From the NCBI GenBank assembly GCA_023249105.1, contig JAHFDG010000015.1, positions 1-64,000 of the forward strand: a DNA stretch of 64,000 nucleotides, given 5' to 3'. The notes below the pieces were generated by a model. That model was given only the letters and a program-made list of their open reading frames with translations, did no database searches and was not told the DNA's origin. This document shows, piece by piece, positions 1 through 64,000 of this stretch. Source of the DNA: Candidatus Methanoperedens sp. Lineage in GTDB: Archaea; Halobacteriota; Methanosarcinia; Methanosarcinales; Methanoperedenaceae. Numbering within the stretch: position 1 is the first letter of the stretch; each line of letters starts with the position of its first letter. The position numbers were made by a program, and so were the translations under genes.

Positions 1-222
1 TGTCAATATCTTGATGATATCAACAAAATGCCTGTGATTTTCAAGTGGAAATACAAGATGGATGAAATGCCTGGAAGAATTGAGTCATTGTAATATTAAT
101 TTGGAATTGATATACTAGTTACATAATCCCCGTAACCGACTTAATTTAACCTGCAAAATAAGTAACAATAATTATAAAGTATAACGTATCATACTAACCT
201 GTCTTCGGACAAATAAAATTAA

Positions 223-849
223 ATGGACGTGGTAACAATGGCAAGCTTCGGAAAATGGGTAAAGGACACATTCAAAAAAGATCCTTTAAAAGTATCGACA
301 AATGAAATCAAGAGAGACCAGATTAAAATCGATCGTCTCGCAAGCATAAAACGAGATGAAATAGACGACCTGAATACAAAAATCGAAGATATAATAAAAA
401 AAGGCGTAGGACAGACCAAAGAGACAAAAATTTCACTCTCTCATGAACTCGGCGCAGTAAAAAACAAGAAAACTCAGCTTCAAAAGACCCATGAGGGTCT
501 GATGAGGCAAAAAAAGGCGCTGAATATGCTTGAATTCATGGTCGAACAGAAGAATACCGCACAGGTAAGTACAATTGCGAATCAGATATTCGACATGGAT
601 ATAGATAAAGTCTCTGACCTTGCAAGCGAAGTCGCTATCGAAGGAATGATGCAGGAAGACAAGATGAAAGCATTAGAAGGTGCCATGGTTGGCATATTCG
701 GTGAAGAAAGGCTATCCAAAGACACCGAAGAACTCCTGAATCAGTGGGATCAGCTCGAAGCCGGGCAGATCGATGTAGATAAATTCAAAGATACTGTTGA
801 GAAACAAAGTGAAAAAATGATTGTGAAAAGAGAGACAGAGTCAAGTTAA
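223..849 (+). CDS. ESCRT-III / Snf7-like (CdvB-like) protein
   Basis: 208 aa, basic N-terminus and acidic C-terminus, all-helical. Segment QLQKTHEGLMRQKKALNMLEFM...IFDMDIDKVSDLASEVAIEGMMQEDKMKALEG matches the Snf7 core pattern. Sits immediately upstream of a MIT-AAA Vps4-like gene. Confidence 0.5.
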   Translation: MDVVTMASFGKWVKDTFKKDPLKVSTNEIKRDQIKIDRLASIKRDEIDDLNTKIEDIIKKGVGQTKETKISLSHELGAVKNKKTQLQKTHEGLMRQKKALNMLEFMVEQKNTAQVSTIANQIFDMDIDKVSDLASEVAIEGMMQEDKMKALEGAMVGIFGEERLSKDTEELLNQWDQLEAGQIDVDKFKDTVEKQSEKMIVKRETESS

Positions 850-859
850 TCTCTTAAAT

Positions 860-897
860 AAAAAATGGCTTGCAATCACAATCCATTTTTTTTCTTA
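860..897 (+). terminator. Hairpin (AAAAAATGG...CCATTTTTT) followed by T-run; archaeal terminator-like
   Basis: Inverted repeat 860-868/883-891 plus an oligo-T tract 886-893, directly after the 849 stop. Confidence 0.35.
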
Positions 898-931
898 TAT
901 TTTTTCATAAATCCTGAAAAAGGAGACTAAA

Positions 932-2725
932 ATGGGTTTAGCTGATGAATTTGAAGCAGTCCAGCGGAAAGATTTCATAAAGCAGAAAAACATTGCAGAA
1001 AAAGCGCTTGAAAAAGGAGATTATGATACAGCAAAAAAGGCTTTTAACGCTGCTGCAAATGCTGCGCAGAAAATAAGTAATGCGGTTTCAGGAAAAGAAT
1101 CTAAAGAAAAATGGCTTTTACTTTCAAAAAATTATTTCAATGCTTCCGAGCAATTAAATAGGGGGATTATACCTGAAAAAGAAAAACCCAAAGAATATGT
1201 ACGGCAACCCGTAATAACAGCCTCTCAATCTACTGAAGCCGGTCAGGGCGAAAAGGAAGAAAACTTCGAGACGTATATAGAAGAGAATTTAATAACTTCG
1301 AGTACAGTTACCTGGCAGGAAATCGCGGGTCTTAACAACACAAAAGAGACAATCAAAGAATCCGTAGTATTGAGCATCATTGAGGGGAAACCTGAGGCTA
1401 TAAAGCCCTGGAAAGGAATTCTTCTTTTCGGACCTCCGGGCACTGGGAAAACCCTGCTTGCAGCGGCAACAGCAGGTTCTTTGAAAGCCACATTTTTTAA
1501 TGTTAAAGTGAGCAATCTGTTATCTAAATACTTCGGTGAATCTTCGAAAATCATAACCGCTTTATACAATGTTGCCCGAAAAAGATCGCCTTCCATTATT
1601 TTCTTAGATGAATTTGATTCAATTGCGATGAGCCGCTCCACTGAAATTTCTGAAGCTTCACGCAGAGTACTATCCACATTACTTTCTGAATTAGATGGAT
1701 TGCAGGATAAGAAATCCTCACAATATATTTTAACAATGGCGGCTACAAATACGCCGTGGGATCTCGATGCAGCAGTGCTCAGTCGCTTCCAGAAACGAAT
1801 CTATGTCCCATTGCCCGATGTGCAAGCTGTTGAAGAAATGATAAAAATCAATACTCAGAAAAAAGGTATAGAATTTAAGGGGGACTTGAAACCAATAGCT
1901 TCAGATTGCGTTTCGAGATTATTTGCAGGTCGCGATGTCACCACGCTATGCAATGAGGCTATCTGGAACATGGTTCGTGAACAAAATACCGGGCTTAGCA
2001 CGCTTGCTGATAAGTCTCTTGATGCAATCAAGCAGTTCAAGCTAAAAGTGAGACCCGTGTTAGAATCAGATTTTAGAAAATCGTTTGAGATAGTAGAAAG
2101 CGCTGTGAAAGAGCGCGATGTAATAAAACATGAAACCTGGGCGCAGGAATACGGCGGATACGAGTCTGATAAAAAAAAACAACCGACGGTGATTAATAAA
2201 GAGCTATCCAGAGAAAAGAATAAAGAAGAATCTTTAAAACCTATTATTGATAGATTTCCTTCTTTATTAGAGGACTCGGATATTAAACCTGAGGTTCTTG
2301 GGGCTGCATTAAATATTGCAGTGGAGATAGCCAGTGAAGGAAGGGAGGGAAAGTCTGTGGGTACAGCATTTGTTATAGGCGACAGCGAAAATATAATGAA
2401 GAATTCAAGACAGCTTATTCTGAATCCATTTGCAGGGCATCCGCCAGAGGAGAGGATGATTACACTTCATGACCTGAAAGATAATATAAAAGAATTGGCG
2501 CAGCTTGATGGTGTTTTTGTGGTAAGGGGTGATGGTCTTATGGAAGCGGCAGGGAGGTATATAACAGTGGATGCCCATGGAGTTAGCCTGCCGAAAGGCT
2601 TTGGGACAAGGCATTCATCAGTGGCTGCTATCACGATGGTGACAAAGGCGGTGGGGATTGTGGTTTCGCAGAGCGGTGGAGGGATAAGGGTGATTAAGAG
2701 AGGGAAGATTGAGGTGAAAATCTGA
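932..2725 (+). CDS. Vps4/CdvC-like AAA+ ATPase with N-terminal MIT-like helical domain and C-terminal DAC (DisA_N)-like domain
   Basis: Walker A ILLFGPPGTGKT, Walker B IIFLDEFD, SRH region ATNTPWDLDAAVLSRF, helical N-terminus. The C-terminal ~170 aa carry DAC-like motifs (VGTAFVIGD..., LHDL...DGVFVV, GFGTRHSSVAA resembling DGA/GTRHRAA). Confidence 0.8.
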   Translation: MGLADEFEAVQRKDFIKQKNIAEKALEKGDYDTAKKAFNAAANAAQKISNAVSGKESKEKWLLLSKNYFNASEQLNRGIIPEKEKPKEYVRQPVITASQSTEAGQGEKEENFETYIEENLITSSTVTWQEIAGLNNTKETIKESVVLSIIEGKPEAIKPWKGILLFGPPGTGKTLLAAATAGSLKATFFNVKVSNLLSKYFGESSKIITALYNVARKRSPSIIFLDEFDSIAMSRSTEISEASRRVLSTLLSELDGLQDKKSSQYILTMAATNTPWDLDAAVLSRFQKRIYVPLPDVQAVEEMIKINTQKKGIEFKGDLKPIASDCVSRLFAGRDVTTLCNEAIWNMVREQNTGLSTLADKSLDAIKQFKLKVRPVLESDFRKSFEIVESAVKERDVIKHETWAQEYGGYESDKKKQPTVINKELSREKNKEESLKPIIDRFPSLLEDSDIKPEVLGAALNIAVEIASEGREGKSVGTAFVIGDSENIMKNSRQLILNPFAGHPPEERMITLHDLKDNIKELAQLDGVFVVRGDGLMEAAGRYITVDAHGVSLPKGFGTRHSSVAAITMVTKAVGIVVSQSGGGIRVIKRGKIEVKI

Positions 2726-2761
2726 GTTTAGACTTTTAAAAAGTATAGCGTTGATTGAATT

Positions 2762-5700
2762 ATGGATAACAAAAAAGTGGGAATTTCTAAGGATATTAAT
2801 AGGGTATTTCTAATAGTGTTTTTAGCAGGATTGACCCTTAGCATTTACATTCCAGCCGCAAGTGCGAATACAGTTAAGCAATTTAATGTTGAGGTAGGGG
2901 ATGCTTACTGGTATGATCTAACTGTGAATGCTTCAGAAACAGTTGATGTGAGTGTTTGGACTGATGGTGCACCGAATAATAATGATATTCTTATTACATC
3001 ATCTTATGACTCAATTGGAAATCAAATGAATGCCGGTACTGCGACTCATGGAAAAGCTACGTTTGGCTCGGGTTTTACTCCAACCACAACAAGCACTTTC
3101 AAAGTTAGAGTTTATCTCTATGATTCCGATCGTGTAGGAACACGCACCATAACTATGTCAAGTCCTCAATTCATATTTACAGCACCGCATTATATGGAAA
3201 CTGCAAGCAATATTGCCGAGGGAGATACTATCTGGTATTACTTAACGGTCAATTCTACAGGGATAGTTGGTATAAATGCCTGGACTGATGGCGGTGATCT
3301 GGAATATGATCGTTTTGAATTGTATCTATTCGATCCGATTGGAAAGGAAGTATATACAACGTCTGGATCCAACAAAGCATCGATTACTTATATTGCCAAA
3401 ACAACAGGTATTTTCAAAGTTCAGGTTCATATCAATAAAATCCGTGGTGGAAACCCACACAAGATTACCGTATCAAGTAATTATCCGTTAGGAGCTACTC
3501 TGCCGACATCCACTCCTACAATATCTGAAACATATACACCACAAAAGGCAACCCCACAGCCAAGTATCGTGATAGATGGCAATCCGCAGGACTGGGCTGG
3601 AATTAAGCCTATTATGACCGATCCCGAAGGTGATAGAACAGAAAATGTGCAGGGTTCGGACTTGAAATCATTATATGCCTTAAATGACAATGAATTTCTT
3701 TATTTAATGTTAGAAGTCTATGATAATCCAAACGGTTCAAAAGAAAAAGTTCAGTATGTTTTTGAAATAGCCAATAATACCGTATCTCCTTTTCTGAAAT
3801 GGGATTATGAGATAGGAGCGGAGGCACAGGGAAATCCCTGGCTATGGAACCTCACAGAGTATGATACACGTATCAATGACAAAGATCCGAATCCTTACGG
3901 TTTGGTCAGGGGTGTATCTGGCGTTGAGGCGTTGGGTAAAGATGTGTTTGAAATGAAGATACCGCTGCGTATAATAGGAAATCTAAAAAATATGATTATC
4001 CGCGCAAGAACACAGTTTCCAAATGGAAACGGGTTATATGATGATATGCCAGGCGCTAAGTTCATAACGAATCCTTCTCTAATTATTCCTGAAAAACAAA
4101 CACCTACTCCAACGCTCACTCCAATACCTACACATGGTGAAGAATTAAATCAAGAACGGCTTTCAGAAGGGCTGAAGTATCTTGCTTTTCCTGCATTGAC
4201 ATCATTAGCAGTATTAGGTATAGTCCTATTTTTTGAAAAAAGAGAAAAGAATAAGCGTAAGTTTAATGATGATTTGAGAACAAAGCATTGGTTTGGTTAT
4301 TATTCAGTGCTAATTGGTAACTTTATTATAGGTGCTGTTTTTGCACTCATTTCCTTTGCAGTCTTCTATAAAGAACTTCCAGTCAGTTATGATGCTGGAA
4401 AATTTTTCTTTACAATACCTATTTTTTATCTGTCAGCGTCCACTTTTATTTTAATTCGTGGGTTACTATTATCAAGACCAAATACAAAATTAAACGGTTT
4501 GCATTTTCTCATTTCTTTACTGATGGGTATATTTATGGTCTTTATTTTACTGACTGACCCTCAAAAGAGCCCGCCTTTCATTTTCCCGGTTTTATTTTTT
4601 ATTTCCTCAGGAATATCTCTCTGGTACGAAAGAGTTGCGATTTTCAGACCAGAATCTATTCAGGAATCGTTATCTATAGAAAAAGGAAGTGAAAAACCAA
4701 TTCTTGCGCCAGATATCAAGCGTGGATACTCCGTTCTACCTAATAACGACATTAAATTTGGCATAAGAGTGACGAATAATACGAGTTACACTATTACAGA
4801 TGTGGATACGATTCTGGATTATCAGAAGGCATCATCAATGCCATTATTCTCAATGAAAGATTCTGAAATTCAGCACCTTGGCAACATCGCCCCAAACACT
4901 GCGCGCACTGCAACCTACATACTCAAACCCCTCGGCTGCATCCATAACGAGCAAATAAACGCTCTTATCATCTGCAAAGACCACATGGGCAAAAAGCAAA
5001 CCCTTCACATGCACCCCAAGGAAGTTCACTGCGTCTGCCCATTCCTCAAGGAAAAGCCCATGAACGAAGGAGAGTACAGCCGCCTCGCAGCTAATAGCAA
5101 ATTCGTACAAGAAGGCATATCTTTCAAAGGCATAAGTGTTGAGGAACTGGCTAATTTCATGGGTGAGACATGCAGGCACATGCTATACAAGGTCAAAGAA
5201 TACGACATTGAGGGCAAGAAAGTCATTTATCTTTCAGGTGAGTCACTCGGAGAGAAGACATATTATCTCTTGACTGCGGTTATTCAGGAGTATAAAGACT
5301 TAACTCAGGTGGTTTTGAGGGCGTACTCGGACAAGAGCTACGGGTTGAACGGCTTCATGAACGAGATGGCTGACAGTATACGGCATCTTGTGGGGTCGGT
5401 TCGGAATGCTAAGGAGATTGGGATTATTGAAAATACGCAGGTGATCAATATCATTGATTCGGTGGTGCAGCGGACGAATTTTGAAATGGGCGCAGGTGGA
5501 AATACGCAAGTTAATATTAGGGATAGTGTGGTGCAAAGCACTACGATAAAAGGCGAGGAGAAGAGGGAAGCGAAAGCGAGAAATGAAACGGATAAGAAAG
5601 CGCCTGAACCTAAAGAAAGAATTGAACGTGAAGGACAGAAAGTAACGCCATTCGAAGAGATATGGAGTCGAATTATTGTTAATTCCAGAGAATTATTCCA

Positions 5701-5911
5701 TACAAAAACTGGATTAGAATTTACATACAAAGTAGAAGGTGATCGGTTCTATCCAAGCAGAACTGAATATGCAATATCAAAAAACGATTTTAAAACTGCT
5801 TATGAATTAGTTCCAATTGATGGTCCGGGTGAGATTAATGATATTGTTAGAGGACCTGCTTATGTTTGGGCAGTGCTGCATGATCAACGGATTTTAATGA
5901 AAGAATGGTGA
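2762..5911 (+). CDS. Large multidomain membrane protein: signal peptide, two PPC-like beta-sandwich domains, ~5 TM helices, cytoplasmic IKRGY-type domain
   Basis: N-terminal hydrophobic signal. Repeated W-Y-L-T-V-N...WTDG...D..L.L.D PPC-like units. Hydrophobic helices at aa ~470-620. The C-terminal 300 aa are paralogous to the N-terminus of 5983..7602. Confidence 0.6.
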   Translation: MDNKKVGISKDINRVFLIVFLAGLTLSIYIPAASANTVKQFNVEVGDAYWYDLTVNASETVDVSVWTDGAPNNNDILITSSYDSIGNQMNAGTATHGKATFGSGFTPTTTSTFKVRVYLYDSDRVGTRTITMSSPQFIFTAPHYMETASNIAEGDTIWYYLTVNSTGIVGINAWTDGGDLEYDRFELYLFDPIGKEVYTTSGSNKASITYIAKTTGIFKVQVHINKIRGGNPHKITVSSNYPLGATLPTSTPTISETYTPQKATPQPSIVIDGNPQDWAGIKPIMTDPEGDRTENVQGSDLKSLYALNDNEFLYLMLEVYDNPNGSKEKVQYVFEIANNTVSPFLKWDYEIGAEAQGNPWLWNLTEYDTRINDKDPNPYGLVRGVSGVEALGKDVFEMKIPLRIIGNLKNMIIRARTQFPNGNGLYDDMPGAKFITNPSLIIPEKQTPTPTLTPIPTHGEELNQERLSEGLKYLAFPALTSLAVLGIVLFFEKREKNKRKFNDDLRTKHWFGYYSVLIGNFIIGAVFALISFAVFYKELPVSYDAGKFFFTIPIFYLSASTFILIRGLLLSRPNTKLNGLHFLISLLMGIFMVFILLTDPQKSPPFIFPVLFFISSGISLWYERVAIFRPESIQESLSIEKGSEKPILAPDIKRGYSVLPNNDIKFGIRVTNNTSYTITDVDTILDYQKASSMPLFSMKDSEIQHLGNIAPNTARTATYILKPLGCIHNEQINALIICKDHMGKKQTLHMHPKEVHCVCPFLKEKPMNEGEYSRLAANSKFVQEGISFKGISVEELANFMGETCRHMLYKVKEYDIEGKKVIYLSGESLGEKTYYLLTAVIQEYKDLTQVVLRAYSDKSYGLNGFMNEMADSIRHLVGSVRNAKEIGIIENTQVINIIDSVVQRTNFEMGAGGNTQVNIRDSVVQSTTIKGEEKREAKARNETDKKAPEPKERIEREGQKVTPFEEIWSRIIVNSRELFHTKTGLEFTYKVEGDRFYPSRTEYAISKNDFKTAYELVPIDGPGEINDIVRGPAYVWAVLHDQRILMKEW

Positions 5912-5982
5912 TATGAAAGAAAGTATAACTGGTTAAAATATAGAAGGTTTTTTTATCAGCATATAACAATTGGGATGACGAA

Positions 5983-7602
5983 ATGGTGGATATCGAGATA
6001 AAACGCGGTTATGAAGTCCTGCCCGACAACAATGTCAGGTTTGGAATCAGAGTTGTCAATAACAGTGACTCCGCTATTTCTGATGTCGAAGTTATACTGG
6101 ATTACAGCGAATCTCTTTTTGAGCTTGGAGGCAATAAAATACAGAAACTCGGTAATATACCGCCCACCGTGCCACGCACAGCGAAATTCATACTGAAACC
6201 GCTTGGATGTATACATAAAGAAGAAATAGGCGCAACAGTACTTTACAAAGACCACCAGTGGAAGAAGCACACGCTAGAGATGCGCCCCAAAGAAGTGCAT
6301 TGTGTCTGTCCATTCTTGAGAGAAAAATCGATTACAAGGGCTGAGTTTCTGAATCTATCAAAATCTGGATATTCGGCAGATCGAGGTATTAATTTCGAGA
6401 ATATATCCATAGATAAGCTGATGGATTTTCTTTCTCATACCTGCAAAAACAGGCTGTATAAGGTGGATGAAATTCCTGTTGAGAATGGAAAAATACTCTA
6501 TCTTGCAGGAGAATCACTCGGAGAGAAGGCATATTATCTGCTCACTGCGATTGTGAAAGAATATGAGGGGCTTTCTCAGGTACTGCTACGTGCGAATTCG
6601 GATAAGAACTATGGTCTTATCGGATTTTTGAATGAAATTCTGGATAATCTGCACCACCTTGTGCAGACAGTGAATTCGGCACGGGAAATCGGGATTATCA
6701 AGAAAGAGCAGGTTATTAATATCATTGATTCTGTTGTGCAGAGGACGACTTTTGCTGGAGGAGAGGGTGCAGCGTCGGTGAACATCAGGGACAGTGTGGT
6801 GCAAAGCACGGAGTTTAAAGGGGATGAGGAGAGAAAGAGGCGCGAGGAGGAGAGGACACAGAGGGTTACTCAAACAGCTTCACCAGCACTTGTATCCATA
6901 CCAGCCCTATACCAGAAGACCATCACCAACTCCATCGGCATGGAATTCGTTCTGATACCTGCTGGTGAGTTTGACATGTCGAAATCAAATGAATCAGGTA
7001 GATCTGAAGGACCCGTTCATCGAGTAATAATATCAAATGGTTTCTACATGGGTAAATTCGAGGTCACCCAGAAGCAGTGGCGTGATATGATGGAAACAAA
7101 TCCTTCGAAATTCAAGGGCGACAATCGGCCTGTTGAACAGGTGTCATGGACCGATGCTCAGGAATTTATCAAAAAGCTCAATGAGAATGAAGGCACGAAT
7201 AAGTACCGTCTTCCTTCTGAAGCAGAATGGGAGTATGCGGCGCGAGCAGGCACAAAAACAAGATATTCCTTTGGCGACGATGAATCGATGTTCGGCGATT
7301 ATGCATGGTATTATAGTAATTCAGGTGGCAAAACTCATGAAGTCGGTCAGAAGAAGCCCAATCCATGGGGGTTGTACGATATGCACGGCAATGTCTGGGA
7401 ATGGGTTCAGGATACGTGGCACGGCAACTACAATGGTGCGCCTACAGATGGCAGCGCATGGGAGAAAGATGGCTCGGACCGCGTCGCTCGCGGCGGTAGC
7501 TGGCGCGGCAACGCCCGGAGCTGCCGGTCAGCGTTTCGAGACGACGGCGACCCTGGCGACCGCATCACCAGCCTCGGTTTCCGTCTTCTGAGGATTTCGT
7601 AA
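5983..7602 (+). CDS. Fusion of IKRGY-type domain with C-terminal FGE-sulfatase (SUMF1/formylglycine-generating enzyme family) domain
   Basis: The C-terminus has the FGE-sulfatase hallmarks: RVIISNGFYMGKFEVTQKQWRDMM, RLPSEAEWEYAARAG, GLYDMHGNVWEWVQD, RGGSW. The N-terminal 290 aa align with the C-terminus of 2762..5911 (IKRGYxVLP, GCIH, VHCVCPFL, DSVVQRT). Confidence 0.75.
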   Translation: MVDIEIKRGYEVLPDNNVRFGIRVVNNSDSAISDVEVILDYSESLFELGGNKIQKLGNIPPTVPRTAKFILKPLGCIHKEEIGATVLYKDHQWKKHTLEMRPKEVHCVCPFLREKSITRAEFLNLSKSGYSADRGINFENISIDKLMDFLSHTCKNRLYKVDEIPVENGKILYLAGESLGEKAYYLLTAIVKEYEGLSQVLLRANSDKNYGLIGFLNEILDNLHHLVQTVNSAREIGIIKKEQVINIIDSVVQRTTFAGGEGAASVNIRDSVVQSTEFKGDEERKRREEERTQRVTQTASPALVSIPALYQKTITNSIGMEFVLIPAGEFDMSKSNESGRSEGPVHRVIISNGFYMGKFEVTQKQWRDMMETNPSKFKGDNRPVEQVSWTDAQEFIKKLNENEGTNKYRLPSEAEWEYAARAGTKTRYSFGDDESMFGDYAWYYSNSGGKTHEVGQKKPNPWGLYDMHGNVWEWVQDTWHGNYNGAPTDGSAWEKDGSDRVARGGSWRGNARSCRSAFRDDGDPGDRITSLGFRLLRIS

Positions 7603-7873
7603 CTCCTTTCCACTTTACCCCTTTACCACTTTCCACACGTTACTTACCACAAAGTAAATGTCACGGCGAAGCCTGAAGCCAGTGCATCCGCTGTGATCCA
7701 GGCGCTTGCGCCGCAAATTAACGCAGATGCTAAGTCCGAAAACTGGCGCTATTAAAAATAAACTTACGCATTTTCCGTAACAATCTTCTCATTATTCAGT
7801 TATCCAAGTAATAACCATTATATACACTTACCCTAATATAAAACTCAGTTTAAAACGAGTAAAGGGTGATATA

Positions 7874-8428
7874 ATGGAAAAAATTGAAAGTCTTAAAGGT
7901 CAGGGTTTCTGGACAAAAGTAAAAAATGCAGTCGAACCCGTGGCTGAAAAGATTCTTGGTGCGGTCATCCCCGGATATGATTACCGTGCAAAGAAAAACA
8001 GATTGAATACCGACCAGGCAGTCAGAGAAAAGTTAGCCAGGGAGCTTGAAAAATCATATAATACGCTGAAAGAAGTCAGCGACCTTGCATACAAGGATGG
8101 CAAAAGGGATGTTGTGGAGCACATCAAGGATACATTGAACGCCATCGATTTAGTGAAAAAAGAGATAGAACACGCAGCATACGGATTGTCGCCCTTATTC
8201 ACTCAGGACAATGTTGATAGCAAAAACATTATCAGGATGATAGAGTTTGATGCAAAGCTTCTGGACGAACTGGTAGTAATAACAGAAGCCAGCGATATAG
8301 TGTATGATAACGTTCTTGAAGGAAAGACCTCGGATATTGTCCTTCAGGTCAGGAAAATGAAACGAAGCGTTGATAAAATGAGGAACATATTCTCTGACAG
8401 GAACGACTACCTGACAAATCTTGCATAG
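7874..8428 (+). CDS. Hypothetical helical protein
   Basis: 184-aa ORF, charged and helical. No recognisable motif. Confidence 0.35.
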   Translation: MEKIESLKGQGFWTKVKNAVEPVAEKILGAVIPGYDYRAKKNRLNTDQAVREKLARELEKSYNTLKEVSDLAYKDGKRDVVEHIKDTLNAIDLVKKEIEHAAYGLSPLFTQDNVDSKNIIRMIEFDAKLLDELVVITEASDIVYDNVLEGKTSDIVLQVRKMKRSVDKMRNIFSDRNDYLTNLA

Positions 8429-8436
8429 GTGAAACT

Positions 8437-9633
8437 ATGGAAAAAAAACCGTTGTTTTTCAAGGACGAAGGAGAAATGGGGGATGTGCTTTCACAGGCTA
8501 AAGGGCTTGCCAAAAAAGTACAGGTAATAAACAAGCACCTTGATACACAAATTAAGGAAATTAGTGAACTGAAAGAACAGGTAGAAGAAGAAAGCTATAG
8601 CCAGGTAATTAAAGAAAGTCTTGGGAAAAAGATCGATACCGCAAAAAGCAAGTTCTCATCCTTAATTTCAAACTGGAAAGGAAAAAAGGATCAGGTTGAA
8701 CAGGAAAAGGGAGAACTTCAAGCACAGCAGGCTGAGATTCTGTCTGAGAAACAGGAACTTGAAAAGAAACAAAACGAAGTTAATCCTGAACAAAAAGAAA
8801 TTCTCACAAAAGAATTACAGAATATTTCCAGATTAGAAGAAACAGTCAGCGAAAAACTGGTAAAACTTGAAAACACGAAGGAAGCAATCGAGAACATCCT
8901 GAATGAAAACAAGGAGAAGATACGTGAAAACATACTCACGAATGAAGAAGTCGAGTTCATAAAACTCAAGTATTTTAGTCTCATCCGTTCAAGACTCTCG
9001 ACAAAAGGTATAACAAGCCCTGTATCAAATAATTTTTATTATGAAAAGGACTGGAAATTGACGTTAATGGAGAATGAGATTGTTGCAAAGACGATGACGG
9101 GTCTTATCAAAAGTCATAACGATATCTATTTTGATATAACTTTTACAGCGCCGATGGACATTGAAGGGTATGTTTATAAAAAGAAAGGGATGGAAGTAAC
9201 AAATACGATTAAGAAATTCATTAATTCAGCAGATGGCAAATCCTATAATGCGCTTGTTCTAGCCTGTCCGACTGGCTGGGATGATGAAATAAAAAGCCAC
9301 GTTGCAACCATGGGTCATTCCAATGCAAGCATATACCTTGTTGACCTTGCAGAAAAACAGATGTTTTTCAATAGAAACGATGAAAAAACCATGAATTTTT
9401 CTGAGTGGTTTGCTCCACTTTCTATGGATGATGAAATTAATGATCTCGTAGAAAAAGTAAAACTTGATATTAAGAACGGAGATATTCAATTCAGGGCTGA
9501 TAAGGTGGTCGAGAAATATAAAGTCCCAAGAAAAATAGTCATATCAGCGTTCCATAAGATTGCGGATTCAAAGAATGCTGAGATAATCGATAGAAGTGAA
9601 GGTGCAAAGGATATAATATTATTAACGAGGTGA
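8437..9633 (+). CDS. Hypothetical coiled-coil protein with globular C-terminal domain
   Basis: The N-terminal 180 aa are E/K/Q-rich coiled coil. The C-terminal ~200 aa are globular and unassigned. Confidence 0.45.
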   Translation: MEKKPLFFKDEGEMGDVLSQAKGLAKKVQVINKHLDTQIKEISELKEQVEEESYSQVIKESLGKKIDTAKSKFSSLISNWKGKKDQVEQEKGELQAQQAEILSEKQELEKKQNEVNPEQKEILTKELQNISRLEETVSEKLVKLENTKEAIENILNENKEKIRENILTNEEVEFIKLKYFSLIRSRLSTKGITSPVSNNFYYEKDWKLTLMENEIVAKTMTGLIKSHNDIYFDITFTAPMDIEGYVYKKKGMEVTNTIKKFINSADGKSYNALVLACPTGWDDEIKSHVATMGHSNASIYLVDLAEKQMFFNRNDEKTMNFSEWFAPLSMDDEINDLVEKVKLDIKNGDIQFRADKVVEKYKVPRKIVISAFHKIADSKNAEIIDRSEGAKDIILLTR

Positions 9634-9639
9634 AAAAAT

Positions 9640-11496
9640 ATGTTCGGGTTTGGTAAAATAAAATGCAGCAATCCAAAATGCGGTGCTGAGAATAGCAAAA
9701 ACGATAAATTCTGTTCCGCTTGCGGCTCAAATCTTTCAAACACGGTTTGCAGTGGATGCGGTGCTAAAATCGGACAGGGAGAAAAATTCTGCCCTGAATG
9801 CGGAGCAAGAATAACTCCGATTCCCGTGGATGCAAGAAGCAAAGAGACACCAGTTCCAACATTGGACGAAAAAATAAAGCTGTGGTCAAGACAACCTCAA
9901 GATTTTGCGCGGCGGTTTGAACTTGATGATATAAAAGGAATCTTCAGGAAACATGTGACTGTTGAACAGGGCACTAAAGCTATCTTTCTCCAGGGTGGAA
10001 GGTTCATGGGTGAGCTAATTCCCGGAATGTATGATGCCGGAGGGCTTCTTAAACGAATAGGGAATCTGAACTTCTCAGAAACAGCCACTGTTATAGTGGT
10101 GGAAGGTTCTGATACACGGCTCGAATTTGAGATAAAAGAAGGTTTAAGAACAAAAGAGTCAGTTGAAGCTACTGTCAAAGGAACCCTTACACTAAATATC
10201 GAGAATCCAATAATGTTTTTCACCAACATGATGAAAAGCAGAGATGCAATTTCAATATTAGACCTGACAAAATTTCTTCAACCTGAAATGACAAACATTG
10301 TTCAGGCTAAAATCAAGCAGTATTCTCTTGATGATTTATACGGTAATCTCGAGCTTAAAAATGAAATACAGCAGGATTTTGAGTACCACATGAGAACAAC
10401 CCTTAATCGGCTCGGGATGAAACTGATTCATATTCCATCATTTGACTATACTGAAACCAATTGGAAAGATATTCTACAGAAAAGAGGCGATTTGGGTCTC
10501 GATGAGAAACGGGTAGGTATCGATGAGGGGCGGGAAGACTTAGATTACAAAAAACTTCAAATCAAAAAGCGAGCGCAGGCAAGGGAATCTGAAGGGAAAA
10601 TCAATGAGTTAAAAAATGAAGATGAAATTAATAAATTCATTCACAACCTTGCCAAAGAAGGTATTATCCGCGACAATGAAAAGATAGAGCTACAACGAAT
10701 TTTGCAAGAGAATCTTCAAGATCTTGGACTGGTTAGAAACCAAATACGAGAAAAGCTTTCCCACAGCCACAGAATAGGCATGCAGAAGGAATCTTTCCAA
10801 TTCGAAATGGATACGACACAGGAACGTGATAAGTTAAAAGATGAAATGGAAAGAAGAGAACTCGAGCGAAACCGGATAGAGGCTGAGCAGGGAATTGAAT
10901 TACTCGGAAAACTGAAAGCGACCAAACGCACTGATGCCGCTGGCTATCAGGAAATAGAAGCTAACCGTTTGAAGTCACGCTCTGGAGCAACAGATGAAGC
11001 ATTAATTTCAACAATTGGAGAAGATGGAGGTGGAAACCCTGCCATAGGTCATCTGGGAGAGCTTGCAAAGATGAAAGTTGCAAAAGGGCTTACTGAAGAA
11101 CAAATACTTGCTCTTCAGGCTAAAGACAGTGCTGGTATTGCAAAGGCATTCGAAGCAAAATACAGCTCGGAAAAGACGGAACAACTGTACCGTGAACGCA
11201 TGGCAGACCAGCAGAAGTTCCAGGAAACCATGGTCAATCTGACAGACAAGAACGCAGACCGGGCTGAACGCATGGCTGGCAAGAGCATGGAGCAGATGGG
11301 CGCCACGGCGGTGACGAGAGGACAGGCAGCAGTTCCCACGACAACTGTGGTTGGCGGAGGCTTCGGCGGCGCGCCAGTTGTAGTCGGGGCACAAAACGCT
11401 CCTATGCAGGAGAGAAAGGTGGTATTATGCCAGGGCTGCAATGCTGAAAATGCAGTAGGAACGAAATTCTGCACCACGTGCGGAGGGAAGCTTTGA
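9640..11496 (+). CDS. Double zinc-ribbon / SPFH (band-7, flotillin-like) domain protein with long coiled-coil and C-terminal zinc ribbon
   Basis: N-terminus has CSNPKCG...CSACG...CSGCG...CPECG (three CxxC pairs). The SPFH-like core runs from KHVTVEQGTKAIFLQGG to IHIPSFDYTE. The coiled-coil EA-rich tail resembles a flotillin domain. The C-terminal CQGCN...CTTCGG is a zinc ribbon. Confidence 0.55.
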   Translation: MFGFGKIKCSNPKCGAENSKNDKFCSACGSNLSNTVCSGCGAKIGQGEKFCPECGARITPIPVDARSKETPVPTLDEKIKLWSRQPQDFARRFELDDIKGIFRKHVTVEQGTKAIFLQGGRFMGELIPGMYDAGGLLKRIGNLNFSETATVIVVEGSDTRLEFEIKEGLRTKESVEATVKGTLTLNIENPIMFFTNMMKSRDAISILDLTKFLQPEMTNIVQAKIKQYSLDDLYGNLELKNEIQQDFEYHMRTTLNRLGMKLIHIPSFDYTETNWKDILQKRGDLGLDEKRVGIDEGREDLDYKKLQIKKRAQARESEGKINELKNEDEINKFIHNLAKEGIIRDNEKIELQRILQENLQDLGLVRNQIREKLSHSHRIGMQKESFQFEMDTTQERDKLKDEMERRELERNRIEAEQGIELLGKLKATKRTDAAGYQEIEANRLKSRSGATDEALISTIGEDGGGNPAIGHLGELAKMKVAKGLTEEQILALQAKDSAGIAKAFEAKYSSEKTEQLYRERMADQQKFQETMVNLTDKNADRAERMAGKSMEQMGATAVTRGQAAVPTTTVVGGGFGGAPVVVGAQNAPMQERKVVLCQGCNAENAVGTKFCTTCGGKL

Positions 11497-11639
11497 GAAT
11501 AAATATGAGAACATTAGGAACGACAATTTGGCTTGTATATCGCTTGTGACTGCAGTGGGGCGGGGTTGTGAGAGGATGTAGAGTTAAGAAAAAAAGGAGA
11601 TCGAGGGCTACATGTATATATATTAAATAAAAAGGAAAT

Positions 11640-14600
11640 ATGACTGAAAATTCACCTGAAATTCCAGCCTATGATATATACTGGAAAAAAAAATTAAAAT
11701 CTCTTAAGGATATAAGTTATTCAAGAGATGGGAATTACTTACTTGTAGGATCAAACGAGGGCAGAGTATATTTTTTTGAAAAAGATGGGACAGAACTATG
11801 GCAGCAGAATCTAAATGATATTACATGCCTTGGTGTATCAGGGGACGCGTCAAGAATTATCACGGGAAATAACTCCGGTTCATTATGTCTAATCTCGAAA
11901 GAAGGCAGGCGCGAGTGGGAAAAAAAAGTAAATGGTTCTATTAATTCGCTTTCGATCTCAGATGATGGAAAGAACATATGTATCGGCACTGATAAAGGCA
12001 TAATCTTTGATTTTAATGATTCAGGAAATGAGTTATGGAAGCATAAGATTAAAGGTACATTGGATGGTGGGATTTGTCATTCGCCAGATGGGAAATTCAT
12101 TGCAGTTGGGTCATGGGATACAGTTCACCTTTTTAGCGTGGAAGGCAAAATTATTTGGAAATTTAAATTTAACAAAAAAATTACTAATGTTTCTTTGGCT
12201 GAGAAAGCCTCTCTTATCGCAGCGTGTACAAAAGGAAGCATAGGGTTCATCGGAAATGAGGGCAATCTAATATCTGAAAAGGCAATTGCAAATGGATTCA
12301 AAAGTGCATCGATATGTGACAACCGTATTTATGCTATATCCTCAAATAATGTATATATTTTTAATAATAGAGGAGAACAGCAAACTTTTTTCGAAGCGCC
12401 AGAGAGTCTTTTAAAGATCTATGTAAACTCAAAAGAATTTATTTCAGCAATATCAGAAAACAGGATTTATATGTTTTCGTCTTTGATGAAGCCGGAGGTG
12501 AACATTCTAACAGAATCATTAATTTTCCGTGAAAAACAACCATTGAAAGTCGAAGTCCTGAACAACAGTCCTAAAGATTTTGAGTTAGAACTAGAATTAA
12601 GATCCAACGGATTAACTCCGGGTAATTTTAAATCACTTGTTAAAGTTCCTGCTAACGGAAAATCAAATGCTGAATTTTTGGTCGCTGCTGATAAAATAGG
12701 AAAATGCAATATTGAGTTTTTTATAAAAAATAAAAATATTAAATCAAATAAAAACATCATCGAAGTTGTTCCGCCAAAGATTGAATTGAATATTTCACAT
12801 CATCCTAAATATGAATTTAATGCAGAGGATGACGAAATTACAATGATTATAGACATTGAAAATAATGGGCAAGGAACAGCAAAAAAAATCGGTGTCGTTG
12901 GGGATAACAACCTTTTCTTACCAGAACTGAAACCTGAAGCTAAAACTTCTTTAACATACAAAATAAAGTTGCCATCCGGAGAGCATAATTTATCGAAGAA
13001 TATAATTTATGAAGATGAGTTTGACAACAAATTTAATATTGAATGTTCGGGTCGTATTTTGGTTGAAAAAGCGCCTTATGTATGGGGCTTAAAACAACCT
13101 GTGCCAAAAATCACTACAGGGAAAACAGAAATTATCAAATTTGATGTGAAGAATATCAAAAAAGATGTTTTGAATTTGATATTCAATATCACATCTGAAA
13201 AAATTGAGATTAAACCTGATAGTAAAGCGGTGCAGTTGAAGCCTTCAGAAAGTCAAGAGATGGAATTTAGTTTTATGCCAAGGGAATCTGGTGAGAATAT
13301 TGAATTTAGCATCATAATAGAATATGACGGCAAAATACAAAAATACGAAAATGATATCAAAGTATACGCCGGACCGCCGCATATTATTGTAAAAAACCAC
13401 TTGCCAAAAGATAAATACCTCCTTGGTGAGGAAATCTATGAGACACTGGAATTATTAAATGATGGGGAAAGCGCTGCAAAAAATATACAGATAGATGGTA
13501 TCCCTGAAAAGATCCCAATATTGGAACCGAAAATTCTGAAATTGGTTAACAGACCACTCCAGAGCAGTGAGGCAAAATCTTACAGATCCGAAAAAAACAG
13601 GATAAAATATGAAGATGATGTGGGAGATTATTCAATTGAGTTCGACTCCAAAGCTTATACTGTTCAATCACCGGCATTAAGAATAAAAGTGCCAGAAATT
13701 AATTTACAGGAAAATATCAAAAAAGAAGTTATGTTTGAAATAACGAATGTTAGTAATGAGTTGATGAAAGGCATCTCTGTTGAGCTTTCGATCCCTGATG
13801 ATAGGACCATCATAGATAAGCGTGCTATTGCTATTGAAACCATCAGCCCCAATACTACAATACCAGCAGTGTTCCATATGACTGCAAACAAAGAAGGAAT
13901 TGTGGATTTCAGCATATGCGCAAAACATCAAGGGGCGATTATCGCTCAGCAAGCCGGAACTTTCATTGTGGGTTCAAAGACCCCGGCGCTTATAATTGAA
14001 GCTGATGATGGTGGAATGGTGCAAAATGAGCATTCCCTGTTAAAATTAAAGATTACCAATACAGGAGAAATGGAAGCCAGAGATATATCCATTAAAATAC
14101 ATTGTGAAATCGATAAAATGTTCTGCAAAGAAGTAACGCCGTCAAATCATTCCGAATTAAAAGAAATAAAACCTTACGAAAGCAAAGTAATAAATTTGGG
14201 ATTCTATCCTGAAAATGCTGGCAGAGTCTCTCTAATTATTAGGAGTTTCTGTAAATCAATATATGGCAAAGACTTGCCGGAGAAAAGGAACGAAGTTATT
14301 TGTACAATCCGTCCCCAGGCTCAGAAAGCTGAAAAGCAAATTATTGTCGGTGGCGACTATTTTGATGGAGGTGGTACTAAAATTAAAGATGCCGTGGTTC
14401 AGAAATGCTCTTTTGACCAAAGCGGAGGAAATGTAGAAGATAGTAATATCCAGAAAGGTATCAGTGGTCAAGGTAGTGTTGATATTAGAGATAGCATCGT
14501 TCAAAGAACTTCTTTGGGAGACAATAAGAAAAATATAGAAAAATACCGGGCATTATGTATCCAGGCGTTCGAAGATGGAAAAATCACCATGGGAGAGCGT

Positions 14601-14957
14601 GACTTTTTGAATAATGAGGCAATACAACTTGGTCTTTCAGAATCAGAGAAAAGACAAATCGAAGATGATATATCAAGAAATAAAGGAGTTAAAACCGTTA
14701 ATATCGAAGCATACAGAAAGCAAGCATTTGCAGTGTTTAGGAAAGGTAAAATTACCCAGGACGAAAGAGGATTACTAGATGTATCAAGATTTAACTATGG
14801 TTTAAACAGAGAACTACAAAAACAAATTGAAAATGAAATTTTAGCGGCACTTTCAAAAGATAACATTATAGTAGAAGAAGAGAAATTTTGTCCTAATTGT
14901 GGAAAGATAATAATAAAAGGTACATTCTGCGGAGATTGCGGCAGAAAAGCTACATAG
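11640..14957 (+). CDS. Large multidomain protein: PQQ-like beta-propeller, multiple CARDB/Ig-like domains, DSVVQ motif, TerB-like helical repeats, C-terminal zinc ribbon
   Basis: N-terminal repeats of the GRVYFFEKDGTELWQ type. Several xNxGxxxAxxI CARDB-like units. GGDYFDGGG...DSIVQRT. Two KITxxERxxL helical repeats. C-terminal FCPNCG...CGDCG. Confidence 0.55.
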   Translation: MTENSPEIPAYDIYWKKKLKSLKDISYSRDGNYLLVGSNEGRVYFFEKDGTELWQQNLNDITCLGVSGDASRIITGNNSGSLCLISKEGRREWEKKVNGSINSLSISDDGKNICIGTDKGIIFDFNDSGNELWKHKIKGTLDGGICHSPDGKFIAVGSWDTVHLFSVEGKIIWKFKFNKKITNVSLAEKASLIAACTKGSIGFIGNEGNLISEKAIANGFKSASICDNRIYAISSNNVYIFNNRGEQQTFFEAPESLLKIYVNSKEFISAISENRIYMFSSLMKPEVNILTESLIFREKQPLKVEVLNNSPKDFELELELRSNGLTPGNFKSLVKVPANGKSNAEFLVAADKIGKCNIEFFIKNKNIKSNKNIIEVVPPKIELNISHHPKYEFNAEDDEITMIIDIENNGQGTAKKIGVVGDNNLFLPELKPEAKTSLTYKIKLPSGEHNLSKNIIYEDEFDNKFNIECSGRILVEKAPYVWGLKQPVPKITTGKTEIIKFDVKNIKKDVLNLIFNITSEKIEIKPDSKAVQLKPSESQEMEFSFMPRESGENIEFSIIIEYDGKIQKYENDIKVYAGPPHIIVKNHLPKDKYLLGEEIYETLELLNDGESAAKNIQIDGIPEKIPILEPKILKLVNRPLQSSEAKSYRSEKNRIKYEDDVGDYSIEFDSKAYTVQSPALRIKVPEINLQENIKKEVMFEITNVSNELMKGISVELSIPDDRTIIDKRAIAIETISPNTTIPAVFHMTANKEGIVDFSICAKHQGAIIAQQAGTFIVGSKTPALIIEADDGGMVQNEHSLLKLKITNTGEMEARDISIKIHCEIDKMFCKEVTPSNHSELKEIKPYESKVINLGFYPENAGRVSLIIRSFCKSIYGKDLPEKRNEVICTIRPQAQKAEKQIIVGGDYFDGGGTKIKDAVVQKCSFDQSGGNVEDSNIQKGISGQGSVDIRDSIVQRTSLGDNKKNIEKYRALCIQAFEDGKITMGERDFLNNEAIQLGLSESEKRQIEDDISRNKGVKTVNIEAYRKQAFAVFRKGKITQDERGLLDVSRFNYGLNRELQKQIENEILAALSKDNIIVEEEKFCPNCGKIIIKGTFCGDCGRKAT

Positions 14958-15031
14958 TTGGACTGCACCCCAAAAAGTGGACAGGTAGTTAAGAAACATT
15001 CTTAACAAACATCTACAGAAAGGGTGCAAAT

Positions 15032-15349
15032 ATGAAAACAAGGAAAAAATTCACACGAGAATTTAAAATATCGATTCTTCGTGAACTTGAGAACGGAAAA
15101 AGTGCAGCACAGGTATGCCGGGAAAACGGCATTCATCCCCCAATGCTATCAAAATGGAAACGGGAATACAAAGAAAATCCCGGGACAGCATTCAGCGGCA
15201 ATGGCGATATCAGCAAACCGGAAGCAAAATTAGCAGAATCAGAACGTCTCATAGGTCAGTTGTATGCTGAAAATGCATTTCTAAAAAAAGTATTGAGCAG
15301 CTTAGAGACCAAGCTGCAGGAGCATCAAAAACAGAGAGAAAGGAATTGA
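15032..15349 (+). CDS. IS3-family transposase OrfA (HTH)
   Basis: MKTRKKFTREFKISILRELENGKSAAQVCRENGIHPPMLSKWKREY is the classic IS3/IS911 OrfA helix-turn-helix. A leucine-zipper-like tail follows. Confidence 0.85.
   Translation: MKTRKKFTREFKISILRELENGKSAAQVCRENGIHPPMLSKWKREYKENPGTAFSGNGDISKPEAKLAESERLIGQLYAENAFLKKVLSSLETKLQEHQKQRERN
15283..15289 (+). promoter_or_regulatory. Putative -1 programmed frameshift slippery heptamer A AAA AAA (OrfA to OrfAB fusion)
   Basis: A-run at 15283-15290 in the OrfA frame. The -1 frame is open from here into OrfB (KKSIEQLRDQAAGASKTERKELMYM...). Confidence 0.5.
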
Positions 15350-16221
15350 TGTATATGACAATCCAGAACATGCATAAAGAGACCAATCAAATAAGCATAA
15401 GCAGAGGATGCTCAGCTCTCGGGGTCAACAGAAGCGTATACAGCAAATGGATCAGGCAGGACCAGACACATTACTCCGATCCTGAAGAGATGAAACTCAA
15501 GAACGAGATACAGGCGATTGCAATAGATTTTCCCAGATATGGATACAGACGGATAACAATCGAATTGCATCGACGTGGATTTGAAGTAAATCATAAGGTC
15601 GTTTACGAACTTATGAGAATAGACAACCTGCTGTGCATAAAAAAGCAATTTGTCCCAAAGACAACTGATTCTGAACACAACCTGCCAGTCTATCCTAATC
15701 TGGCGAGAGATATTGTGGTAACTGGCATTAATCAACTATGGGCGGCTGATATCACATATATACGCATGGTGCGGGAATTCATATATCTCGCGGTTATAAT
15801 CGATGTATTCAGCAGGAAGTGCATTGGATGGAAATTGGGCAGGGATATTGATGCAAAACTCGCTCTGGCAGCTCTGAATATGGCTTTAGCGGATCGCAAG
15901 GATTTGGGTATTTCGAACCTTATTCATCATTCTGACCAGGGAGTTCAATACGCCTCATGGGAGTATGTTGATAGACTCAAAGAAAACGGTATCAAGATCA
16001 GCATGAGCAGAAGGGGAAATCCATATGATAATGCTATCGCTGAGAGCTTCATTAAGACTTTGAAATACGAGGAGGTATATCTCTGGGAATATGAAACGTT
16101 TGATGAAGCCCACAAGAATATCAAGAAATTCCTGGAAGTGGTATATAATAAAAAGCGGGTTCATTCATCTATCGGGTATGTCACTCCTGAAGAATTTGAA
16201 AAATCTGAAGGGAGGTTTTAA
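15346..16221 (+). CDS. IS3-family transposase OrfB (rve integrase/DDE catalytic core)
   Basis: WAADITYI...HSDQGVQYAS...NPYDNAIAESFIKTLKYE are the DDE motifs D...D...E(35). It overlaps OrfA in the -1 frame. Confidence 0.9.
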   Translation: MMYMTIQNMHKETNQISISRGCSALGVNRSVYSKWIRQDQTHYSDPEEMKLKNEIQAIAIDFPRYGYRRITIELHRRGFEVNHKVVYELMRIDNLLCIKKQFVPKTTDSEHNLPVYPNLARDIVVTGINQLWAADITYIRMVREFIYLAVIIDVFSRKCIGWKLGRDIDAKLALAALNMALADRKDLGISNLIHHSDQGVQYASWEYVDRLKENGIKISMSRRGNPYDNAIAESFIKTLKYEEVYLWEYETFDEAHKNIKKFLEVVYNKKRVHSSIGYVTPEEFEKSEGRF

Positions 16222-16260
16222 ATAGTGAAGTTTCTTAACTGGTTGTACACAAAATGGGGT

Positions 16261-19200
16261 TCAGTCCAAGTATTTCTTGATCCTTTTAATAATTTCTTCG
16301 TTATTGAACATCGCTCTTGTCTTATCAAGCAATATGTTCCCAAATAATAGCGATGCACCTTCTTTACTTTTATCTTTGGTTTCTATTTGTATCAATTTTT
16401 GTGAAACTGCCCAGAGATCAGCAATAGGCGAAACATTGTAGTTCTGGATACTGCCTGTTATCTCCCGGTCCACAAGTTGAAGTTTGTTGAGTACATCTTT
16501 TTTGTGTTTATCTATGAATTCTTCGGGGTTGGTCATGTATAAGTTGATCATTTGATTATAATCTGCCATATTTATCGACACTTCTACTTTTCCGGACGCT
16601 TTAGAGCGCATGTTAATGAAATCCGAGATATTTTCTTCATTAGTCAGTGTGGTTTCCATTTCCTTGGTAATTTCCTCAGCCACAAAATAGAGATTATAAA
16701 TCTTTTCTTTTGAGGGATCAGAATCTAAATACCCTGGTGTAGTGGCTATAGTTTCAATGAGCCTTATGATCTCAATACAGATGCCCTTATAATATTCCGG
16801 GATGCACATATCGCATGAAGAAGATAGTTTTTTCATAGATTCATGCAATGATTTTTTGATATTATCCCCAATAGCTTTCAGTTCCTCATCAAGGTTTATT
16901 TCGGGCTTTAAGTAGATTTTCTTGTTCAGCTTTATATCGTTCACATCCAGAGACAGTACTTCAGTTTTATAATATTCCTTTTGAACCGATATGTCATGGC
17001 TGCCAAGCGATATGTCTGGGATCACCACATCTCCTTTCTCGTCGGTCATAAAGCTCATCTCGCCAAGTTTAACTTCAGCTCCAGAGAGTGGTCTTTCATT
17101 AGCAAATTCATACACTGAAATTTGCATTGTTGCTTTACCCCCGAGTTCGATGAGAATCCTATCATTTTTATTAACCTCTAATTCTCGTTTTTCTTCTTCG
17201 AACCCTTTAGAATTAATTCTCAGTTTGTACCATCCTTCTCTAACCTTTCCAAAAATCACCTTGCCGTCAATATCACTTACCCTTTCAATAAGCTCTCCGT
17301 CAGCGGATTCGAGAATTACTGTTGCTTTCCGGATTGGAGTTTTATTATACATGTTTTTTACTTCCAAAATCAAAGTGTAGGTATTTTCAATTTTTCTTGG
17401 TGGTTCTGGAACTGTAATCTCTTTTTTGCCAGGCTTTGATTTTGGCTTATCTACCTTGAGTGCAGTATCTACCCCCCGGGTATCTTTAGGTATGACTTTT
17501 TTGGGTTTGAAAAAGTGAAAAACCACAAGAAGAAAGACTACTAATACGACCAATAATATGACCAGAAAAGTTAGGGACTTATTTGAAGATGAGTCGTTCG
17601 AATAGTTCAGAGTATAAGTAGTTGGAATGCTGGGCGTAGAGGTTGATGTAATTTCATATCCACCTGAAAGAAGAGAACTTTCGCCGCTTATGGATTTTTC
17701 AATCAAAGGATAGAACCTGAGATTTGAGCCATCGTTTGCAACTTTAAATTTCAACCCGCCCATTAAATCGACAGTTCCAGAATTTAATAGGATTCTATTC
17801 TTATTAACTAAAACAACTGAGTCGCTATTAGAGCCTGTGACTTCGAATACTCCAAATCTGTCTCCGAGCCTAATATTACCAGCAGAATCAGAAGTCAGAA
17901 AAGTATATCTTAACTGCACCATATCTGAGGTTGCGCCCGCAAAAACACTATCTAAATAAGTGACCAGTATCGGCACAGATCCTTCATCGCCAAAATTAGC
18001 TTCGTATGTATATATTTGACCCTGTGCTAATACCTTATCATCCAGTTTTTTACCGTTTTTACTAAATACAAGCCATGCTTGCCGTGGAGATGCTTTGGCA
18101 TCGATTGATTGTGCTGTGATCGTATATCCGTATCCTATATCCCATGTTTCGCCGACTGTGAGCGATTTCTTTTCAGATGTTGACGCACCTTGTTCTAGCA
18201 GTATTTTTGCAAGTTTATTACTTTTTCCATTAATTGCAATGTATTTGTCTCCCTGCCAGCCAACTGCATTATAATAATTTTTGCCACCAACAGATATGCC
18301 CTTGGCTGATGTAACTTTATAGTTTACAGGAGCCGCTGAGGTTCGATAAGTAAGACTATTAGTTTCAATAAAATTATTGTTAGCATTAAATGAGCTAAGA
18401 GTAAGGGTCTCTGTGCTCTGGTCACTATCAAGATCGTACCATAACCCTGCAAAGTTATTAGCATTCCATGAGGCAGATCCCTTCGCCAGTTCACCTCTGA
18501 TTGTGTATTTATCCGATTCCTGTAATCTGATTACAGGAAAATATGTAAGGCGATCGCTATCAGCAACCATAAACTTAATATTACCCATCAAATCAACGCT
18601 CGCTCCTTTTAGAAGCTGTACTCCCACGTCATTTATCAATGCTAAATTATTATCATTTGCCGTAGAGACTTTGAATATTCCGTATTTATCACCTGACTGG
18701 ATTGTTAGGACGCTTTTTGAAACCAACCAGGAATATTTGAATTCAACAACATCACTTGTAGTACCAGAATTGATATTATTTATGTATGTTACAAAAATCG
18801 GTACGTTTGTTTCTCCTGCAAGGTATCCGCTGTAACTGTATATTTGCCCTTTAGCGATTACCTTATCATCCAGTTTTATGCCATCTTTACCGAGTACGAT
18901 CCATGCTTGCGGTGGAGATGCCTTAGCATCGATTGATTGTGCTGTAAGCGTGTAGCCGTCTCCCATGTCCCATGTTTGACCGACCCCAAGAACTTTGCTT
19001 TCCTGCGACTCTTGCTCTAAAACCAGCTTTGAGAGTTTATTTGCTTTACCATTAATAGCGATATACTTTTGTCCCTGCCATCCGATAGCGTAATAAGAAG
19101 TCTTTCCATCCACAGGCAGCCCTGTTGCAGAGTATACTCTAAATAGAATAGCCGTATCGAAAGTGGTGTATTGTAAGTTACCCTGCTCTATAAAGCGATT

Positions 19201-19413
19201 GTAATCATTTATTGAACCACGGACAACTAAAGACTCTGTACTTTTGTCAGCTTCGATATCGTACCAGAAACCTGCAAAGCTCTGGGCATTCCATGAAGCC
19301 TGTCCTGTGGCTTTAGAACCCCTGATTTCAATGCCTGCTGCTGCAATATTGGTTAAAAGAATTATTAATGCTGCGATTAAAATTAATTGTTTTATTTTAA
19401 GTGATTTAATCAT
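16261..19413 (-). CDS. S-layer-type protein with tandem DUF1608-like domains, TM helix and cytoplasmic CarbopepD_reg-like domains plus conserved C-module
   Basis: Signal peptide. Two ~280-aa repeats (SWNAxxFAGxWYD...AIGWQGxKYIAINGKxNKL...GxTWDxGxGYTxTAQSIDAKASP) are typical of Methanosarcina S-layer DUF1608. A TM segment LTFLVILLVVLVVFLLVVF follows. Cytoplasmic beta-sandwich repeats and a C-module with CDMCIPEYYKGIC and PIADLW complete the protein. Confidence 0.65.
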   Translation of the reverse strand: MIKSLKIKQLILIAALIILLTNIAAAGIEIRGSKATGQASWNAQSFAGFWYDIEADKSTESLVVRGSINDYNRFIEQGNLQYTTFDTAILFRVYSATGLPVDGKTSYYAIGWQGQKYIAINGKANKLSKLVLEQESQESKVLGVGQTWDMGDGYTLTAQSIDAKASPPQAWIVLGKDGIKLDDKVIAKGQIYSYSGYLAGETNVPIFVTYINNINSGTTSDVVEFKYSWLVSKSVLTIQSGDKYGIFKVSTANDNNLALINDVGVQLLKGASVDLMGNIKFMVADSDRLTYFPVIRLQESDKYTIRGELAKGSASWNANNFAGLWYDLDSDQSTETLTLSSFNANNNFIETNSLTYRTSAAPVNYKVTSAKGISVGGKNYYNAVGWQGDKYIAINGKSNKLAKILLEQGASTSEKKSLTVGETWDIGYGYTITAQSIDAKASPRQAWLVFSKNGKKLDDKVLAQGQIYTYEANFGDEGSVPILVTYLDSVFAGATSDMVQLRYTFLTSDSAGNIRLGDRFGVFEVTGSNSDSVVLVNKNRILLNSGTVDLMGGLKFKVANDGSNLRFYPLIEKSISGESSLLSGGYEITSTSTPSIPTTYTLNYSNDSSSNKSLTFLVILLVVLVVFLLVVFHFFKPKKVIPKDTRGVDTALKVDKPKSKPGKKEITVPEPPRKIENTYTLILEVKNMYNKTPIRKATVILESADGELIERVSDIDGKVIFGKVREGWYKLRINSKGFEEEKRELEVNKNDRILIELGGKATMQISVYEFANERPLSGAEVKLGEMSFMTDEKGDVVIPDISLGSHDISVQKEYYKTEVLSLDVNDIKLNKKIYLKPEINLDEELKAIGDNIKKSLHESMKKLSSSCDMCIPEYYKGICIEIIRLIETIATTPGYLDSDPSKEKIYNLYFVAEEITKEMETTLTNEENISDFINMRSKASGKVEVSINMADYNQMINLYMTNPEEFIDKHKKDVLNKLQLVDREITGSIQNYNVSPIADLWAVSQKLIQIETKDKSKEGASLLFGNILLDKTRAMFNNEEIIKRIKKYLD

Positions 19414-19429
19414 TTATACCTCTATGGCG

Positions 19430-21019
19430 TCAGAGAGGGTTTATTTTTAGCACTCTTATTATTTCTGGAGAAGTTAACATTTTTTTAGTAGTGTCAAGCA
19501 GTATGTTTGCAAGCAAGAGTGACGCCGCTTCCTCATATTCATTTTTGGCTCCTGTAATAATTTTTTGTGATATGCTCCATAGATTGGCTATAGGATTTAT
19601 GTTAAAATTTTGTAGGCATTTGGTTATTTCCGCATCAGTATCCTGAAGTTTCTTTAAAATCTTAGATTTATAAGTTATCAAGAATTCAACCGGGCTGCTC
19701 ATATATGATTGTATTGTAGCATCATAATCAGAGGGGTTAATAGCTATTCTTGGATTCGTCTTGATGCCCCTGCTCGCCATGTTAATAAATTCCGTGATGT
19801 TCTCGCTGTTTGTTAAAATAAGTTCCATTTCCTTGCAGATTTGACTAGTTACTTTGTACAGTGTATTTATTTTATCAGATGATTGATCTGCGTAAACATA
19901 AACAGAAGTGGAAGCTATTGTTTCATTCAGTTTAATCAACTCGTTGCATATACCTTTATAATACTCCGGAATACACATATCGCAGGCATAGGAGAGTTTC
20001 TTCATCGATTCGTTTATTGAATTCCTGAGCTTCTCTCCCTGAATTATATACTCATCACTCAATTTAATATCGGGTTTCAGAAATATCTTTATATCCTGAT
20101 TAATCTCTTTGATTTCCTGGGTGGTCGTTTCCAGTTTATAGGAATCTTTTGTAACAGTCAAGTCATATTTTCCAAACGAAATATCCTGAATGAACGCAGC
20201 CCCTTTTTCATCGGTTCTGACTTCTCTGTCTCCAAGATTTATTCTTGCATCAGCGATTGCACTCTGGTTCACACTATCTAAAACATGAATTGTCAGATTG
20301 GCTTTTCCTTTAAGTTCAATACTAATCCTGTCATTTTTATTTAATGCTATTTCACGGGATTCTTCTTCAAACCCTTTTGAATTAACAATTAATGTATACG
20401 CACCTTCCTTCACCTTCCCAAAAATAACTTTCCCATCAATATCGCTAATTCTTTCTAATTTTTCTGTATCATTCCGAAGAAAAACAATGGCTTTAGGTAA
20501 AGGTTCTTTGTTAAATTTGTTTTTAATTTCAACTATCAAGGTATAAGTAGGAACATCAGTTATTGTTTTCTGGGTCGGAGTTTCAGTCTCAGGTTCACCT
20601 TCGCCTTCTTCGACATACTCTTTCCTGCAATTTTCACATAACAATTCTCCATCAGAATAAACTAAATCATCCGTGATTTTACCGCAGTTTTGACATGCCA
20701 TTCTAATGGGGACCGTTGTACCTGCAGGTTCACCAGAAGTTGTTTTTTTGCAGTGTGGACACCGTTGCAACGTCTCCAATTTTTCTTTTCCACAATGTTC
20801 ACAAAAAACGATTTTGCCTTTCGGTCTGACATAGACGTATAACGGGACTATAAGTAAAGCTAAAATAAAAGTACCAATGCCCCAAAGAAAAATAGCCAAA
20901 ATAAAAGTACTAATGCCCCAGAGAGACCAGTTTTTGGCTCTTTTTTTTGCATCGCTGGCAATCCAGAATACGATTGCAATCAAAAAGAGAAATAATATCC
21001 AGCTACTGTCATTAGCCAT
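19430..21019 (-). CDS. Membrane protein: 2 TM, cytoplasmic zinc ribbons, 2 CarbopepD_reg-like domains, conserved C-module
   Basis: N-terminal hydrophobic helices. CEHCG...CPHCK...CQNCG...CENC. The C-terminal ~330 aa are paralogous to the C-terminus of 16261..19413 (ACDMCIPEYYKGIC, PIANLW). Confidence 0.6.
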   Translation of the reverse strand: MANDSSWILFLFLIAIVFWIASDAKKRAKNWSLWGISTFILAIFLWGIGTFILALLIVPLYVYVRPKGKIVFCEHCGKEKLETLQRCPHCKKTTSGEPAGTTVPIRMACQNCGKITDDLVYSDGELLCENCRKEYVEEGEGEPETETPTQKTITDVPTYTLIVEIKNKFNKEPLPKAIVFLRNDTEKLERISDIDGKVIFGKVKEGAYTLIVNSKGFEEESREIALNKNDRISIELKGKANLTIHVLDSVNQSAIADARINLGDREVRTDEKGAAFIQDISFGKYDLTVTKDSYKLETTTQEIKEINQDIKIFLKPDIKLSDEYIIQGEKLRNSINESMKKLSYACDMCIPEYYKGICNELIKLNETIASTSVYVYADQSSDKINTLYKVTSQICKEMELILTNSENITEFINMASRGIKTNPRIAINPSDYDATIQSYMSSPVEFLITYKSKILKKLQDTDAEITKCLQNFNINPIANLWSISQKIITGAKNEYEEAASLLLANILLDTTKKMLTSPEIIRVLKINPL

Positions 21020-21114
21020 CTTACATCCCTTTAACTTTTATCAAGATTACCTCTTTCTTATTTTAATTAATCGTAAATTTCAAATTAATAGCGCAATCAC
21101 CATTTAAGTCAATA

Positions 21115-23175
21115 TTAAAACATGCTGATCGCCAGGCGCGCTTTCACCTCTTCTTTATTATACATTTCCCTTACATGGTCAAGCAATTTATCGTCGATGA
21201 ATAGCATAACGCCCCGTTTCTTTGCATCTGCTTCATTCATACTGTTCTCCAGCAATTTTTGCGCCACCCTCCAGAGATCAGCCACAGGCTGTATAGTAAG
21301 AGTGCCGCTTAATTGCGTCAGTTCATTATCTATCTCATTGAGCTTGTTACCAACATCCCTGAAATGGTTCTTGTGATAATTCGCGGTGTCGCGTACAAGT
21401 TCGCTGAACTTTTCAGGTGAATAGTCAGATACAGTCAGATCATCAACAGGAGGCAGATTCTGGATTGAAAAGTAAAAGTCCACATTGCTTTTTTCCCTCA
21501 TGATTCTTGAAATTTCATCCGCTAAAAATTCTGTTGTGCTAAGAGTATATTTTATTATTTCGTCTGGACTTGTTTTTGCACCAAGAAATTCAACAGGTCT
21601 TTTTATTATTTTGTCTACTAATTGCGTGGGTTTTTCTCCTACCTTTTTAAAGAATAATGGAATGCACGTATCGTATGTAGAAACTTCTTTAAAACCAGTA
21701 TTGAGTTTCTCATTGATTTTACTGATCGAGTTGAGAAATTCCGGCTTTGGTTGATAGTTGAATCTGAGGTCAAGCGTCACAGCACATGTTCTGTTTTCAA
21801 TGATAGTTACCTGTTTTTCGACCGGATCGTACAGTGAGGGAATGCTTGTTTTAAGGCGGACAATATAATCTCCAATAGACAATTTCTGGTTTATTCTACC
21901 GTTGTCATCTGTAGCAAAATCCATCGCCTGAGAAGCGCCTTTTTTCATCAAGCTAACTGGGGTTCCAGCAAAGGGTTTACCAGTTGCTTGCTCAGAGATT
22001 GTTATATCAAGCGTACCTGCTTTTTTGAAAAGCTGGATTCTCTTTGTAGTTTCTGAACTGCTTAAGGGAATATTCTTTTGTTCAACGAATTCCCCGCCCG
22101 AACTGCGTATAGAAACGACATATTGTTTATTTTTGGAAATGGTAAACTTCGCAATCCCTGAAGCATCTGTAACACCAGGGCTCCCGTTTGCATCCACCAG
22201 AGAAGTAGTCTCTTTAACACTCACGTTGATTCCGCTGATAGGGTTACCAGCTTCGTCCACTACCTCTATCTGTACTGGCTGCCGTTTGATCAGGGATATT
22301 TTGATTCTTTCATCGTCGGAAGGGATGTTTACTTCTCTTGAAGTGGATTCATAATTCCCACCACCGTCAACTTCAATTTTGTAGGTTCCCTTAGGAAGTT
22401 CTAAGTGATATGTCCCGTCAAACTCAATGCGGGCAAGGTAAGGCATACCACTTTTATTAACCGCTCTGACTTTTGCATCTGTGATTCTTACAAATCCTGA
22501 TTCATCGAGTAAGTCAATTTGCAATTTATTGGTTAACGTTGCAATAGAAGGGCTCACGAGCCTTTGTTCAGATTCGTTCTCATCAGATGTTTTAATTCTT
22601 ATGAGACCTAGTTTATATAATCCCCAAAATACTCCAGCGAGACCTAATAAAAACAAAGCTAAATTAATATAAACATTGGAAAACAACTTAGATAGTATAC
22701 CCTGCGGAGGGGTTTCTGTAGGTGCGGTCGTAATTTCTGGAGTGGTAGCCGCTGGTGTTGTTGGTGCTGGAGTCGTGGGTGATGGGGTGGGTGCAGGTGT
22801 CGGAGTGGAAGTCGGAGCAGGGGGATTTTTATTGATGACTGTAATTTTAGTTGCTAAATTATCACTTATATTAGTTACCGTTACATCAAAACTTTTTCTT
22901 AATGTTAGATTTTTTAGGGATTCTGGATATAAATTTGAATTAGATATATTTAGCACTAATTTTCCATCATCCTTAATTGTTTCATTGAATGAAGACTCTG
23001 GAAAATCTAGTCTATAAGTAGCTCCTTTACTGAAATTTAGATAAGATAATGTTAAGTTATCTCCGTTTAGTTCGCCTGTGGGTTCCGTAGCAGCAGTGGT
23101 GGTAATCGAAAACGAAAACATCACCAAAAATACAAAAAATATCCTCAATCCGTTCATAGATGACCCCGTTATCAT
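21115..23175 (-). CDS. Envelope-spanning protein: signal peptide, extracellular domain, Pro/Thr linker, TM, 3 CarbopepD_reg-like domains, divergent C-module
   Basis: PPAPTSTPTPAPTPSPTTPAPTTPAATTPEITTAPTETPP linker and a TM helix LALFLLGLAGVFWGLY. The C-terminus has TYDTCIPLFFKKVG...PVADLWRVAQKL, homologous to the C-module of the two downstream genes. Confidence 0.6.
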   Translation of the reverse strand: MITGSSMNGLRIFFVFLVMFSFSITTTAATEPTGELNGDNLTLSYLNFSKGATYRLDFPESSFNETIKDDGKLVLNISNSNLYPESLKNLTLRKSFDVTVTNISDNLATKITVINKNPPAPTSTPTPAPTPSPTTPAPTTPAATTPEITTAPTETPPQGILSKLFSNVYINLALFLLGLAGVFWGLYKLGLIRIKTSDENESEQRLVSPSIATLTNKLQIDLLDESGFVRITDAKVRAVNKSGMPYLARIEFDGTYHLELPKGTYKIEVDGGGNYESTSREVNIPSDDERIKISLIKRQPVQIEVVDEAGNPISGINVSVKETTSLVDANGSPGVTDASGIAKFTISKNKQYVVSIRSSGGEFVEQKNIPLSSSETTKRIQLFKKAGTLDITISEQATGKPFAGTPVSLMKKGASQAMDFATDDNGRINQKLSIGDYIVRLKTSIPSLYDPVEKQVTIIENRTCAVTLDLRFNYQPKPEFLNSISKINEKLNTGFKEVSTYDTCIPLFFKKVGEKPTQLVDKIIKRPVEFLGAKTSPDEIIKYTLSTTEFLADEISRIMREKSNVDFYFSIQNLPPVDDLTVSDYSPEKFSELVRDTANYHKNHFRDVGNKLNEIDNELTQLSGTLTIQPVADLWRVAQKLLENSMNEADAKKRGVMLFIDDKLLDHVREMYNKEEVKARLAISMF

Positions 23176-24542
23176 TCCTCCTCCACCTCGTCCTCGTCTT
23201 CCTCCTCTTTGCAGAACTCCTTCACTACTTTCTCTGTATGGTCTATATAATTCTTTAAAATTCCTTCAATACGCACAATCTCTTCCACTGAAAGTTTCAC
23301 ATTATCCAGCTCCACATGACCGCCTTCTTCAGCCATCATGAGGATTTTCTTTAATGATTTGAAATCCTGCCAGGGCTTCTCCAGCATTTCTTTTAAACTG
23401 AAACCTCCAAGAAGCAGCAGCACATCGAAAGTATCTTTCTTACTTTTATTATACGCCAGGGAAACCATTCCCATCTTTCCGCAAATGTTTTCCTTCTTCC
23501 ACTTATTGAAAATACTGTTGATTTTATCCTCTGTGAAATCCCCTTTGTTCAAATGCTTCTCAGGTACGCTAACAATCAGGTACCCGATAACAGCAGTCTT
23601 GGGATCCATATTTACGAATGAATTTTTTGCTGCTTCATCAAGAGCCATTTCAATTTCAATGAAATTAATATCATTATCAACAGAAACACATGGAGTAAAA
23701 TGATACAGGTTCATTAAACTTGGAAACTTCACATAATCCTTGATATCGATCACGCCTTTCGAAAGTCTCCCCGGTGCGATCATCAAATCAATGGCTTTGA
23801 TTATTTTTTTATTTATATCAGGGAATTTAGGATCAATTCCCTCGGTTAATTCAATATTTTCAGCAATTTTTGAATTATCAACTATCAAGACCATATCTGC
23901 ATTTTGCTGAGAATTATCCCCGAATTTCAGAAGCCTTGAAAGCCCGCACACAGCATTGAATTGCCTCTGATCAGGTTCAGTCGAGTATGGAAGTATTGCC
24001 AGCGCCACATGGATATGGTTTTGAAGAGACACAGAGGTGCCGTGTTTCATCTGATGGATAATGTACGGAATACTGCCATTCCCTGTTCCGCCGCCCAGCG
24101 CAGCCATGTCCAGAACAACATCCCCTGCTGCCGTGCCGAGCGCTTCAATCGGTCTGCGGATTTTCGTCTCAAAATCTTTCCTGGCGTACTCCTCGCCTTC
24201 CTTATAAACATTGCCTGCGCCGCCGCCGCCAAATAAAAGTATATTCCTCCTTCCTATTTGCGCAATCAGGGCTTTTTCTTCCTCGGTTACAGCCTTTTTT
24301 TCAAGCTCTAATAAAGTATTACTTATATCAGTCCTGTTGCTGTTCATCAATAAAATTCTGTTATCTATCGCTTCATTTTTCATTTTCGTGAAATAGAGAG
24401 AAGCTACCTTTCCGGCACCTTCGCCTGATGCTAGGATGATCCACCGGGTAAATTGCCTTTCAGCGCTTTCTTCAATCGTTTCTGCTCTTGATGGCCGGAC
24501 AGCCTCAAGGTTCTCTTCTAACTGGCTCATAAAATACCTCAA
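23172..24542 (-). CDS. Divergent tubulin/FtsZ-superfamily GTPase with acidic C-terminal tail
   Basis: T1-like Gly loops IILASGEGAGK and LLFGGGGAGN. T4 signature LGGGTGNGS. LIVDNSKI corresponds to the DNEAL region of FtsZ/tubulin. T7-like GVIDIKD. The C-terminal EEEDEDEVEEE resembles a tubulin E-hook. Confidence 0.7.
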   Translation of the reverse strand: MRYFMSQLEENLEAVRPSRAETIEESAERQFTRWIILASGEGAGKVASLYFTKMKNEAIDNRILLMNSNRTDISNTLLELEKKAVTEEEKALIAQIGRRNILLFGGGGAGNVYKEGEEYARKDFETKIRRPIEALGTAAGDVVLDMAALGGGTGNGSIPYIIHQMKHGTSVSLQNHIHVALAILPYSTEPDQRQFNAVCGLSRLLKFGDNSQQNADMVLIVDNSKIAENIELTEGIDPKFPDINKKIIKAIDLMIAPGRLSKGVIDIKDYVKFPSLMNLYHFTPCVSVDNDINFIEIEMALDEAAKNSFVNMDPKTAVIGYLIVSVPEKHLNKGDFTEDKINSIFNKWKKENICGKMGMVSLAYNKSKKDTFDVLLLLGGFSLKEMLEKPWQDFKSLKKILMMAEEGGHVELDNVKLSVEEIVRIEGILKNYIDHTEKVVKEFCKEEEDEDEVEEE

Positions 24543-26680
24543 CTATTTTTCCATATCAATTTCGAATCATATTCTATATTTTTATAATAATCATATTCTT
24601 TTTTAAGCCCTTCAATAATCGCAATAATTTCCTCCACTGGCAGTGGCGCCGAGAGGTAACCTTCGGTCAGCTCTTGGATTTTTTCCTTCTTGCCGACCTC
24701 TATATTTTCTTCAAGAAGGGTCTCGATTTCCTTTCGCAGGGCATCGACATCATAAACCATGTAATCTTTTCGGTATTTGATGATTTTGAACTTCTCATTG
24801 TCCTTTGACCACAGATAGAGCAAACATGGACTATATTCAACTTTCAGTCTATCATACGTAGAGAGTATAAATTTTTTAGAATCAATTTCTTTCTGTATTA
24901 TGTCTTTGAATTTAACTAATGACTTTTGTAAAGATTCTTCCTTATCCTGGCATAGTTTTTCCCCGAGCGGTACTTCTTTTAATTTGAGTTCGATGGAAAG
25001 GTCGTTATCCAGTTCAATTTCTTTACTCTGACTTTTATGTCCTTTTTGTTTGATTAATAATTTATACGAACCTTTACTCAAACCCATCAAAATTGCATTT
25101 CCACCATTATCCGATACTTCTTTTTTAATAATTTTGTCGTCAAGCTTCAGGGAAACTTCGGCACCGTTTAACGGCAGGTTATCCTTATTTAATACTCTCA
25201 CAGAAACTTTATACAATTTTCTCGCAACCTGAAGAGAAGTAGTTAGAATTTTTTGGAAGCTGTCATATAAGGCATCCGGATGGAAATAACTGTATAATTC
25301 CATGAATTCTTCGGGATTTTTGACTTTAAGTTCAGCAACAGTAACTTTTCCTTTAGCATCAAGCTCACTTTTGATTTTATTTTCAATTTTACTGTAGATC
25401 CCAATTATCTTTGCTTTTAAGCCACTTTTTTCCATTATTGGAATCATTATTTTTAAGAGGCTTGAGAACTTTTCGGGATAAGCTTTCACTTTTGTTTCAT
25501 TCAGCAACTCGTCATATTCTTTTTCAACTGGTTGCCTTTCTGGATAGAAACGTTGTGGAAAATTAGCCTGCTTGATCGTGGTTTCATTATTTTTTAGAGT
25601 TGTGTATACCTCTTTAACTATTTCGTTTGCAGTTGGGATTATTTGGGGTTCTATTTGTTGCAGTTCTCCAATCTTTGAAGCGGATTCGAATCTTTTTGCA
25701 CGTTCTTCTAAAATCAATAACTTTTGGGTGTAATCATTATCGATTTTACCTTCAACTGTAGCAAGAATCTTCCCAATTGCAGAAAGTAAATCAGTCTTAT
25801 ATGCACTGAAATCCCCTCCAGCAATAGATTCAAGAGAATTCTTTATTCTTGTAAGGGATGCTATGCCTTTTTCGAAATCTCTGTAATTCTTGCTCTGAAT
25901 TATCTCCTCGATGCTGTTCATCTCCCGTTCTATGCTGGAGACGTCTTTGCCCAATTCCTTAGCCTTTTGCTTCCATTGTTTTGCTTCAGTTAAACAGGAT
26001 GATACGATATCTCTGAAGATGGAAGTAATATTATCGAGATAACGGGCATTTTCTATTATAGAGTTAGTTTCAAGGCTCTTATTGTTAATCTCAGCTTGAA
26101 GCCTTGATGCTGATGGATCTACGGTGTAACCAGCGCTCTTAAGGGTGTTTATATACGAAAGGTATGCCTTCGAAACTATATCTGTGAAATCTTTTATTTT
26201 GTTTTTCAAATGATTATCCATAGAATTTATATTTTTGGCGACATTATCAATGGTGTCGAGGTCGATTTTTTGGATGGATATTTCATTTAAGTTAGTGGTG
26301 TACGTTCCGTCAGTCTCAACAGCATTGATCCCTATCAAGGGTAATTCTTTATTCGCTAGAGTTTTTATTGCCTCATCAATATCATCTACCTGTAAACCAT
26401 AGGTTCTATTAATATCTCGTGCAACGGAGTGTAAATTCTTAAAATCGTAAGCGATTTTCTCAGTTTCCTGTGCTTTCAGAGTTAAACCAGGATCATGTCT
26501 TGAAGTTCTTAGTTGTTTAATATACTGATAAGCAAATGCTATGAAAAATAAAGGGATACCTATTATGGTGTAATAAAGAGCTGTCTCATAACCTTTAAAT
26601 AAAAATAATATGACGCTAACGCTAAACAATCCAACTATGATCAAAATTATTTTTAGATTATTTTTTGTCTCCATTTTCAT
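24539..26680 (-). CDS. Membrane protein (2 N-terminal TM) with long cytoplasmic coiled-coil and CarbopepD_reg-like beta-sandwich domain
   Basis: Hydrophobic helices at aa 10-55, then an extended heptad-rich region. KVSVRVLNKDNLPLNGAEVSLKLDDKIIKKEVSDNGGNAILMGLSKGSYKLLIKQKGH is a transthyretin-like fold motif. Confidence 0.55.
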   Translation of the reverse strand: MKMETKNNLKIILIIVGLFSVSVILFLFKGYETALYYTIIGIPLFFIAFAYQYIKQLRTSRHDPGLTLKAQETEKIAYDFKNLHSVARDINRTYGLQVDDIDEAIKTLANKELPLIGINAVETDGTYTTNLNEISIQKIDLDTIDNVAKNINSMDNHLKNKIKDFTDIVSKAYLSYINTLKSAGYTVDPSASRLQAEINNKSLETNSIIENARYLDNITSIFRDIVSSCLTEAKQWKQKAKELGKDVSSIEREMNSIEEIIQSKNYRDFEKGIASLTRIKNSLESIAGGDFSAYKTDLLSAIGKILATVEGKIDNDYTQKLLILEERAKRFESASKIGELQQIEPQIIPTANEIVKEVYTTLKNNETTIKQANFPQRFYPERQPVEKEYDELLNETKVKAYPEKFSSLLKIMIPIMEKSGLKAKIIGIYSKIENKIKSELDAKGKVTVAELKVKNPEEFMELYSYFHPDALYDSFQKILTTSLQVARKLYKVSVRVLNKDNLPLNGAEVSLKLDDKIIKKEVSDNGGNAILMGLSKGSYKLLIKQKGHKSQSKEIELDNDLSIELKLKEVPLGEKLCQDKEESLQKSLVKFKDIIQKEIDSKKFILSTYDRLKVEYSPCLLYLWSKDNEKFKIIKYRKDYMVYDVDALRKEIETLLEENIEVGKKEKIQELTEGYLSAPLPVEEIIAIIEGLKKEYDYYKNIEYDSKLIWKNS

Positions 26681-26692
26681 AGCTGTATAGCC

Positions 26693-27883
26693 TCATATCA
26701 GGAATTTGAACATGTTTAAGTCACCTTCAATATAAATTATGATTCCAATCAATATTGATATTACTACAGTTAATATTATTGCAATTGTTATCGGACTTGT
26801 AATATTTGCCTTGCTTGTATAAAGCCCGAAATATTCGGATTCTTTTTTCCATCTGTTAACATTGAAATATCCGATGATGAGACCTAATAAAATCATTGCT
26901 CCAGCAGGAACGAATACTCCAGTTCTATAATCTGACATGGTAGATTCGAATTGATCTGAACTGTTTTTTTCCCGTCCCTGGGCGGCTTTAAGTTCATTTG
27001 TCAGCAGGCTATCTCTCTTTGTTATGAATATTGTTATTAATTCGCTGTTTATAATATTCATGTCTTCATTTATCAATTTTAATTCATTTGTCGACTGATC
27101 TTTTATTGGTTTATCGTCTTTGACCTTGTCTTCATATTCTTTCATTGATTTTTTCAGTCCGTCCCGTGAAACCTTTACTTTACTGACAGAATCCTTAAAC
27201 TCAGTATTATCGGGATTATCGGTCAAATTCAATATTTTTTTATGTAAGTCATTACTTGCATCCAAAAATTCTCTAATATTTTTTATTAAATTATCTGCAG
27301 TCTGGGATGTATCAGTATGATATTTCAAACTCCGGGCGCTTAGATTCTTCAATGGTGCATCATATGTCCTGCCTGGGGAACCAACAGTTTTAGTAATGTA
27401 TCTTGACTGGACATATATGGTAATTGTATTGATCGTTGAATTTGAATTATATATCCCCTTCACTATAACAGAATAACTTTCAGCTTTAGAGTTCTCATTG
27501 AATTTATATTCTGCATAATACTCACTATTGTTACCCACAGTGCTTTCTCCGCCAAAAACAGACGAAATTAATTTTCTGAATCTATCTTTCAAATCTTCTG
27601 TAAAACTGTGTGACTCGATTTTTGCAGTATCGTCTCCTATTTTGATCTCACCATTTGTAGTAAATACTTTAGTCGAATTGTCAAAAATCCTGAATTCCAA
27701 AGTATTGCCAGCAGAGATATTTAATCTATTATCTGTAAAAGCAATTTTATCACCTAAAGTTACATAGTATTCAATATTGCCAGATGTCACATTTTTATCC
27801 GCAGCTTGTGCAGGGTTCAACATGCTGAATACTAAAATAAAGCTTAATAAACTGATTTTAGAAAATAACTGTTTCTTTTTCAA
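26693..27883 (-). CDS. Secreted protein anchored by two C-terminal TM helices
   Basis: Signal peptide LLSFILVFSMLNPAQA and two C-terminal hydrophobic helices. Confidence 0.5.
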   Translation of the reverse strand: MKKKQLFSKISLLSFILVFSMLNPAQAADKNVTSGNIEYYVTLGDKIAFTDNRLNISAGNTLEFRIFDNSTKVFTTNGEIKIGDDTAKIESHSFTEDLKDRFRKLISSVFGGESTVGNNSEYYAEYKFNENSKAESYSVIVKGIYNSNSTINTITIYVQSRYITKTVGSPGRTYDAPLKNLSARSLKYHTDTSQTADNLIKNIREFLDASNDLHKKILNLTDNPDNTEFKDSVSKVKVSRDGLKKSMKEYEDKVKDDKPIKDQSTNELKLINEDMNIINSELITIFITKRDSLLTNELKAAQGREKNSSDQFESTMSDYRTGVFVPAGAMILLGLIIGYFNVNRWKKESEYFGLYTSKANITSPITIAIILTVVISILIGIIIYIEGDLNMFKFLI

Positions 27884-27888
27884 TCAAA

Positions 27889-28269
27889 TCACCCTTTGAA
27901 TAAACCCCTACTTTCCTTGATATACAAAATAATGGTCGATATCCACAATCCCAGAATGATGCTGAGTCCCCCGCCAATTGCATATTTCTGGATGTTTTTA
28001 TCAGCATAACTTTTAAGTATGCTGGTTTTGTCATTCAGTTTTTTTGCATTTTCATTGGCTTCATTAATCTTGTCGTTTCTATCATTATATTGTTTTTTGA
28101 GTTGATCATAAGCAGAATCCAAATCCTTTGGAGATGAAGGACCAGTGGGCATCAATATTGATGATAACACATCAGGAAATAGAAGGTTCATGACGGCTGC
28201 CACGAGCAGTATGGTAGATATGACCAGAACCAGTTTTGCAATTGTCCTTTTCATTTCATTTGATGTCAA
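27889..28269 (-). CDS. Small 2-TM membrane protein with intervening coiled coil
   Basis: 126 aa. TM helices at aa 10-30 and 98-118. Confidence 0.45.
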   Translation of the reverse strand: MTSNEMKRTIAKLVLVISTILLVAAVMNLLFPDVLSSILMPTGPSSPKDLDSAYDQLKKQYNDRNDKINEANENAKKLNDKTSILKSYADKNIQKYAIGGGLSIILGLWISTIILYIKESRGLFKG

Positions 28270-28281
28270 TGTTCGGATCCT

Positions 28282-29583
28282 CTAAGCTTCGATATTTGCA
28301 AGATTTTTCGACTTCTCCTCATAGCTCTGCGCCAGGCGACTGATTTCATTTAATCTCTGGATTTTATCCTTTTCAAAAGTGAACAGGGTTGTAAGTGAAA
28401 CAAGGTTTCTTTTTGTTAAGGATACACCGAGATGGCACTCATTAAGTGTTGAATTTTTCACCATGAATTCTTCAATTCCCCTCGTATTTATTCTTATTTC
28501 GGATTTCTTGAGGTAATGAGGAGGCGCTCTTATTAGAGCGAGATTTTTTTCACATTCGTTTAAATTTATGTTAGCTAAAGACTGCTTTTTAGCAGCCAAT
28601 CTGGCTAGCATGAGGGTGTCAATTTTTTTATTTTTGTTTAATGGAATTATATAATTCAGAAGATCACAGGTTATTGAACAGGCCCTTCCAATCGTAGCAA
28701 AACCTGGTTCCCTTCCCTTGCCTTTATGGTCAAACGATAATGCCGTTACAACGTCGTTCATATCTATAACAGGAGGATTTAATTCTGGATATTGCTTTGG
28801 GTCAATTCTTTCCAAAATTAGCCCAGATATCAGATCGGCTATGCATGTCGCAATATAATCATTATAGCTCAGATACATACTTTCCATATTTGATTCAAAA
28901 GAAATGCGCTGGTTATCTACTATGATGAACCCGCTAACAACATCTTTTAATCGCATTATCCCGTAATTTGCATTCCATGCCTGTCTATCGCTGGATTCAT
29001 CTTCTGTTTGATTTGATTTGACTATATTTCTCCGTGTGGCAGGAAGGACACCAACAGCGATAATGTTAACTTTATTATTCGTATATTCTTTCAAAGCCTT
29101 GGCTATGATAGGGCTAATACCGCAACCTGTTCCACCACCCAGACCGAAAAATAAAAATGCGAAAGGAATATCGGATTTTTCATTAGTTTCTTCGGTTTCA
29201 GCATCAACAGCTTTTCTATGCGTCTTGCTTTTAAATCTTTCATCAAACATATCCAGAATGGACTGGTAACGCTGCTCCAGAACATCATTAGCACGTACCG
29301 GGTTCTTTCCAAACCCACCCACTACTTTTTCTTCAAATCCCTGCGTTTTTCCAGAAACTAGACCATGCGTTTGAGATATGCCATACCAGTTATTTCTATC
29401 CGGTATATTTTTTATATTATGAAGGTCTTTGGCTGTTGAATTGATTAAAATCGGGTCAGCTATAAGATTCATGTATTTGTACTTGAACAGCGAATCGACA
29501 ATCGCACCACCTGCCTGACCAGAGCCGATCATTAAATAAGCCATAAGGATACCACAAATCTCATTGATACCTGAAATTAACAA
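28282..29583 (-). CDS. Second divergent tubulin/FtsZ-superfamily GTPase
   Basis: T1 MIGSGQAGGAIV. T4 FGLGGGTGCGISP. IIVDNQRI (DNEAL-like). T7-like PPVIDMNDV. The true start is probably at MAYLMIGSG (about 29544) rather than the first in-frame Met. Confidence 0.7.
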   Translation of the reverse strand: MLISGINEICGILMAYLMIGSGQAGGAIVDSLFKYKYMNLIADPILINSTAKDLHNIKNIPDRNNWYGISQTHGLVSGKTQGFEEKVVGGFGKNPVRANDVLEQRYQSILDMFDERFKSKTHRKAVDAETEETNEKSDIPFAFLFFGLGGGTGCGISPIIAKALKEYTNNKVNIIAVGVLPATRRNIVKSNQTEDESSDRQAWNANYGIMRLKDVVSGFIIVDNQRISFESNMESMYLSYNDYIATCIADLISGLILERIDPKQYPELNPPVIDMNDVVTALSFDHKGKGREPGFATIGRACSITCDLLNYIIPLNKNKKIDTLMLARLAAKKQSLANINLNECEKNLALIRAPPHYLKKSEIRINTRGIEEFMVKNSTLNECHLGVSLTKRNLVSLTTLFTFEKDKIQRLNEISRLAQSYEEKSKNLANIEA

Positions 29584-29640
29584 TAGTAATCTATTTATAT
29601 CTTTTCATTGATTGATGTATCGGGTATGCATGTGCGACAG
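29546..29640. promoter_or_regulatory. Divergent AT-rich promoter region between the tubulin-like cluster (minus) and the 29612 gene (plus); TATA-like ATTTATAT
   Basis: Short AT-rich intergenic stretch with a TATA-like octamer near 29565. Confidence 0.3.
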
Positions 29641-30607
29641 GTATCATAAGACATTATTAAGTCTATTATTAGCATTAATTAGCTTGACAATTCTTGCAAA
29701 TGGGGCAACGGATTGCAGTTTGGACACAAAAGAATATGTCAAAAAAGTTAACGAGCTCAATTATCCAGAAATGTATGGCGATTACCCTGAACTCAAAACT
29801 ATTCAGAGCCAAACTGTTTCATCGTTGCAAGGGCGACCTTGTTTAGATAAAGAAACAAAAAATTACGTAGATATAATTGTAAAAATTATTAACACATACA
29901 ACGAACTGTATTCGTTATCTGAATCCAATATTCCAGAAAATCATGAAAGTGCTATAACTAAAGCGGAATTAATCAAGCCAGATATTGAAAGTTTGGAGAT
30001 TTATAAAGAATCGAGAGAAAAATATTATCCCTTACTAATAAAAATTTCTCTAAGAAAGTTTTATAAAAATGAGGCAGAATATTTTGAAAATAGAGTAAAA
30101 AATGAGCGAAATACAAACAACAAAATCAAATTTAGCTTAAATGAAGCAAGGGCATATAAAAATATAGGGGACCCTAAATATGCAGAAATAAGTTATCGTG
30201 CTGAAGCAGAAAAAGCAGCGTATGATTACGACATCAATCTAATTAAAGAAGCAATTCAAAATTCCAATGATTTTTTAAATTATGCAGATAGCAACGTTAA
30301 AGGATTCTTTACTTCTATCGAATTGTTCGGGAAGGGGTTCAAACTGGAAGAAAGCATTATCTATGCAAACAAATTATCCATTCATCACGAAGAAGATCAA
30401 CTCAAGAATCTGGGAGACGAGCTAACAGGGAAAATTCAAATAATAAAAAAGGAAGCTGCTGCTTCAATAATTAAATATATATTAATTATAAGTGTAATTT
30501 ATTTAATAGTTTCATTATATTTTTCCGGGTCAATAACGCGATGGAAAAAAGAAATAGATAATGTTGATTTAGGGAATGATTTGTTGGAGGGATTAACGCT
30601 TGAATAA
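29612..30607 (+). CDS. Secreted protein with C-terminal TM anchor
   Basis: Signal peptide LLSLLLALISLTILANG and a C-terminal hydrophobic helix. The true start is likely a few codons downstream of 29612. Confidence 0.45.
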   Translation: MMYRVCMCDRYHKTLLSLLLALISLTILANGATDCSLDTKEYVKKVNELNYPEMYGDYPELKTIQSQTVSSLQGRPCLDKETKNYVDIIVKIINTYNELYSLSESNIPENHESAITKAELIKPDIESLEIYKESREKYYPLLIKISLRKFYKNEAEYFENRVKNERNTNNKIKFSLNEARAYKNIGDPKYAEISYRAEAEKAAYDYDINLIKEAIQNSNDFLNYADSNVKGFFTSIELFGKGFKLEESIIYANKLSIHHEEDQLKNLGDELTGKIQIIKKEAAASIIKYILIISVIYLIVSLYFSGSITRWKKEIDNVDLGNDLLEGLTLE

Positions 30608-32654
30608 AATAAATAATTACCGGCAACTTATAATATTATTCTTTTTTAGTATACTTTTTATATCTCCGTCATGTGCAGCGCCTGTTTTAAGACTTAGTAA
30701 TGATCAAACTGTAAATAAAAATTTTGATAACCGTTTTGGTCCGGATTCTGCATATTCCGATTCCAGAACATTTTATATTTACAATGACGGCAATACTTCT
30801 ATGACCATTTCTAGTGTAACTGTTGATGGCCCAGGATACGGGATTACTATGAGTATTTATTCCTCCCCAAATTCGATTTCGGCAGGAGGTTCTGGCGCAA
30901 TAACAGTTTCATTTAACGTTCCGTCTAGCGTTTCTACAGGAACATATACCGGGGTTATTAATGTAAATACGGTGTCAGGTGGGAGTGGAACAATGAAACT
31001 AGTCTTAGTTGTTACTACAAAAATACCTGCTGAACTAGGTAGTATTGGAAGTCGCTCTGTTACAATTAAATTTGATAAACCAAAAGGATCTGTACCCAGT
31101 TTTCAAGGTAACGAAAGCATTACATTAAGAAACATTGGCGATTCGATATTATACATTGATAGTATATATGTATCTAATCCGAATAGTGACATAACACTTT
31201 CTATTTCAGGTTATCAGACACCGATTTCTCCAAAAGATAGTACAATGGCGACTCTTGTAATCACAGCCCAACCCAGTGCGCGCGAGGGAACGTTTAATGG
31301 ACAAATTACAGTTACTACCTCAAAGGAGGGTAGATATAGTGGAAAATATGGCACCCCAAAAACCGATAATGTGGAGGTTAGAGTAACTATTGAACATGGA
31401 ATAAACATGGAAATAACAAAATCATCAATAAATTTTGGAGATACGGAGTTATTAAAACAAAAAGAAGACTATATTGATATTAGCGAGACACTTGGATACA
31501 AGTCAATAAAAGACATTAAAATAACAAAATCAGGCCCTAACAAATGGCTCAGCGTTAGTCCTAATAGTCTGAGTAGCATAAATGCCTTCGGTTCAGAGAG
31601 AATTTCTGCTAAGCTACTTTATGAAGGGGATGCAGAACCTTATATAAATCATGAATGGATGTACACTATTTCTACTATTAACGCGGGTTCAAAAAGCTTT
31701 AAAGTAAGTTCAAAAATGATATTTGACCCCATTGTTCCTGAAAAAATCTGTAGTTCAAAATATAAGAGCATTGATGATACTAAAGAAATTGCTGAAAAGA
31801 TGTGCAGTGCATTGGGGTATGGTATTAATACTGCTGCAAAAACTTTTAAAATTAGTGAATTAATTTTATTATTTTCCATTGGGAGTTCTACTATAGATTT
31901 GTTAGATTCCTATATAATAGCTGAAGATTCTATAAATAAAGAGGAGCATGATACTGCCTATGAAAATCTTATTAAAGGGGTTGTATCAGCAAAAATAATT
32001 AATACCTATGCTGAAAAAATTTCTGATTATAACGTAAAACTTGATGTAAACTTTGTGAACGAGAAATCCAGTAATCTAATGAACAGCCTCTTGGAAAAAG
32101 AAACGAACTATTATGAATCGAAAAAAGATTCTGATTCACTTGATTCACTTCAATCAATGATTGCTTATGAAAGATTAAGCGAAATGTGGGGAGTTCTTGG
32201 TAATGACGAAAAACAAGTACATTATGATACTCTGGCAAAAGAAAAGTTTAAAGAACATAATAATTATGTTGATTCTGCAAAAGATAGCAGGCTTGAGGCA
32301 GAAAATCTGCTTAAAGAAACACAAAATAATTATCTTTCAAAATGGGGGGGGATGTATCTTTTGATTAATCCTTTTTATTACAGTACAGTCTCTCGCGAGC
32401 ATAATTCTATTGTTTCAAAATACGAGGAAGCAACTCAAAATTATGGGTTGGCAGGAGAAAAAGCAATTGCTGATAAAACAAAAGAACGTCTAAATGATAT
32501 AGAATCATTATTTAATAAAATCTATTCAATATTTTTTGTATTTACTGGGTTCTATACATTAGCATTTCTTGGAGTTTTATCACGAAGTACAAAGGCTATG
32601 ACGGCTTTTGTCAGAGATACTTCAGAAACCCGTATGGGGGATGATTTTCTGTGA
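30600..32654 (+). CDS. Secreted protein with CARDB/Ig-like repeats and helical C-terminal region, C-terminal TM
   Basis: Signal peptide. YIYNDGNTSMTISSVTVDG and ITLRNIGDSILYIDSIYVSN are CARDB-like. C-terminal hydrophobic helix. Confidence 0.5.
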   Translation: MNKINNYRQLIILFFFSILFISPSCAAPVLRLSNDQTVNKNFDNRFGPDSAYSDSRTFYIYNDGNTSMTISSVTVDGPGYGITMSIYSSPNSISAGGSGAITVSFNVPSSVSTGTYTGVINVNTVSGGSGTMKLVLVVTTKIPAELGSIGSRSVTIKFDKPKGSVPSFQGNESITLRNIGDSILYIDSIYVSNPNSDITLSISGYQTPISPKDSTMATLVITAQPSAREGTFNGQITVTTSKEGRYSGKYGTPKTDNVEVRVTIEHGINMEITKSSINFGDTELLKQKEDYIDISETLGYKSIKDIKITKSGPNKWLSVSPNSLSSINAFGSERISAKLLYEGDAEPYINHEWMYTISTINAGSKSFKVSSKMIFDPIVPEKICSSKYKSIDDTKEIAEKMCSALGYGINTAAKTFKISELILLFSIGSSTIDLLDSYIIAEDSINKEEHDTAYENLIKGVVSAKIINTYAEKISDYNVKLDVNFVNEKSSNLMNSLLEKETNYYESKKDSDSLDSLQSMIAYERLSEMWGVLGNDEKQVHYDTLAKEKFKEHNNYVDSAKDSRLEAENLLKETQNNYLSKWGGMYLLINPFYYSTVSREHNSIVSKYEEATQNYGLAGEKAIADKTKERLNDIESLFNKIYSIFFVFTGFYTLAFLGVLSRSTKAMTAFVRDTSETRMGDDFL

Positions 32655-32799
32655 TTTTTAGTTCGTGGTACCAATTCATCTCCACCTTAAAATGGCGGAG
32701 GGACGAACTAAACCTCACTTTTTTCGTTTCCATAAATTTTGTTCACAAAATATGTTAACTCTTTTACTTCTTCACTCTTTACTTGTACTTTTTTATCAT

Positions 32800-33042
32800 T
32801 CAATCACTATGCAATAAGTAGAACCCTGCGCCCCATATTAGCATTATAAGTGAACTCAGGATAGTATAGCCCAATATAGTGTCTGAAATATTAAATGGCA
32901 ATTTTGTCGCAAGCTGACCTGCAAAGTCTATAAATATATTATAAACTTGGGGTAGAAAATCTTTTCCTATAGCAGATAGGCCGACGGCTCCAATCATACT
33001 AAAAAATGCTCCGAAAGCATGGGAAAGTGCATGTTTTTTCAT
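32800..33042 (-). CDS. Small membrane protein
   Basis: 80 aa with two hydrophobic helices. Confidence 0.3.
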   Translation of the reverse strand: MKKHALSHAFGAFFSMIGAVGLSAIGKDFLPQVYNIFIDFAGQLATKLPFNISDTILGYTILSSLIMLIWGAGFYLLHSD

Positions 33043-33203
33043 GTTACCTCCTATTTTCTCATAACCTCTTTATCCTTTATCTTTGTTATGTCATATAATT
33101 ATCCGGCATATTTTATCTCAGCGCTCTTTTGATTCGCCAAACTTGCGCGCATTCGATGCATTATCATTCATCTGATTACCGAAGTTCGGACAGAATTTGG
33201 ACA

Positions 33204-34298
33204 TCAAAATTCACCTTTTTTTGTTCCTTCCATTAATTTCTTTGCAAGATACCTAACATCCCTTGATTTCTCTATTTTTATCTGCTTTGCAGCAGGGCCG
33301 TCTCCTGTCTTTAAAGATGCAAAGTTAGCCTTAATTTCTTCCTTTCCCCCGATTTCTTCAATCTCAGGTTCAATGTAGCATAATAGATGTTCAATAGCTT
33401 TAGAAGCTGTTATTTCCTCGCTTTCTTTGGAATACCGGTTACAATGGTATGAACACGTCTCTCCCTCTTTTAAATAATCAACATTTGTATCCACCCTGAA
33501 GCGAGCGCCAAGACCATTAATGACTGCCTGCAATCGATTGTACTCAATTATGCTATTATTGACTTTAGGGGGCGTAACATTCTTAGCGCTCATCTTTTTT
33601 GCTTTCAATCCTATAGCTTCAAGAAGTATGGCAATCCCCAGTGAATATGGTACAGATATCAGCGTATCAAAAAGCCTGACTTCTACGGTGGGGAGATTGT
33701 TCTCCGTGAAAGGCGTGACATCCCAGTAGCGTATATTTCCGCCAAGTTTATCTTCTATTGGTTTGGGGTTGACTTTCCAAGATTCAAAAGAATCCACACT
33801 AACTCTTGGGGGCACTTTAATATGTTTGCTTCTGAACACCCTTGTGCTCATGAAACCTGTTTCATGACCTTCATAATAAGGAGAGTTCACAGTTAAAGCC
33901 ATCAACTCAGGTATGAAGTTCCTGAGCAGATTGGTCACTCTGACTTTTTCACCTGCATCCTTTACTCCAATGTGGTGATGCTCCCCAAAATTCTCATTAC
34001 TCCTGCTTGAACTTATTGGATTTACCCCCGTTGCGATAAGTCCAACTCCGCATCCTTCTGCGGTCTCGTAAGCCTTGGCTCTAAGGTTAGGCAGCCCCTT
34101 TTTTATCTGTTCAAAGTCGTCGGATATGCCGGTCACTATTTCAAGCTGCGTATCGTAGTGGTCTCGCGTGATGGTACTGCCCCAGGAACCTTTCAGGTTA
34201 TTGAGCATGACATCAACTTTACCAACAAGCTTGCCTGTATCAGGGTCAACCACCTGGATTTCCTGCTCGATGCCGTGAGTGAAGCTTGCCTGTTTCAT
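33204..34298 (-). CDS. Glutamate-cysteine-ligase family 2 (GCS2) / YbdK-type carboxylate-amine ligase
   Basis: N-terminal FTHGIEQEIQVVD and further GCS2-like blocks. Its start overlaps the stop of the upstream surface-protein gene by 4 bp. Confidence 0.7.
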   Translation of the reverse strand: MKQASFTHGIEQEIQVVDPDTGKLVGKVDVMLNNLKGSWGSTITRDHYDTQLEIVTGISDDFEQIKKGLPNLRAKAYETAEGCGVGLIATGVNPISSSRSNENFGEHHHIGVKDAGEKVRVTNLLRNFIPELMALTVNSPYYEGHETGFMSTRVFRSKHIKVPPRVSVDSFESWKVNPKPIEDKLGGNIRYWDVTPFTENNLPTVEVRLFDTLISVPYSLGIAILLEAIGLKAKKMSAKNVTPPKVNNSIIEYNRLQAVINGLGARFRVDTNVDYLKEGETCSYHCNRYSKESEEITASKAIEHLLCYIEPEIEEIGGKEEIKANFASLKTGDGPAAKQIKIEKSRDVRYLAKKLMEGTKKGEF

Positions 34299-34480
34299 TT
34301 CTTTTTCACCTTCTTTGCTGTGTCATATTTTGTTTCTACGAGGGTCTTCTGACCGCAGTGGGGGCATGTCGTTACTCCGCCTGTGAACTTGTGGCAGTTA
34401 GGACACCAATCCGTAGGTGTCATTGCCATCTCACGCTTGAGCTTGGCGCGTTTATAATAGGGTCTTATGAAAATAGCACC
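34295..34480 (-). repeat. Copy 1 of ~170-bp nucleotide-level repeat encoding the TM-proximal zinc-ribbon tail
   Basis: Shares stretches such as ttgccgcaatgcggacaa / ggcaccaatc with the other copies. Confidence 0.5.
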
Positions 34481-35392
34481 AAGAATCAGTGATAACATAA
34501 TCCCTGCAAAAACGATTCTTGTATCAATTATATTTTCTACATTTTTTGGTAAAATTGTGAATACAATTTCTTTACCCCATCTACTTTCTTTACTATCTGA
34601 GTATATTGCTTTAACATTCAAACTATGTTTTCCAGCATTCAATGGCTTATCTATTGTGTAACTATTTCCAACAATTTCCCTTTCGATTCCATCTATTCTA
34701 ATAATATACTTGATTGCCCCCTCAAAATTTGACCATCTTAAGGTTGGAGTTGTTTCCTCTATCGTTCCTTCTTTGGGATATTCAATAATTGGAACAATAG
34801 CAGAGTAAACGATATTCCTATTTCCATTAATCTCCACTTTCCAATCAGCAGAGTCGATTAGTTTTTTATTGGAAAAAGGGGCACTATCAGTCTTCCTACC
34901 TTTTAAATCGAAAATTTGAGAATTTACTTTAATATATTCACCGTCTGAAGAAAAACTAACACTGTTTCCTTCGACTTGATTCATCCATAAGAATTTACCC
35001 TTATTATCAAATAAATAGAGACTATTATAAGAAACTCTTGTATTTTTAGCTGTATCCCATTTAGAATCAACTATCACAGCACCAACATACCTGCCATTTA
35101 CTGAGATATCAATGTCTTTTATTCCCTCGGGGGCTTTTTCTTTCCAGAGAAGCATCCCAGTGTTGTTTAAAAATCGGATATAATTATTTGTAATAAAAAC
35201 AACTGAACCATCCTCTGAGGAAACTGTCTTTAAAACATCTTCATCAGACGAGTAGCTCCAAACGTATTGGAAGTTTTCTTTAGCAGATGCAACCATCAAG
35301 ATAGAATAAATGAAAGCTATGCCAACAACTATCAAAAACGCTTTGCGCACATAATTTTGATTCTTCTTAGTATAATTAATCATGTTATTCAT
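34295..35392 (-). CDS. Surface protein paralog: signal peptide, PQQ-like beta-propeller repeats, FN3/Ig-like domain, TM, cytoplasmic zinc-ribbon tail
   Basis: C-terminal RPYYKRAKLKREMAMTPTDWCPNCHKFTGGVTTCPHCGQKTLV is shared with five upstream paralogs. Confidence 0.65.
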   Translation of the reverse strand: MNNMINYTKKNQNYVRKAFLIVVGIAFIYSILMVASAKENFQYVWSYSSDEDVLKTVSSEDGSVVFITNNYIRFLNNTGMLLWKEKAPEGIKDIDISVNGRYVGAVIVDSKWDTAKNTRVSYNSLYLFDNKGKFLWMNQVEGNSVSFSSDGEYIKVNSQIFDLKGRKTDSAPFSNKKLIDSADWKVEINGNRNIVYSAIVPIIEYPKEGTIEETTPTLRWSNFEGAIKYIIRIDGIEREIVGNSYTIDKPLNAGKHSLNVKAIYSDSKESRWGKEIVFTILPKNVENIIDTRIVFAGIMLSLILGAIFIRPYYKRAKLKREMAMTPTDWCPNCHKFTGGVTTCPHCGQKTLVETKYDTAKKVKKK

Positions 35393-35575
35393 TTTTTCTT
35401 AGCCTTTTTTGATATCTCATATGTTTGAGTAACTAACGTCTCTTTGCCGCAATGCGGACAAACCTTTGCGCTACCTGTAAACTTATGGCAGTGCGGGCAC
35501 CAATCAGTGGGTGTTTGAGCCATTTCTCGTTTTAGTTTCGCCCGTTTATAATAAGGTATTGCAAATATTATAGCC
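35389..35575 (-). repeat. Copy 2 of zinc-ribbon-tail repeat
   Basis: Conserved with the other copies at DNA and protein level. Confidence 0.5.
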
Positions 35576-37689
35576 AATAGAACAAACACAATTATTGCAA
35601 CCGTCTGAAAAGTTATATTTACTGGATTCTCTGATACCTTAGGAACTGTAATGGTTCTATTTTTTGTCCATGGTCCCTGATATCCATCTGAATATGCAGC
35701 TCTAACACGCCAAGTATGATTGCCTTCGCTCAATTCAGGCGTGCTGAATTTAACACCGGTAGTTTCGTACGTTTTGTTATCAATTTGAATTATATATTTA
35801 TCTGCACCTACGTCACCCCATTCCAAATCGATGGAGCTTGACTCAGCAACCGCACTATCCGGAGGTGATTTTATGGGCAAACCAATTGCATATAAAAAAA
35901 CATTCGTTATATCGGAAAGTACAATTTTATCTCCTTTTGTAGAAATACCAACTTTTCGTATTGGTTGTTTAAAATCATTTTCCCATAACAATTTCCCTTG
36001 CTTATCCAACAGGTAAGCTTTGCCTTCATCTTTATCTTGTGATACCGAGCCTGAACCTGCCAGTATGTAATTGCCATCCATAGACATTACAATATGATAG
36101 ATATCATCTTTTGTTTTATAAGTCCATAGCATCTTTCCATTTTTATCAAGTGCTTTTATACTCGCACCAATTATAGCATTCCGGCTACTTAATCCAGCCA
36201 CAATCATATCAGTATTTTGAGATATAGCAACCGTATAAACCTCATATCCCGAAAAATCATAATTCCATAATTCATTGCCAGTTTTATCATAAAAATGTAC
36301 TAAATCTGATCCTATGCCAGCTACTACATAATTCCCATCCTTGGAGTTGATGACGGACTCGTGGGGTTCTTCAAGCGATGCAACGAGTTCTCCCTCATAA
36401 TAAATCAATTTATTTTCAAAATCATCAATTTTCTTTTCATATATTAACTCTGGAGAAACCGCATTGTGTCCTGACGAAGCAGTTGAAGTTTGCACAGGAG
36501 TATCGAGTTCGCGAGGGATACCCCTGAAATCATCAAGATAAATAACGAAATTTCCGGATGAATCTTTACCTGTGTAACTAAGCGAAAAAGAGAACAGTAC
36601 TGGTTCATCCACATCCAACTTACCATTAGTGTCCTTTTTAGACCAATCCTGCCATTTAAAATCCGAAAACATAAGAGTCGTCTTGACCCAGCCACTCGTT
36701 CTAAGGGATCTCGTTGCAGCTCTGTACGCGGCACCTTCACCGTTTTGCTCTATGATTGTTACGCTAAATTGCCAATTTCTTTTAGGTTCTGGAACATAAG
36801 ACCAGAAACTAATCCCTTTATATTTAGAAAAATCGATATCTTCTGTCTCGGTAGAAAACGAATGATAGTCTCTGAGCGTATTAAATTCAGATTTTATTTC
36901 CAGTGATGAATAACCTTCTTTAACAAAATTACTATCATGATTGGGTGTGATATCTAACTTATCTCCCGATTTTACCCCAAGTTTCCATTTTTCAGTCAGT
37001 TCTTTCGTTTCAAAACCTTCTATTAGAGATGCCGATGCATCTACCGAACTAACTGGTGTTTGTACCACACCTACACTTTCTTGAGCAATCCCTCGCAGAT
37101 CATCAAGATAAATAATGAAATCGCCCGATGAATCTTTACCAGAGTAAGTAAGTGAAAACCATATTGATACAGGTTTGTCTAAATCTAAATGACCATTATC
37201 ATCCTTTTTAGACCAATCCTGCCACTCAAAATCTGAAAACAAAAAAGTTGTTTTAACCCATCCATCCTGATCCAAGGATTTAGTTGCCCTGTATCCAGCG
37301 CCCTCACCATTTTGTTCTTTGATAGTCACTTTGAGTTTCCAATCTTTTTTTGCATCTGGGACATAAGACCAAAAACTAATCCCTTTAAATTTTGACAAAT
37401 CCATATCCAATGTTTTAATATAAAATGCATGATACTCTTCCAGTGCATTAAATTTTGATTTTAGTTCTAGCGAATATTTACCTTCTTTAACAAAATTAGA
37501 GTTTGTTGCTATACTTATATTCCCTGCGTTTGTCCAGTAGTCCCAGTTTTCAATTGATTCAAAGCCGTCTATTAAAGGGTTTGAAGTGTCTTCCTCTGCT
37601 GCAATGGATTTAGGTATGGCAGTTGTTATCAAAAGCAATGAAAAAATTAATACAGCGATTCCGTGTGATTTTCCCATTTTAATTTTCAT
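35389..37689 (-). CDS. Surface protein paralog with two N-terminal CBM-like domains, PQQ-like propeller, FN3-like domain, TM, zinc-ribbon tail
   Basis: Duplicated ~170-aa unit (DGFE..W.....FVKEG..SLE.KS.FN.L..YH....T.D.D.SK.KGISFWSYVP....W...VTI.EQNGEGA.YRA...WVKTT..FSDF.WQDWSKKD). Zinc-ribbon tail PYYKRAKLKREMAQTPTDWCPHCHKFTGSAKVCPHCGKETLV. Confidence 0.65.
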   Translation of the reverse strand: MKIKMGKSHGIAVLIFSLLLITTAIPKSIAAEEDTSNPLIDGFESIENWDYWTNAGNISIATNSNFVKEGKYSLELKSKFNALEEYHAFYIKTLDMDLSKFKGISFWSYVPDAKKDWKLKVTIKEQNGEGAGYRATKSLDQDGWVKTTFLFSDFEWQDWSKKDDNGHLDLDKPVSIWFSLTYSGKDSSGDFIIYLDDLRGIAQESVGVVQTPVSSVDASASLIEGFETKELTEKWKLGVKSGDKLDITPNHDSNFVKEGYSSLEIKSEFNTLRDYHSFSTETEDIDFSKYKGISFWSYVPEPKRNWQFSVTIIEQNGEGAAYRAATRSLRTSGWVKTTLMFSDFKWQDWSKKDTNGKLDVDEPVLFSFSLSYTGKDSSGNFVIYLDDFRGIPRELDTPVQTSTASSGHNAVSPELIYEKKIDDFENKLIYYEGELVASLEEPHESVINSKDGNYVVAGIGSDLVHFYDKTGNELWNYDFSGYEVYTVAISQNTDMIVAGLSSRNAIIGASIKALDKNGKMLWTYKTKDDIYHIVMSMDGNYILAGSGSVSQDKDEGKAYLLDKQGKLLWENDFKQPIRKVGISTKGDKIVLSDITNVFLYAIGLPIKSPPDSAVAESSSIDLEWGDVGADKYIIQIDNKTYETTGVKFSTPELSEGNHTWRVRAAYSDGYQGPWTKNRTITVPKVSENPVNITFQTVAIIVFVLLAIIFAIPYYKRAKLKREMAQTPTDWCPHCHKFTGSAKVCPHCGKETLVTQTYEISKKAKKK

Positions 37690-37870
37690 TTCTTCTTCGC
37701 CTTCTTTGATATATCATAACCTGCACTTACCAGGGTTTCTTTGCCGCAATGAGGACAAGTTTTTGCTCCGCCTGTAAATTTATGGCAATTCGGACACCAG
37801 TCGGTTGGTGTCATTGCCATTTCTCGTTTGAGCTTGGCGCGCTTGTAGTAAGGTCTTACGAAAATTGCTG
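37686..37870 (-). repeat. Copy 3 of zinc-ribbon-tail repeat
   Basis: Conserved with the other copies at DNA and protein level. Confidence 0.5.
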
Positions 37871-39299
37871 CAATTATTATTATCACAATTGCCGCGCCAA
37901 TACTTGAATAGATATTCAGCGGATCCTCTTTAGTTTCTTTAGTTATTGTAACATTTTCTTTTGTAGTAATCAAAAAAGTCTTAGTTGCCGACCAGGAACT
38001 TTCTTTCCCATCAGAATCTACGCTTTTAACAGACCATGTGTGAGTTCCGGCTGAGAGAGCCTTTAATGTGGTATACTTCGGCACTGATGTCTCATTTTCT
38101 TCATTATCAATTCTTATAATGTATTTTTTTGACGAACTCGACCCGATCCACTCAAACGTGGGTATACTGGTATTGATTACATCATTATCAGCAGGATACA
38201 TTGTTCGTATTCCTTTTCCAAAAAATGAAATTCCAGAGTCTGTTCCTAAAACAATGAAATTACCGTCGGAAGATAACGCTATGTCCTGAATATTAGGTTT
38301 AAATTCAGTTGACCAAATTTGACCTTTTTGATTGAAGACGTATGCCTTGCCATAGCTTGAAATAGCAGCAACTGTTTCTCCATCTAAAGACGGCGAAGCT
38401 CTTTGAATATTTCCCTCAATTTTTTGTTTCCATATAATATTTCCTTTTTTGTTAAGAACCACAATATTATTCCCTTCAACAGCAGCAATGAAATTTCCAT
38501 CATGTGTAATTTCAGGTATTGATAAACCGTCTTTTGCCCACAATATTTCTCCATTTTTGTTGAATAGATAGAGTTTGTCAGAGCCCATTACAAAATTACC
38601 GTTATCTGCTATGGAAACCCCATTAATGCATTGGGATTTTTCAGCTACATTCACTTTAGTAGCACATTGAGTTTCGAATTTGAATATCTCCTTACCAGAA
38701 CTATCGAATAAATACACATTCCCATCACTGGAACCAACCACAGAAAACTCGCCGTTTGATGAAATGTCCATCATATGCGTAAAGAAATACGGCTGAACAC
38801 GTACACTGTTTTCCCATATATATTTCCCTTCTTTGTAATATGCAACGCTTGGAATTTCTTTAAATTTTGTACCAGTGTAAAACTCTTGTTTTATTTTACT
38901 TGCTAAATAATATTTGCCATCAGGCGATAATGATACTCCATTAAAAGTTATCATGTCATTCCTTTCATTTTCCCAAACAAGTTTCCCGGCAGAATCCAGT
39001 AGATAAATCTTATTGTTTGAATTAGCAATAATTTTATCTCCAAAAGCGCTTATATCAACTTGAATGCCGCCCTTATTGGTCCATAGCAATTGATATTCAG
39101 TATTTGCTGTCGCTATGTTGGATAAAGAAATAAAAATTAAAAATAATGAAGCCATCCACAGCAAGCTATAATATATCTCCATGTTCCTCGTCTGTTGTTG
39201 TTCTTCCTTTCGACTGTACCCAACCACACCACCACGCTGCGAAGTGTTTCGATAAAATAAAGTAAGAAATATGCTGCTGTTGAACTGTTTTTCCTTCAT
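37686..39299 (-). CDS. Surface protein paralog (PQQ-like propeller, FN3-like, TM, zinc-ribbon tail)
   Basis: Same architecture. Tail RPYYKRAKLKREMAMTPTDWCPNCHKFTGGAKTCPHCGKETLV. Confidence 0.65.
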   Translation of the reverse strand: MKEKQFNSSIFLTLFYRNTSQRGGVVGYSRKEEQQQTRNMEIYYSLLWMASLFLIFISLSNIATANTEYQLLWTNKGGIQVDISAFGDKIIANSNNKIYLLDSAGKLVWENERNDMITFNGVSLSPDGKYYLASKIKQEFYTGTKFKEIPSVAYYKEGKYIWENSVRVQPYFFTHMMDISSNGEFSVVGSSDGNVYLFDSSGKEIFKFETQCATKVNVAEKSQCINGVSIADNGNFVMGSDKLYLFNKNGEILWAKDGLSIPEITHDGNFIAAVEGNNIVVLNKKGNIIWKQKIEGNIQRASPSLDGETVAAISSYGKAYVFNQKGQIWSTEFKPNIQDIALSSDGNFIVLGTDSGISFFGKGIRTMYPADNDVINTSIPTFEWIGSSSSKKYIIRIDNEENETSVPKYTTLKALSAGTHTWSVKSVDSDGKESSWSATKTFLITTKENVTITKETKEDPLNIYSSIGAAIVIIIIAAIFVRPYYKRAKLKREMAMTPTDWCPNCHKFTGGAKTCPHCGKETLVSAGYDISKKAKKK

Positions 39300-39334
39300 T
39301 CCTTTTTCACCTTCTTGGAGTTATCATAAATCGT

Positions 39335-42220
39335 TCATTTGCGATTCTTTCTATTTCTTGAGTTTTTTAGGCTTTTTCCTTTTACAGTATTCTTTGATGA
39401 TTCAGGTTTCACTGTTCGCTTTTTTCGTAAGGAAGATTCTCCTGTTTTACTGGTCTTTTTATTAAGAATCGCTTTAGGTTCTTCTTTTAATTCTTCTACA
39501 TCTTTTTCAGATATCAAGCCTTCAGTCTTAGGTTCAACTTTTTCCGGGATTGAAATATTATCTAATGGCGTTACAATCCCTTCTTTGTCTTTCTTTTTCA
39601 CCTTCTTAGACATATCATAACCTATACTTGCTAGAGTTTCTTTTCCGCAATGCGGACAAACTTTTGCTCCACCAGTGAATTTATGGCAATGAGGACACCA
39701 ATCCGTTGGGGTCTGAGCCATTTTTTTCTTTAATACCCATCTCTTATAAAATGGTCTGGCAATTATTCCAGCCAGGAATAAAAACAGAATAGCCCCACCT
39801 GCCGTTATTCTTGGATCAAAAGGTTTTTCCTCTACAATTTTTTTGGTGACATTCATTTCTTCAGAACTGACTATCGAAAATGTCCTTGGTGATAACCAGT
39901 CTCCTTCATTTCCAGAGAAATCTACAACTTTAACCGACCATTGATGTCTGCCGGTATTTAACGGTTCATCCAGAGTAAATTCAGAATTGGTTGTTGTAAA
40001 TGTTTCGTTATCGATTTTTAGTATATATTTAGAAGCATTAGATTTTGTCCATTTGAAGTTGGGTTTTGTATTATTCAAAATAGCGTCAGAAGATGGTGAG
40101 AGTAAGGCAACAACATTGTAGTTGGTAAATATATAAAGCTCATTATCACCTGATTTCACTGCGACATAGTTCCCATCAGCAGAAGAAACAATAGAATTTG
40201 CTGGCTTTTCGAGTTCATGGGTTTGAATCAAATCTCCTAATTTATTTACAAAATTTATATATTTATCACCAGTAATAGTTACTATTAAATCGTTATTACT
40301 AGACGAATCTATATCATCTACTGGTAATTTTTCTTTGGTATTCCCTGCTGCCAAGTAGTAATCTACAAGCTTAATAGCATTCATTTCTCTTAAAAATGTC
40401 TTGTCCCATTTTTTGTTCATATTATAATCTAACAGCATGACACCAGTACTACCGACAACGATATTATTTTCTCCTGCTACCGATTTTGCATAGCCAAATA
40501 AGTCCTTATTAAATTTTTGGACAAGCTTGCCCTGATTATCAAAAAGGTATATTCGTGATTTTTGTGCTTCATCCGATGAAAATTTATCATCTAACCCCAT
40601 TACGGATATATAGCTTCCATTCGGAGAAACAGAAACACTATCAGCTACAAAGGATAAAGAGGATTTCCACAGCAGTTTTCCATTTTTCAGAAAGTACAAA
40701 CTATTGTTAGTAATGTATATGTTTAGCCTATTAGAAATGTTTTCAACGTATAGATCTATAGTTCTTCCATCACTAATTTTCAGTATCGCCTTTTTTTTCT
40801 CATCGTCAAGTGTTATTTCAAGCCAGTTTTTATCAGTAGAGGCTCGGATGGTTTTGTTATCTTCGGTTTTAATAATTTCAGCATTTTCTATCCACTCGAG
40901 ACCAAGAGCATTTTTTAGCTTTTTTCGAATAAAATCGCTATAGATATTAAGCCTGCCATTTTCATTTTTTGCAAGGAGTACATCACTTCCATGGTCATTT
41001 AATGCCAAGTTCGCCTTAGTTTTTTCATTATTAAGTCGGATGAAAATAGAGTTATTTTCATCATAAATTTTTAATGTATTTCCACCATCAACCTTTTCGA
41101 TTTTTGCTGTTCTTACCCATGCATCTCCATAATACTGTATCAGAAATTCTATAACGCTGCTATTACCTTTTCCTGGAACGTCATCCCAACTAAACAGAAA
41201 TGATTCACTACCTTTCATTGAGACTGAATTCCATTCCAGCAACCAATTTTTGATACTTTTTATAGCAGCAACATATTCTCCATCAGCAGAAATGGAAATT
41301 TCGTCAGCCGATGTGGACATATCCCATTTAAGTTTACCATTTTTATCTAATGCAAAAATTTTATCACTGTCTGAAAAAATAATTGAATCTCCAGTTGCAG
41401 ATATCGCCACTTTACGTGGGTTCAAAGTTGAGTATTTCCATAAAATATTTCCATTTTTATCAACTAATAAAACGTTATTATTTGTTCCATAAATATTATA
41501 TGTTCCATAAACTATTGAGCCAGTGTTAGATATGTCAATATTAGATTTTATTCCAGTTATGTTAAATTTATTTATGACCTTATAATCTGACGACGATTGA
41601 TCCGGCTGTTTTATGGAAGAACTTTTTAGTATTCCTCTTAAATCGTCTATGTAAAGTATTGACGGCTCTCCGATGACCCGTTTATCATTAAAAAATTTTT
41701 CACAAGTGTAACAACCATCATTTCCTAGCCTTATATATAGTTTTAAATTTGTAATATCTTCATCTTCAGGCATTTCTAAACCGCCTTTAGAAAAAAATGG
41801 GAATGTATATTCTTTCCAGCCAGATCCATCCAGTTCACCGCCAGATACTGAATATTCTTTTCCACTAGGTAACTCAGCGTCAATTCTTAATTGCCACTGA
41901 GGGTCAGCAGATGGAACATACAACCAAAATTTAATCCCGCTATAAGCAGAAAAATCTCTTTTGGTTATTATTTTGAAATAACTACTCTTTGTTGTTGAAT
42001 ATTTAAAGCTCATTTTCATTGAGCTTGAACCTTCCTTAACGAAATCTGAACTTTTTGTTAAAGATAAATCTCCGCCTGATATTTCTGTTTTCCAATTATC
42101 GACATCCCCATTAAAACCATCTATTAATTCACTTTCTGCATGAACAGGAGCTATAAAAATAAAAGATAAAACTATGTATATTGATAAAGTTCTTAAACTA
42201 TACGAAAAATTCCATTTCAT
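39335..42220 (-). CDS. Surface protein paralog with CBM-like N-domain, propeller repeats, TM, zinc-ribbon tail plus extra basic C-terminal extension
   Basis: Tail RPFYKRWVLKKKMAQTPTDWCPHCHKFTGGAKVCPHCGKETLA, then a ~95-aa K/E-rich extension. Confidence 0.65.
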   Translation of the reverse strand: MKWNFSYSLRTLSIYIVLSFIFIAPVHAESELIDGFNGDVDNWKTEISGGDLSLTKSSDFVKEGSSSMKMSFKYSTTKSSYFKIITKRDFSAYSGIKFWLYVPSADPQWQLRIDAELPSGKEYSVSGGELDGSGWKEYTFPFFSKGGLEMPEDEDITNLKLYIRLGNDGCYTCEKFFNDKRVIGEPSILYIDDLRGILKSSSIKQPDQSSSDYKVINKFNITGIKSNIDISNTGSIVYGTYNIYGTNNNVLLVDKNGNILWKYSTLNPRKVAISATGDSIIFSDSDKIFALDKNGKLKWDMSTSADEISISADGEYVAAIKSIKNWLLEWNSVSMKGSESFLFSWDDVPGKGNSSVIEFLIQYYGDAWVRTAKIEKVDGGNTLKIYDENNSIFIRLNNEKTKANLALNDHGSDVLLAKNENGRLNIYSDFIRKKLKNALGLEWIENAEIIKTEDNKTIRASTDKNWLEITLDDEKKKAILKISDGRTIDLYVENISNRLNIYITNNSLYFLKNGKLLWKSSLSFVADSVSVSPNGSYISVMGLDDKFSSDEAQKSRIYLFDNQGKLVQKFNKDLFGYAKSVAGENNIVVGSTGVMLLDYNMNKKWDKTFLREMNAIKLVDYYLAAGNTKEKLPVDDIDSSSNNDLIVTITGDKYINFVNKLGDLIQTHELEKPANSIVSSADGNYVAVKSGDNELYIFTNYNVVALLSPSSDAILNNTKPNFKWTKSNASKYILKIDNETFTTTNSEFTLDEPLNTGRHQWSVKVVDFSGNEGDWLSPRTFSIVSSEEMNVTKKIVEEKPFDPRITAGGAILFLFLAGIIARPFYKRWVLKKKMAQTPTDWCPHCHKFTGGAKVCPHCGKETLASIGYDMSKKVKKKDKEGIVTPLDNISIPEKVEPKTEGLISEKDVEELKEEPKAILNKKTSKTGESSLRKKRTVKPESSKNTVKGKSLKNSRNRKNRK
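39600..39790 (-). repeat. Copy 4 of zinc-ribbon-tail repeat (internal to gene)
   Basis: Conserved with the other copies at DNA and protein level. Confidence 0.5.
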
Positions 42221-42405
42221 TTCTTTTTCACCTTCTTAGACCTGTCATAACTTACACTTACCAGAGTTTCCTTTCCACAATGCGGACACGTTTTCGCTCC
42301 ACCTGTGAATTTATGGCAGTTAGGGCACCAGTCGGTTGGGGTTTTTGCCATTTCACGCTTGAGTTTGGCGCGCTTGTAGTAAGGTCTAGCGAAAAATCCT
42401 GCAAC
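42217..42405 (-). repeat. Copy 5 of zinc-ribbon-tail repeat
   Basis: Conserved with the other copies at DNA and protein level. Confidence 0.5.
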
Positions 42406-43734
42406 AATAATACCGATTACGATGGCTGCAACCCACGCGTAGTTTGTTCGGGTGGGATCTGCAACTTCGACTGTCTCTGTGACTTCTTTAGGTGGTACTA
42501 TCTGGTAACCCTCTTTAGCGAACATAAGCACGCCTTTGTCAAAATCACCTACTGCAAGGAAAAATCCATCTGAAGAAATTTTGATATTTTTTGCATTGAT
42601 GCCTTTATTGATAGTCGATTTCAAATTTCCCTGTGAGTCGAAAATACTGATATTAGAATTTCCACTTAATATAGCAACTTCTCCATTTGATATAATCGAA
42701 ATATCGTTGCCATAACCCTGGTATCTGCTTATCGTATTGCCCCTTGAGTCTGTTATTTCTACGCCAGTATTTATCAAAAAAACTATATATTGTCCATTTG
42801 GTGAAACAGCCGCTCTTGCTTCTATATAATCGCCGTATTTTCGTGACCATAAGAGATTCCCCTTTGTATCAAAAACGAACGCTTCACCTTTGCCCCCTGC
42901 AACTATAATTGAACCATCGTCCGATATCGACACCCCTCCCCACAACATTTTTCCTGTTGGATAACTCCACAGTTCTTTTCCTGACTTATCAAATAGATAA
43001 ACAATAGTCCCTTCTGAGACTACTACATACTTGCCATTAGAGGATACATCCAATGAAACGAGAGCCTCTCCAGTTTTGTCCTTTGTTTTACTCCAAAGTA
43101 TAGTTCCTTTATTATCTAAAAAATCAATTTCAAATTTGTTGTCTATATATTTATATGTAACAAGATAATTACCCTCATGAGAAATCGACACGTCACCGTT
43201 ATTGTGAAGTTCTTTAAATAGTATCCGATTTCCTGCCATGCTGAGTAGACTGATTCCTTTACCAGCCTCAGCCACAGCTACTGAATTGTTAGAAATATCA
43301 ACCCCAGGCATCTGTCTTGTTTTATATTTCCATATATTATAATATTCTGTTTGAGATGATGTAAGATTCGATGAACCTGGCATATTGGTTTCTGGGAAAG
43401 TGATATACAGCCACACCATATCACTTGATTTGCTGCCCCAGATGCTGGCAATCTGGAAAATAGTATCTTTGTATTCATATACATCGTCCTCTTTTAAAAG
43501 CTTGGAATCTATTTGGTTACCTGACTCTGAAATAACCAGCAAAACTTGCTTAGGGGTAGATTTCGCATCAATAGATTGAGCTGTTATTAATAGCCCATTG
43601 CCTAAATCCCATGTTTCTCCAACTGATAAATTGCGGTCAACAAAAGCATTTGCATTGGCATTTTGAATGAATATTATAACAAATACTGTTGAAATAATCA
43701 ATGCAAGTTTTAATTTGCGACAAAAATTTTGCAT
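42217..43734 (-). CDS. Surface protein paralog with N-terminal DUF1608-like half-domain, propeller repeats, TM, zinc-ribbon tail
   Basis: The N-terminus GETWDLGNGLLITAQSIDAKSTPKQ matches the S-layer DUF1608 C-subdomain of 16261..19413. Tail RPYYKRAKLKREMAKTPTDWCPNCHKFTGGAKTCPHCGKETLV. Confidence 0.65.
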   Translation of the reverse strand: MQNFCRKLKLALIISTVFVIIFIQNANANAFVDRNLSVGETWDLGNGLLITAQSIDAKSTPKQVLLVISESGNQIDSKLLKEDDVYEYKDTIFQIASIWGSKSSDMVWLYITFPETNMPGSSNLTSSQTEYYNIWKYKTRQMPGVDISNNSVAVAEAGKGISLLSMAGNRILFKELHNNGDVSISHEGNYLVTYKYIDNKFEIDFLDNKGTILWSKTKDKTGEALVSLDVSSNGKYVVVSEGTIVYLFDKSGKELWSYPTGKMLWGGVSISDDGSIIVAGGKGEAFVFDTKGNLLWSRKYGDYIEARAAVSPNGQYIVFLINTGVEITDSRGNTISRYQGYGNDISIISNGEVAILSGNSNISIFDSQGNLKSTINKGINAKNIKISSDGFFLAVGDFDKGVLMFAKEGYQIVPPKEVTETVEVADPTRTNYAWVAAIVIGIIVAGFFARPYYKRAKLKREMAKTPTDWCPNCHKFTGGAKTCPHCGKETLVSVSYDRSKKVKKK

Positions 43735-43744
43735 TTTTCACCTG

Positions 43745-43930
43745 CTACTTTTTAGATTTAATCTGTTTCTCTTTAGTGTATTCACTGCTTGTTAAGGTGC
43801 TCAGCCCGCAATGAGGACAGGTTTCTGCCCCTCCTGTAAACTTATGACAGTGCGGGCACCAATCCGTCGCAGTTTTTTCGAGTTTTTTCTTGACTGCCCA
43901 TCTTTTATAAAATGGTCTTACAATGATTCC
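43745..43930 (-). repeat. Copy 6 of zinc-ribbon-tail repeat
   Basis: Conserved with the other copies at DNA and protein level. Confidence 0.5.
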
Positions 43931-45664
43931 AAGCAGCAGGATAAATAAAATCATACCTCCAGCCAGCACTCTTCTATCAACCACAAGCGCTTGAACGGTT
44001 TTTAAAATTGTCTTTCCTTCAGAACTTACTATAGAAAAACTTCTCGGTTGAGTCCAAGAACTTTCGCTATTCGATGAGATGGACTTGACCATCCATTCAT
44101 GTTTTCCTAAACTCAAATTTTTTACCAGCGTAAATTCCGATGTAGCCGTTTCAAAAGTTTCTTCATCGATTTTGATTAGATATTTAGAAGCTCCTTTAAC
44201 ATCGCTCCAATCAAAAGCAGGCATTGGATTATCAAGGGCTTCGCCATCCCGTGGACTGACCAAATTTATAGTAGTTGTTTCATCGCCCTTTGAATTGATC
44301 TGATTTACAGTCGAGGTACTACTTGATTTTTTAATAAGGTATATCACATCATTTGACCTCGCTGCGATATAATCTCCACCAGCAGACATAGAAATATATC
44401 GAATAGCATCATTTATTTCTAATTGCTCCGAGACTACTCCGTTATTAATGATAGCCAATTTGCCCTCCGAACCCCCTTCAGCTTCTGTTTGAGTAACAAT
44501 TACGTCTCCAGAAATTGATGATGCAAGATTGCCTGTAGATCTAAGTGTATAATATATGTTAAACTTGCCATTTTCTTCATATTCGTCAAATTCATAAATA
44601 CTTCCATCATCGAAAGTAATGGTTTCTTCATGAAGTCGAAGCAAAACGTTATGATTTTCTGTAAATATTTTTATAGCCTTGTTGTTATCGATTTTTTCGA
44701 TCTTTGCAGTTTTTACCCATTTTGCACCATAATTTTGCACTAGAAATTCTATGAGTCTGCTATTATCTTTACCTGGGATTTCGTCCCAGCTAAACAAAAA
44801 TAATTTCGAAATTCGCCATTTTTCATTAAATTCATGGTCAAAATATGCTATTTTTGTATAGCTTTTTAAAACAATTCCTTCATGAGTAATTTTTTGGATT
44901 ATTTCTGAGCCATAAAAATCTTTATCATCAAAAGTTTTTATTTTTTGGCCATTTTTGTTAAAGAGATATGATATAGATTTAACTGTTTGACCAGGAATTG
45001 CACTAGTTATCGTACTTACACTAACATAATCACCATTTGGTGAAATCGAAATATGTTGTAAGGATTCATTCTCTATGTGCTGACTCCATATGACTTGCCC
45101 TATATTATTTAAAAAATAAATGGTACCGCCAAATGGGTCAATTCCATCCGGGTGACTGTAAAACATGGCTGCTATATATTCGCCATTAGAAGATATTGAA
45201 ACCCTGTTAAAATTTAAGTAATCGTTGTTATTCAAAACATTATTGGGTTTATATTTCCATCTTAATTTCCCCGCACCATCTAGTGCATAAAGTTCAGAAT
45301 TAAATCCAAATACTGTATAATTGCCATCAAAAGAAGTATCTATATTTTTGCTATAAATTGCCATCAAATTTGTGGTGTCATAATATTTTGATGAAGCCTC
45401 ATAAGTCCATTTTTTCCGCCCATATTTATCCATCGCTACAATAGTATATTTGAAGTCTTCGTTATATTTCCCTCCTCTAAATTCATCATATACGATAGTA
45501 TTTCCATCTCCGGAAATTGCCACACTTCCATCACGATAATTTGTTTCAAACTTTCTAGCTATCACTGATTCATCTGCACTGGTTATTTGAATACTCATTA
45601 AACCCACAATAATAAAAAACAAAATCCAGCCCGTGCATCTCATCTCTTCAACCCTCCGCCGCAT
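43745..45664 (-). CDS. Surface protein paralog (propeller repeats, FN3-like, TM, zinc-ribbon tail)
   Basis: Tail RPFYKRWAVKKKLEKTATDWCPHCHKFTGGAETCPHCGLSTL. Confidence 0.65.
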   Translation of the reverse strand: MRRRVEEMRCTGWILFFIIVGLMSIQITSADESVIARKFETNYRDGSVAISGDGNTIVYDEFRGGKYNEDFKYTIVAMDKYGRKKWTYEASSKYYDTTNLMAIYSKNIDTSFDGNYTVFGFNSELYALDGAGKLRWKYKPNNVLNNNDYLNFNRVSISSNGEYIAAMFYSHPDGIDPFGGTIYFLNNIGQVIWSQHIENESLQHISISPNGDYVSVSTITSAIPGQTVKSISYLFNKNGQKIKTFDDKDFYGSEIIQKITHEGIVLKSYTKIAYFDHEFNEKWRISKLFLFSWDEIPGKDNSRLIEFLVQNYGAKWVKTAKIEKIDNNKAIKIFTENHNVLLRLHEETITFDDGSIYEFDEYEENGKFNIYYTLRSTGNLASSISGDVIVTQTEAEGGSEGKLAIINNGVVSEQLEINDAIRYISMSAGGDYIAARSNDVIYLIKKSSSTSTVNQINSKGDETTTINLVSPRDGEALDNPMPAFDWSDVKGASKYLIKIDEETFETATSEFTLVKNLSLGKHEWMVKSISSNSESSWTQPRSFSIVSSEGKTILKTVQALVVDRRVLAGGMILFILLLGIIVRPFYKRWAVKKKLEKTATDWCPHCHKFTGGAETCPHCGLSTLTSSEYTKEKQIKSKK

Positions 45665-46242
45665 GAGTTACAAAACTTATGCTGTATTTCATTTTCCGCT
45701 CCGCACCCAGGGCAGAACGTCTTCTTGTTCGAACTCACCTGCGCGCCTTGAAGAACTGCACCCTCTTCTTCCACCTTCCCCAGACTCGACCCCTGCACTA
45801 CGCTATCCGTGACCTTGCTTCCACCCACATCGTCTCCGCCCACTATCTTCTCCGCAATCGTTTGCTCATAATGGTTCGTATAGATCACTTGATGCGGCAC
45901 ATTCTCTTTCAATAAAAGGGGCTGGGGTTTCAGTTTCTTTTCTTCCAGCTTATAATCAAGATAATTAATGACGTCAACCGGGCTTCCATCATCCACCCCG
46001 AGCATCTGGCGCTGCTTCTCATCAACCTTCAGGATATTCTTGCCCACATCATGCTTTATTGCTGTTTTTACAATCGCAGTGATTACGCTGATATTGCTTC
46101 TTACAATAACAGCGTCACCGATCTCAACGCCAAGCTCTTTACGTTTTTTCTCGTCGAGCCTTACCACATTTTGAGCCACATCATAGCTTTTGGATTTTTC
46201 AACCTTGAGGGAAGCAACACGCACCATAATCGCACCATCCAA
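45640..46242 (-). CDS. Protein with two AbrB/SpoVT-like swapped-hairpin repeats, DSVVQ motif and C-terminal zinc ribbon
   Basis: VRLDEKKRKELGVEIGDAVIV and LKVDEKQRQMLGVDDGSPVDV resemble AbrB/MazE-type motifs. GGDDVGGSKVTDSVVQGSSLG follows. C-terminal CPGCG...CNSCGG. Confidence 0.5.
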   Translation of the reverse strand: MDGAIMVRVASLKVEKSKSYDVAQNVVRLDEKKRKELGVEIGDAVIVRSNISVITAIVKTAIKHDVGKNILKVDEKQRQMLGVDDGSPVDVINYLDYKLEEKKLKPQPLLLKENVPHQVIYTNHYEQTIAEKIVGGDDVGGSKVTDSVVQGSSLGKVEEEGAVLQGAQVSSNKKTFCPGCGAENEIQHKFCNSCGGGLKR

Positions 46243-46283
46243 GCGATGTTTCTAAGCTGCATTGAAATATAAAAGTTTCTAAT

Positions 46284-46778
46284 ATGTTAGATGGTGCGAG
46301 TTATTTCTTTTTGCCAACTTTTTTATATTCAAGAGTACTCTTAATATCTGTGCCATTGAAAAAGCTTGCCAAATTAAGTCAAAAATCAAATGACAAATGT
46401 AACATTGCTCTCGTATGTTCCAAAGACTCCAATCTTAAAAATATTGTAGATGAGATTGCTTTAGAAATTGGTGCCTCAACTAATGATAATCAAGCCAGCT
46501 CAAAAAATTCATTATTGCTTGAAATCGCTCCTTCTGAAAAACTTGTGTTGCAGTTCGACCATTCAAATTTCGCAGACGGTTTTACTGAAAGTGTGACCAG
46601 AAATATCGGAAAAATATGGCAGCAAGAATTTGAGGTTTGTGGAGAGGGATGCCAGAAAGGCTCTAATGCTGTAAAAATATATCTTCCACCTGAGTTGTAT
46701 TCAAGAGTACAATGGTTCGTTTATCTGTTTCTTGACGGGCTGACTGATAAGAGAATCGGCAGGCGATGGATTAAATGA
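46284..46778 (+). CDS. Hypothetical protein
   Basis: 164-aa ORF with no recognisable motif. Translationally coupled to the next gene. Confidence 0.35.
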   Translation: MLDGASYFFLPTFLYSRVLLISVPLKKLAKLSQKSNDKCNIALVCSKDSNLKNIVDEIALEIGASTNDNQASSKNSLLLEIAPSEKLVLQFDHSNFADGFTESVTRNIGKIWQQEFEVCGEGCQKGSNAVKIYLPPELYSRVQWFVYLFLDGLTDKRIGRRWIK

Positions 46779-47758
46779 TAACTTTTGAGCATAATAGTCG
46801 TACTTACAATTTCAAGGTTTTTGATGCCCACAACCACATAGGCTTGGATAAGGAAGGAACAGTAAAAGATTCAGCTTATAGTGATTTAGAAAATGTATTG
46901 GGAAATATTGACAAAACTGTTCTATTCCCAGCAAACTCTCCTGTGAGCGGACCTTTCGGTATTCTTTCAAACATGAAAATACTGGATGCTACACAGGAAA
47001 GCAAAGGAAAAGTAGTTCCCTTTTATCGTTTCGATATATTCGAGGCTGAAGGATGTAAATACTGGCAAACAGGACTATGTGACGCCGCACATAGATGTTT
47101 AATTAAAAAATGTTTTAATATCGAATGTTGCTCAGATTTTGATCTTGAAAAATTTTTTATGGAAATCAAACAATCAGGCTTTTTAGGGTTGAAACTGCAT
47201 CCAAGAGCATCTGAAATAGATTACATCACGCCACAGCTTGACAGCGACATCATGCTAAAAATAATCCCTGCCGCTGGAAAAGCAGGTCTTGCAGTGACCA
47301 TGCACACCCATAATAGTAAAATGCTTGCTGAGTTTTTTAATCTTGCAAAAAAAGTATTGCCTGAACATAAGAAATTAGTTCTGATTTGCGCTCATTCAGG
47401 CGGTGGTTCAACGCAATTGGAGCGTAAAGAATCAAGAGAATATGCAGGTAAGCGATTGAATAATTGCCTCAACAGTGGGGAAGAATGGGTAAGCAGAATG
47501 CTTTTTGAAACCTCTAATGTGTTCTGGACATACCTTTTAAATGGCTTGTTGTTATGCAAGAATCTGCAAAAAACAGATAAAAGTACAGAAAATATTAAAA
47601 ATATAGTATATGGCACTGATTGGCCATTTGTGAAAGATATTACTCCTGAACAAAAGGCTACGAATATTATAAAGTCTCTTCTCTCAGGTGGATTTAACGA
47701 AAACGATATTGATATGATCATGTATTCCAATCTGGAGAATAGAATTAAAGAGCTATAG
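46775..47758 (+). CDS. Putative metal-dependent amidohydrolase (TIM-barrel, Amidohydro_2-like)
   Basis: N-terminal FKVFDAHNHIG has a DxHxH metal-binding motif. Length and spacing are consistent with amidohydrolase-2. Confidence 0.45.
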   Translation: MITFEHNSRTYNFKVFDAHNHIGLDKEGTVKDSAYSDLENVLGNIDKTVLFPANSPVSGPFGILSNMKILDATQESKGKVVPFYRFDIFEAEGCKYWQTGLCDAAHRCLIKKCFNIECCSDFDLEKFFMEIKQSGFLGLKLHPRASEIDYITPQLDSDIMLKIIPAAGKAGLAVTMHTHNSKMLAEFFNLAKKVLPEHKKLVLICAHSGGGSTQLERKESREYAGKRLNNCLNSGEEWVSRMLFETSNVFWTYLLNGLLLCKNLQKTDKSTENIKNIVYGTDWPFVKDITPEQKATNIIKSLLSGGFNENDIDMIMYSNLENRIKEL

Positions 47759-47919
47759 CTTGGGCACTTTTTGAAATCTTAAAAAGTATAATGATGCCTG
47801 CTGATTACAATTAAAATAAGGGTTTAATTTGTGAAATTCTCCGCGGCAAGCTGTGGGTATTGGCATAAAATAAACACTATCAGTATATATACTAAAATCC
47901 ATATCATATTCTACACATC

Positions 47920-48486
47920 ATGTTCACCACCTCCCTCATAGACCTCTCCAAAACCCTTGGCAGAAAAAGCAGGTTTGAAATATTAAAAAAATTAGGCATA
48001 AAATCCTATCGAAACACAGAGCTATCCGAGGATTTAGACATCCGCAAAGAAAGAGTCTCAGAGGCGCTCGCTGACCTCGTGGCATCCCGCCTTGTTATAA
48101 TGTTCGAAAGGGAAGCCATCATAGGTGAAAAGCATACCATGTACGTTTCATCGCCTTTCGGAAGCGAGATTCTGAACATCAACGACAAGCTCGATACCAT
48201 CAAAGAAAAATTCCCTGAGAAGATAATGGATTTCGGTGATGGGATTGCGTATATCTTAAGATATTATTTGGAGACCGATGTTAAGGTTACTCACAACACA
48301 ATCATAACTCGAGGAGGTCGTAAAATCAATCTGGTCATAGAAAGAACGCCGTGCGAGAAAAAAAATTGCGAGATTACATGCGACCCTTTGATTAAAAGTA
48401 TAGTAAAACGATTCGGAGAGCTTGACCAGTTTGAAAGAACAACTCAGGACAAATGCTGCTTTAATATAAAATTCTGGCGCAAATAG
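47920..48486 (+). CDS. Putative winged-helix transcriptional regulator
   Basis: N-terminal LGRKSRFEILKKLGIKSYRNTELSEDLDIRKERVSEALADLVASRLV is ArsR/wHTH-like. Confidence 0.4.
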   Translation: MFTTSLIDLSKTLGRKSRFEILKKLGIKSYRNTELSEDLDIRKERVSEALADLVASRLVIMFEREAIIGEKHTMYVSSPFGSEILNINDKLDTIKEKFPEKIMDFGDGIAYILRYYLETDVKVTHNTIITRGGRKINLVIERTPCEKKNCEITCDPLIKSIVKRFGELDQFERTTQDKCCFNIKFWRK

Positions 48487-48897
48487 TCATTCATAATTTT
48501 TTTTCTTCGGTTTGAGACTATCCAATATCCGCCCTATGTGCGTGAGTTCCCTGTCGAGCCACTCATCCTCGCCTTCATCTTCTTTATCACCCAGCATCAG
48601 GGAAACATTCTTAAAAAAAGCAGTTGGAATGTTCTTACTTATAAGCTCCATTGCAGTGATTTCTATCATTTTTAATACTTCATCGTGGGTCAAAAAGCCA
48701 TTCTTTTCAAATTCGATCAATATATTACCCGTATTTTCAAGTTCTGAAAGAATGCTCAATTTTTTATAGGCGTAGTTGCTCTTTTCAAGATATGGAAATT
48801 CTGAATTAAGCTTATTATCAAAAAATCTGCTTGAGATTAATTTTACTTTTTCTTGCCCGATGATATTTTCCCAGTCACTCAGCATCTCTGTATTCAT
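48487..48897 (-). CDS. Hypothetical protein, last gene of ESCRT-III/Vps4 operon
   Basis: 136-aa ORF, acidic C-terminus. Confidence 0.4.
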   Translation of the reverse strand: MNTEMLSDWENIIGQEKVKLISSRFFDNKLNSEFPYLEKSNYAYKKLSILSELENTGNILIEFEKNGFLTHDEVLKMIEITAMELISKNIPTAFFKNVSLMLGDKEDEGEDEWLDRELTHIGRILDSLKPKKKNYE

Positions 48898-48965
48898 ATA
48901 GCCGGACTACGATACATATGGTAATAAAAATTGTTACTGAGAAAATGTATGATATTTTATTGAAC

Positions 48966-50042
48966 TCATTTGTTGAAAGAATACTCTTCAAACCGCTTCA
49001 GATCTTTTTCATTTATTGAAGGCTTCACACTTTCAAGCGCTTTCATCAAATCTGCCATCCCTATATCCCGTTCAATACCTGTCAGGATAGATTCTTTAAA
49101 TGGGATTACTGACGCTTTTATACATACTTCCTTAATGTCCGCGCCGCTGTAGCCTCCAGTCGCCTGCGCTAAAGCATCAAGATCAATATCCTTTGAAAGC
49201 GGTTTATCCTTCAGGTACAATTCAAACAATTTTTTCCTTGAAGCAAGGTCAGGCGGCGGTATGTATATTTTTTCACCAAACCTTCCAGGTCTCAGGATCG
49301 CAGCATCCAGTGACCAAGGCTCATTCGTAGCGCCGATGAACAATAGGTTGCTGTTATCTGAATTCATGCCGTCCATCTCGGCAAGAATCTGGGGAACCAG
49401 ACGCACCATAACAGTTGAACCTGTGTTCCTCCTTTTTGGTACCAGAGCCTCGACCTCATCAATAAAAATAACAGATTTCGAATGGCTTCTTGCCATTCTG
49501 AATAGTTCAGCGACATTTTGCTCTGCCTCGCCGACCCATTTACTCATAATATCCGAAGGCTTGATGCTAAAGAAAAAAGCATTGACTTCGCCAGCTATTG
49601 CTTTTGCAATATAGGTTTTACCTGTCCCGGGGGGACCGTATAATAGAATTCCTCCACCCGAACCTATTCCGTATTTCTTCGCCCCCTCAGGATGTTCAAA
49701 TGGATAAATTATCTTAATACGGATCTCTTCCTTAACATCCTCCAGCCCTGCAACATCATTAAAAGCCACATCGGGTTTCTTGTTTATCAGCCATTTTCCT
49801 TCCTTACTGGAAAGTTCTGCTGCGCCCCCTATTTTTTCTCGTGTTTCAAGTTCTTTTACTCTTTTCAATATTTTTTCTGCATTTGCCAAACGGATTTCTT
49901 TCATCTTTCCTTTGGATTGTTCCGCCGCCTTGAACAAACATTCTGAAGATAATATATACGAACTCTTTGCGGCGCTGAAATTTTGCTGCCGCTCAGATGC
50001 CATTGCCTCCTCCAGGTATTTATTAGCTTTTTCAAGCAACAA
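48966..50042 (-). CDS. Vps4/CdvC-like AAA+ ATPase with N-terminal MIT-like domain
   Basis: MIT-like helices MLLEKANKYLEEAMASERQQNFSAAKSSY. Walker A LLYGPPGTGKT, Walker B VIFIDEVE, SRH ATNEPWSLDAAILRPGRF. Confidence 0.85.
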   Translation of the reverse strand: MLLEKANKYLEEAMASERQQNFSAAKSSYILSSECLFKAAEQSKGKMKEIRLANAEKILKRVKELETREKIGGAAELSSKEGKWLINKKPDVAFNDVAGLEDVKEEIRIKIIYPFEHPEGAKKYGIGSGGGILLYGPPGTGKTYIAKAIAGEVNAFFFSIKPSDIMSKWVGEAEQNVAELFRMARSHSKSVIFIDEVEALVPKRRNTGSTVMVRLVPQILAEMDGMNSDNSNLLFIGATNEPWSLDAAILRPGRFGEKIYIPPPDLASRKKLFELYLKDKPLSKDIDLDALAQATGGYSGADIKEVCIKASVIPFKESILTGIERDIGMADLMKALESVKPSINEKDLKRFEEYSFNK

Positions 50043-50056
50043 ATCTACTGTAATAA

Positions 50057-50692
50057 TTAACTCCCTTTCTTCATAGCCTCTTCAACTTGTTTTAATCCAT
50101 TTTCAATTTTTAAGTCCATTTTTGATTCCCCTGCTGCCGCTTCTCCTTCCATTGTTTTGATTATATTATTAAGATTCATATCGAGTTCAGAAGAGTTAAG
50201 CACTTTTTCACTTGTCATGTCCAGGGATGTAGAGAGAGCCAGATCCACCTGCTCAGCCTTCATCATAGCTTTATCAAGTTCTACTTGCATTCCTGCAAGA
50301 TCTTTAACATCAATGCCTTCAATAATAGAACTGCTCATATCTTTTGCAAAAGCTACAAATTCACTTGACATATGCACGGCTTCACGCTGGATTTTGATTC
50401 CTTCCATATGCAGTAAGAGTTTTTTTCCCTTCCTTATTTTATCGTTCATCGTGAAATATCCAGCCGCAAATCTTTTCAGCATTTCTTCATCTCCAATTTT
50501 TGCGGCTTCTACTCCCTGATCCCAATATTTTTTCTTAATGTTGTCACAGTTATCAATATAGTTGTTGACAACAGATTTTGCTTTCCTATAAGAGATTTCT
50601 CGTTCAATCTCTACTTCTTGTTTAGATTTTTTGTGAAAGAGTCCCATGGACTTATTGTTTAATCGATAAGGTTTATAAAAGTTTGGAATCAC
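50057..50692 (-). CDS. ESCRT-III / Snf7-like protein
   Basis: 211 aa. Core LLHMEGIKIQREAVHMSSEFVAFAKDMSSSIIEGIDVKDLAGMQVELDKAMMKAEQVD fits the Snf7 pattern. Directly upstream of Vps4-like. Confidence 0.55.
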   Translation of the reverse strand: MIPNFYKPYRLNNKSMGLFHKKSKQEVEIEREISYRKAKSVVNNYIDNCDNIKKKYWDQGVEAAKIGDEEMLKRFAAGYFTMNDKIRKGKKLLLHMEGIKIQREAVHMSSEFVAFAKDMSSSIIEGIDVKDLAGMQVELDKAMMKAEQVDLALSTSLDMTSEKVLNSSELDMNLNNIIKTMEGEAAAGESKMDLKIENGLKQVEEAMKKGS

Positions 50693-51635
50693 TTTCTATC
50701 TTCTATCTATAATGATTGCTTATTCCACAATTCTCTTCATAGCTAACTTCTGTAAAGCCTTAAAGGTTGCCTCTTTTTAAGTATCAATGAGCATCTGAAC
50801 CAGACATTCAAATTCCATGGCTCTTTATTTCAAAGGTTTGCGTCTCTTGTTTTTAAATCAAGCCCGCCATTTGCAAGCAGTTTTTCCCTCAGCTTCGCAT
50901 GCATCTCAGAATCTAATAGCATAACCTCATATGCTCCCATAAACTATATTCGAGTAACGCCCTTCACTTTCCTTCATATCATCGGAAGGGAAGAATGCCA
51001 TATTCAGACCAAACATCACAGAGTACATCAACAACACCCGGATTTCAACCAGAACAAGTAAACAAACCAGAAACCGTTTCAGAGACGCCACCTATAACAA
51101 GTTCTGAGAACGCACCGCTTACTCAATCCACTTCACCAATAGAGCAGCCAGGTGAAACAGGTCAAGCCCCCTCTCTGCCTCGATAAGCTTTCCCTCAACA
51201 AAATAAATATTGGCATGCAACGTCATTATTTCGACATCATTAGGGCTTATTTCTAAAAGTTTAGTCAAATGGGGTCAAGGGGTAGAGAACCCTCAGCCCT
51301 TGGAGGGCTGAGATGAATCGTACCCCTTGGAAGAACGACGAAACGTTCCAGGAAACTGATTGTAGAAGCTTCAAACAAGAGTCGCATAACTTGCATCAAA
51401 CAGGTATAATTCTTACTAACCCCAAACCACAACGAACGCTCAGGGCTTTAGCCCTGAGTAGTTTACTAAAGACATCTTTAGCCGCTTCATACTTATGTTC
51501 AATAACTAATTTTGAAGCGAACCCAATTCCTCCACTTCTTATTTCTTCAACATTGGGTGTCGAGGACTTGCGCGACATAGCTCCTTTGAATAATTTTAAC
51601 CGATATAATTCTTACTGCCATTCACCGTAAGTGGA

Positions 51636-52040
51636 TTACTTCTTTTTGCCCTTCATAAAGAACTGCAATAAATCTTTGCTCAATCCAGTTTCTCTTTCCA
51701 TTTTATCTATAATCTCAGCCTCCGACAAGCCCTCTGATTTGAGTTTATTAATCTTATCGAACACCTCTTGTTCTATCTCATAATATTCACTAATATCTGT
51801 TCTGTGTCCCCATATATCTCCTTCAAGCAGAGCGATGCCCTGCATTTCTAAGAACATTTTTATGGAATTTGAAATTGTCTTGAGATAAGAACCTGGTATG
51901 TGTATGGCTTTTACTTCAGGACATTTTTGTACCATAGAGAAAATGTCTTTGTCTGATGGTCTGAAGGTAAAATGGATTATCTTTTCAGCTTTGCTGAGCG
52001 AATCTATTTCGCTCTTTGAACTTACTATTTTTATTCTCAT
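51636..52040 (-). CDS. Hypothetical protein
   Basis: 134-aa ORF adjacent to the phosphoesterase gene. Confidence 0.4.
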   Translation of the reverse strand: MRIKIVSSKSEIDSLSKAEKIIHFTFRPSDKDIFSMVQKCPEVKAIHIPGSYLKTISNSIKMFLEMQGIALLEGDIWGHRTDISEYYEIEQEVFDKINKLKSEGLSEAEIIDKMERETGLSKDLLQFFMKGKKK

Positions 52041-52067
52041 AGTTTACCCTTCTTTCAAAAATATTTC

Positions 52068-52853
52068 TTAGTATAAAAATATATCCCAATTTGGTTCTGT
52101 TGCGTTAACTTTTAATGTTTCTGTCGTCTCTATGTATGTAAATATCCCATTCTCAAGTATTCCTATATGTTTGTTTTTTGTATCTAAACAATAGTTCTTA
52201 CTGTTATCTGTGATTTTCTCTTCTGGATATCTTAGCTCTGTATGACCAACTATCTGATTTAAATCGGGTACTGGTTCAAATTCATCGTGCCAATCCAGCC
52301 ACGTTATTCCTCCAACGATTTGCATTCCTCCCCTGGCAAATCCAGCATCTAACCAAAGATTTGTGTTCTTAGTTTCAACATCTTTTAACGCATTTTCAGT
52401 TGCGGGTTTTATAATTTGATTGATCACTTCTTGTGTATTCAAATTATTTTTAAGAGCGTACTTCTCAATAAGATATGAGTGCACCCCAGCATGTGTAAAT
52501 AAGAAATTTTGTTCATAATGATATAGTTTTAATAAATTCCAATCTTTTGTAGTAAGAATATGGTTTATTGCATCTGATTTTTTCTTTGTATTTCCGCTTG
52601 CCTGGAGAAATGGATTGTCTGGAAATCTATACCACATATCATGAGTCCCATATAGATGGATTCTTTTTGGTTTGGATAGAGATTGTTTAAGCCATTTTGC
52701 AGAATTCAAGACATCTTTAGGGGTGTCGTTAAAATCATCAAAATAATCTCCAAGGAATATAACATTGTCATATGGTTTCAGCAGTAGAGATGATAGAGCA
52801 TGTTCCACCCAATCAACTCTATTGTGGAGGTCTGAAATAATTATAGTTTTCAT
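52068..52853 (-). CDS. Calcineurin-like metallophosphoesterase
   Basis: IIISDLHN, FLGDYFD, GTHD, FTHAGV are the MPP motifs D-x-H, GD, GNH-like, H. Confidence 0.7.
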   Translation of the reverse strand: MKTIIISDLHNRVDWVEHALSSLLLKPYDNVIFLGDYFDDFNDTPKDVLNSAKWLKQSLSKPKRIHLYGTHDMWYRFPDNPFLQASGNTKKKSDAINHILTTKDWNLLKLYHYEQNFLFTHAGVHSYLIEKYALKNNLNTQEVINQIIKPATENALKDVETKNTNLWLDAGFARGGMQIVGGITWLDWHDEFEPVPDLNQIVGHTELRYPEEKITDNSKNYCLDTKNKHIGILENGIFTYIETTETLKVNATEPNWDIFLY

Positions 52854-53416
52854 ATTTGATTGTTTATGGGTTCTGTTAAGTCTTTATCTTGACAGGCTGT
52901 CAAAATCAGTGATAAAATTAAAGGGTTTTTTGTTTCGTTTTCGTATCGTTTTTCTGGACTTTTACCCTTTCTACTTTTTTGAAGGTTAGGTCTCCCCCAT
53001 GATTTGACTTCATAGCACCATTCTTGAAGGAGCCTATAACAACCAATTTCTCTTTCCATACCTTGGTCAAACTTGTTTCTGAACTCATTGCACATAAAGG
53101 ATGATGTATGACATATAAATGACATAGATATCTTTCGATTTTTTGTCGCGTAAAAATTCCACCGACCATTTTAAATTTACTTTTTCTTCATTAACTCCCG
53201 TCATGCAACACCTCATTTAAAAATCGCTTAACTCCCGACAACGCAACACAACCGTTCATCCAATAGAATCGGTGCTTCTACAATTTTTATTTACCTTTTT
53301 TATTACATTACTGTCTAAATATAAGATATTTTATAAATATCAGATTAATGATAATGGTGCTTGTAAGGTCAATTTGTGTTATATTCAACCTCAGGGAAGG
53401 ATCGCAGGTATGAGGT

Positions 53417-54004
53417 TTAATCTATCTCCTTAAACTTATATTCCATTGGTTGATAACCTTCAATCAACAGCCGCAAAGTTACGTTGGTACTGTTGACAAA
53501 ATGTATTTTTTCATTTGCAAAGCTATAGCTACTGCCCGCTCTTTCGAATATAAATGATTTTTCTTCAAGAATTTGCTCGCCGCTCAATATCTGTGCGTCT
53601 ATTGAAATAGGAATATCTCTCTGGTTAAGGATTTCGACTCGCAAATCTCTAAGCTCATATTTTTCTTTTTCCCAAAATGCTGGCTTTTTCATTCGTGCCG
53701 ATACGAAGAGAGTGTTTGGTGGTAGCTCTTTTGGTGCTGTCACTAATGGTGTAGATGATGGAACCGTTACATGATATTCTACGATTATAGTACCATTTAG
53801 ATTTTTATTTTCAAGAGAGAAGCTATAAGATCCAGATTTCTTGAATATATATCGATATTGCTGGTGATATGCCAATAATCGAGCATCAAAAAGCCCATCG
53901 TTACTGATAAGGGTAATCGTATCGGCATAATAATTATCCCACACAATTTCATCTCCCGCATTGATTGTTACAATATTCGGAACAAAACCTCTGTTGCTAT
54001 CCAA
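53417..54004 (-). CDS. Putative secreted lipoprotein (beta-sandwich); true N-terminus probably extends upstream to ~54190
   Basis: The track ORF starts at TTG. The same frame upstream encodes IILITVIGLAVLFSGCIGQQGGAPTPTLTPTPTVTATP (signal + lipobox-like Cys + PT linker). It contains no ATG/GTG/TTG before an in-frame TGA. Confidence 0.45.
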   Translation of the reverse strand: MDSNRGFVPNIVTINAGDEIVWDNYYADTITLISNDGLFDARLLAYHQQYRYIFKKSGSYSFSLENKNLNGTIIVEYHVTVPSSTPLVTAPKELPPNTLFVSARMKKPAFWEKEKYELRDLRVEILNQRDIPISIDAQILSGEQILEEKSFIFERAGSSYSFANEKIHFVNSTNVTLRLLIEGYQPMEYKFKEID

Positions 54005-54791
54005 TTTTACAAGCGTCTGGTTACCTGTTGGTGTAGCCTCAGGAAAGGGGGTTACCGTTACAAGTGGTGTGGCTGTTACTGTTGGTGTTGGGGTTAGCGT
54101 TGGAGTTGGTGCACCTCCCTGTTGTCCTATACATCCCGAAAAGAGAACTGCAAGCCCAATGACAGTTATAAGAATAATAGATTTAAATTGTACCGTATCA
54201 ACACCAGAGGTTCAATCACTTGATTTAAGATAAAGTTGTCGATTGTATGCTCAATACAGCTTTGGGTCAAGTAGTGGTAATTGTTAGGCGTTATATCCAA
54301 TTCCGTTCAACTTAAAGTAAAATAACCGTTACTTTTACCTATTCCACCCTACTATGAACCGCAAGGACTGTGAGAATACCACCTTATCCACTATTAGTTT
54401 TTTTTTCAGTCCTTGCACCCATGCGGTTGAAGTGCAGCATCTACAGAACATGCTCTTTTAACTCTAGACACGGGCGCGCAGGTCAGAATATCGATAATCA
54501 CATGCGGGAATCTCCGTAGCTATTCTACTGCCGTGTTTTATGAATCCAGTCCCACCTTGGTTTTACATGCCAAAAACGCTAACAAGCCCTGTCCCTTTCA
54601 AGTACAGGTCTAGAGTACTGAAAACATTAGGCGTCTTTCATGCTCGTATTGGATATAAGAAGTTAGAGCAAATTCATCTAAACCCAAAAGTCAGGCGCAG
54701 ATGATGAACTGTTAAAGTTGCGACCGGGATGGCGAAATGAATCGAAAATTATTTAAATTCAACAGTGTTCTACCTTTGATGGTGGTAAAAA

Positions 54792-55343
54792 ATGATTAAT
54801 AAATTAAGACTGTTTATATTATTGGGATTATTGACGATTGGAGTTGTTTTTATAAGTGGCTGCGTACAAGAAAAAGCTGCAACATCAACACCAACAGGGG
54901 TGGCAACTCGGTTACCAACCGTAATCTATACTACTATCGAGGATACCGACCCGTCTTTTATATTTTCAAATAAATGCGAAATTCAAAAAAATCCTGGAGC
55001 AAGTGGTGGCTCATGGCTCGCTTGTCCTCAAGCAGGTCAACCTCCAGCTCCTGGTGAAAAAATAAATGTTACGTTCACAGGAACGGCAGTTTCAGTAATA
55101 CACCTGACAGGTCCAAACGGGGGAATTGCAAAAGTGCAAATTGATGGAAAGGCGTACCCTGAAATCGATATGTATTCCAAAGATATTGCAATCAAAGTTA
55201 AAACAGAAATCGCAAGCGGTTTACAAAACGCCAATCATACATTGACCTTTGAAATTGCCAACATGCGTAACCCATCTTCAGGGCGACCAAATGAAGCTGG
55301 AGTAATATCCATCGATGCTATTGAAATAACCACGCTGCAATAA
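54792..55343 (+). CDS. Secreted lipoprotein-like protein
   Basis: LFILLGLLTIGVVFISGC signal/lipobox-like, then a T/P-rich linker. Confidence 0.5.
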   Translation: MINKLRLFILLGLLTIGVVFISGCVQEKAATSTPTGVATRLPTVIYTTIEDTDPSFIFSNKCEIQKNPGASGGSWLACPQAGQPPAPGEKINVTFTGTAVSVIHLTGPNGGIAKVQIDGKAYPEIDMYSKDIAIKVKTEIASGLQNANHTLTFEIANMRNPSSGRPNEAGVISIDAIEITTLQ

Positions 55344-55360
55344 AGGAAAAGTAGCTAAAG

Positions 55361-55400
55361 AGTTCACTGGAGAGATTCCGTGAACTTCACTCTTTTTTTT
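55361..55400 (+). terminator. Hairpin AGTTCAC...GTGAACT followed by T8; terminator-like
   Basis: Inverted repeat 55361-55367/55380-55386, then TTTTTTTT 55392-55400. Confidence 0.4.
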
Positions 55401-55506
55401 CTAAGACAATGCTATGCGTTTTTTCATGGTCTTGATATGCTACATAGGCGAGCATTAGGATATTCGGCAACCTTTACCATCCCCTTTTTAAATTGATACA
55501 TGCGGC

Positions 55507-55518
55507 ACGGCGCGCCGT
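55507..55518. repeat. 12-bp GC palindrome ACGGCGCGCCGT (copy 1)
   Basis: Perfect palindrome in an AT-rich context. An identical copy is at 56882-56893. Confidence 0.6.
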
Positions 55519-55699
55519 CCGTTGACGGTGGGAGCAGTCTGGCTGGTTTTTAAGAAATATAGGGTCCCACTGCCATGTTTCCATGAGCTTCACATACAGG
55601 CAAAAGGTTTCTGCCGCCTCTTATAGAATCCGCAAAGAAAATTTTCATCCGAATTCCTTAAATAATGCCTGATTATATATGAATTATAGGAGGTGAGTT

Positions 55700-55963
55700 A
55701 TGCTGTGTATACTATGGTTTAAGTGGCAGCCTGAGAACACTTCACGGCTTCTTGAACTCTGGAAAGAATTCAAATATCCCGAAGAAGTGAAGCTGATAGG
55801 CAGGTATCTCCTCATTGGAAGGCACATCTCTGTGGCTATATTCGATGCCCCCAACGAGGAAGCTATCCTGAAAATAACATACCCGTTCAGGGAATTGGGA
55901 GTTCCCCATATAGCGCCCGCGCTGCCGCTTGAAGAAGCGCTGGAAATGATGGAAAAGATGTAG
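55700..55963 (+). CDS. Small hypothetical protein
   Basis: 87-aa ORF coupled (3-bp gap) to the PRTase gene. Confidence 0.4.
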   Translation: MLCILWFKWQPENTSRLLELWKEFKYPEEVKLIGRYLLIGRHISVAIFDAPNEEAILKITYPFRELGVPHIAPALPLEEALEMMEKM

Positions 55964-55965
55964 CA

Positions 55966-56643
55966 ATGGGCAGGTTAATTGAAGAAATTTCATTGAGAAA
56001 TAAACTCCATGTCTTTAAGGACAGAACCGAAGCAGGCGGCCTCATTGCTGGAAAACTAATACAGTACAGGGATTCTGGCGGCATAGTGCTGGGAATCCCT
56101 TCCGGCGGTGTGCCCGTGGCTCGTGAGATAGCGGTTACGCTTCATCTTCCCTTGGATTTAATGATAGTGAGAAAGCTCCAGATACCTTACAATCCCGAAG
56201 CAGGCTTTGGCGCAATGGGGCTGGATGGAGAAATTATCTTAAATGAAGGACTGCTCGCCCAACTTGGTCTTACCGAAGATGAGATAAGGGATCAGGCTGA
56301 AAAGACGAAAGAGGTAATCAAAAGGCGAGATCAGGTCTTCAGGGGAGGAAGACCCTTTCAAGTCTTGAAAGACAGGATTGTGATTCTTGTAGACGACGGT
56401 CTTGCATCGGGCTATACGATGCTTGCTGCTGTCAGGTTTGTAAAAAGAAACAAGCCAAGGAAAATTATTGTTGCTGTTCCAACAGCCTCAAAAAGAACTG
56501 TGGAGCTTGTTCTTCTTGAAGTGGATGAACTTGTATGCTTGAATGTGAGGCACGGGATTTCTTTTGCAGTGGCGGATGCGTACAGGAACTGGTATGACCT
56601 TTCGGACAAGGAGGTTCTTTCTATCATCGGGAAGATTTGTTAG
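55966..56643 (+). CDS. Phosphoribosyltransferase-family protein
   Basis: PRPP-binding motif RIVILVDDGLASGYTM (type I PRTase). Confidence 0.7.
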   Translation: MGRLIEEISLRNKLHVFKDRTEAGGLIAGKLIQYRDSGGIVLGIPSGGVPVAREIAVTLHLPLDLMIVRKLQIPYNPEAGFGAMGLDGEIILNEGLLAQLGLTEDEIRDQAEKTKEVIKRRDQVFRGGRPFQVLKDRIVILVDDGLASGYTMLAAVRFVKRNKPRKIIVAVPTASKRTVELVLLEVDELVCLNVRHGISFAVADAYRNWYDLSDKEVLSIIGKIC

Positions 56644-56881
56644 TCCCCGGGTCAAAGTACCCATGGTGCCGTGCTACCAGCACGATGGCGACTATGATAC
56701 CACCATCTTTCAAAGCACGGGCGCGATCTGCTGGAGGTCAAGTTCATACTGGAGGAAGAGCGCCAGGGGAAGAGGTCACTGCTTCGAAGGATAGCCGGGT
56801 TCTTCGGGCTGTGTTAATTTTTTTGCCACTGGATTACCAATCATTCTGTTTGTCCGTCATTCACTCAATCTCATTCATGGA

Positions 56882-56893
56882 ACGGCGCGCCGT
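56882..56893. repeat. 12-bp GC palindrome ACGGCGCGCCGT (copy 2)
   Basis: Identical to 55507-55518. Both are embedded in catgNNACGGCGCGCCGTCyG. Confidence 0.6.
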
Positions 56894-57092
56894 CTGCGGG
56901 CGGGGGGCTGTTTTTCTTCAGCTTAAATAAAATTGTCAGGGGTGAATTATCAGGAGGTTATGATATTACTTTATTATTCATAACTGGATTATTGGACTGT
57001 GCCCAAGATATATATAAATTATATTCATCTTTCGATAAACTTCTTTTTGTAGAGAAAGAAAAGAGGTAATTGAATACTTCTTTCACCTTTTT

Positions 57093-57617
57093 TTAAACAG
57101 AAATAAATTGCTCAGACAGTATATTTTTTATTTTCAAACGCACCCCTACAATCCTTCCTATCATTATTCCTGCAAGAATACTATAAATGAAGGCAGTGAG
57201 GACATAACCATGTATCCAATGTCCAAAAAGCCATGTTCTTGATACGGAAAAAACCACATATAATAGCATTATAATAATGCCAATCTTATCAAAACGAGAA
57301 ACAACTTTTGCCCTTTCTTCATGCCAGTGAATAATAAACATGCGAGTGGCAATGAACCCAAGGAATAATCCTAAGAGAAATCCGCCTAGAGATAGCTCGA
57401 TTCCTATAATACCTTCCAAGACATCATACAGCATAAGCCCAGTCAGGATGATACCTATCACATAAAACATCCTTATCCTGAAAATAAGCTTTCGGTCTAT
57501 GTGTTTCTTCGCTGGATGTTCTTTAATATTCAGAAAATTTAAAGTTTTTTTGAAGAAGTTTTTGTTTTGTAACATAATTTGATGAATTTTCCTACTATCA
57601 TTGAGTTCTATCCTCAT
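57093..57617 (-). CDS. Integral membrane protein
   Basis: 174 aa with 4 predicted TM helices. Confidence 0.45.
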   Translation of the reverse strand: MRIELNDSRKIHQIMLQNKNFFKKTLNFLNIKEHPAKKHIDRKLIFRIRMFYVIGIILTGLMLYDVLEGIIGIELSLGGFLLGLFLGFIATRMFIIHWHEERAKVVSRFDKIGIIIMLLYVVFSVSRTWLFGHWIHGYVLTAFIYSILAGIMIGRIVGVRLKIKNILSEQFISV

Positions 57618-57702
57618 TATTGTTTTTGGCTTATAAAAACAGGGGTGTAAATAGCGGTCTAATTTTGCACCCAGTTCGGCAATATTGATACAGGCTCATA
57701 CC

Positions 57703-58110
57703 CTACCTCCTGCAACTTCCACGCTTTTTGAGATATATTTGAATGCTTTTATAGCAGTCCTCACATAACGCCCATGGGGTTTCGCTCTTATCAACGATGG
57801 ATTTCCACGATTCAAGTACTATTTCCATGAGGTCATCAGGATTTTTCTCACCCATCCCTTTGAGCATATTTTCAGTGGCTTTTAGCATTTGCTCAGGCTT
57901 GAATCCATTCCTTACCGCAATTGTAATTGTTTCAGGCGACTCTATGTGTTTCACGTCCTTCATTTTTCCGAGCTGTTTTGAACATATGTCGCATATCACC
58001 TGGGCACTGTCGTCCATGCCAGACGTCTGCATGAATGTTTCAACTATGTTCAACCCATCTTTTTCTATTTCAACAACAAGTGTTTCGGAAGGAACTTCGA
58101 TTCGGGTCAT
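57703..58110 (-). CDS. Hypothetical protein (Cys-containing)
   Basis: 135-aa ORF, CDIC...CEDC pairs. Confidence 0.4.
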   Translation of the reverse strand: MTRIEVPSETLVVEIEKDGLNIVETFMQTSGMDDSAQVICDICSKQLGKMKDVKHIESPETITIAVRNGFKPEQMLKATENMLKGMGEKNPDDLMEIVLESWKSIVDKSETPWALCEDCYKSIQIYLKKRGSCRR

Positions 58111-58513
58111 TATTTTATACTCTTATCTCTTTTCAGTTTAATCAAAAAAGAACCTTTGTATCCTCGAACAATTTAACCTTCTCATTTGTCTTCAATTACT
58201 AATTTTGAAGATTTGTGACGAGGAATAGAACCATAGAATAATTCTCAATGATATAAAAATGCATTGACACATTGCATCGCAAGACTATTACTTTCAACCC
58301 GCTTGGCTTTCCCATAAGTACTCACAGAGTCATTTTTGATCGAGGTGAACAATATGGATTTATTCTGGAGCGGTCTTGCGCAGCGCGCTTCTGAGCATAC
58401 AAGAATTGAACGGAGAAGCCAGTTCAGCAAGGTACATGAAACAGCTATCCAAGATATTGAAATGGAGAAAACTATAAACTAACTCAAGCGTATTTAAATA
58501 TGGGTGCGTTATT

Positions 58514-59089
58514 TTGAAAGACATAATTGAAATGATAAGAACACGGCGAAGTGTAAAAGAATATACTGATGAACCAGTATCTGATGACGATATAAAATTC
58601 CTGATAGATTGCGCAAGATATGCGCCATTTGGTTCCATGCAGCAGCCTTGGAGCTTCTTAGTAATAACAAACAAAGAAATTATGCATATGCTCTCTGAAA
58701 GCGGCAAGAAGGCGATGATTTCTTTTCTTGAACCTTATAAAAATACTACCAAACAAACTTCTGAATACCTTGATTTTTTCAAAACAAAAGGCAGGGATAT
58801 ATTCTACAATGCTCCTGTGCTTATAATTATTTTCGGAAATAAAAACCTCCCAACTACTGTTTTAGATTGTTCGATGGCAGCACAGAATATGATGCTTGTG
58901 GCGCATTCGCGGGGCATGGGGAGCTGCTGGATTGGTAATGCAATTCCCGCTCTCATGGACGAAAAGATATTGAAAGAACTCGGCGCACCTGCTGGCTATA
59001 AGGCGGTTGCTCCATTGATATTTAGATACCCGAAAAGTAAAACCATTATGCCTGAAAGAATGGAACCTGAAGTGAAATGGATAAAATAG
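58514..59089 (+). CDS. Nitroreductase-family protein
   Basis: IRTRRSVKEYTDEPVSDDDIKFLIDCARYAPFGSMQQPWSFLVI is the nitroreductase N-terminal signature. Confidence 0.7.
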   Translation: MKDIIEMIRTRRSVKEYTDEPVSDDDIKFLIDCARYAPFGSMQQPWSFLVITNKEIMHMLSESGKKAMISFLEPYKNTTKQTSEYLDFFKTKGRDIFYNAPVLIIIFGNKNLPTTVLDCSMAAQNMMLVAHSRGMGSCWIGNAIPALMDEKILKELGAPAGYKAVAPLIFRYPKSKTIMPERMEPEVKWIK

Positions 59090-59167
59090 TATCAGTGCAG
59101 TAAGGTACATGAAAAATGCAATTACAAACTTATATGCAGAAACAATACGTGAGGAGTTGATATAATA

Positions 59168-60571
59168 ATGTCGATCCTTAACCTCATATCCCTGCCAGAA
59201 AGCAAGACCCTGGAATTCAAAGAAATAATGCCGGACCCTCTTGCAATAGCGAAAACAGCTTGTGCGTTCGCAAATGGAGGTGGGGGAACGATCCTTATTG
59301 GAGTGGCTGATAAGAAGAAAACCATTACTGGAATAAATGAACCGGAAATACACATATTGGAAGAAAAGATAGCCAATGTAGTATATACGATGGTTGAACC
59401 GACAGCAGCATTTCACATATCGATCCATAATCTTGAAGGAAAACTGGTATTGAAGATGGATATTTTTCCTGGAAGTCTCAAACCATATCATCTTAAGAAC
59501 AAAGGGGTGATCGAGGGCACTTACATCAGAGTAGGTTCAACAAACAGGAAGGCAGACATCGAAACCTTAGAAGAACTAAGCCGACAAAGAATGAATATAA
59601 GCTTTGATGAAACACCTGTCATTGATGCTTCGATAGAAGAGATCGATCCGAAAAATATAGAGATTTATCTCAATAAAAGAAAAGAGGTCAGGGACATACC
59701 AAAGGTTGAACCTGATGCTGAATTTCTCAAAAGGATCAAAGCCATAAAACAGCAAAATGGCAGTGTTCATCCCACTGTTGCTGGAATACTCTTATTTTCA
59801 AGTGAACCTGAAAAATACATTCAAGGGGCTGTCATAAAATGTGCCAGATTCAAAGGCATCGAAATGGATGAGTTCATTGACCAGAAAATAATCACAGGCT
59901 CGCTTTTTTCGCAGATAGAGGAAACGATTGCATTCTTTAAAAAGAACGTAAAAAGAGGGGCGAAGATCGAGGGTATTTATAGAAAAGAAGAATATGAATA
60001 TCCAGAAAAAGCCATACGAGAGGCAGTAGTAAATGCTGTGTGTCACAGGGACTACAGCCGTAAAGGCGCGGATATAAAGTTTGCAATTTTTGATGACAGG
60101 ATTGAAATTACAAGTCCTGGAGGGCTTCTTCCCCAGATATCTATTTCGGATATAGGTACTGGAGTATCAGAACTCAGGAATAAAATAATAGGTAGGATAT
60201 TTAATGAAGCGGGTTTGATCGAGGGCTGGGGAACAGGTATCCGGCGGATAAGAACAGAAATTGAAGAAATGGGGCTTATAGCGCCTGAATTTAAGGACAT
60301 TAACAGTTTCTTTAAAACGATTATTTATAATGAACCTCTGCAAAAGAGGTTAAAATTTGATCTGGATGAAAAAGAGATTATGGCATATATCCAAAAACAA
60401 GGAAGAGCAAGCACAAAGGAATTGGAAAAAGAATTGGGGAAAAGTAAAGCTACGATAAAAAGAAAAATCAGAAACCTTGCCGATAAGGGATATCTCATAT
60501 GGGTTGGAACAAGTCAAAAAGATCCGTCTGGATATTATGAACTTACTGGCTCAAAGAAAGTCCCATCGTGA
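59168..60571 (+). CDS. AlbA_2 (divergent AAA/Schlafen-like) + HATPase_c_4 putative transcriptional regulator
   Basis: N-terminal ESKTLEFKE...AFANGGGGTILIGV. The C-terminus has VVNAVCHRDYS...ITSPGGL and a wHTH tail. Confidence 0.6.
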   Translation: MSILNLISLPESKTLEFKEIMPDPLAIAKTACAFANGGGGTILIGVADKKKTITGINEPEIHILEEKIANVVYTMVEPTAAFHISIHNLEGKLVLKMDIFPGSLKPYHLKNKGVIEGTYIRVGSTNRKADIETLEELSRQRMNISFDETPVIDASIEEIDPKNIEIYLNKRKEVRDIPKVEPDAEFLKRIKAIKQQNGSVHPTVAGILLFSSEPEKYIQGAVIKCARFKGIEMDEFIDQKIITGSLFSQIEETIAFFKKNVKRGAKIEGIYRKEEYEYPEKAIREAVVNAVCHRDYSRKGADIKFAIFDDRIEITSPGGLLPQISISDIGTGVSELRNKIIGRIFNEAGLIEGWGTGIRRIRTEIEEMGLIAPEFKDINSFFKTIIYNEPLQKRLKFDLDEKEIMAYIQKQGRASTKELEKELGKSKATIKRKIRNLADKGYLIWVGTSQKDPSGYYELTGSKKVPS

Positions 60572-60630
60572 GCTAGTAATGAGCTAGTATGAGCCAGTAA
60601 TATAATTCATGAGCCAGTATGAATCCGAGA
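60572..60630 (+). repeat. Short tandem repeat, ~4 copies of GAGC(T/C)AGTA(A)T
   Basis: gagctagtaatgagctagtatgagccagtaat...gagccagtatg immediately after the 60571 stop. Confidence 0.4.
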
Positions 60631-61051
60631 AATTGAGGCCGACGTAACAGTCTTGAAGTTAAAATAGAACATGAAAAAACAGGATGCAAGTCTCGTTCTT
60701 AACATGATTTGTGACTCACTGTCCCAAATCATACCTCTTCCGGTCCTTTAACTCCTGCTTCTTTGCATTGTTCCACCCATCTACATCTCCTATATAGCAT
60801 GTAACTCTTGAAAGCTGTGATACATTATGGTTTCCACTGTCTGGACACATTGGCTTATTGCAAACAGGGCATGATTTAATAGTAGCCACTGCTTTTTTGG
60901 TATTGCCCTCCTAATCTACTGATGTTTTAAAAAACATTAACGGATTACACCTTTCAATAAATCATCAAATAAACATAAATCGATAACAAGACAAAGAGAT
61001 TTAAAACATCAGTAATTAAAAGGGTCAATACCGCTTTTTTGCATGGTTTAT

Positions 61052-61627
61052 TTATCCTTTTATTTTTTTTAGCAGCCAAGCCATATTGTCTCCGAGATTC
61101 TTCATATTCCGAATTCCTTCATCATCTTTATTCACATCCCCTATTTCCCTTCCCAATCCCATGTTCCAGTAACTTGAGCCGGGGACGATCATCTGATTGA
61201 TATGGAAGAAATGATTGATAGAGTCAAAAGCGTGTATTGCGCCTCCTCTTCGCACTGCGATTACAGCGGCGCCTACCTTTCGTTTGAACATGGAACCATT
61301 CGCCATTGCCGTGAAACCTGCCCGTTCTATCAGAGCCTTCATTTCCGAGGTTATATCGGCGAAATATGTTGGTGAACCGAGGATAATTCCATCGGCTTCC
61401 ACCATCTTTTCAATGCAATCATTCACGATATCATTCTTGACCGCACATTTCCTGTCTTTAGTTTCAAAACATTTATAGCAGGCTGTGCATCCCTGGATTT
61501 TCCTGCCCGCAAGCTCCACCAATTCTGTTTCTATCCCAGCTTTCTCCAATTCACTGAACACATGGTTTATGAGAATTGCAGTGTTGCCCTGTTTTCTGGC
61601 GCTTCCGTTAAATGCTATTACTTTCAT
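61052..61627 (-). CDS. Iron-sulfur flavoprotein (Isf)-like / NADPH-dependent FMN reductase family
   Basis: Flavodoxin-like N-terminus MKVIAFNGSARKQGNT. Compact Cys motif CTACYKCFETKDRKC (CX2CX2CX7C), as in methanoarchaeal Isf. Confidence 0.6.
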   Translation of the reverse strand: MKVIAFNGSARKQGNTAILINHVFSELEKAGIETELVELAGRKIQGCTACYKCFETKDRKCAVKNDIVNDCIEKMVEADGIILGSPTYFADITSEMKALIERAGFTAMANGSMFKRKVGAAVIAVRRGGAIHAFDSINHFFHINQMIVPGSSYWNMGLGREIGDVNKDDEGIRNMKNLGDNMAWLLKKIKG

Positions 61628-61635
61628 GGTGCCTC

Positions 61636-62187
61636 CTAAAAATCAAGTGGTTTAACCAGATATTCCCTCAGTTTAATATCAAAAAACTTATTTGAAGAAT
61701 TAGCTTTAATAACGGCAGCAGTATCCGCTCCCCTGCCTGTTCCAGCTACTGCAATAACATCTGAGAATGGGATCAGTCCAGCGTCAGCACTCATAGCCAC
61801 AATCTCAACAACCACTTTTGTTCCCTGACCAAAAATTCTCAGGGTATCAGCCACGGTCTGCTCGTAAGATTGAGAGCCTTTCTCTTTAAGTGCAGTCCCT
61901 ATACCTCTCAAAACCATAGTTCCTGTATGAACCTTTCCACCCATACTCTCGATTTTCTTTTTTATTTCTGGATCAAACGTTTGAAGATTTGGCTCTCTGA
62001 TACCTGTATTATGGGTAACAACTATCAGTTTTATTACTGTGCCTTTCAGCATCTGGGCAGCAGCAAGTCCTGTATCTCCAAAGGTTGATGCAACAACGAT
62101 ATGACTGATTCCACGCTTTAATGCCTCTTCTTTGGCAATTTGTAGAGTTCTTTGAGTGTTCTCTTTACCTGCCTTTTCAAAATACAT
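61636..62187 (-). CDS. Pyruvate-kinase C-terminal-like (PK_C) domain protein
   Basis: Alpha/beta fold with GTMVLRGIG...AGTGRGADTA. A common stand-alone PK_C-like protein in methanogens. Confidence 0.5.
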   Translation of the reverse strand: MYFEKAGKENTQRTLQIAKEEALKRGISHIVVASTFGDTGLAAAQMLKGTVIKLIVVTHNTGIREPNLQTFDPEIKKKIESMGGKVHTGTMVLRGIGTALKEKGSQSYEQTVADTLRIFGQGTKVVVEIVAMSADAGLIPFSDVIAVAGTGRGADTAAVIKANSSNKFFDIKLREYLVKPLDF

Positions 62188-62687
62188 TTTTGTTCACCTT
62201 TTCTTATGGCACGTATCAGATCATCAGTGTAGGGTTGCTCTTCATATCAAATCTTTCTTTTTTTCTTCTAATTCTTATTTATTTATCTCTCCTTTTGCAT
62301 ACCTTTTCTTCAGGATTTCAATAGCTGATTTTTGGGCTCACTGGAATTGGGTTACTTCTTTAATCCGCAGGCTGGAAGTTCTCACAAGCTGCGCTATCTG
62401 CTCTTACTGTTCCGTAGAATCGGCACTGGTCATAGGCTGGGTTGAACCATAAGCAATCCCTGCACATAGCATCGTATTCTGCATTCAACGCTAACACCCT
62501 AATTCTGATAAGATCTGGCAGTTTTTGATGGAGGCTTGATTGGTTACTGAATGAGCCCTAATACTGCCAGGTCATAAGAGAGTTTTTTATTCGTAAAGAA
62601 TATATACTTATCTGCTCAGTCATTATAATTCGTTATAATTCCACTGGAAATAACGGGGTCATCAGCAGTTTAAACAGCGGATAGCCC

Positions 62688-63728
62688 TTATGTCTTCCAT
62701 TCCGGGATTTTTATCTTATCCCATTCGATATGACGAAAGAACTTCCTCTTGTACTCTCGGGAAGGTATGTATCTGAAATTATGCTCTTCGTAGCCATTCA
62801 CTGTAAAATATGTCTCTCCTGCAAGATAGTCCAGGACATTTTTGAACTCATGCGCCCTGAAAGGAATATTTTCTTTAATAAGCGCTTTAGCCATTTTAAT
62901 AAATTCTGTAGCATATGCATAATTCGTTACCACGAGATGGTAATAGGGCTGGTATGAGGATGGAGGATAGAGGTGTATCCCGTGCCTGTGCCAGCTGAAC
63001 ACTATTTCAAACGGGTGCTCGCCTGCATCTTTGCCGCTATCCATCCAATCCTGAAATTCTTTCCTGTCGCTCCAGTCCTTGATGGAAAGCATTCCTCCGT
63101 CCCTCCCGTCAGCCCATTTTTTATACATTTCAAGAGGCGAAAGGCTCTTTGCCTTTTTCCCGTATGCTGCGATGTAACAGATGCCTGCTGTTCTCAAATA
63201 TTCGTTAAGGGAAATCTCTTTTATCTCTGGATTTCTTTCGACATGTCGTGCATAATCCTTCAGTATTTTTTCCTTGCTATTTTTCGAAAGTACCTTTTCC
63301 AAAACATACAATCCTTTGATCTTGCCAGTGCGAATATCATAGGGTATGAGTTTTTCTAGAATCTTTTCATCGGCTTTGATCACCGGCATGAATCTAAGCG
63401 CCTCTGAAAAGATGTTTTTATAGAATTCTTCGCTTTCTTTTTCGCCTCTTTTGATGTGCAGGTTTCCAAGAAGATGAAAATGCACGAAAAATTCTTTATT
63501 ATATTCATGAATGCCAAACGGCAGAGCTATTACTCTTCCTTCTCTCTTTACCAGCAGGTAAAACCCTTCCCATATCGTATCCAACTTGTCCTGATAGCTC
63601 GGGAGCGCTTCATCTGATAGCGTTCTTGCAAGAGTATATATCTCGGTATTTTCTATCTCTTTCTCGCCGAAACCATGTAGGTAATACTCCATTTCGGCAT
63701 AAATTATCTGAGGTTTAATCTTGTCCAT
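62688..63728 (-). CDS. Hypothetical protein
   Basis: 346-aa ORF with no recognisable motif. Confidence 0.4.
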   Translation of the reverse strand: MDKIKPQIIYAEMEYYLHGFGEKEIENTEIYTLARTLSDEALPSYQDKLDTIWEGFYLLVKREGRVIALPFGIHEYNKEFFVHFHLLGNLHIKRGEKESEEFYKNIFSEALRFMPVIKADEKILEKLIPYDIRTGKIKGLYVLEKVLSKNSKEKILKDYARHVERNPEIKEISLNEYLRTAGICYIAAYGKKAKSLSPLEMYKKWADGRDGGMLSIKDWSDRKEFQDWMDSGKDAGEHPFEIVFSWHRHGIHLYPPSSYQPYYHLVVTNYAYATEFIKMAKALIKENIPFRAHEFKNVLDYLAGETYFTVNGYEEHNFRYIPSREYKRKFFRHIEWDKIKIPEWKT

Positions 63729-64000
63729 TTTCTCCGGCTCTATTCAATTTCTTCCACGATTTCGTATTGCTTATCGATCATTATTCTTTCTTCTCAAAAA
63801 CCGATTCGTTTCCAGGCATTTTCTAACTCAAAGAGTTATGTGCGCTTGTGCCGACTTTGACCCTGCTTACAACAGCAAAAACACGCTCGTTGGCACAATA
63901 AGCATCTTTTCATTCTCAAAGAACTCAAAATCCTCCTTGGAGAGCAAAATCTTGTTCTTCAGCTCAACAGCAGAAAAGTCGCTCTTCTTAACGCGCTTCT

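Follow-up and report, generated by a model that had tools for sequence, protein, structure and literature searches.

In bacteria and in Haloferax, the homeostasis of potassium and osmolytes is under the control of the messenger c-di-AMP. The main open question of its biology is how diadenylate cyclases are switched, the signals of most N-terminal 'sensor' domains of DAC proteins being unknown. For the ATPases of archaeal ESCRT systems, Makarova 2024 (PMC10936438) gives an N-terminal MIT domain (i) and an ESCRT-III gene in the neighbourhood (ii) as criteria for Vps4, and describes a 'Main' Vps4 clade covering the orders of Thermococcus and Methanocaldococcus, Meth_adaptin ESCRT systems that include an 'SPFH with zinc ribbon and coiled coil' component, and propeller/Ig proteins as a kind of putative cargo-binding module of euryarchaeal ESCRT loci. 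In the Meth_adaptin ESCRT locus of Methanosalsum zhilinae, a 399-aa coiled-coil/wH gene lies directly downstream of the ATPase, according to the same source (Makarova 2024 Table S2, PMC10936438). Among DAC proteins, active PanS cyclases carry DGF and GGR, make their contacts through D, G, G and R only, can synthesise 3'3'-cUA and owe their specificity to an extended flexible lid loop (bioRxiv 10.64898/2026.08.10.743927), and the change of RHR to AAA in M. tuberculosis DisA abolishes ATP binding (PMC3328451).

The window analysed here was a 64,000-nt stretch from the methane-oxidising archaeon Candidatus Methanoperedens sp. (GCA_023249105.1, contig JAHFDG010000015.1, positions 1 to 64,000, forward strand). 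The gene under study is a single uninterrupted ORF, with no stop or frameshift between its domains, encoding from the N to the C terminus a three-helix bundle of MIT-like type, an AAA+ module of the Vps4/katanin clade that includes Vps4_C, a linker of ~45 aa and a DAC (DisA_N) domain (Table 1). The proposal of an earlier note that a Vps4-like ATPase and a C-terminal DAC are combined in one protein was upheld by this single ORF and by Pfam, NCBIfam and PDB matches, and the protein is a genuine MIT-like/AAA/Vps4_C ATPase joined to a genuine DAC-fold domain. That the combination is unusual was also borne out, the public annotation of the protein being merely 'AAA family ATPase'. A full-text literature search, the published DAC-family census lying outside its scope, found neither an earlier description of a Vps4-like-DAC architecture nor a diadenylate cyclase with an MIT domain, and the pairing of c-di-AMP with Vps4 returned STING/ESCRT papers only. 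On balance, we favour the reading that the protein is a bifunctional enzyme, in which the MIT-like bundle and a Vps4/katanin-clade AAA+ translocase would be connected by a flexible linker of ~45 residues to a competent diadenylate cyclase of the DacZ-like subfamily.

Table 1. Coordinates of the fusion gene, its domains and the neighbouring genes in the window
Feature	Position	Strand	Description
Helical-hairpin protein	238..849	+	203 aa (208 aa from an alternative ATG at 223); partner gene conserved upstream of the ATPase
Fusion gene	932..2725	+	597 aa, ATG start; MIT-like domain, AAA+ module, Vps4_C, linker, DAC
N-terminal three-helix bundle, MIT-like	932..1171	+	aa 1-80
AAA+ ATPase module and Vps4_C helix	1286..2155	+	aa 119-408
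Inter-domain linker	2156..2278	+	aa 409-449
DAC/DisA_N domain	2279..2722	+	aa 450-597; D526-G527-V528, G558-T-R560-H561-S562, S579-Q-S581
Multi-pass membrane protein and FGE-sulfatase-domain protein	2762..7602	+	1049 aa and 539 aa; two genes downstream of the fusion
184-aa and 398-aa proteins	7874..9633	+	no Pfam match; 398-aa gene at 8437..9633
Double zinc-ribbon and SPFH/Band_7 protein	9640..11496	+	618 aa; Zn_Ribbon_1 1.3e-15, DZR 2e-12, Band_7 1.6e-8 (Pfam)
Beta-propeller (PQQ/WD40-like) and CARDB/Ig-like protein	11640..14957	+	1105 aa; PQQ_2 7.5e-12, CARDB 1.9e-9, Ig-like (Pfam)
Second Vps4-like ATPase, unfused	48966..50042

Identity and likely activity of the DAC domain

The C-terminal domain matched Pfam DAC (PF02457) over residues 467-592 (1.7e-16, 60.4 bits against a cutoff of 27) and NCBIfam DacZ (NF041371) over residues 444-594 (1.1e-30), the latter at model positions 115-262, which represent the DAC part only. 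The DacZ score of 106.9 bits lies below the equivalog cutoff of 430 bits, which applies to the full length including the PK_C-like N-terminal sensor; none of ten acidic DacZ-like representatives passed this cutoff. Searches of the PDB with the domain as a single sequence returned nothing significant other than CdaA-type diadenylate cyclases (best 1.9e-5), with a sole non-cyclase row at E 0.42, and a profile of the subfamily matched DAC-fold chains only (CdaA at 1.7e-10, DisA at 0.0025 and 2fb5, a DAC-fold chain deposited as a hypothetical membrane-spanning protein). An unrelated C-terminal fold, which the earlier note had allowed for, was thus not among the significant PDB matches. No further DAC gene was detected by tblastn within the 64-kb window; Methanoperedens also has separate DAC paralogues.

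The strings by which the domain had originally been recognised are all present in the translation (VGTAFVIGD at 476-484, LHDL at 512-515, DGVFVV at 526-531 and GFGTRHSSVAA at 556-566), as are the changes of DGA to DGV and of RHR to RHS. The changes are real, but they are no sign of a degenerate domain and are normal across a large archaeal DacZ-like DAC subfamily. In a motif census of 141 representatives of this subfamily, G558, R560 and H561 were invariant, and D526, G527 and S579 were conserved as D in 139, G in 140 and S in 138 representatives, respectively; D526-G527 is likewise invariant in all 10 fusion orthologues. The third positions of both motifs vary throughout the subfamily, with A in 103, V in 20, G in 6 and I in 3 representatives at the position of V528, and A in 33, S in 24, V in 15 and R in only 12 at the position of S562. 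A difference absent from the earlier note is found at S579-Q580-S581, which corresponds to S222-E223-E224 of CdaA; E224, with which S581 is aligned, is a metal ligand. TrkH-DAC, PAS-DAC and receiver-PAS-DAC are among the output architectures of the subfamily. Activity does not depend on alanine as the third DGA residue, because active PanS has phenylalanine there. Given the subfamily-wide variation of the third positions, the retention of D, G, R and H and the activity of PanS despite its DGF and GGR motifs, an active cyclase is favoured and is probably the best reading of the domain. Degeneration of the motifs private to this protein was ruled out by the census of 141 representatives together with the dN/dS analysis described below.

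The domain could instead be catalytically dead and serve as a c-di-AMP or ATP sensor that allosterically switches the Vps4-like ATPase, the messenger then controlling remodelling. Relative to the CdaA/DisA consensus, V528 stands in place of Ala, S562 in place of Arg and Q580/S581 in place of E223/E224, while the separate Methanoperedens DAC paralogues could supply c-di-AMP. However, such substitutions are typically seen throughout the subfamily, its TrkH-, PAS- and receiver-linked output architectures not excepted, and the D, G, G and R that contact phosphate and ribose in active DACs are essentially invariant. When a domain degenerates into a sensor, the catalytic Asp is usually lost, but it is kept in every fusion orthologue. 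The loss of ATP binding by M. tuberculosis DisA on the change of RHR to AAA would also favour a dead domain, but that experiment altered three residues at once, and PanS is active despite its DGF and GGR. With motifs that are normal for the subfamily, an active PanS and strong constraint on the domain (dN/dS 0.10), the option of an inactive cyclase or sensor, which the earlier note had offered, lost ground and is considered unlikely, and we retain an active cyclase as the preferred reading.

The ATPase module and its locus

The N-terminal bundle was modelled by AF2 as helices 3-28, 31-51 and 55-76 with a pLDDT of ~90. It was aligned by hhalign, with 90% probability, to the N-terminus of a group of MIT-like/DAC proteins of ~250 aa (MIT-DAC proteins), the N-termini of which match Pfam MIT over its full length (1e-5 to 1e-6) and the MIT structures of Sulfolobus and human VPS4 (E 0.009-0.1). 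Direct Pfam matches of the fusion N-terminus were all sub-threshold (KATNA1_MIT E 0.0036, MIT 0.012), and a PDB profile search with it returned TPR-like noise and no significant MIT match. The N-terminus is referred to as MIT-like in this qualified sense, on the basis of the predicted model and the hhalign probability and not of a significant family match.

The ATPase consists of a single AAA+ module of the meiotic clade (Pfam AAA at 163-294, 6e-38) with a Vps4_C helix (361-408, 22.4 bits against a cutoff of 21.3), and contains a Walker A motif GPPGTGKT, a Walker B motif IIFLDEFD and a pore loop 1 of SKYFGESSK. Its SRH reads AVLSRF..R, with a single Arg where eukaryotic Vps4 has RRR; this trait is family-wide. 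The best Foldseek matches were katanin, Vps4, spastin and FIGL1 (30-36% identity, E 1e-13 to 1e-17), katanin being placed ahead of Vps4. NCBIfam CdvC (NF041006) was matched at 7.8e-52 with 176.4 bits, below its equivalog cutoff of 650, and the ATPase is related to crenarchaeal CdvC without being its orthologue. Proteins of Thermococcus and Methanocaldococcus annotated as cell-division protein are among its close homologues. The linker begins exactly at the end point of unfused ATPases: unfused orthologues terminate as ...WA.EYGG or ...EYGSG, and the fusion reads on as EYGGYESDKKKQ. In the AF2 model, linker residues 410-425 have a pLDDT <50 and are followed by a helix at 421-440.

The 203-aa protein encoded upstream of the fusion is, by its position and helical-hairpin shape, a candidate divergent ESCRT-III-like subunit. 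A Pfam scan of 46 members of its family and a PDB profile search gave no match, including to Snf7/PspA, and Foldseek placed CdvB2 first at a non-significant E of 0.38. Downstream of the fusion, the 1049-aa and 539-aa proteins have a domain of ~280 aa in common (56% identical over 282 aa) and are probably locus-specific cargo or accessory proteins; the FGE-sulfatase protein also follows the fusion in an orthologous locus (L008). The 398-aa protein resembles the 399-aa wH protein listed for M. zhilinae in size, but its gene does not adjoin the ATPase. Among the components of Meth_adaptin-type loci, which also comprise adaptin-appendage (Ig + TBP) proteins, the SPFH protein with zinc ribbon is present, CARDB/Ig domains occur in the 11640..14957 product, and no ProX was seen in the locus. 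According to the Pfam matches of the neighbouring genes, no defence genes flank the fusion. The composition of the locus is similar to that of euryarchaeal ESCRT systems as described in Makarova 2024 (PMC10936438). With the gene in an ESCRT-like locus, the link between nucleotide signalling and membrane remodelling drawn in the earlier note is plausible, while the part concerning membrane scission is only inferred for this locus.

A different assignment would place the ATPase outside ESCRT-type systems, as a generic MIT-less or katanin-like unfoldase that acts on another substrate and serves as the N-terminal input module of the DAC. The CdvC score of 176 against a cutoff of 650, the lack of a significant MIT match, a partner without a Snf7/PspA sequence match and the rank of katanin above Vps4 in Foldseek are consistent with such an unfoldase. 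However, Vps4_C exceeds its Pfam cutoff, the N-terminal three-helix bundle is related to MIT-like domains, and a helical-hairpin gene of ~200 aa with CdvB2 as its top, non-significant, fold match is conserved upstream. The SPFH-zinc-ribbon and propeller/Ig neighbours, moreover, correspond to those of euryarchaeal ESCRT loci, and the orders of the Thermococcus and Methanocaldococcus homologues annotated as cell-division protein fall within the 'Main' Vps4 clade, both as given in the published survey. A generic unfoldase is quite unlikely on this evidence, and the ATPase is taken in what follows as a Vps4-like component of an ESCRT-like locus.

Conservation of the fusion and its relatives

Orthologues were checked for the fusion, and the fused ORF was found in about 10 clusters (90% identity clustering; 76-100% identical) from NCBI, ENA, JGI and Logan assemblies, all of the Methanoperedens lineage and including two GTDB species genomes. 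The orthologues are 77-91% identical in the DAC, 84-98% in the AAA module and 46-73% in the linker, which is the least conserved segment, with dN/dS values of 0.10, 0.06 and 0.37, respectively, and a dS of ~0.8-1.0 between two fusion orthologues. The DAC domain is under strong purifying selection, as is the AAA module, and core catalytic residues are retained in both enzymatic modules. An extrachromosomal (Borg or plasmid) origin was unsupported, the orthologous locus L008, from which this evidence comes rather than from the window, lying less than 10 kb from genes for the ribosomal proteins S24e and S27, Spt4 and an Rpb7-like RNA-polymerase subunit.

Among the close relatives of the fusion DAC, the most frequent are the MIT-DAC proteins of Methanoperedens and its relatives (for instance P0178, P0207 and P0211), whose DAC is 57-64% identical to that of the fusion. 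These share with it the DG[AV], GTRHSS and SQS motifs and the homologous MIT-like bundle but have no AAA+ module. Their genes were found in housekeeping neighbourhoods with aspartate kinase and Ham1, one of them beside MscL, and no operonic link to ESCRT-like genes was present in the three neighbourhoods examined. Two further proteins, P0263 and P0279 (553 and 559 aa), are AAA+AAA_lid_3+DAC fusions whose DAC belongs to this subfamily as well. The ATPase of these two shows 45% identity to the second Vps4-like ATPase of the window, and their identity to the window's fusion is clearly lower (38% overall, much of it from the DAC domain). P0263 adjoins an unfused Vps4-like operon (L019) with two genes of ~200 aa and a HEAT-repeat protein. 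With an RPGRF-type SRH and AAA_lid_3, the ATPase of P0263 and P0279 belongs to a paralogous family distinct from that of the window's fusion, and since junction, linker and ATPase family all differ, these proteins represent an independent fusion event. Because DACs of this subfamily have been joined independently to a paralogous ATPase and also occur with nothing but an MIT-like domain, a real functional coupling is much more likely than a one-off accident.

The DAC might also be active with another product, for instance a mixed cyclic dinucleotide like the cUA of PanS, in a locus-specific and possibly defence-related function. DAC domains are capable of 3'3'-cUA synthesis, and the third DGA position is bulkier in the fusion (V), as it is in PanS (F). 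However, DGV and GTRH are separated by only 2 residues more than in CdaA, compared with the extended lid loop of PanS, the fusion lacks flanking defence genes, and its closest relatives include TrkH-DAC and MIT-DAC proteins in housekeeping contexts, one of them near MscL, as is typical of osmotic c-di-AMP signalling. Another product is very unlikely, and c-di-AMP remains the expected one. Finally, an artefact of assembly or gene calling, or a neutral read-through that arose recently and has no function, is an extremely improbable source of the fusion: the junction does lie exactly at the natural C-terminus of the ATPase and the distribution is narrow (two GTDB species genomes), but about 10 diverged clusters, drawn from independent assemblies with short and with long contigs, carry the ORF without interruption, which rules out the artefact or frameshift, the two orthologues compared are separated by a dS of ~0.8-1.0 with a DAC dN/dS of 0.10, and a second, independent AAA-DAC family exists.

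Proposed mechanism and comparison with known systems

In the bifunctional enzyme that we favour, formation of c-di-AMP by the DAC would require two domains, each loaded with ATP, to face each other, and the tethering of six DAC domains at the C-terminal face of an AAA+ ring would make the cyclase dependent on oligomerisation of the ATPase, a gating that is pure inference on our part. Oligomerisation of the Vps4 type would take place on the substrate polymer, to which the ATPase would be recruited via its MIT domain, so that assembly or disassembly of an ESCRT-III-like polymer at the membrane during vesicle formation, repair or stress could be reported as a pulse of c-di-AMP. More tentatively, and with considerable doubt, c-di-AMP synthesis in Methanoperedens and related archaea may be physically gated by Vps4-like rings on an ESCRT-III-like polymer, the DAC being delivered via either of two paralogous ATPases or via an MIT-like domain alone, and remodelling or repair may directly emit the messenger that resets potassium and osmolyte transport.

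The input module of the fusion would then be a machine with a trigger that is understood in outline, namely oligomerisation on an ESCRT-III-type polymer, and the step from membrane remodelling or stress to c-di-AMP is therefore directly testable with purified proteins. If true, c-di-AMP would have an input pathway not known before, and a Vps4-type machine would for the first time be seen to carry an enzymatic output. For the archaeal ESCRT field, the protein would be the first ATPase of the Vps4 type to have an output in signalling, and it would offer a functional way into the euryarchaeal ESCRT-like loci, which are poorly understood.

Compared with DisA, to which the proposed mode of action is likened by analogy, the fusion might share a dependence of DAC activity on a higher-order oligomer that places DACs face to face and reports the state of a macromolecular substrate. 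DisA differs in that its DAC is N-terminal and fused to a DNA-scanning HhH domain, in its octameric assembly and in its substrate, which is DNA; its motifs are the canonical DGA and RHR, and it is only a distant relative of the fusion DAC (profile E 0.0025). DacZ/CdaZ (Haloferax volcanii DacZ, Braun 2019, PMC6741144; M. jannaschii CdaZ) is alike in DAC subfamily and in carrying a C-terminal DAC after an N-terminal regulatory module, and its product, c-di-AMP, is presumably also that of the fusion. However, the fusion has no PK_C-like DacZ_N/DacZ_P sensor domain, and its N-terminal input is a complete AAA+ machine instead of a small ligand-binding domain. From CdvC systems it differs by a score far below the CdvC cutoff and by an upstream partner that is unrecognisable by sequence as Snf7/CdvB/PspA. 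With the euryarchaeal Vps4-like ATPases of arCOG01307, as described in Makarova 2024 (PMC10936438), it has in common a three-helix MIT-like bundle, a single meiotic-clade AAA+ module, an SK[WY]xGE pore loop and Vps4_C, as well as a locus with a helical-hairpin gene of ~200 aa directly upstream and with SPFH-zinc-ribbon and propeller/Ig proteins. The term 'diadenylate' does not occur in the text of that paper, and the archaeal Vps4 proteins presented in the sections considered carry no such domain, the additional C-terminal DAC being what sets the fusion apart from them.

Domain structure of the fusion protein

The proposal of the earlier note, a Vps4/CdvC-like ATPase fused to a DAC (DisA_N)-like domain, was confirmed: the ORF contains no stop between the domains and the strings quoted in support are present in the translation at residues 476-484 (VGTAFVIGD), 512-515 (LHDL), 526-531 (DGVFVV) and 556-566 (GFGTRHSSVAA). 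Pfam matches were obtained for AAA (residues 163-294, 6e-38), Vps4_C (361-408, barely over the cutoff) and DAC/DisA_N (467-592, 1.7e-16, 60 bits where 27 are required), and NCBIfam matches to CdvC (7.8e-52) and, for residues 444-594, to DacZ (1.1e-30), both under the equivalog cutoff. In the AF2 model (pLDDT 76) a three-helix bundle (3-76) and a disordered stretch (83-107) precede the AAA module, which is followed by disorder (410-425), a helix (421-440) and a compact alpha/beta domain (453-597); structural comparison of the model ranks katanin, Vps4, spastin and FIGL1 highest (30-36% identity). An unrelated fold for the C-terminal domain was not found, as the significant PDB matches of the last 177 residues were to CdaA-type diadenylate cyclases only, and the DAC subfamily profile matched CdaA (1.7e-10), DisA (0.0025) and otherwise a single DAC-fold chain whose entry calls it hypothetical.

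The second region of homology (window 1775..1801, residues 282-290) reads AVLSRF..R with one Arg. Vps4 and katanin of eukaryotes have RRR at this site. The single Arg is present in all 120 homologues listed and is a feature of the whole euryarchaeal family, not of the fusion alone.

Coordinates and strands of the window genes and of one separate AAA-DAC fusion
Feature	Coordinates	Strand	Remarks
203-aa partner	238..849	+	directly upstream of fusion
Fusion ORF	932..2725	+	597 aa, single, uninterrupted
1049-aa membrane protein and 539-aa FGE-sulfatase protein	2762..7602	+	downstream of fusion
184-aa and 398-aa proteins		+	downstream of fusion; no Pfam match
Double-zinc-ribbon/SPFH protein		+	downstream of fusion
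1105-aa propeller and CARDB/Ig protein		+	downstream of fusion
rve-family integrase/transposase	15346..16221	+	HTH_21, rve, rve_3
Divergent Tubulin/FtsZ-family gene	23172..24542	-	Pfam Tubulin 2e-11
Divergent Tubulin/FtsZ-family gene	28282..29583	-	Pfam Tubulin 4e-13
358-aa Vps4-like ATPase	48966..50042	-	AAA, AAA_lid_3, Vps4_C; unfused
211-aa protein	50057..50692	-	precedes 358-aa ATPase; no Pfam match
Schlafen/AlbA_2, HATPase_c_4 and winged-helix protein	59168..60571	+	467 aa; unrelated to fusion
P0263 AAA-DAC fusion	L019 (1..8508), 5387-7048		flanked by HEAT-repeat protein; source Logan SRR22315505

Motifs of the DAC domain

Among 1.84 billion cluster representatives searched, 1,231 proved related to the DAC domain, and motif states were counted in an alignment of 141 of the best 150. 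D526 and G527 are near-invariant (139/141 and 140/141), G558, R560 and H561 are invariant and S579 is kept in 138/141. Position 528 (Val in the fusion, Ala of DGA in CdaA) is A in 103, V in 20, G in 6 and I in 3; position 562 (Ser, the second Arg of RHR in CdaA) is A in 33, S in 24, V in 15 and R in 12; Q580 (E223 in CdaA) is E in 67 and Q in 56, and S581 (E224 in CdaA) is S in 128 and T in 12. In all 120 closest relatives G[TSC]RH is followed by S, N or A, never by R. By these counts DGV, RHS and SQS are therefore normal variants within a large DacZ-like subfamily of archaea, employed as a C-terminal output domain after many inputs, including PAS, receiver-PAS, TrkH (a K+ transporter), DUF7345 with TM helices, PTS_EIIA with DacZ_P, and an MIT-like bundle.

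The DGV and RHS changes, which the earlier note took as a possible sign of an inactive cyclase, are thus real, but being normal in the subfamily they do not argue for inactivation. The active minimal DACs termed PanS carry DGF and GGR motifs and contact the product through D71, G72, G107 and R108 only (bioRxiv 10.64898/2026.08.10.743927). That RHR is essential in M. tuberculosis was shown with a triple AAA mutant (PMC3328451), and the Haloferax DacZ paper emphasises conservation of DGA, 'RHR' being absent from its text (PMC6741144). The changes may still entail a difference in quantity of activity or in metal preference.

Distribution of the fusion and related architectures

The fusion was recovered in orthologues from several assembly sources: identical or orthologous proteins (76-100% identity, 596-622 aa) form about ten 90%-identity clusters drawn from NCBI, ENA, JGI and Logan assemblies, one being MDP3105450.1, named 'AAA family ATPase [Candidatus Methanoperedens sp.]'. 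Gene order at these loci is identical across independent samples, and the L008 orthologue locus is chromosomal, since genes for the ribosomal proteins S24e and S27, for Spt4 and for an Rpb7-like RNA-polymerase subunit lie within 10 kb. Two of 185,579 GTDB species genomes contain the fusion, that of Ca. Methanoperedens nitroreducens BE2012_43_12 and a MAG listed as 'Methanobacteriota archaeon'. Methanosarcinales and Methanoperedens-type archaea commonly have orthologues that are unfused (about 406-412 aa, 58-74% identity); these end in ...WA.EYGG or ...EYGSG, from exactly which point the fusion runs on with EYGGYESDKKKQ... Among fusion orthologues identity is 84-98% in the AAA core, 77-91% in the DAC and 46-73% in the linker, with dN/dS between window and L008 of 0.06, 0.10 and 0.37, respectively (dS about 0.8-1.0); strong purifying selection acts on both enzymatic modules. 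The fusion is narrowly distributed, yet recurrent, under selection and mechanistically suggestive.

The commonest close relatives of its DAC are Methanoperedens proteins of about 250 aa (MIT-DAC), whose N-terminus aligns with the entire Pfam MIT model (1e-5 to 1e-6, slightly below threshold), matches the Sulfolobus and human VPS4 MIT structures (E 0.009-0.1) and is homologous to the N-terminus of the ATPase family (hhalign 90%). At one locus (L001, 8001..10454) a 249-aa MIT-like/DAC gene adjoins DUF1015 and a convergent mscL (large mechanosensitive channel), with genes for an ammonium transporter and P-II upstream; in Haloferax the dacZ-mscS2 operon offers a parallel. P0241, which combines DUF7345, TM helices and DAC, shares 78.5% identity with fusion residues 407-597, the 'GGYE.DK.KQ' junction included, and this match, taking in the last ATPase C-terminal residues, suggests that the module left the Vps4 fusion. 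Two proteins of 267-268 aa (P0121, P0122) carry the fusion-clade DAC module after an unannotated helical N-terminus.

P0263 (553 aa) and P0279 (559 aa) are separate AAA, AAA_lid_3 and DAC fusions whose ATPase is 45% identical to the window's 358-aa ATPase; to the fused ATPase it is clearly less similar (38% overall against the whole fusion, much of it carried by the DAC). As the two share only 45% identity, this fusion family is old. The P0263 gene is divergent from a neighbouring operon of 213-aa, 199-aa and 387-aa genes, encoding a protein weakly homologous to the 203-aa partner (213 aa) and a Vps4-like ATPase 53% identical to the window's fused one (387 aa). The window's 211-aa and 358-aa pair is homologous (47% and 59% identity) to a 200-aa and 356-aa pair adjoining the unfused orthologue at L002; genes for 200, 639, 505, 961 (Big_13), 537, 766 (PQQ_2), 365 and 364 aa follow the 358-aa ATPase on the same strand. 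Attachment of the DAC has therefore taken place to each of two paralogous ATPases from ESCRT-like loci and to an MIT-like domain alone, and these pairings lend independent support to a functional link.

Each half of the fusion comes from a known family and, as far as could be established, their combination is a new architecture. In public annotation the label goes no further than 'AAA family ATPase' or else 'transitional endoplasmic reticulum ATPase', and a literature search, with the Galperin 2023 census (22 DAC families) outside its scope, found no DAC linked to MIT or Vps4 in prokaryotes.

Proposed role and comparison with ESCRT loci

Synthesis of c-di-AMP by a DAC requires two ATP-loaded domains face to face, as established for DisA and CdaA, and Vps4-type ATPases are mostly monomers or dimers, the hexamer forming on ESCRT-III polymers through MIT-MIM recruitment, as established for Vps4. 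With six DAC domains tethered by 45 residues to the C-terminal face of the ATPase ring, a very high local concentration of these domains would arise only upon assembly, and the cyclase output would then signal that the ATPase has engaged its polymer. Alternatives are a sensor role of the DAC, which the earlier note had raised from the altered motifs, another product, or a non-ESCRT substrate. As to function, the most coherent reading is a role in osmotic or membrane-stress signalling, because the same DAC subfamily includes a TrkH fusion, an MIT-DAC gene lies near mscL, and ProX occurs in loci of the euryarchaeal Meth_adaptin type (Makarova 2024, PMC10936438). In bacteria c-di-AMP controls the homeostasis of K+ and osmolytes; in Haloferax it controls cell volume (PMC6741144).

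The 203-aa partner is annotated 'hypothetical' and has 93 homologues, and Pfam and PDB sequence searches with it gave zero matches; a homologue (68% identical) also precedes the unfused ATPase orthologue. The 1049-aa and 539-aa proteins have in common a domain of ~280 aa (56% identity, IKRGY.VLP...NIRDSVVQST) without a Pfam match, and at L008 one 704-aa FGE-sulfatase protein follows the fusion. The rve integrase sits between the plus-strand ESCRT-like operon and a minus-strand envelope/tubulin block, where both Tubulin/FtsZ-family genes are set among CarboxypepD_reg/PEGA/Ig-like proteins and an S-layer protein (16261..19413).

A text search of Makarova 2024 (PMC10936438) for 'diadenylate' gave no hit. 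In the euryarchaeal ESCRT systems that the paper describes, Vps4 is preceded by an ESCRT-III gene, and the Meth_adaptin type adds a coiled-coil/wH protein of 399 aa, a zinc-ribbon SPFH protein and cargo modules of the Ig/propeller kind. In gene composition the fusion locus fits this euryarchaeal ESCRT-locus pattern, and the window's Tubulin/FtsZ-family genes recall the CetZ-like gene of the Halo_adaptin loci described there.

Follow-up and report, generated by a model that had tools for sequence, protein, structure and literature searches.

Membrane-anchored adaptors of the ZipA, FtsA, SepF, EzrA and RodZ type bind their cytoskeletal polymer, typically via the conserved C-terminal peptide of that polymer. 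Among described tubulin-superfamily GTPases, two groups are closest to those reported here. The "Halo.Tub" or CetZ-like non-canonical tubulins are divergent, occur in Halobacteria and Methanosarcinia and are encoded as several quasi-tandem copies surrounded by unknown genes (Santana-Molina et al. 2023, PMC9871819); that study covers the tubulins only and describes their neighbors as unknown genes, for the most part coiled-coil ones. The FtsZl1 proteins are ~1000 aa long, contain a long coiled coil and are encoded next to vWA, OmpA and another GTPase (Makarova and Koonin 2010, PMC2875224).

Within a 64,000-nucleotide stretch of Candidatus Methanoperedens DNA (the window), we analyzed an operon that encodes two tubulin-like GTPases, TubA (433 aa) and TubB (456 aa), together with transmembrane (TM) proteins that end in a common C-terminal module. 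TubA and TubB fit the published description of Halo.Tub and are assigned to it by description, not by phylogeny; PMC9871819 does not, however, describe the module family, the conservation of the operon order or the adaptor architecture of the TM proteins. The locus resembles FtsZl1 and Borg systems in that a divergent tubulin-superfamily GTPase is encoded in a multigene operon with a predicted membrane role, and in that both occur in Halobacteria and in Methanoperedens-associated elements. Membership in FtsZl1 itself was rejected: TubA and TubB are short, with probably complete tubulin-like folds and no coiled-coil extension, and their cluster has other neighbors, with no vWA or OmpA genes. 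The ~1057-aa tubulin-like protein of Borgs, in contrast, is of the long FtsZl1 type.

Results

Three consecutive proteins share a C-terminal module

Genes A (16261-19413, 1050 aa), B (19430-21019, 529 aa) and C (21115-23175, 686 aa) lie in a row on the minus strand, with exactly the boundaries assigned in a preliminary description of this DNA. Their C-terminal regions are similar far beyond chance: A and B are 51% identical over 370 aa (E = 1e-118), A and C are 27% identical over 380 aa (E = 4e-20), and B matches C at E = 8e-10, which bears out the proposal of a module common to all three. The nucleotide-level similarity reported for A and B was also recovered (65% over 546 nt, 16745-17286 versus 19914-20455); none was found between A and C or between B and C. 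A search of the window with the family HMM revealed no module beyond these three ORFs.

In protein A, the ectodomain consists of a signal peptide and two DUF1608 S-layer domains (17698-19413; PF07752, E = 1.6e-106, 355.5 bits against a cut-off of 30, in two stretches; TIGR01567, E = 6e-111, 369.9 bits against 121.9). Residues 1-31 and 608-641 are hydrophobic, and the hydropathy scan places a single TM helix at residues ~612-637, with a K-rich stretch after it (KPKKVIPKD...; helix at 17503-17580). A cytoplasmic spacer of two CarboxypepD_reg β-sandwiches (residues ~678-836, 16906-17382; PF13620, E = 1.8e-11, two stretches) then leads to the module (residues 837-1050, 16264-16905; family HMM E = 1e-58). 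The module is thus fused to a DUF1608 S-layer protein through a single TM helix, as had been proposed. A resembles the Methanosarcinales S-layer proteins (DUF1608/PF07752, MA0829 type) in having a signal peptide, a pair of DUF1608 domains, a stalk rich in Ser and Thr and a single C-terminal TM helix. To our knowledge, ordinary DUF1608 proteins stop shortly past that helix, whereas A extends ~410 aa into the cytoplasm, as the two β-sandwiches and the module.

At its N-terminus, protein B has TM helices (residues 6-66) and, on the cytoplasmic side, a pair of Cys4 zinc ribbons (C73/C76/C87/C90 and C109/C112/C128/C131; helices and ribbons together at 20627-21004). Two β-sandwiches (residues ~158-315, 20075-20548; PF13620, 4.2e-13; PF13715, 6.2e-12; SpaA, 5.5e-7) and the module (residues 316-529, 19433-20074; family HMM E = 6e-59, and alignment) follow. 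Protein C has a signal peptide, a ~90-aa ectodomain, a Pro/Thr-rich linker and a TM helix (residues 164-192; 22600-23175 in all), then a ~280-aa spacer of about three β-sandwich units (residues ~205-471, 21763-22563; PF13620, 3.1e-17, with Big_1 and bMG3 matches) and the module (residues 472-686, 21118-21762; family HMM E = 4e-69). Of the module copies, that of C is nearest to the haloarchaeal orthologues (best phmmer match 1e-31). The description of the extracellular parts as unrelated needs correction for B, which is practically without an ectodomain, while the two to three transthyretin- or CarboxypepD_reg-like β-sandwiches described ahead of the module stand in all three proteins: directly upstream of it, PF13620 scores 44.7 (A), 49.9 (B) and 63.1 bits (C), above the Pfam cut-off of 32.3.

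The module is a new all-helical domain

The AF2 model of the module of A is all-alpha, with 10 helices (pLDDT 95.2, pTM 0.92), in agreement with the helical character ascribed to it earlier. Known domains were sought in several ways: (i) no Pfam, NCBIfam, PHROG or PADLOC model covered the module region of A, B or C, (ii) among 32 module sequences compared with family models, no family was matched by more than one member, (iii) sequence and profile searches of the PDB returned nothing at E ≤ 0.001 (best E = 0.071), and (iv) Foldseek returned no PDB fold match at E ≤ 0.001 (best TM-score ~0.3). Neither in sequence nor in fold did we find homology to ZipA, FtsA, SepF or EzrA. The module is therefore a new, previously undescribed all-helical domain.

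Some details of the preliminary description did not hold. The module is ~212 aa long, not ~230, and the supposedly invariant Cys-x-x-Cys-x-P motif is carried by A and B only (CDMCIP), C having YDTCIP. The PxADLW motif is present in A (PIADLW) and C (PVADLW) but reads PIANLW in B. Family members share the signature D-x-[CA]-[IL]-P-x-[YF] ... N ... D-x-x-I-T ... P-x-x-x-[LM]-W ... R-L, and the acidic or polar residues D31, N91, D145 and R207 (module numbering) are strictly conserved.

The module is rare: an exhaustive profile search of 1.84 billion proteins yielded 91 representatives, 45 of them below 1e-10, and in all 91 it forms the extreme C-terminus. CarboxypepD_reg directly precedes it in nine of 10 diverse members (E ≤ 1e-4; seven above the 32.3-bit cut-off), and spacer lengths from TM helix to module cluster at ~100, 195 and 290 aa, corresponding to one, two and three β-sandwiches. 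The N-terminal part, by contrast with this constant end, may be DUF1608 S-layer domains, PKD repeats, a PQQ β-propeller, a small mucin-like stub, a polytopic membrane region, HEAT repeats or nothing at all. The paralogue fused to DUF1608 is lineage-specific, having been observed in the window, L001 and P0006.

The sequences place the module in the cytoplasm, as had been proposed. In A it follows the TM helix that comes after the S-layer ectodomain, in B it follows the zinc ribbons, and eight of 75 full-length family members have no TM helix or leader. N-terminal anchors have K/R-rich C-flanks, and members with a single anchor obey the positive-inside rule; over the whole family, the positive-inside bias is moderate (44/67).

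TubA and TubB are tubulin-like GTPases encoded in a conserved operon

The operon runs in the order TubA, small TM protein, ~350-400-aa protein, ~700-aa protein D, TubB and module protein(s), and in the window it lies on the minus strand. TubA is the first gene (28282-29583; PF00091, E = 3.9e-13), with orthologues in L003, L006, L009 and L019 (E = 3e-122 to 1e-83). Two conserved small or medium-sized membrane proteins of 126 and 396 aa follow (26693-28269), with counterparts matching in size and order in L003, L006, L012, L013 and L014. Protein D (24539-26680) overlaps the start of TubB by 4 nt, and its orthologues are present in every cluster; it carries a pair of TM helices at the N-terminus, an extended helical region, a single CarboxypepD_reg domain and, at the C-terminus, a distinct domain. 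Despite its β-sandwich, no module was found in D with the family HMM or with hhalign (probability 5%). The last 4 nt of TubB (23172-24542; PF00091, E = 2.1e-11) are in turn shared with the start of gene C.

TubA and TubB belong to the tubulin/FtsZ superfamily (PF00091, 44.9 and 50.5 bits for the two proteins, cut-off 33) and contain the T4-loop motifs GGGTGNG and GGGTGCG. Among 30 TubB homologues, GGGTGNG, the T7-like I-D-x-x-D-Y and the C-terminal helix motif I-x3-L-x2-Y (I425/L429/Y432) are invariant. The predicted fold of TubB (AF2, pLDDT 88) is closest to eukaryotic tubulins, which make up all of the best 50 Foldseek matches (TM-score 0.62-0.72; E ~1e-18 for gamma- and beta-tubulin). By sequence, the CetZ chains in the PDB (4b45, 4b46) match no better than FtsZ (E = 4e-5 versus 1.5e-6). 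One public relative carries the JGI label "tubulin-like protein CetZ"; Halo.Tub/CetZ-like proteins of Halobacterium and Natronomonas are annotated "FtsZ family protein, noncanonical."

Further neighbors lie on the plus strand. Divergent from TubA are two surface proteins of 331 and 684 aa with C-terminal TM anchors (29612-32654), whose orthologues, identified with phmmer, are encoded directly 3' of the module gene in haloarchaea. A convergent partner operon encodes an AAA + Vps4_C + DAC ATPase (932-2725), with orthologues at the same relative position in haloarchaeal clusters. Convergent with gene A is a leaderless β-propeller/CARDB protein of 1105 aa (11640-14957), which is kept beside the cluster in L001 and L002; haloarchaea have a similarly placed PQQ-propeller protein. 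An IS3 element adjoins gene A.

The module gene is linked to TubA and TubB in two archaeal classes

The operon is known from Methanoperedens-like archaea and from Halobacteria, and genomic linkage of the module with TubA/TubB thus spans two archaeal classes. Its full order recurs in the window, in a second Ca. Methanoperedens locus (L002), on a haloarchaeal chromosome (L003), in a metagenomic locus (L006) and on plasmids of Halobacterium salinarum R1 (pHS2, where the module gene is OE_RS12035), Natrinema and Halobaculum; L025 retains D-TubB-module, and L009 and L019 contain the same genes, rearranged. In the window, as in L002, L003, L006, L012 and L013, the end of TubB overlaps or directly meets the start of the module gene. 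Co-occurrence with tubulin-like neighbors had been suggested as a check on the preliminary description, and the outcome was favorable: six independent loci found via the module alone carry TubA and TubB orthologues within a few kb, and in a tblastn search of 72,556 plasmids the module, TubB and TubA matched the identical five records, at six places each.

No tubulin genes were present in the available flanks of L027 (10 kb upstream, 2.5 kb downstream), L008 (a 5.4-kb contig) and L022 (10 kb on one side), and adjacency to TubA/TubB is therefore frequent but not obligatory. The module gene has the 684-aa surface-protein family, rather than TubB, as its closest conserved neighbor in L009, L011, L016 and L019, and the partner of the module could thus be a cluster component other than TubB.

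Discussion

Since the module is nearly always encoded next to TubA and TubB, in methane-cycling as well as salt-loving archaea, its probable role is to fasten a tubulin-like skeleton inside the cell to the cell surface. At a probability of roughly 0.55, we favor the reading that the module is the defining domain of TM adaptors of the TubA/TubB operon, which would link TubA/TubB filaments to variable surface domains; filament binding and positioning are what we infer. Each adaptor would combine a variable N-terminal part, usually a TM anchor, a CarboxypepD_reg stalk and the helical module. The rigid stalk of one to three β-sandwiches would hold the module roughly 4-12 nm below the membrane, where it would dock on the TubA/TubB polymer, the likeliest contact being the conserved C-terminal helix of TubB (I-x3-L-x2-Y) and its tail. 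The tubulin fold and the invariant motifs of TubB speak for a polymerizing tubulin. Cytoplasmic tubulin-like filaments would in this way be tied mechanically to various surface proteins and position them, one of these in this organism being the S-layer-type protein A. C would be the ancestral copy, translationally coupled to TubB, with B and A as lineage-specific tandem duplicates. We propose a likeness to ZipA, FtsA, SepF, EzrA and RodZ, in which a membrane-anchored protein binds a cytoskeletal polymer through a cytoplasmic domain: as with known tethers, the module gene adjoins a cytoskeletal gene, and as in RodZ and ZipA, the adaptor is bitopic with a spacer between membrane and binding domain.

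There are several other possibilities. The module could be a self-association scaffold whose paralogues bind each other to form a sub-membrane plaque, with the tubulins recruited indirectly (for example via D) or not at all. Tandem paralogues are indeed frequent (a set of three in the window; pairs in L002, L004, L005, L018, L020 and L026), helical bundles are a kind of fold that often serves oligomerization, and D, itself a TM protein with a β-sandwich, is always there as a possible intermediary. However, haloarchaeal clusters encode a single module protein each, so that hetero-association of paralogues is not the conserved function, and the tight coupling of the TubB and module genes points to TubB. 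We consider such a scaffold unlikely.

Slightly less likely still is an outside-in regulator, in which the ectodomain would sense the envelope or a ligand and the module would modulate TubA/TubB polymerization or GTPase activity in an EzrA- or stathmin-like way, instead of serving as a passive tether. The diverse ectodomains (PQQ propeller, PKD, S-layer) are sensor-like, and the four strictly conserved residues would be consistent with a regulatory interface or an active site, but some members have no ectodomain or no TM helix, a rigid β-sandwich stalk would be an odd transmitter of signals, and the module is unlike any known signaling output domain.

The association with tubulin genes might also reflect functionally unrelated hitch-hiking on a mobile or accessory island, given the megaplasmid location of the haloarchaeal cluster, the IS3 element and the existence of stand-alone module genes. 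This is improbable, as gene order and 4-nt overlaps are kept from Methanoperedens-like archaea to Halobacteria at locus GC contents of 32% to 71% and plasmid co-occurrence of the three genes is exact. A Cys-based metal-binding or redox domain is the least probable of all: the CxxC...C site suggested earlier can be read from C30-x-x-C33 and C42 of A and B, but over 82 family modules C30 occurs in 10, C33 in 41 and C42 in 13, protein C is without the first Cys and haloarchaeal modules have Ala at the second, and a conserved metal site is therefore rejected.

Extending the adaptor reading, we tentatively suggest that, in Halobacteria and Methanosarcinia, TubA and TubB may build a tubulin-like cytoskeleton beneath the membrane, possibly a heteromeric one, which the TM adaptors would hard-wire to S-layer, PKD or propeller ends at the surface. 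The module would hold on to the C-terminal helix or tail of the tubulin, similar to the way in which eukaryotic MAPs bind H12 and the E-hook, and the Vps4-like AAA ATPase would be a possible remodeling factor. If true, a tubulin cytoskeleton would here be linked across the membrane to the surface lattice for the first time in prokaryotes, an arrangement conceptually comparable to LINC or integrin-type linkers.

Three consecutive membrane proteins end in the same module

Genes A (16261-19413, minus strand, 1050 aa), B (19430-21019, minus strand, 529 aa) and C (21115-23175, minus strand, 686 aa) encode membrane proteins whose architectures differ upstream of a shared C-terminal region. In pairwise BLASTP this region aligned with 51% identity over 370 aa between A and B (E 1e-118), with 27% identity over 380 aa between A and C (E 4e-20) and with an E of 8e-10 between B and C. 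At the DNA level, A and B are 65% identical over 546 nt (16745-17286 versus 19914-20455). Both the common C-terminal module and the nucleotide similarity, the latter for A/B, had been claimed in the preliminary description, which was essentially right except for motif details. The module exists but is ~212 aa rather than ~230 aa long; the CxxCxP motif, described as invariant, is present in A and B only (YDTCIP in C); and the PxADLW motif holds in A (PIADLW) and C (PVADLW) and is PIANLW in B.

Protein A starts with a signal peptide and two DUF1608 S-layer domains (PF07752, 1.6e-106; TIGR01567, 6e-111), continues through a Ser/Thr-rich stretch, one transmembrane (TM) helix (~612-637) and a Lys-rich segment, and ends in the module (residues 837-1050), which is preceded by two CarboxypepD_reg beta-sandwiches. 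In protein B, N-terminal TM helices are followed by two Cys4 zinc ribbons and then by a pair of beta-sandwiches that lead to the module (316-529). In protein C, a signal peptide and a ~90-aa ectodomain are joined through a Pro/Thr linker to one TM helix, and about three beta-sandwiches separate this helix from the module (472-686).

The module is a new protein family

No model in Pfam-A, NCBIfam, PADLOC or PHROGs covers the module in A, B or C, no Pfam family was matched by more than one of 32 diverse module sequences, and a profile search of PDB sequences gave nothing significant (best E 0.071). The AlphaFold2 model made from the 32-sequence alignment is very confident (pLDDT 95.2, pTM 0.92) and predicts an all-alpha domain of ten helices; a fold comparison limited to solved structures returned no relative. 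The module is a new protein family, rare and so far unannotated. Our literature search found no description of it or of its operon, the sole related item being a remark on “Halo.Tub” genes (PMC9871819; see below).

A word-indexed protein search with a single module or the 32-sequence profile found only the fragments P0001 and P0093. This database, which recovered homologues of the tubulin-like protein TubB normally, appears blind to the module family, and representative proteins, 1.84 billion in all, were therefore searched exhaustively by HMM instead. This search gave 91 matches (45 below 1e-10, 17 below 1e-30). Since the indexed search misses relatives that the exhaustive search finds easily, absence from it does not signify rarity. 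The module ends at the protein C-terminus in every one of the 91 representative matches, and positions D31, P35, Y37, N91, D145, P159, W164, L192 and R207 (A-module numbering) are conserved family-wide.

The module belongs to a two-tubulin operon

Genes A, B and C close a tightly packed 13-kb minus-strand operon transcribed in the order TubA, a 126-aa TM protein, a 396-aa membrane protein, D, TubB, C, B, A. The two tubulin-like GTPases are TubA (28282-29583, minus strand), the first gene, and TubB (23172-24542, minus strand), directly before C. D (24539-26680, minus strand, 713 aa) has TM helices, a helical region and one beta-sandwich; the idea that its C-terminal region is a diverged module was rejected (hhalign probability 5%). 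D overlaps TubB by 4 nt, and TubB overlaps C by the same length.

Related operons were recovered via the module alone. A Ca. Methanoperedens nitroreducens MAG (L002) carries TubA-126-412-711-(286)-TubB-C-B and lacks A; another locus, L001, has B as well as A. The order Tub-85/93-350-700-Tub-module-~340-~920, together with a convergent operon of ~360, ~220, AAA and PQQ propeller genes, is common to a haloarchaeal chromosome (L003) and a contig from a metagenome (L006/L007). L025 has D-TubB-module, and L009 and L019 contain the same families in rearranged order. By phmmer, orthologues across loci scored 3e-122 to 1e-83 for TubA and 1e-91 to 5e-69 for TubB, and orthology was likewise confirmed for D and for a pair of surface proteins of 331 and 684 aa. 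The genes for this pair are divergent from TubA in the window, come after the module gene in haloarchaea and are convergent to it in L009, L011, L016 and L019.

Among 72,556 plasmids searched by tblastn, the TubB, haloarchaeal module and TubA queries matched the same five, in six places each: Halobacterium salinarum R1 pHS2, Natrinema sp. SYSU A 869 and three Halobaculum plasmids. In Halobaculum halobium each query has two places. The pHS2 locus (L012) lies at 165-194 kb of NC_010369.1; its TubA is OE_RS12060, its TubB OE_RS12040 and its module protein OE_RS12035, which carries the module at residues 710-919. In all three plasmids examined, the module gene is the immediate next gene after TubB, and the cluster genes are annotated “hypothetical” or “carboxypeptidase regulatory-like.” A plasmid megablast with the 6.9-kb A-B-C region gave no match. 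The proposed pairing with tubulin-like genes has thus survived the possibility that the module occurs widely without such neighbours, and these results show that the module is genomically dedicated to the two-tubulin operon in Methanoperedens-like archaea and Halobacteria, at loci whose GC ranges from 32% to 71%. As exceptions, the module genes of L027, L008 and L022 lie without tubulin genes within the flanks available, so dispersed paralogues exist. Of A, B and C, C is closest to the haloarchaeal orthologues and is therefore the ancestral copy, B and A (the S-layer fusion) having arisen by lineage-specific duplication.

Upstream of TubA, the haloarchaeal clusters L012, L003 and L013 have a third tubulin-like gene, which is longer (540-606 aa) and annotated as FtsZ, and with it a partner of ~450-600 aa; the window has neither.

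TubA and TubB are tubulin-like proteins

Both proteins pass PF00091, with GGGTGCG in TubA and GGGTGNG in TubB. Across 30 TubB homologues, a T7-like I265-D266-x-x-D269-Y270 element is invariant or nearly so, as is a C-terminal helix (I425-x3-L429-x2-Y432) in which the Tyr is invariant and the Ile and Leu nearly so. TubB of the window and Methanoperedens-like versions add an E-hook-like acidic tail, EEEDEDEVEEE. The predicted TubB model (pLDDT 88, pTM 0.88) best matches eukaryotic gamma-, beta- and alpha-tubulins (top 50 Foldseek matches, TM 0.62-0.72, E ~1e-18), while FtsZ and CetZ chains reach only 1e-6 to 1e-4 by sequence. In its predicted fold, TubB resembles eukaryotic tubulins more closely than it does FtsZ or CetZ.

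Relatives of TubB go by public names such as “FtsZ/tubulin family protein” or “FtsZ family protein, noncanonical,” and a 100% identical TubB entry exists in ENA assembly ERZ27279942 (contig k141_7279816). Santana-Molina et al. (2023; PMC9871819) mention quasi-tandem “Halo.Tub” copies among unknown coiled-coil genes but left the neighbours unanalysed; TubA and TubB fit this group by description. Identity with FtsZl1 or with the ~1057-aa tubulin-like protein of Borgs was rejected on size and architecture.

A constant cytoplasmic end on variable proteins

A CarboxypepD_reg domain is directly N-terminal of the module in 9 of 10 diverse family members, and the spacing between the final TM helix and the module clusters at ~100, 195 and 290 aa, corresponding to one, two or three beta-sandwiches. 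Four features of the sequences place this stalk and the module on the cytoplasmic side. The ectodomain of A is an S-layer domain, so the region after its single TM helix is inside; Cys4 zinc ribbons lie between TM helices and stalk in B and the family member P0002; 8 of 75 full-length members have neither leader nor TM helix, some beginning directly with a beta-sandwich; and where there is a single N-terminal anchor, the N-terminus is acidic or neutral and the C-flank rich in K/R.

What precedes the stalk and module differs greatly between members: DUF1608 (window A, L001, P0006), PKD repeats (P0022), PQQ/WD40-type propellers (P0035, P0051, P0026), HEAT-like repeats (P0038), polytopic membrane domains in haloarchaeal proteins, or none at all. 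Together, the data show that these proteins, most of them anchored in the membrane, end in a beta-sandwich stalk bearing a new helical domain in the cytoplasm.

Other genes around the operon

Beside the tubulin operon lies another protein family that combines variable ectodomains with a constant cytoplasmic tail. It comprises six consecutive membrane proteins (34295-45664, minus strand; 365, 766, 537, 961, 505 and 639 aa) whose ectodomains are PQQ/WD40-like beta-propellers and which also have a repeated fn3-like unit, one TM helix and a near-identical tail, RPYYKRAKLKREMAxTPTDWCPxCHKFTGGxxxCPHCGKETL, which is a zinc ribbon. The 505-aa protein (42217-43734) begins with a DUF1608-like fragment.

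An ATPase (932-2725, plus strand), preceded by a 208-aa helical protein (223-849, plus strand), has an MIT-like N-terminus, AAA and Vps4_C domains and, at its C-terminus, a diadenylate-cyclase (DAC) domain. In haloarchaeal TubA/TubB clusters, AAA orthologues are placed likewise, in the convergent partner operon before the PQQ propeller. A Vps4-, katanin- or spastin-type ATPase beside tubulin-like genes is worth study. Anti-phage defence or a viral origin was rejected, with no PADLOC or PHROG support except generic AAA matches of the ATPase. The minus strand encodes a CDC48_N-domain protein that stands alone and has a zinc ribbon at its C-terminus (45640-46242), and a second, short Vps4-like ATPase (AAA, AAA_lid_3, Vps4_C; 48966-50042).

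On the plus strand, a 1049-aa (2762-5911) and a 539-aa protein (5983-7602) share a ~250-aa domain (IKRGY.VLPNN..FGIRV.NN...) followed by “IIDSVVQRT”-type repeats, which recur near the C-terminus of a 1105-aa beta-propeller protein (11640-14957, plus strand); an FGE-sulfatase domain, of the formylglycine-generating enzyme-like kind, closes the 539-aa protein. An IS3-family element (15032-16221, plus strand; orfA 105 aa, orfB 291 aa with an rve integrase core) sits between gene A and this convergent propeller gene. In L001 and L002 the module and propeller genes are directly adjacent.

A candidate link between cytoskeleton and envelope

We infer that the module probably forms the head by which a transmembrane adaptor binds the filament. 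By analogy with FtsZ tethers and MAPs, which rely on C-terminal elements, the docking site would most likely be the conserved C-terminal helix and tail of TubB. As a system, the module proteins would be a variation on cytoskeleton-to-membrane adaptors, and S-layer coupling would be one lineage-specific case of this broader design.

The module might instead be a scaffold that associates with itself, which we consider improbable, or, with somewhat lower odds still, an outside-in regulator of polymerisation. It is unlikely that the tubulin association is neighbourhood hitch-hiking. The metal site suggested in the preliminary description from CxxC...C fails, because the cysteines are poorly kept across 82 family modules (C30 in 10, C33 in 41, C42 in 13), which excludes a conserved site.

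To our knowledge, SepF (for FtsZ) and CetZ's own membrane contacts are the only known cases that bear on how the archaeal cytoskeleton connects to the S-layer and how surface structures are positioned. The present finding adds to these one concrete, hitherto unannotated domain and a conserved operon, some 8-12 genes in size, that is built on two tubulin-fold GTPases, and the architecture of surface domain, TM helix, rigid stalk and helical head predicts, in testable form, a transmembrane cytoskeleton-to-envelope link. Halobacterium salinarum R1 is a genetically tractable model organism, and with the cluster on its plasmid pHS2 the hypothesis is directly testable. The finding also offers a functional handle on the “Halo.Tub” non-canonical tubulins, relevant to tubulin evolution.

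Follow-up and report, generated by a model that had tools for sequence, protein, structure and literature searches.

E-hooks project from the microtubule surface in eukaryotes, where they bind motors and MAPs and are modified by polyglutamylation, glycylation or tyrosination, and such acidic C-terminal tails are central to partner recruitment by microtubules. In alpha/beta-tubulin they are flexible, Glu/Asp-rich runs of 10–20 residues right after the last surface helix. Polymerisation of the phage tubulin homologues PhuZ/TubZ depends critically on an acidic C-terminal knuckle that runs along the neighbouring subunit (PMC3678025). FtsZ carries a C-terminal peptide and variable region after its globular core, which is a possible interaction platform. 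The published neighbourhoods of CetZ, a family of tubulin-like proteins involved in archaeal cell shape, comprise pili or cofactor-biosynthesis genes (PMC9856176). The non-canonical archaeal TSF, namely the Halo.Tub and CetZ-like groups, occur in quasi-tandem copies (Santana-Molina et al., 2023); they are patchily distributed over Halobacterota and Altiarchaeota, are neighboured by coiled-coil proteins of unknown function and take an unstable position between CetZ and tubulins (PMC9871819). The word "acidic" occurs 0 times in PMC9871819, and the Halo.Tub papers make no mention of acidic tails, a (K/E)WGF motif or a membrane-protein module. [quoted passage not shown]

The window analysed here, a stretch of 64,000 nucleotides from Candidatus Methanoperedens sp., encodes a tubulin-like protein with an acidic end, TubA, in an operon of eight same-strand genes with gaps of -4 to 16 nt and one gap of 95 nt (Table 1). 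The first-pass annotation had called TubA a tubulin-like GTPase, and the protein indeed matched the Pfam Tubulin family PF00091 (E 2e-11; 44.9 bits, gathering cut-off 33), while no tubulin C-terminal domain was reported in the Pfam scan. Its AF2 model (pLDDT 89.2, pTM 0.89) displayed a two-domain fold composed of a Rossmann-like GTPase domain, helix H7 and an activation domain. The top Foldseek matches were full-length tubulins (TMq 0.61–0.69), and CetZ and FtsZ scored 0.59 and 0.55, respectively; by modelled structure, the TubA family appears equally close to tubulins and CetZ. GGGTGNG, which fits the superfamily T4 signature GGGTG(S/T/N)G, and ID..D were invariant or nearly so among 59 TubA homologues. 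IDIKD is read as the T7 loop by analogy with the known FtsZ and tubulin motifs, and its acidic residue is presumed to be catalytic and to be given to the GTP of the next subunit. TubA is predicted to polymerise and to act as a GTPase.

Table 1. Features of the tubA locus, in positions of the window.
Feature	Positions	Strand	Remarks
TubA coding sequence	23172..24530	-	452 aa + stop, ATG 24530; = P0001
Ribosome-binding site of TubA, GAGGT	24536..24540	-	5-nt spacer to ATG 24530; overlaps upstream-gene TGA
T4 nucleotide-binding signature GGGTGNG, residues 146-152	24075..24095	-	columns G146-G152 invariant
T7-loop-like motif IDIKD, residues 261-265	23736..23750	-	D265 invariant, D262 nearly invariant
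Poly-acidic C-terminal tail K441-E452, KEEEDEDEVEEE	23175..23210	-	low-confidence model, probably disordered
SD-like GAGGTG, codons E448-V449	23184..23189	-	8 nt 5' of p686 ATG, within tail-coding DNA
ATGA overlap, TubA TGA / p686 ATG	23172..23175	-	same 4-nt overlap called in L002, L010
TubB, second highly divergent tubulin-like paralogue	28282..29583	-	pI 8.3, without acidic tail; PF00091 E 4e-13
p126	27889-28269	-	small membrane protein between tubB and p713
p396	26693-27883	-	small membrane protein between tubB and p713
p713	24539..26680	-	N-terminal transmembrane hairpin, long cytoplasmic helical region (coiled-coil in the first-pass annotation), CarboxypepD_reg-like beta-sandwich, C-terminal domain
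p686	21115..23175	-	signal peptide, Pro/Thr-rich exterior, one transmembrane helix, cytoplasmic module; translationally coupled to TubA
p529	19430..21019	-	N-terminal transmembrane helices, zinc ribbons, then p686-type cytoplasmic module
p1050	16261..19413	-	signal peptide, two S-layer domains (PF07752, E 1.6e-106), one transmembrane helix, Lys-rich linker, p686-type module
p331 + p684	29612..32654	+	divergent; signal peptide or N-terminal anchor + C-terminal transmembrane helix
p1105	11640..14957	+	PQQ-like beta-propeller/CARDB protein, convergent to operon

At the sequence level, TubA showed no affiliation with the tubulin family proper over both domains, although its structural likeness is full-length. 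The TubA family profile found CetZ1 (E 1.8e-15) as its best PDB match and CetZ2 at 7e-13, both limited to the N-terminal GTPase domain (profile positions 13–243), and gamma-tubulin (7e-10) and OdinTubulin (1e-8) were matched only over about positions 84–230. CetZ and FtsZ outscored the tubulins, which stayed at 7e-10 or weaker and within the GTPase domain. BtubA/B, OdinTubulin and Asgard AtubA/B differed from TubA in the T1 loop (SGEGAG) and the genomic context, and were matched with E-values of only 1e-8 to 1e-6, within the GTPase domain. CetZ itself differs from TubA in that the sequence similarity covers the GTPase domain only and the TubA neighbourhood is unrelated to the published CetZ ones; the Methanosarcinales have one clear CetZ elsewhere. 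In the FtsZ equivalog model TIGR00065, TubA reached 39.2 bits where 295.2 are required, which ruled it out as an FtsZ. FtsZl1 and the Borg "tubulin" (Borg subfam2487, likewise ~1050 aa with a coiled coil) are also archaeal, Methanoperedens-associated FtsZ-like proteins tied to membrane remodelling. However, TubA is compact (452 aa), has the whole fold and lacks a coiled coil, which ruled out this identity, and neither vWA nor OmpA, two of the FtsZl1 neighbours, had a Pfam match among the cluster proteins scanned.

TubA is a member of a small archaeal family, uncharacterised and termed non-canonical or CetZ-like here, which is probably the Halo.Tub-type group. The published description was matched in the quasi-tandem copies, the helical or coiled-coil neighbours, the patchy distribution over Halobacterota and Altiarchaeota and the unstable position between CetZ and tubulins; TubA and TubB share one operon, and Halobacterium pHS2 has three tubulin-like copies. 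The family is rare (~50 clusters at 50% identity in a set of 1.8 billion representatives), and no member has yet been characterised by experiment; its haloarchaeal homologues are annotated as "FtsZ family protein, noncanonical". Relatives on Halobacterium and Natrinema replicons offer a genetically accessible system.

The minus-strand ORF of tubA spans 23172..24542 and ends in ...EFCKEEEDEDEVEEE, followed by TGA. Its start had been thought to overlap the stop of the upstream gene. However, TTG 24542 is merely the first possible ORF start, and ATG 24530 is favoured. The protein read from this ATG (MSQLEEN...) is 100% identical to the database protein P0001, and no in-frame ATG, GTG or TTG was found 5' of the TubA ATG in the orthologous loci L002, L011 and L005; together with the GAGGT this ruled out the TTG. 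The upstream stop lies at 24539-24541, 8 nt from the ATG, and the two genes are still closely packed despite the absent overlap. At the other end, the proposed overlap with the downstream start was borne out in the sequence GAATGA (ATG 23175-23173, TGA 23174-23172), and the same 4 nt were also called in an 83%-identical orthologue (L002) and in Halobacterium (L010). Stoichiometric co-expression, which had been drawn from these overlaps, does not follow; a stop/start overlap is a sign of translational coupling in an operon.

A tail produced by frameshift, read-through or assembly error is hardly conceivable. The gene model showed neither truncation nor frameshift in its end-to-end alignment with orthologues, and the whole of TubA folds with high confidence. 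An identical protein occurs in independent assemblies (5 contigs; ENA, NCBI, Logan), and equivalent tails occur in orthologues from other samples. Nothing was found in support of such an error, the mechanical TTG start being the only wrong call.

The acidic end noticed in the first-pass annotation is real: D or E occupies 10 of the final 11 residues (P ~4e-8 at the TubA D+E fraction of 0.146), and besides TubA none of the 88 window ORFs of at least 100 aa exceeded 4 acidic residues in the last 11. TubA is structured up to about residue 440, much as tubulin is, and the tail, with a net charge of ~-9 over the last 12 residues, directly follows the last helix. The pLDDT fell to 69 and then 54 over the last two blocks (residues 441–452). 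Judged solely by this low pLDDT, the tail is probably disordered; AF2 draws it as a continuation of the helix. Like an E-hook, residues 441–452 form an acidic, probably flexible segment after the last helix.

Orthologues sharing at least 79% identity, all of the Methanoperedens clade and including Ca. M. nitroreducens, kept the tail in 17 distinct versions of 8–16 aa, with 74% D/E and net charges of -5 to -10. Lysines sat mainly at the helix junction, and none of the 17 had Lys or Arg in the last 10 residues. A change from GAG to AAG (Glu to Lys) needs one transition only. From this comparison, the sequence of the tail seems to drift while its charge is kept. The variants are phylogenetically related, and "charge conservation" rests on few independent events.

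Beyond that clade, conservation of the tail, for which orthologues were aligned, did not hold: orthologues of 60–65% identity, flanked by the same genes as in the window (L005, a 5.3-kb contig), lacked it, as did every other lineage and family representative. This agreed with the earlier statement that acidic tails are unusual in prokaryotic FtsZ homologues, and the sole acidic-tailed protein among 109 full-length profile matches has a eukaryote-type beta-tubulin ending. The contrast drawn with the conserved C-terminal peptide of FtsZ was also upheld, since other TubA clades end in a conserved (K/E)WGF, whereas the Methanoperedens tail conserves composition only and no defined peptide motif. 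In Hydrothermarchaeota it is TubB that gained an acidic tail, independently, and TubA there ends in EWGF. Because the tail is confined to the closest relatives, it would be a recent independent add-on and not a family hallmark; the tail-less orthologues within the same flanking genes indicate that the cluster works without it.

A common ancestry with the eukaryotic tails, marking a tubulin precursor, would accord with the E-hook-like composition and position of the tail and with a structure that resembles tubulins over the full length as strongly as it does CetZ. However, an E-hook is conserved in its family, and this tail is limited to one shallow clade; the nearest solved relatives by profile are CetZ1 and CetZ2; and published phylogenies set the CetZ-like/Halo.Tub groups apart from tubulins (PMC9871819). 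We consider such homology very improbable, and the tail distribution by itself appears effectively to refute it. The tail is better described as a lineage-specific acquisition of independent origin, on a protein that falls outside the tubulin family proper by sequence. Being clade-specific and maybe only weakly functional, it would have low evolutionary significance for eukaryotic tubulin; as a counterpart that evolved independently on a tubulin-like protein of archaea, it would be a natural experiment on tail function.

The DNA of the tail (23176-23209) is a degenerate period-3 array of GAR triplets and holds the putative Shine-Dalgarno (SD) site of p686. This site, overlooked in the first-pass annotation, would constrain part of the terminal Glu run. 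SD-type motifs are used throughout the operon, and tail-less orthologues (L005, L010) carry GAGGAG or GGAGGA in their last codons, just before the next start. GGAGG was not enriched over the whole window (78 against 68.6 expected), so the argument rests on the position of the motif and not on its frequency. An SD site requires only ~6 nt, compared with the 36 nt of the tail. Most likely, the tail originated when GAR (Glu/Asp) codons multiplied at a 3' end already bearing a GGAGG-type ribosome-binding site, which would belong to the downstream, translationally coupled gene, and was afterwards retained for its charge in the Methanoperedens clade.

The retention step could be questioned. Slippage-driven expansion at the SD-bearing 3' end might have left a near-neutral by-product, tolerated as a disordered segment without specific function. 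Low-complexity GAR runs can expand neutrally, and the triplet array, the SD motif that accounts for part of the run and the GAGGAG or GGAGGA ends of tail-less relatives suit this explanation. So do the variable length and unconserved sequence, the absence at 60–65% identity between the same flanking genes and the lack of a covarying partner. Yet all 17 variants are strongly negative and free of Lys and Arg in the last 10 residues, though a single transition would introduce Lys, and an SD site takes up only ~6 nt of the 36. An independent acidic tail on the Hydrothermarchaeota TubB also argues against it, as does the absence of such a run from other family representatives and from the other window ORFs, which indicates that gene ends in this genome segment are not generally prone to GAR expansion. 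We regard the by-product as possible, but doubtful.

We favour, with confidence evenly poised, the view that the tail is a clade-specific acquired polyanionic appendage kept for its charge and a functional analogue of the E-hook. TubA would be a cytoplasmic GTPase, co-transcribed with TubB and several membrane-spanning proteins, whose flexible polyanionic last 12 residues come after the last helix of a tubulin-like fold of full length. In filaments of TubA, or of TubA and TubB, the tail would stick out from the polymer surface and tune electrostatics: it would either keep lateral bundling in check or offer a dock to the basic TubB or to basic cytoplasmic stretches of the membrane proteins encoded alongside. 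The data show the sequence and gene model, the fold and family, the conserved operon, where the tail occurs and its double coding with the SD site; that TubA polymerises, that the tail is exposed on the surface, that its charge is under selection and that it has any partner is inferred.

The proteins compared yielded no basic partner that covaried with the tail. The p713 beta-sandwich had a net charge of +5 in the window and +3 in L011, but -1 in the tail-bearing L002. The p1050 linker is Lys-rich and juxtamembrane in the window and in L002; however, the S-layer fusion is missing at the tail-bearing L011 locus, so the linker is no general tail partner. The helical domains of the module shared by p686, p529 and p1050 are mildly acidic.

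TubB, the second paralogue, is 433 aa long by its ORF limits; a start at ATG 29544, giving 420 aa, is preferred by the gene caller and by comparison with orthologues. The TubA and TubB families matched each other in hhalign with a probability of 99.1% (E 1.6e-18), and both paralogues keep ID..D, as (V/I)ID..D among TubB orthologues, the equivalent of the T7-like motif. In the Methanoperedens clade TubB is basic (pI 8.3–8.9) and TubA acidic (net -18). This opposition of charge and the shared ID..D motif fit a PhuZ-type contact within the filament, where the tail would bind a basic patch of the adjacent subunit (TubA or TubB) and stabilise the polymer. PhuZ and PhiKZ TubZ are prokaryote-world tubulin homologues with an acidic C-terminal extension whose functional importance was shown for the phage proteins, and its knuckle sets the precedent (PMC3678025). 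However, a contact essential for polymerisation should be family-wide, whereas this tail is confined to one clade and varies in length; no ordered tail conformation was predicted; and TubB is basic also in lineages where no acidic tail exists (L037, L046, L047, L081). We think such a contact quite unlikely.

The surroundings of tubA recur with the family. The gene order of the window was repeated in L002, L003 and L004, and in L011 except for one inserted ORF and the missing S-layer fusion. In Halobacteria, the core arrangement of tubB, p713-like, tubA and p686-like genes recurs, and the cluster was found on haloarchaeal megaplasmids; genes of similar size (83 aa, 352 aa) occupy the p126/p396 position in Halobacterium. 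In Hydrothermarchaeota, tubB, a p713-like gene and tubA stand side by side, with p684-like genes and homologues of the p686 module upstream. In most lineages a p713-like gene lies immediately 5' of tubA and a p684-like gene accompanies the cluster. L002 and L011 have an orthologue of p1105 next to the cluster; the Halobacterium cluster is likewise flanked by a PQQ-like propeller, and no tblastn link between that propeller and p1105 was found. By gene context, the TubA family appears always to be set in a membrane-protein operon, here one with an S-layer fusion. An anti-phage defence system was rejected, as PADLOC matched 0 of 10 cluster proteins, and so was a viral origin, with no relative in IMG/VR and the cluster on haloarchaeal megaplasmids.

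The shared cytoplasmic module of p686, p529 and p1050 combines two transthyretin-like beta-sandwiches with a helical domain of ~200 aa. Its p529 version was modelled by AF2 with a pLDDT of 89.2; the C-terminal 260 aa of p529 retrieved 3 homologues as a query and the full-length protein 25. We speculate, as a tentative and rather improbable extension, that TubA and TubB build a cytoskeleton of tubulin-like, possibly heteropolymeric filaments with a physical connection through the membrane to the envelope, the three membrane proteins docking filaments via the shared module and the Methanoperedens tail serving as a docking or regulatory handle. If true, this would be an archaeal trans-envelope system linking the cytoskeleton to the S-layer, with a convergently evolved E-hook. 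The exterior parts of the three proteins differ: p1050 has the pair of S-layer domains, p686 a Pro/Thr-rich stalk and p529, with its cytoplasmic zinc ribbons, almost none.

The minus-strand ORF of TubA, a tubulin-like protein, was present with a C-terminus of ...KEFCKEEEDEDEVEEE followed by TGA. Asp or Glu made up 10 of the final 11 residues (P about 4e-8 given its own D+E frequency of 0.146), and the 87 other window ORFs of at least 100 aa carried at most four acidic residues among their final eleven. The acidic tail described in the first-pass annotation was thus confirmed. At the 3′ end, the ATG of the next gene (23175-23173) overlapped the TGA (23174-23172) within GAATGA, and gene calls gave an identical 4-nt stop/start overlap both in L002, an orthologous locus at 83% identity, and in Halobacterium (L010), so the claim of a downstream overlap also held. 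The claim that the start codon overlaps the upstream stop did not. TTG 24542 was no more than the first codon at which the ORF could start. A GAGGT motif lay ahead of ATG 24530 at a spacing of 5 nt, this ATG began both P0001, a database protein of 452 aa identical to TubA, and the gene called on the public contig, and no in-frame ATG, GTG or TTG was found upstream of the conserved tubA ATG in the orthologous loci L002, L011, and L005. Therefore the true order is the stop of p713, an 8-nt gap and the TubA ATG; the junction is still tight and of the operon type. The stoichiometric co-expression previously read from the overlaps was not sustained, since neither these nor the tail say anything on stoichiometry. 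An artefact of the gene model is of negligible probability.

TubA matched Pfam Tubulin (PF00091) above the threshold, and its score against the FtsZ equivalog model was far below the cut-off (39 vs. 295 bits). Across 59 aligned homologues, the GGGTGNG motif (T4) was invariant and the T7-like ID..D motif held an invariant Asp. The AlphaFold2 model built on this alignment (pLDDT 89.2, pTM 0.89) had disordered residues 1-21 and a last helix beginning at residue 415, and the confidence dropped to 69 and then 54 across residues 441-452. Full-length eukaryotic tubulins and OdinTubulin ranked at the top in Foldseek (TMq 0.61-0.69), followed by CetZ (0.59) and FtsZ (0.55). The sequence profile was nearest to CetZ1 (1.8e-15) and CetZ2 (7e-13) among solved structures, with tubulins at 7e-10 or weaker; these alignments to CetZ and tubulin structures cover the GTPase domain only.

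When 1.84 billion cluster representatives were searched exhaustively by HMM, only 51 matched at E ≤1e-30, so the TubA family is small. The haloarchaeal homologues are annotated as "FtsZ family protein, noncanonical." By description, TubA agrees with the "non-canonical" members of the tubulin superfamily in Brown and Duggin (PMC9856176). It agrees likewise with two groups in Santana-Molina et al. (PMC9871819), CetZ-like and "Halo.Tub," whose copies are quasi-tandem, lie next to coiled-coil proteins and take an unstable place between CetZ and tubulins. The family has already been noticed, uncharacterised; the novelty is a lineage-specific acidic tail on one member. Identity with FtsZl1 or the Borg "tubulin" was rejected: unlike TubA, both are about 1050 aa long with a coiled coil. 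The nearest named genome was Ca. Methanoperedens nitroreducens BE2012 (87% identity). A 69%-identical homologue of 721 aa (P0014) carried a C-terminal extension of ~270 aa, which may be a fusion or a read-through into the downstream gene, and a tubA fragment (84% identical, L086) lay on a contig that had been assigned, probably by mis-binning, to a "Bacteroidales bacterium."

TubA is the fifth gene in a run of eight minus-strand genes in the order TubB, p126, p396, p713, TubA, p686, p529, and p1050 (proteins named by length in aa), with gaps of -4 to 16 nt and a single exception of 95 nt. TubB is tubulin-like as well (PF00091, E 4e-13) and is a very distant paralogue of TubA (BLAST E 0.8; profile-profile probability 99.1%, E 1.6e-18, identity 23%). 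In the Methanoperedens clade it was a basic protein (pI 8.3-8.9) that lacked an acidic tail; its TTG 29583 start is probably too far upstream, since ATG 29544, for a protein of 420 aa, is preferred by gene callers and by the orthologues. When hydropathy was scanned under the positive-inside rule, most of p713 was predicted to be cytoplasmic, as were the last 380-500 residues of p686, p529, and p1050. The latter three share one module, in whose model (pLDDT 89.2) there are two beta-sandwiches of transthyretin-like type and a helical bundle of ~200 residues; structural counterparts were found for the beta-sandwiches only. On its exterior side p1050 has two Methanosarcinales S-layer domains (PF07752, E 1.6e-106). 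PADLOC gave no matches for the cluster, and no viral relatives were found in IMG/VR.

Positions of the features in the window
Feature	Position	Strand
TubA ORF	23172-24542	-
Tail-coding DNA of tubA	23176-23209	-
TubB ORF	28282-29583	-
Eight-gene run	16261-29583	-
IS3-type transposase	15346-16221	+
Two neighbouring genes of ~365 aa each	33204-35392	-
Large proteins with PQQ-like, Ig-like or CBM domains	35389-45664	-
Large proteins with PQQ-like, Ig-like or CBM domains	11640-14957	+
CDC48_N/zinc-ribbon protein	45640-46242	-
Vps4-like AAA ATPase	48966-50042	-
AAA-DisA (DAC) fusion	932-2725	+
Zinc-ribbon SPFH/Band-7 protein	9640-11496	+

The gene order was identical in the 83%-identical loci. The 87%-identical locus of strain BE2012 (L011) had one inserted ORF and missed the S-layer fusion; the extra 288-aa ORF lay between the p713 orthologue and tubA (L011 9125-9991) and contained an Arg-rich stretch, RRRMRRARRYRNTRQRPKR. 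A core made up of tubB, a p713-like gene, tubA and a p686-like one, close to which a p684-like gene also lay, was found again in many Halobacteria, among other places on pHS2, a plasmid of Halobacterium salinarum R1. On this megaplasmid (L010, AM774417.1), three tubulin-like genes (540, 384, and 407 aa) formed a single operon-like run. The cluster was also located on secondary replicons of Natrinema and Halobaculum, which suggests that it spread horizontally. In Hydrothermarchaeota, tubB, the p713-like gene and tubA were adjacent, with p684-like and p686-module homologues upstream, and Micrarchaeota and some further lineages retained a partial core. ANME-2a/c had a solitary tubA amid housekeeping genes. 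This tubA (~45% identity; L006, L007, and L012-L033, from Methanogaster and relatives) lay beside RuvC, MoaC, and CdhC genes with no TubB or membrane partner nearby, so TubA apparently can exist outside the operon. The conserved two-tubulin membrane operon is of greater interest than the tail itself, and the haloarchaeal cluster offers a genetically tractable model.

The C-termini of the orthologues were sorted into five classes by the residues after the invariant Tyr428. Haloarchaeal TubA had 6 residues past it, ANME-2a/c 13 (helix only), and orthologues P0015-P0017 (60-65% identity) 15, e.g., KFTEES. Hydrothermarchaeota, Micrarchaeota and others had 25-32 with a conserved (K/E)WGF end, and the Methanoperedens clade (at least 79% identity) 24-27, acidic tail included. 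The 17 distinct tails of this clade were 8-16 residues long, with 74% D/E and a net charge of -5 to -10. Lys was mostly limited to the helix junction, none of the 17 had Lys or Arg in the final 10 residues, and other interruptions included G, V, F, N, and A. Among the other family representatives at 50% identity, none had the acidic tail, which agrees with its proposed rarity among prokaryotic relatives, and among 109 full-length profile matches only one protein, with a eukaryote-type beta-tubulin ending, had such a tail. Flanking genes were unchanged around a tail-less orthologue on a short contig (L005). The expected conservation among orthologues was therefore seen at 79% identity and above and was missing at 60-65% and elsewhere: the tail is real, unusual and composition-conserved within one shallow clade, and it is not a family feature of TubA.

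The E-hook-like reading of the first-pass annotation held for the form of the tail, which is confined to one clade; true homology to the eukaryotic E-hook is very improbable. An acidic contact inside the filament, as in the "acidic knuckle" of PhuZ, has a published precedent (PMC3678025), but an element critical for polymerisation should be conserved family-wide, which makes this explanation improbable. In Hydrothermarchaeota (L008, L036, and L074-L076), TubB ended acidic (EELPEEIEVEE, FYEEEETETVEE) and TubA ended EWGF; the acidic TubB end is an independent gain inside the same system. The (K/E)WGF end was carried by orthologues P0036-P0056, P0138, P0150, and P0175 (loci L008 and L036) from Hydrothermarchaeota and several further lineages, in some with a basic tail after the peptide. 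It looks like a docking motif by analogy with the FtsZ C-terminal peptide, and no description of it was found in the tubulin-superfamily literature consulted.

The tail-coding DNA was a degenerate period-3 GAR array. Within it, GAGGTG (codons E448-V449) formed a Shine-Dalgarno-type site 8 nt ahead of the p686 ATG; AGGTGA, GAGGT, and similar motifs preceded many window starts by 5-9 nt. Orthologues without the tail also ended in GAGGAG(AGT)TAA or CTGGAGGAATGA immediately ahead of the next start. Thus the final Glu codons are partly explained by the downstream ribosome-binding site, and triplet expansion could plausibly have been seeded by an ancestral GAGGAG end. That the whole tail is a near-neutral by-product of slippage and this site is nevertheless rather unlikely: such expansion explains the origin of the tail and leaves 12 residues of kept negative charge unexplained.

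Here, we propose, with confidence evenly balanced, that the tail is a flexible polyanionic appendage, an analogue and not a homologue of the E-hook, on putative filaments of TubA or TubA/TubB. It would project at the filament surface and tune electrostatic interactions, either in bundling or in the docking of co-encoded membrane-protein parts or basic TubB, and its charge may be under selection. The fold, sequence motifs, operon, distribution of the tail and its overlap with the Shine-Dalgarno site are shown here; that TubA polymerises, that the tail is exposed and that its charge is selected are inferences. No partner was identified among the charge features of the co-encoded proteins: in the orthologous loci compared, neither p713 nor the p1050 linker had basic features that followed tail presence, and the helical domains of the p686/p529/p1050 module were mildly acidic.

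The IS3-type transposase (HTH_21 + rve), between the p1050 end of the operon and a beta-propeller gene, did not occur in L002, L003, and L004, which marks it as a recent insertion next to the cluster. Of the two ~365-aa genes adjoining the cluster, one matched GCS2-type carboxylate-amine ligase (PF04107, E 1e-18) and the other had no Pfam match. GCS2 differs from the ATP-grasp type of tubulin or RimK glutamylases. Four further sites held genes tied to membrane remodelling or signalling (last four rows of the table). The large proteins around the operon, whose domains are PQQ-like beta-propeller, Ig-like or CBM, are probably mostly exported, and a PQQ-like propeller gene was likewise next to the Halobacterium (911 aa) and Hydrothermarchaeota (899 aa) clusters.
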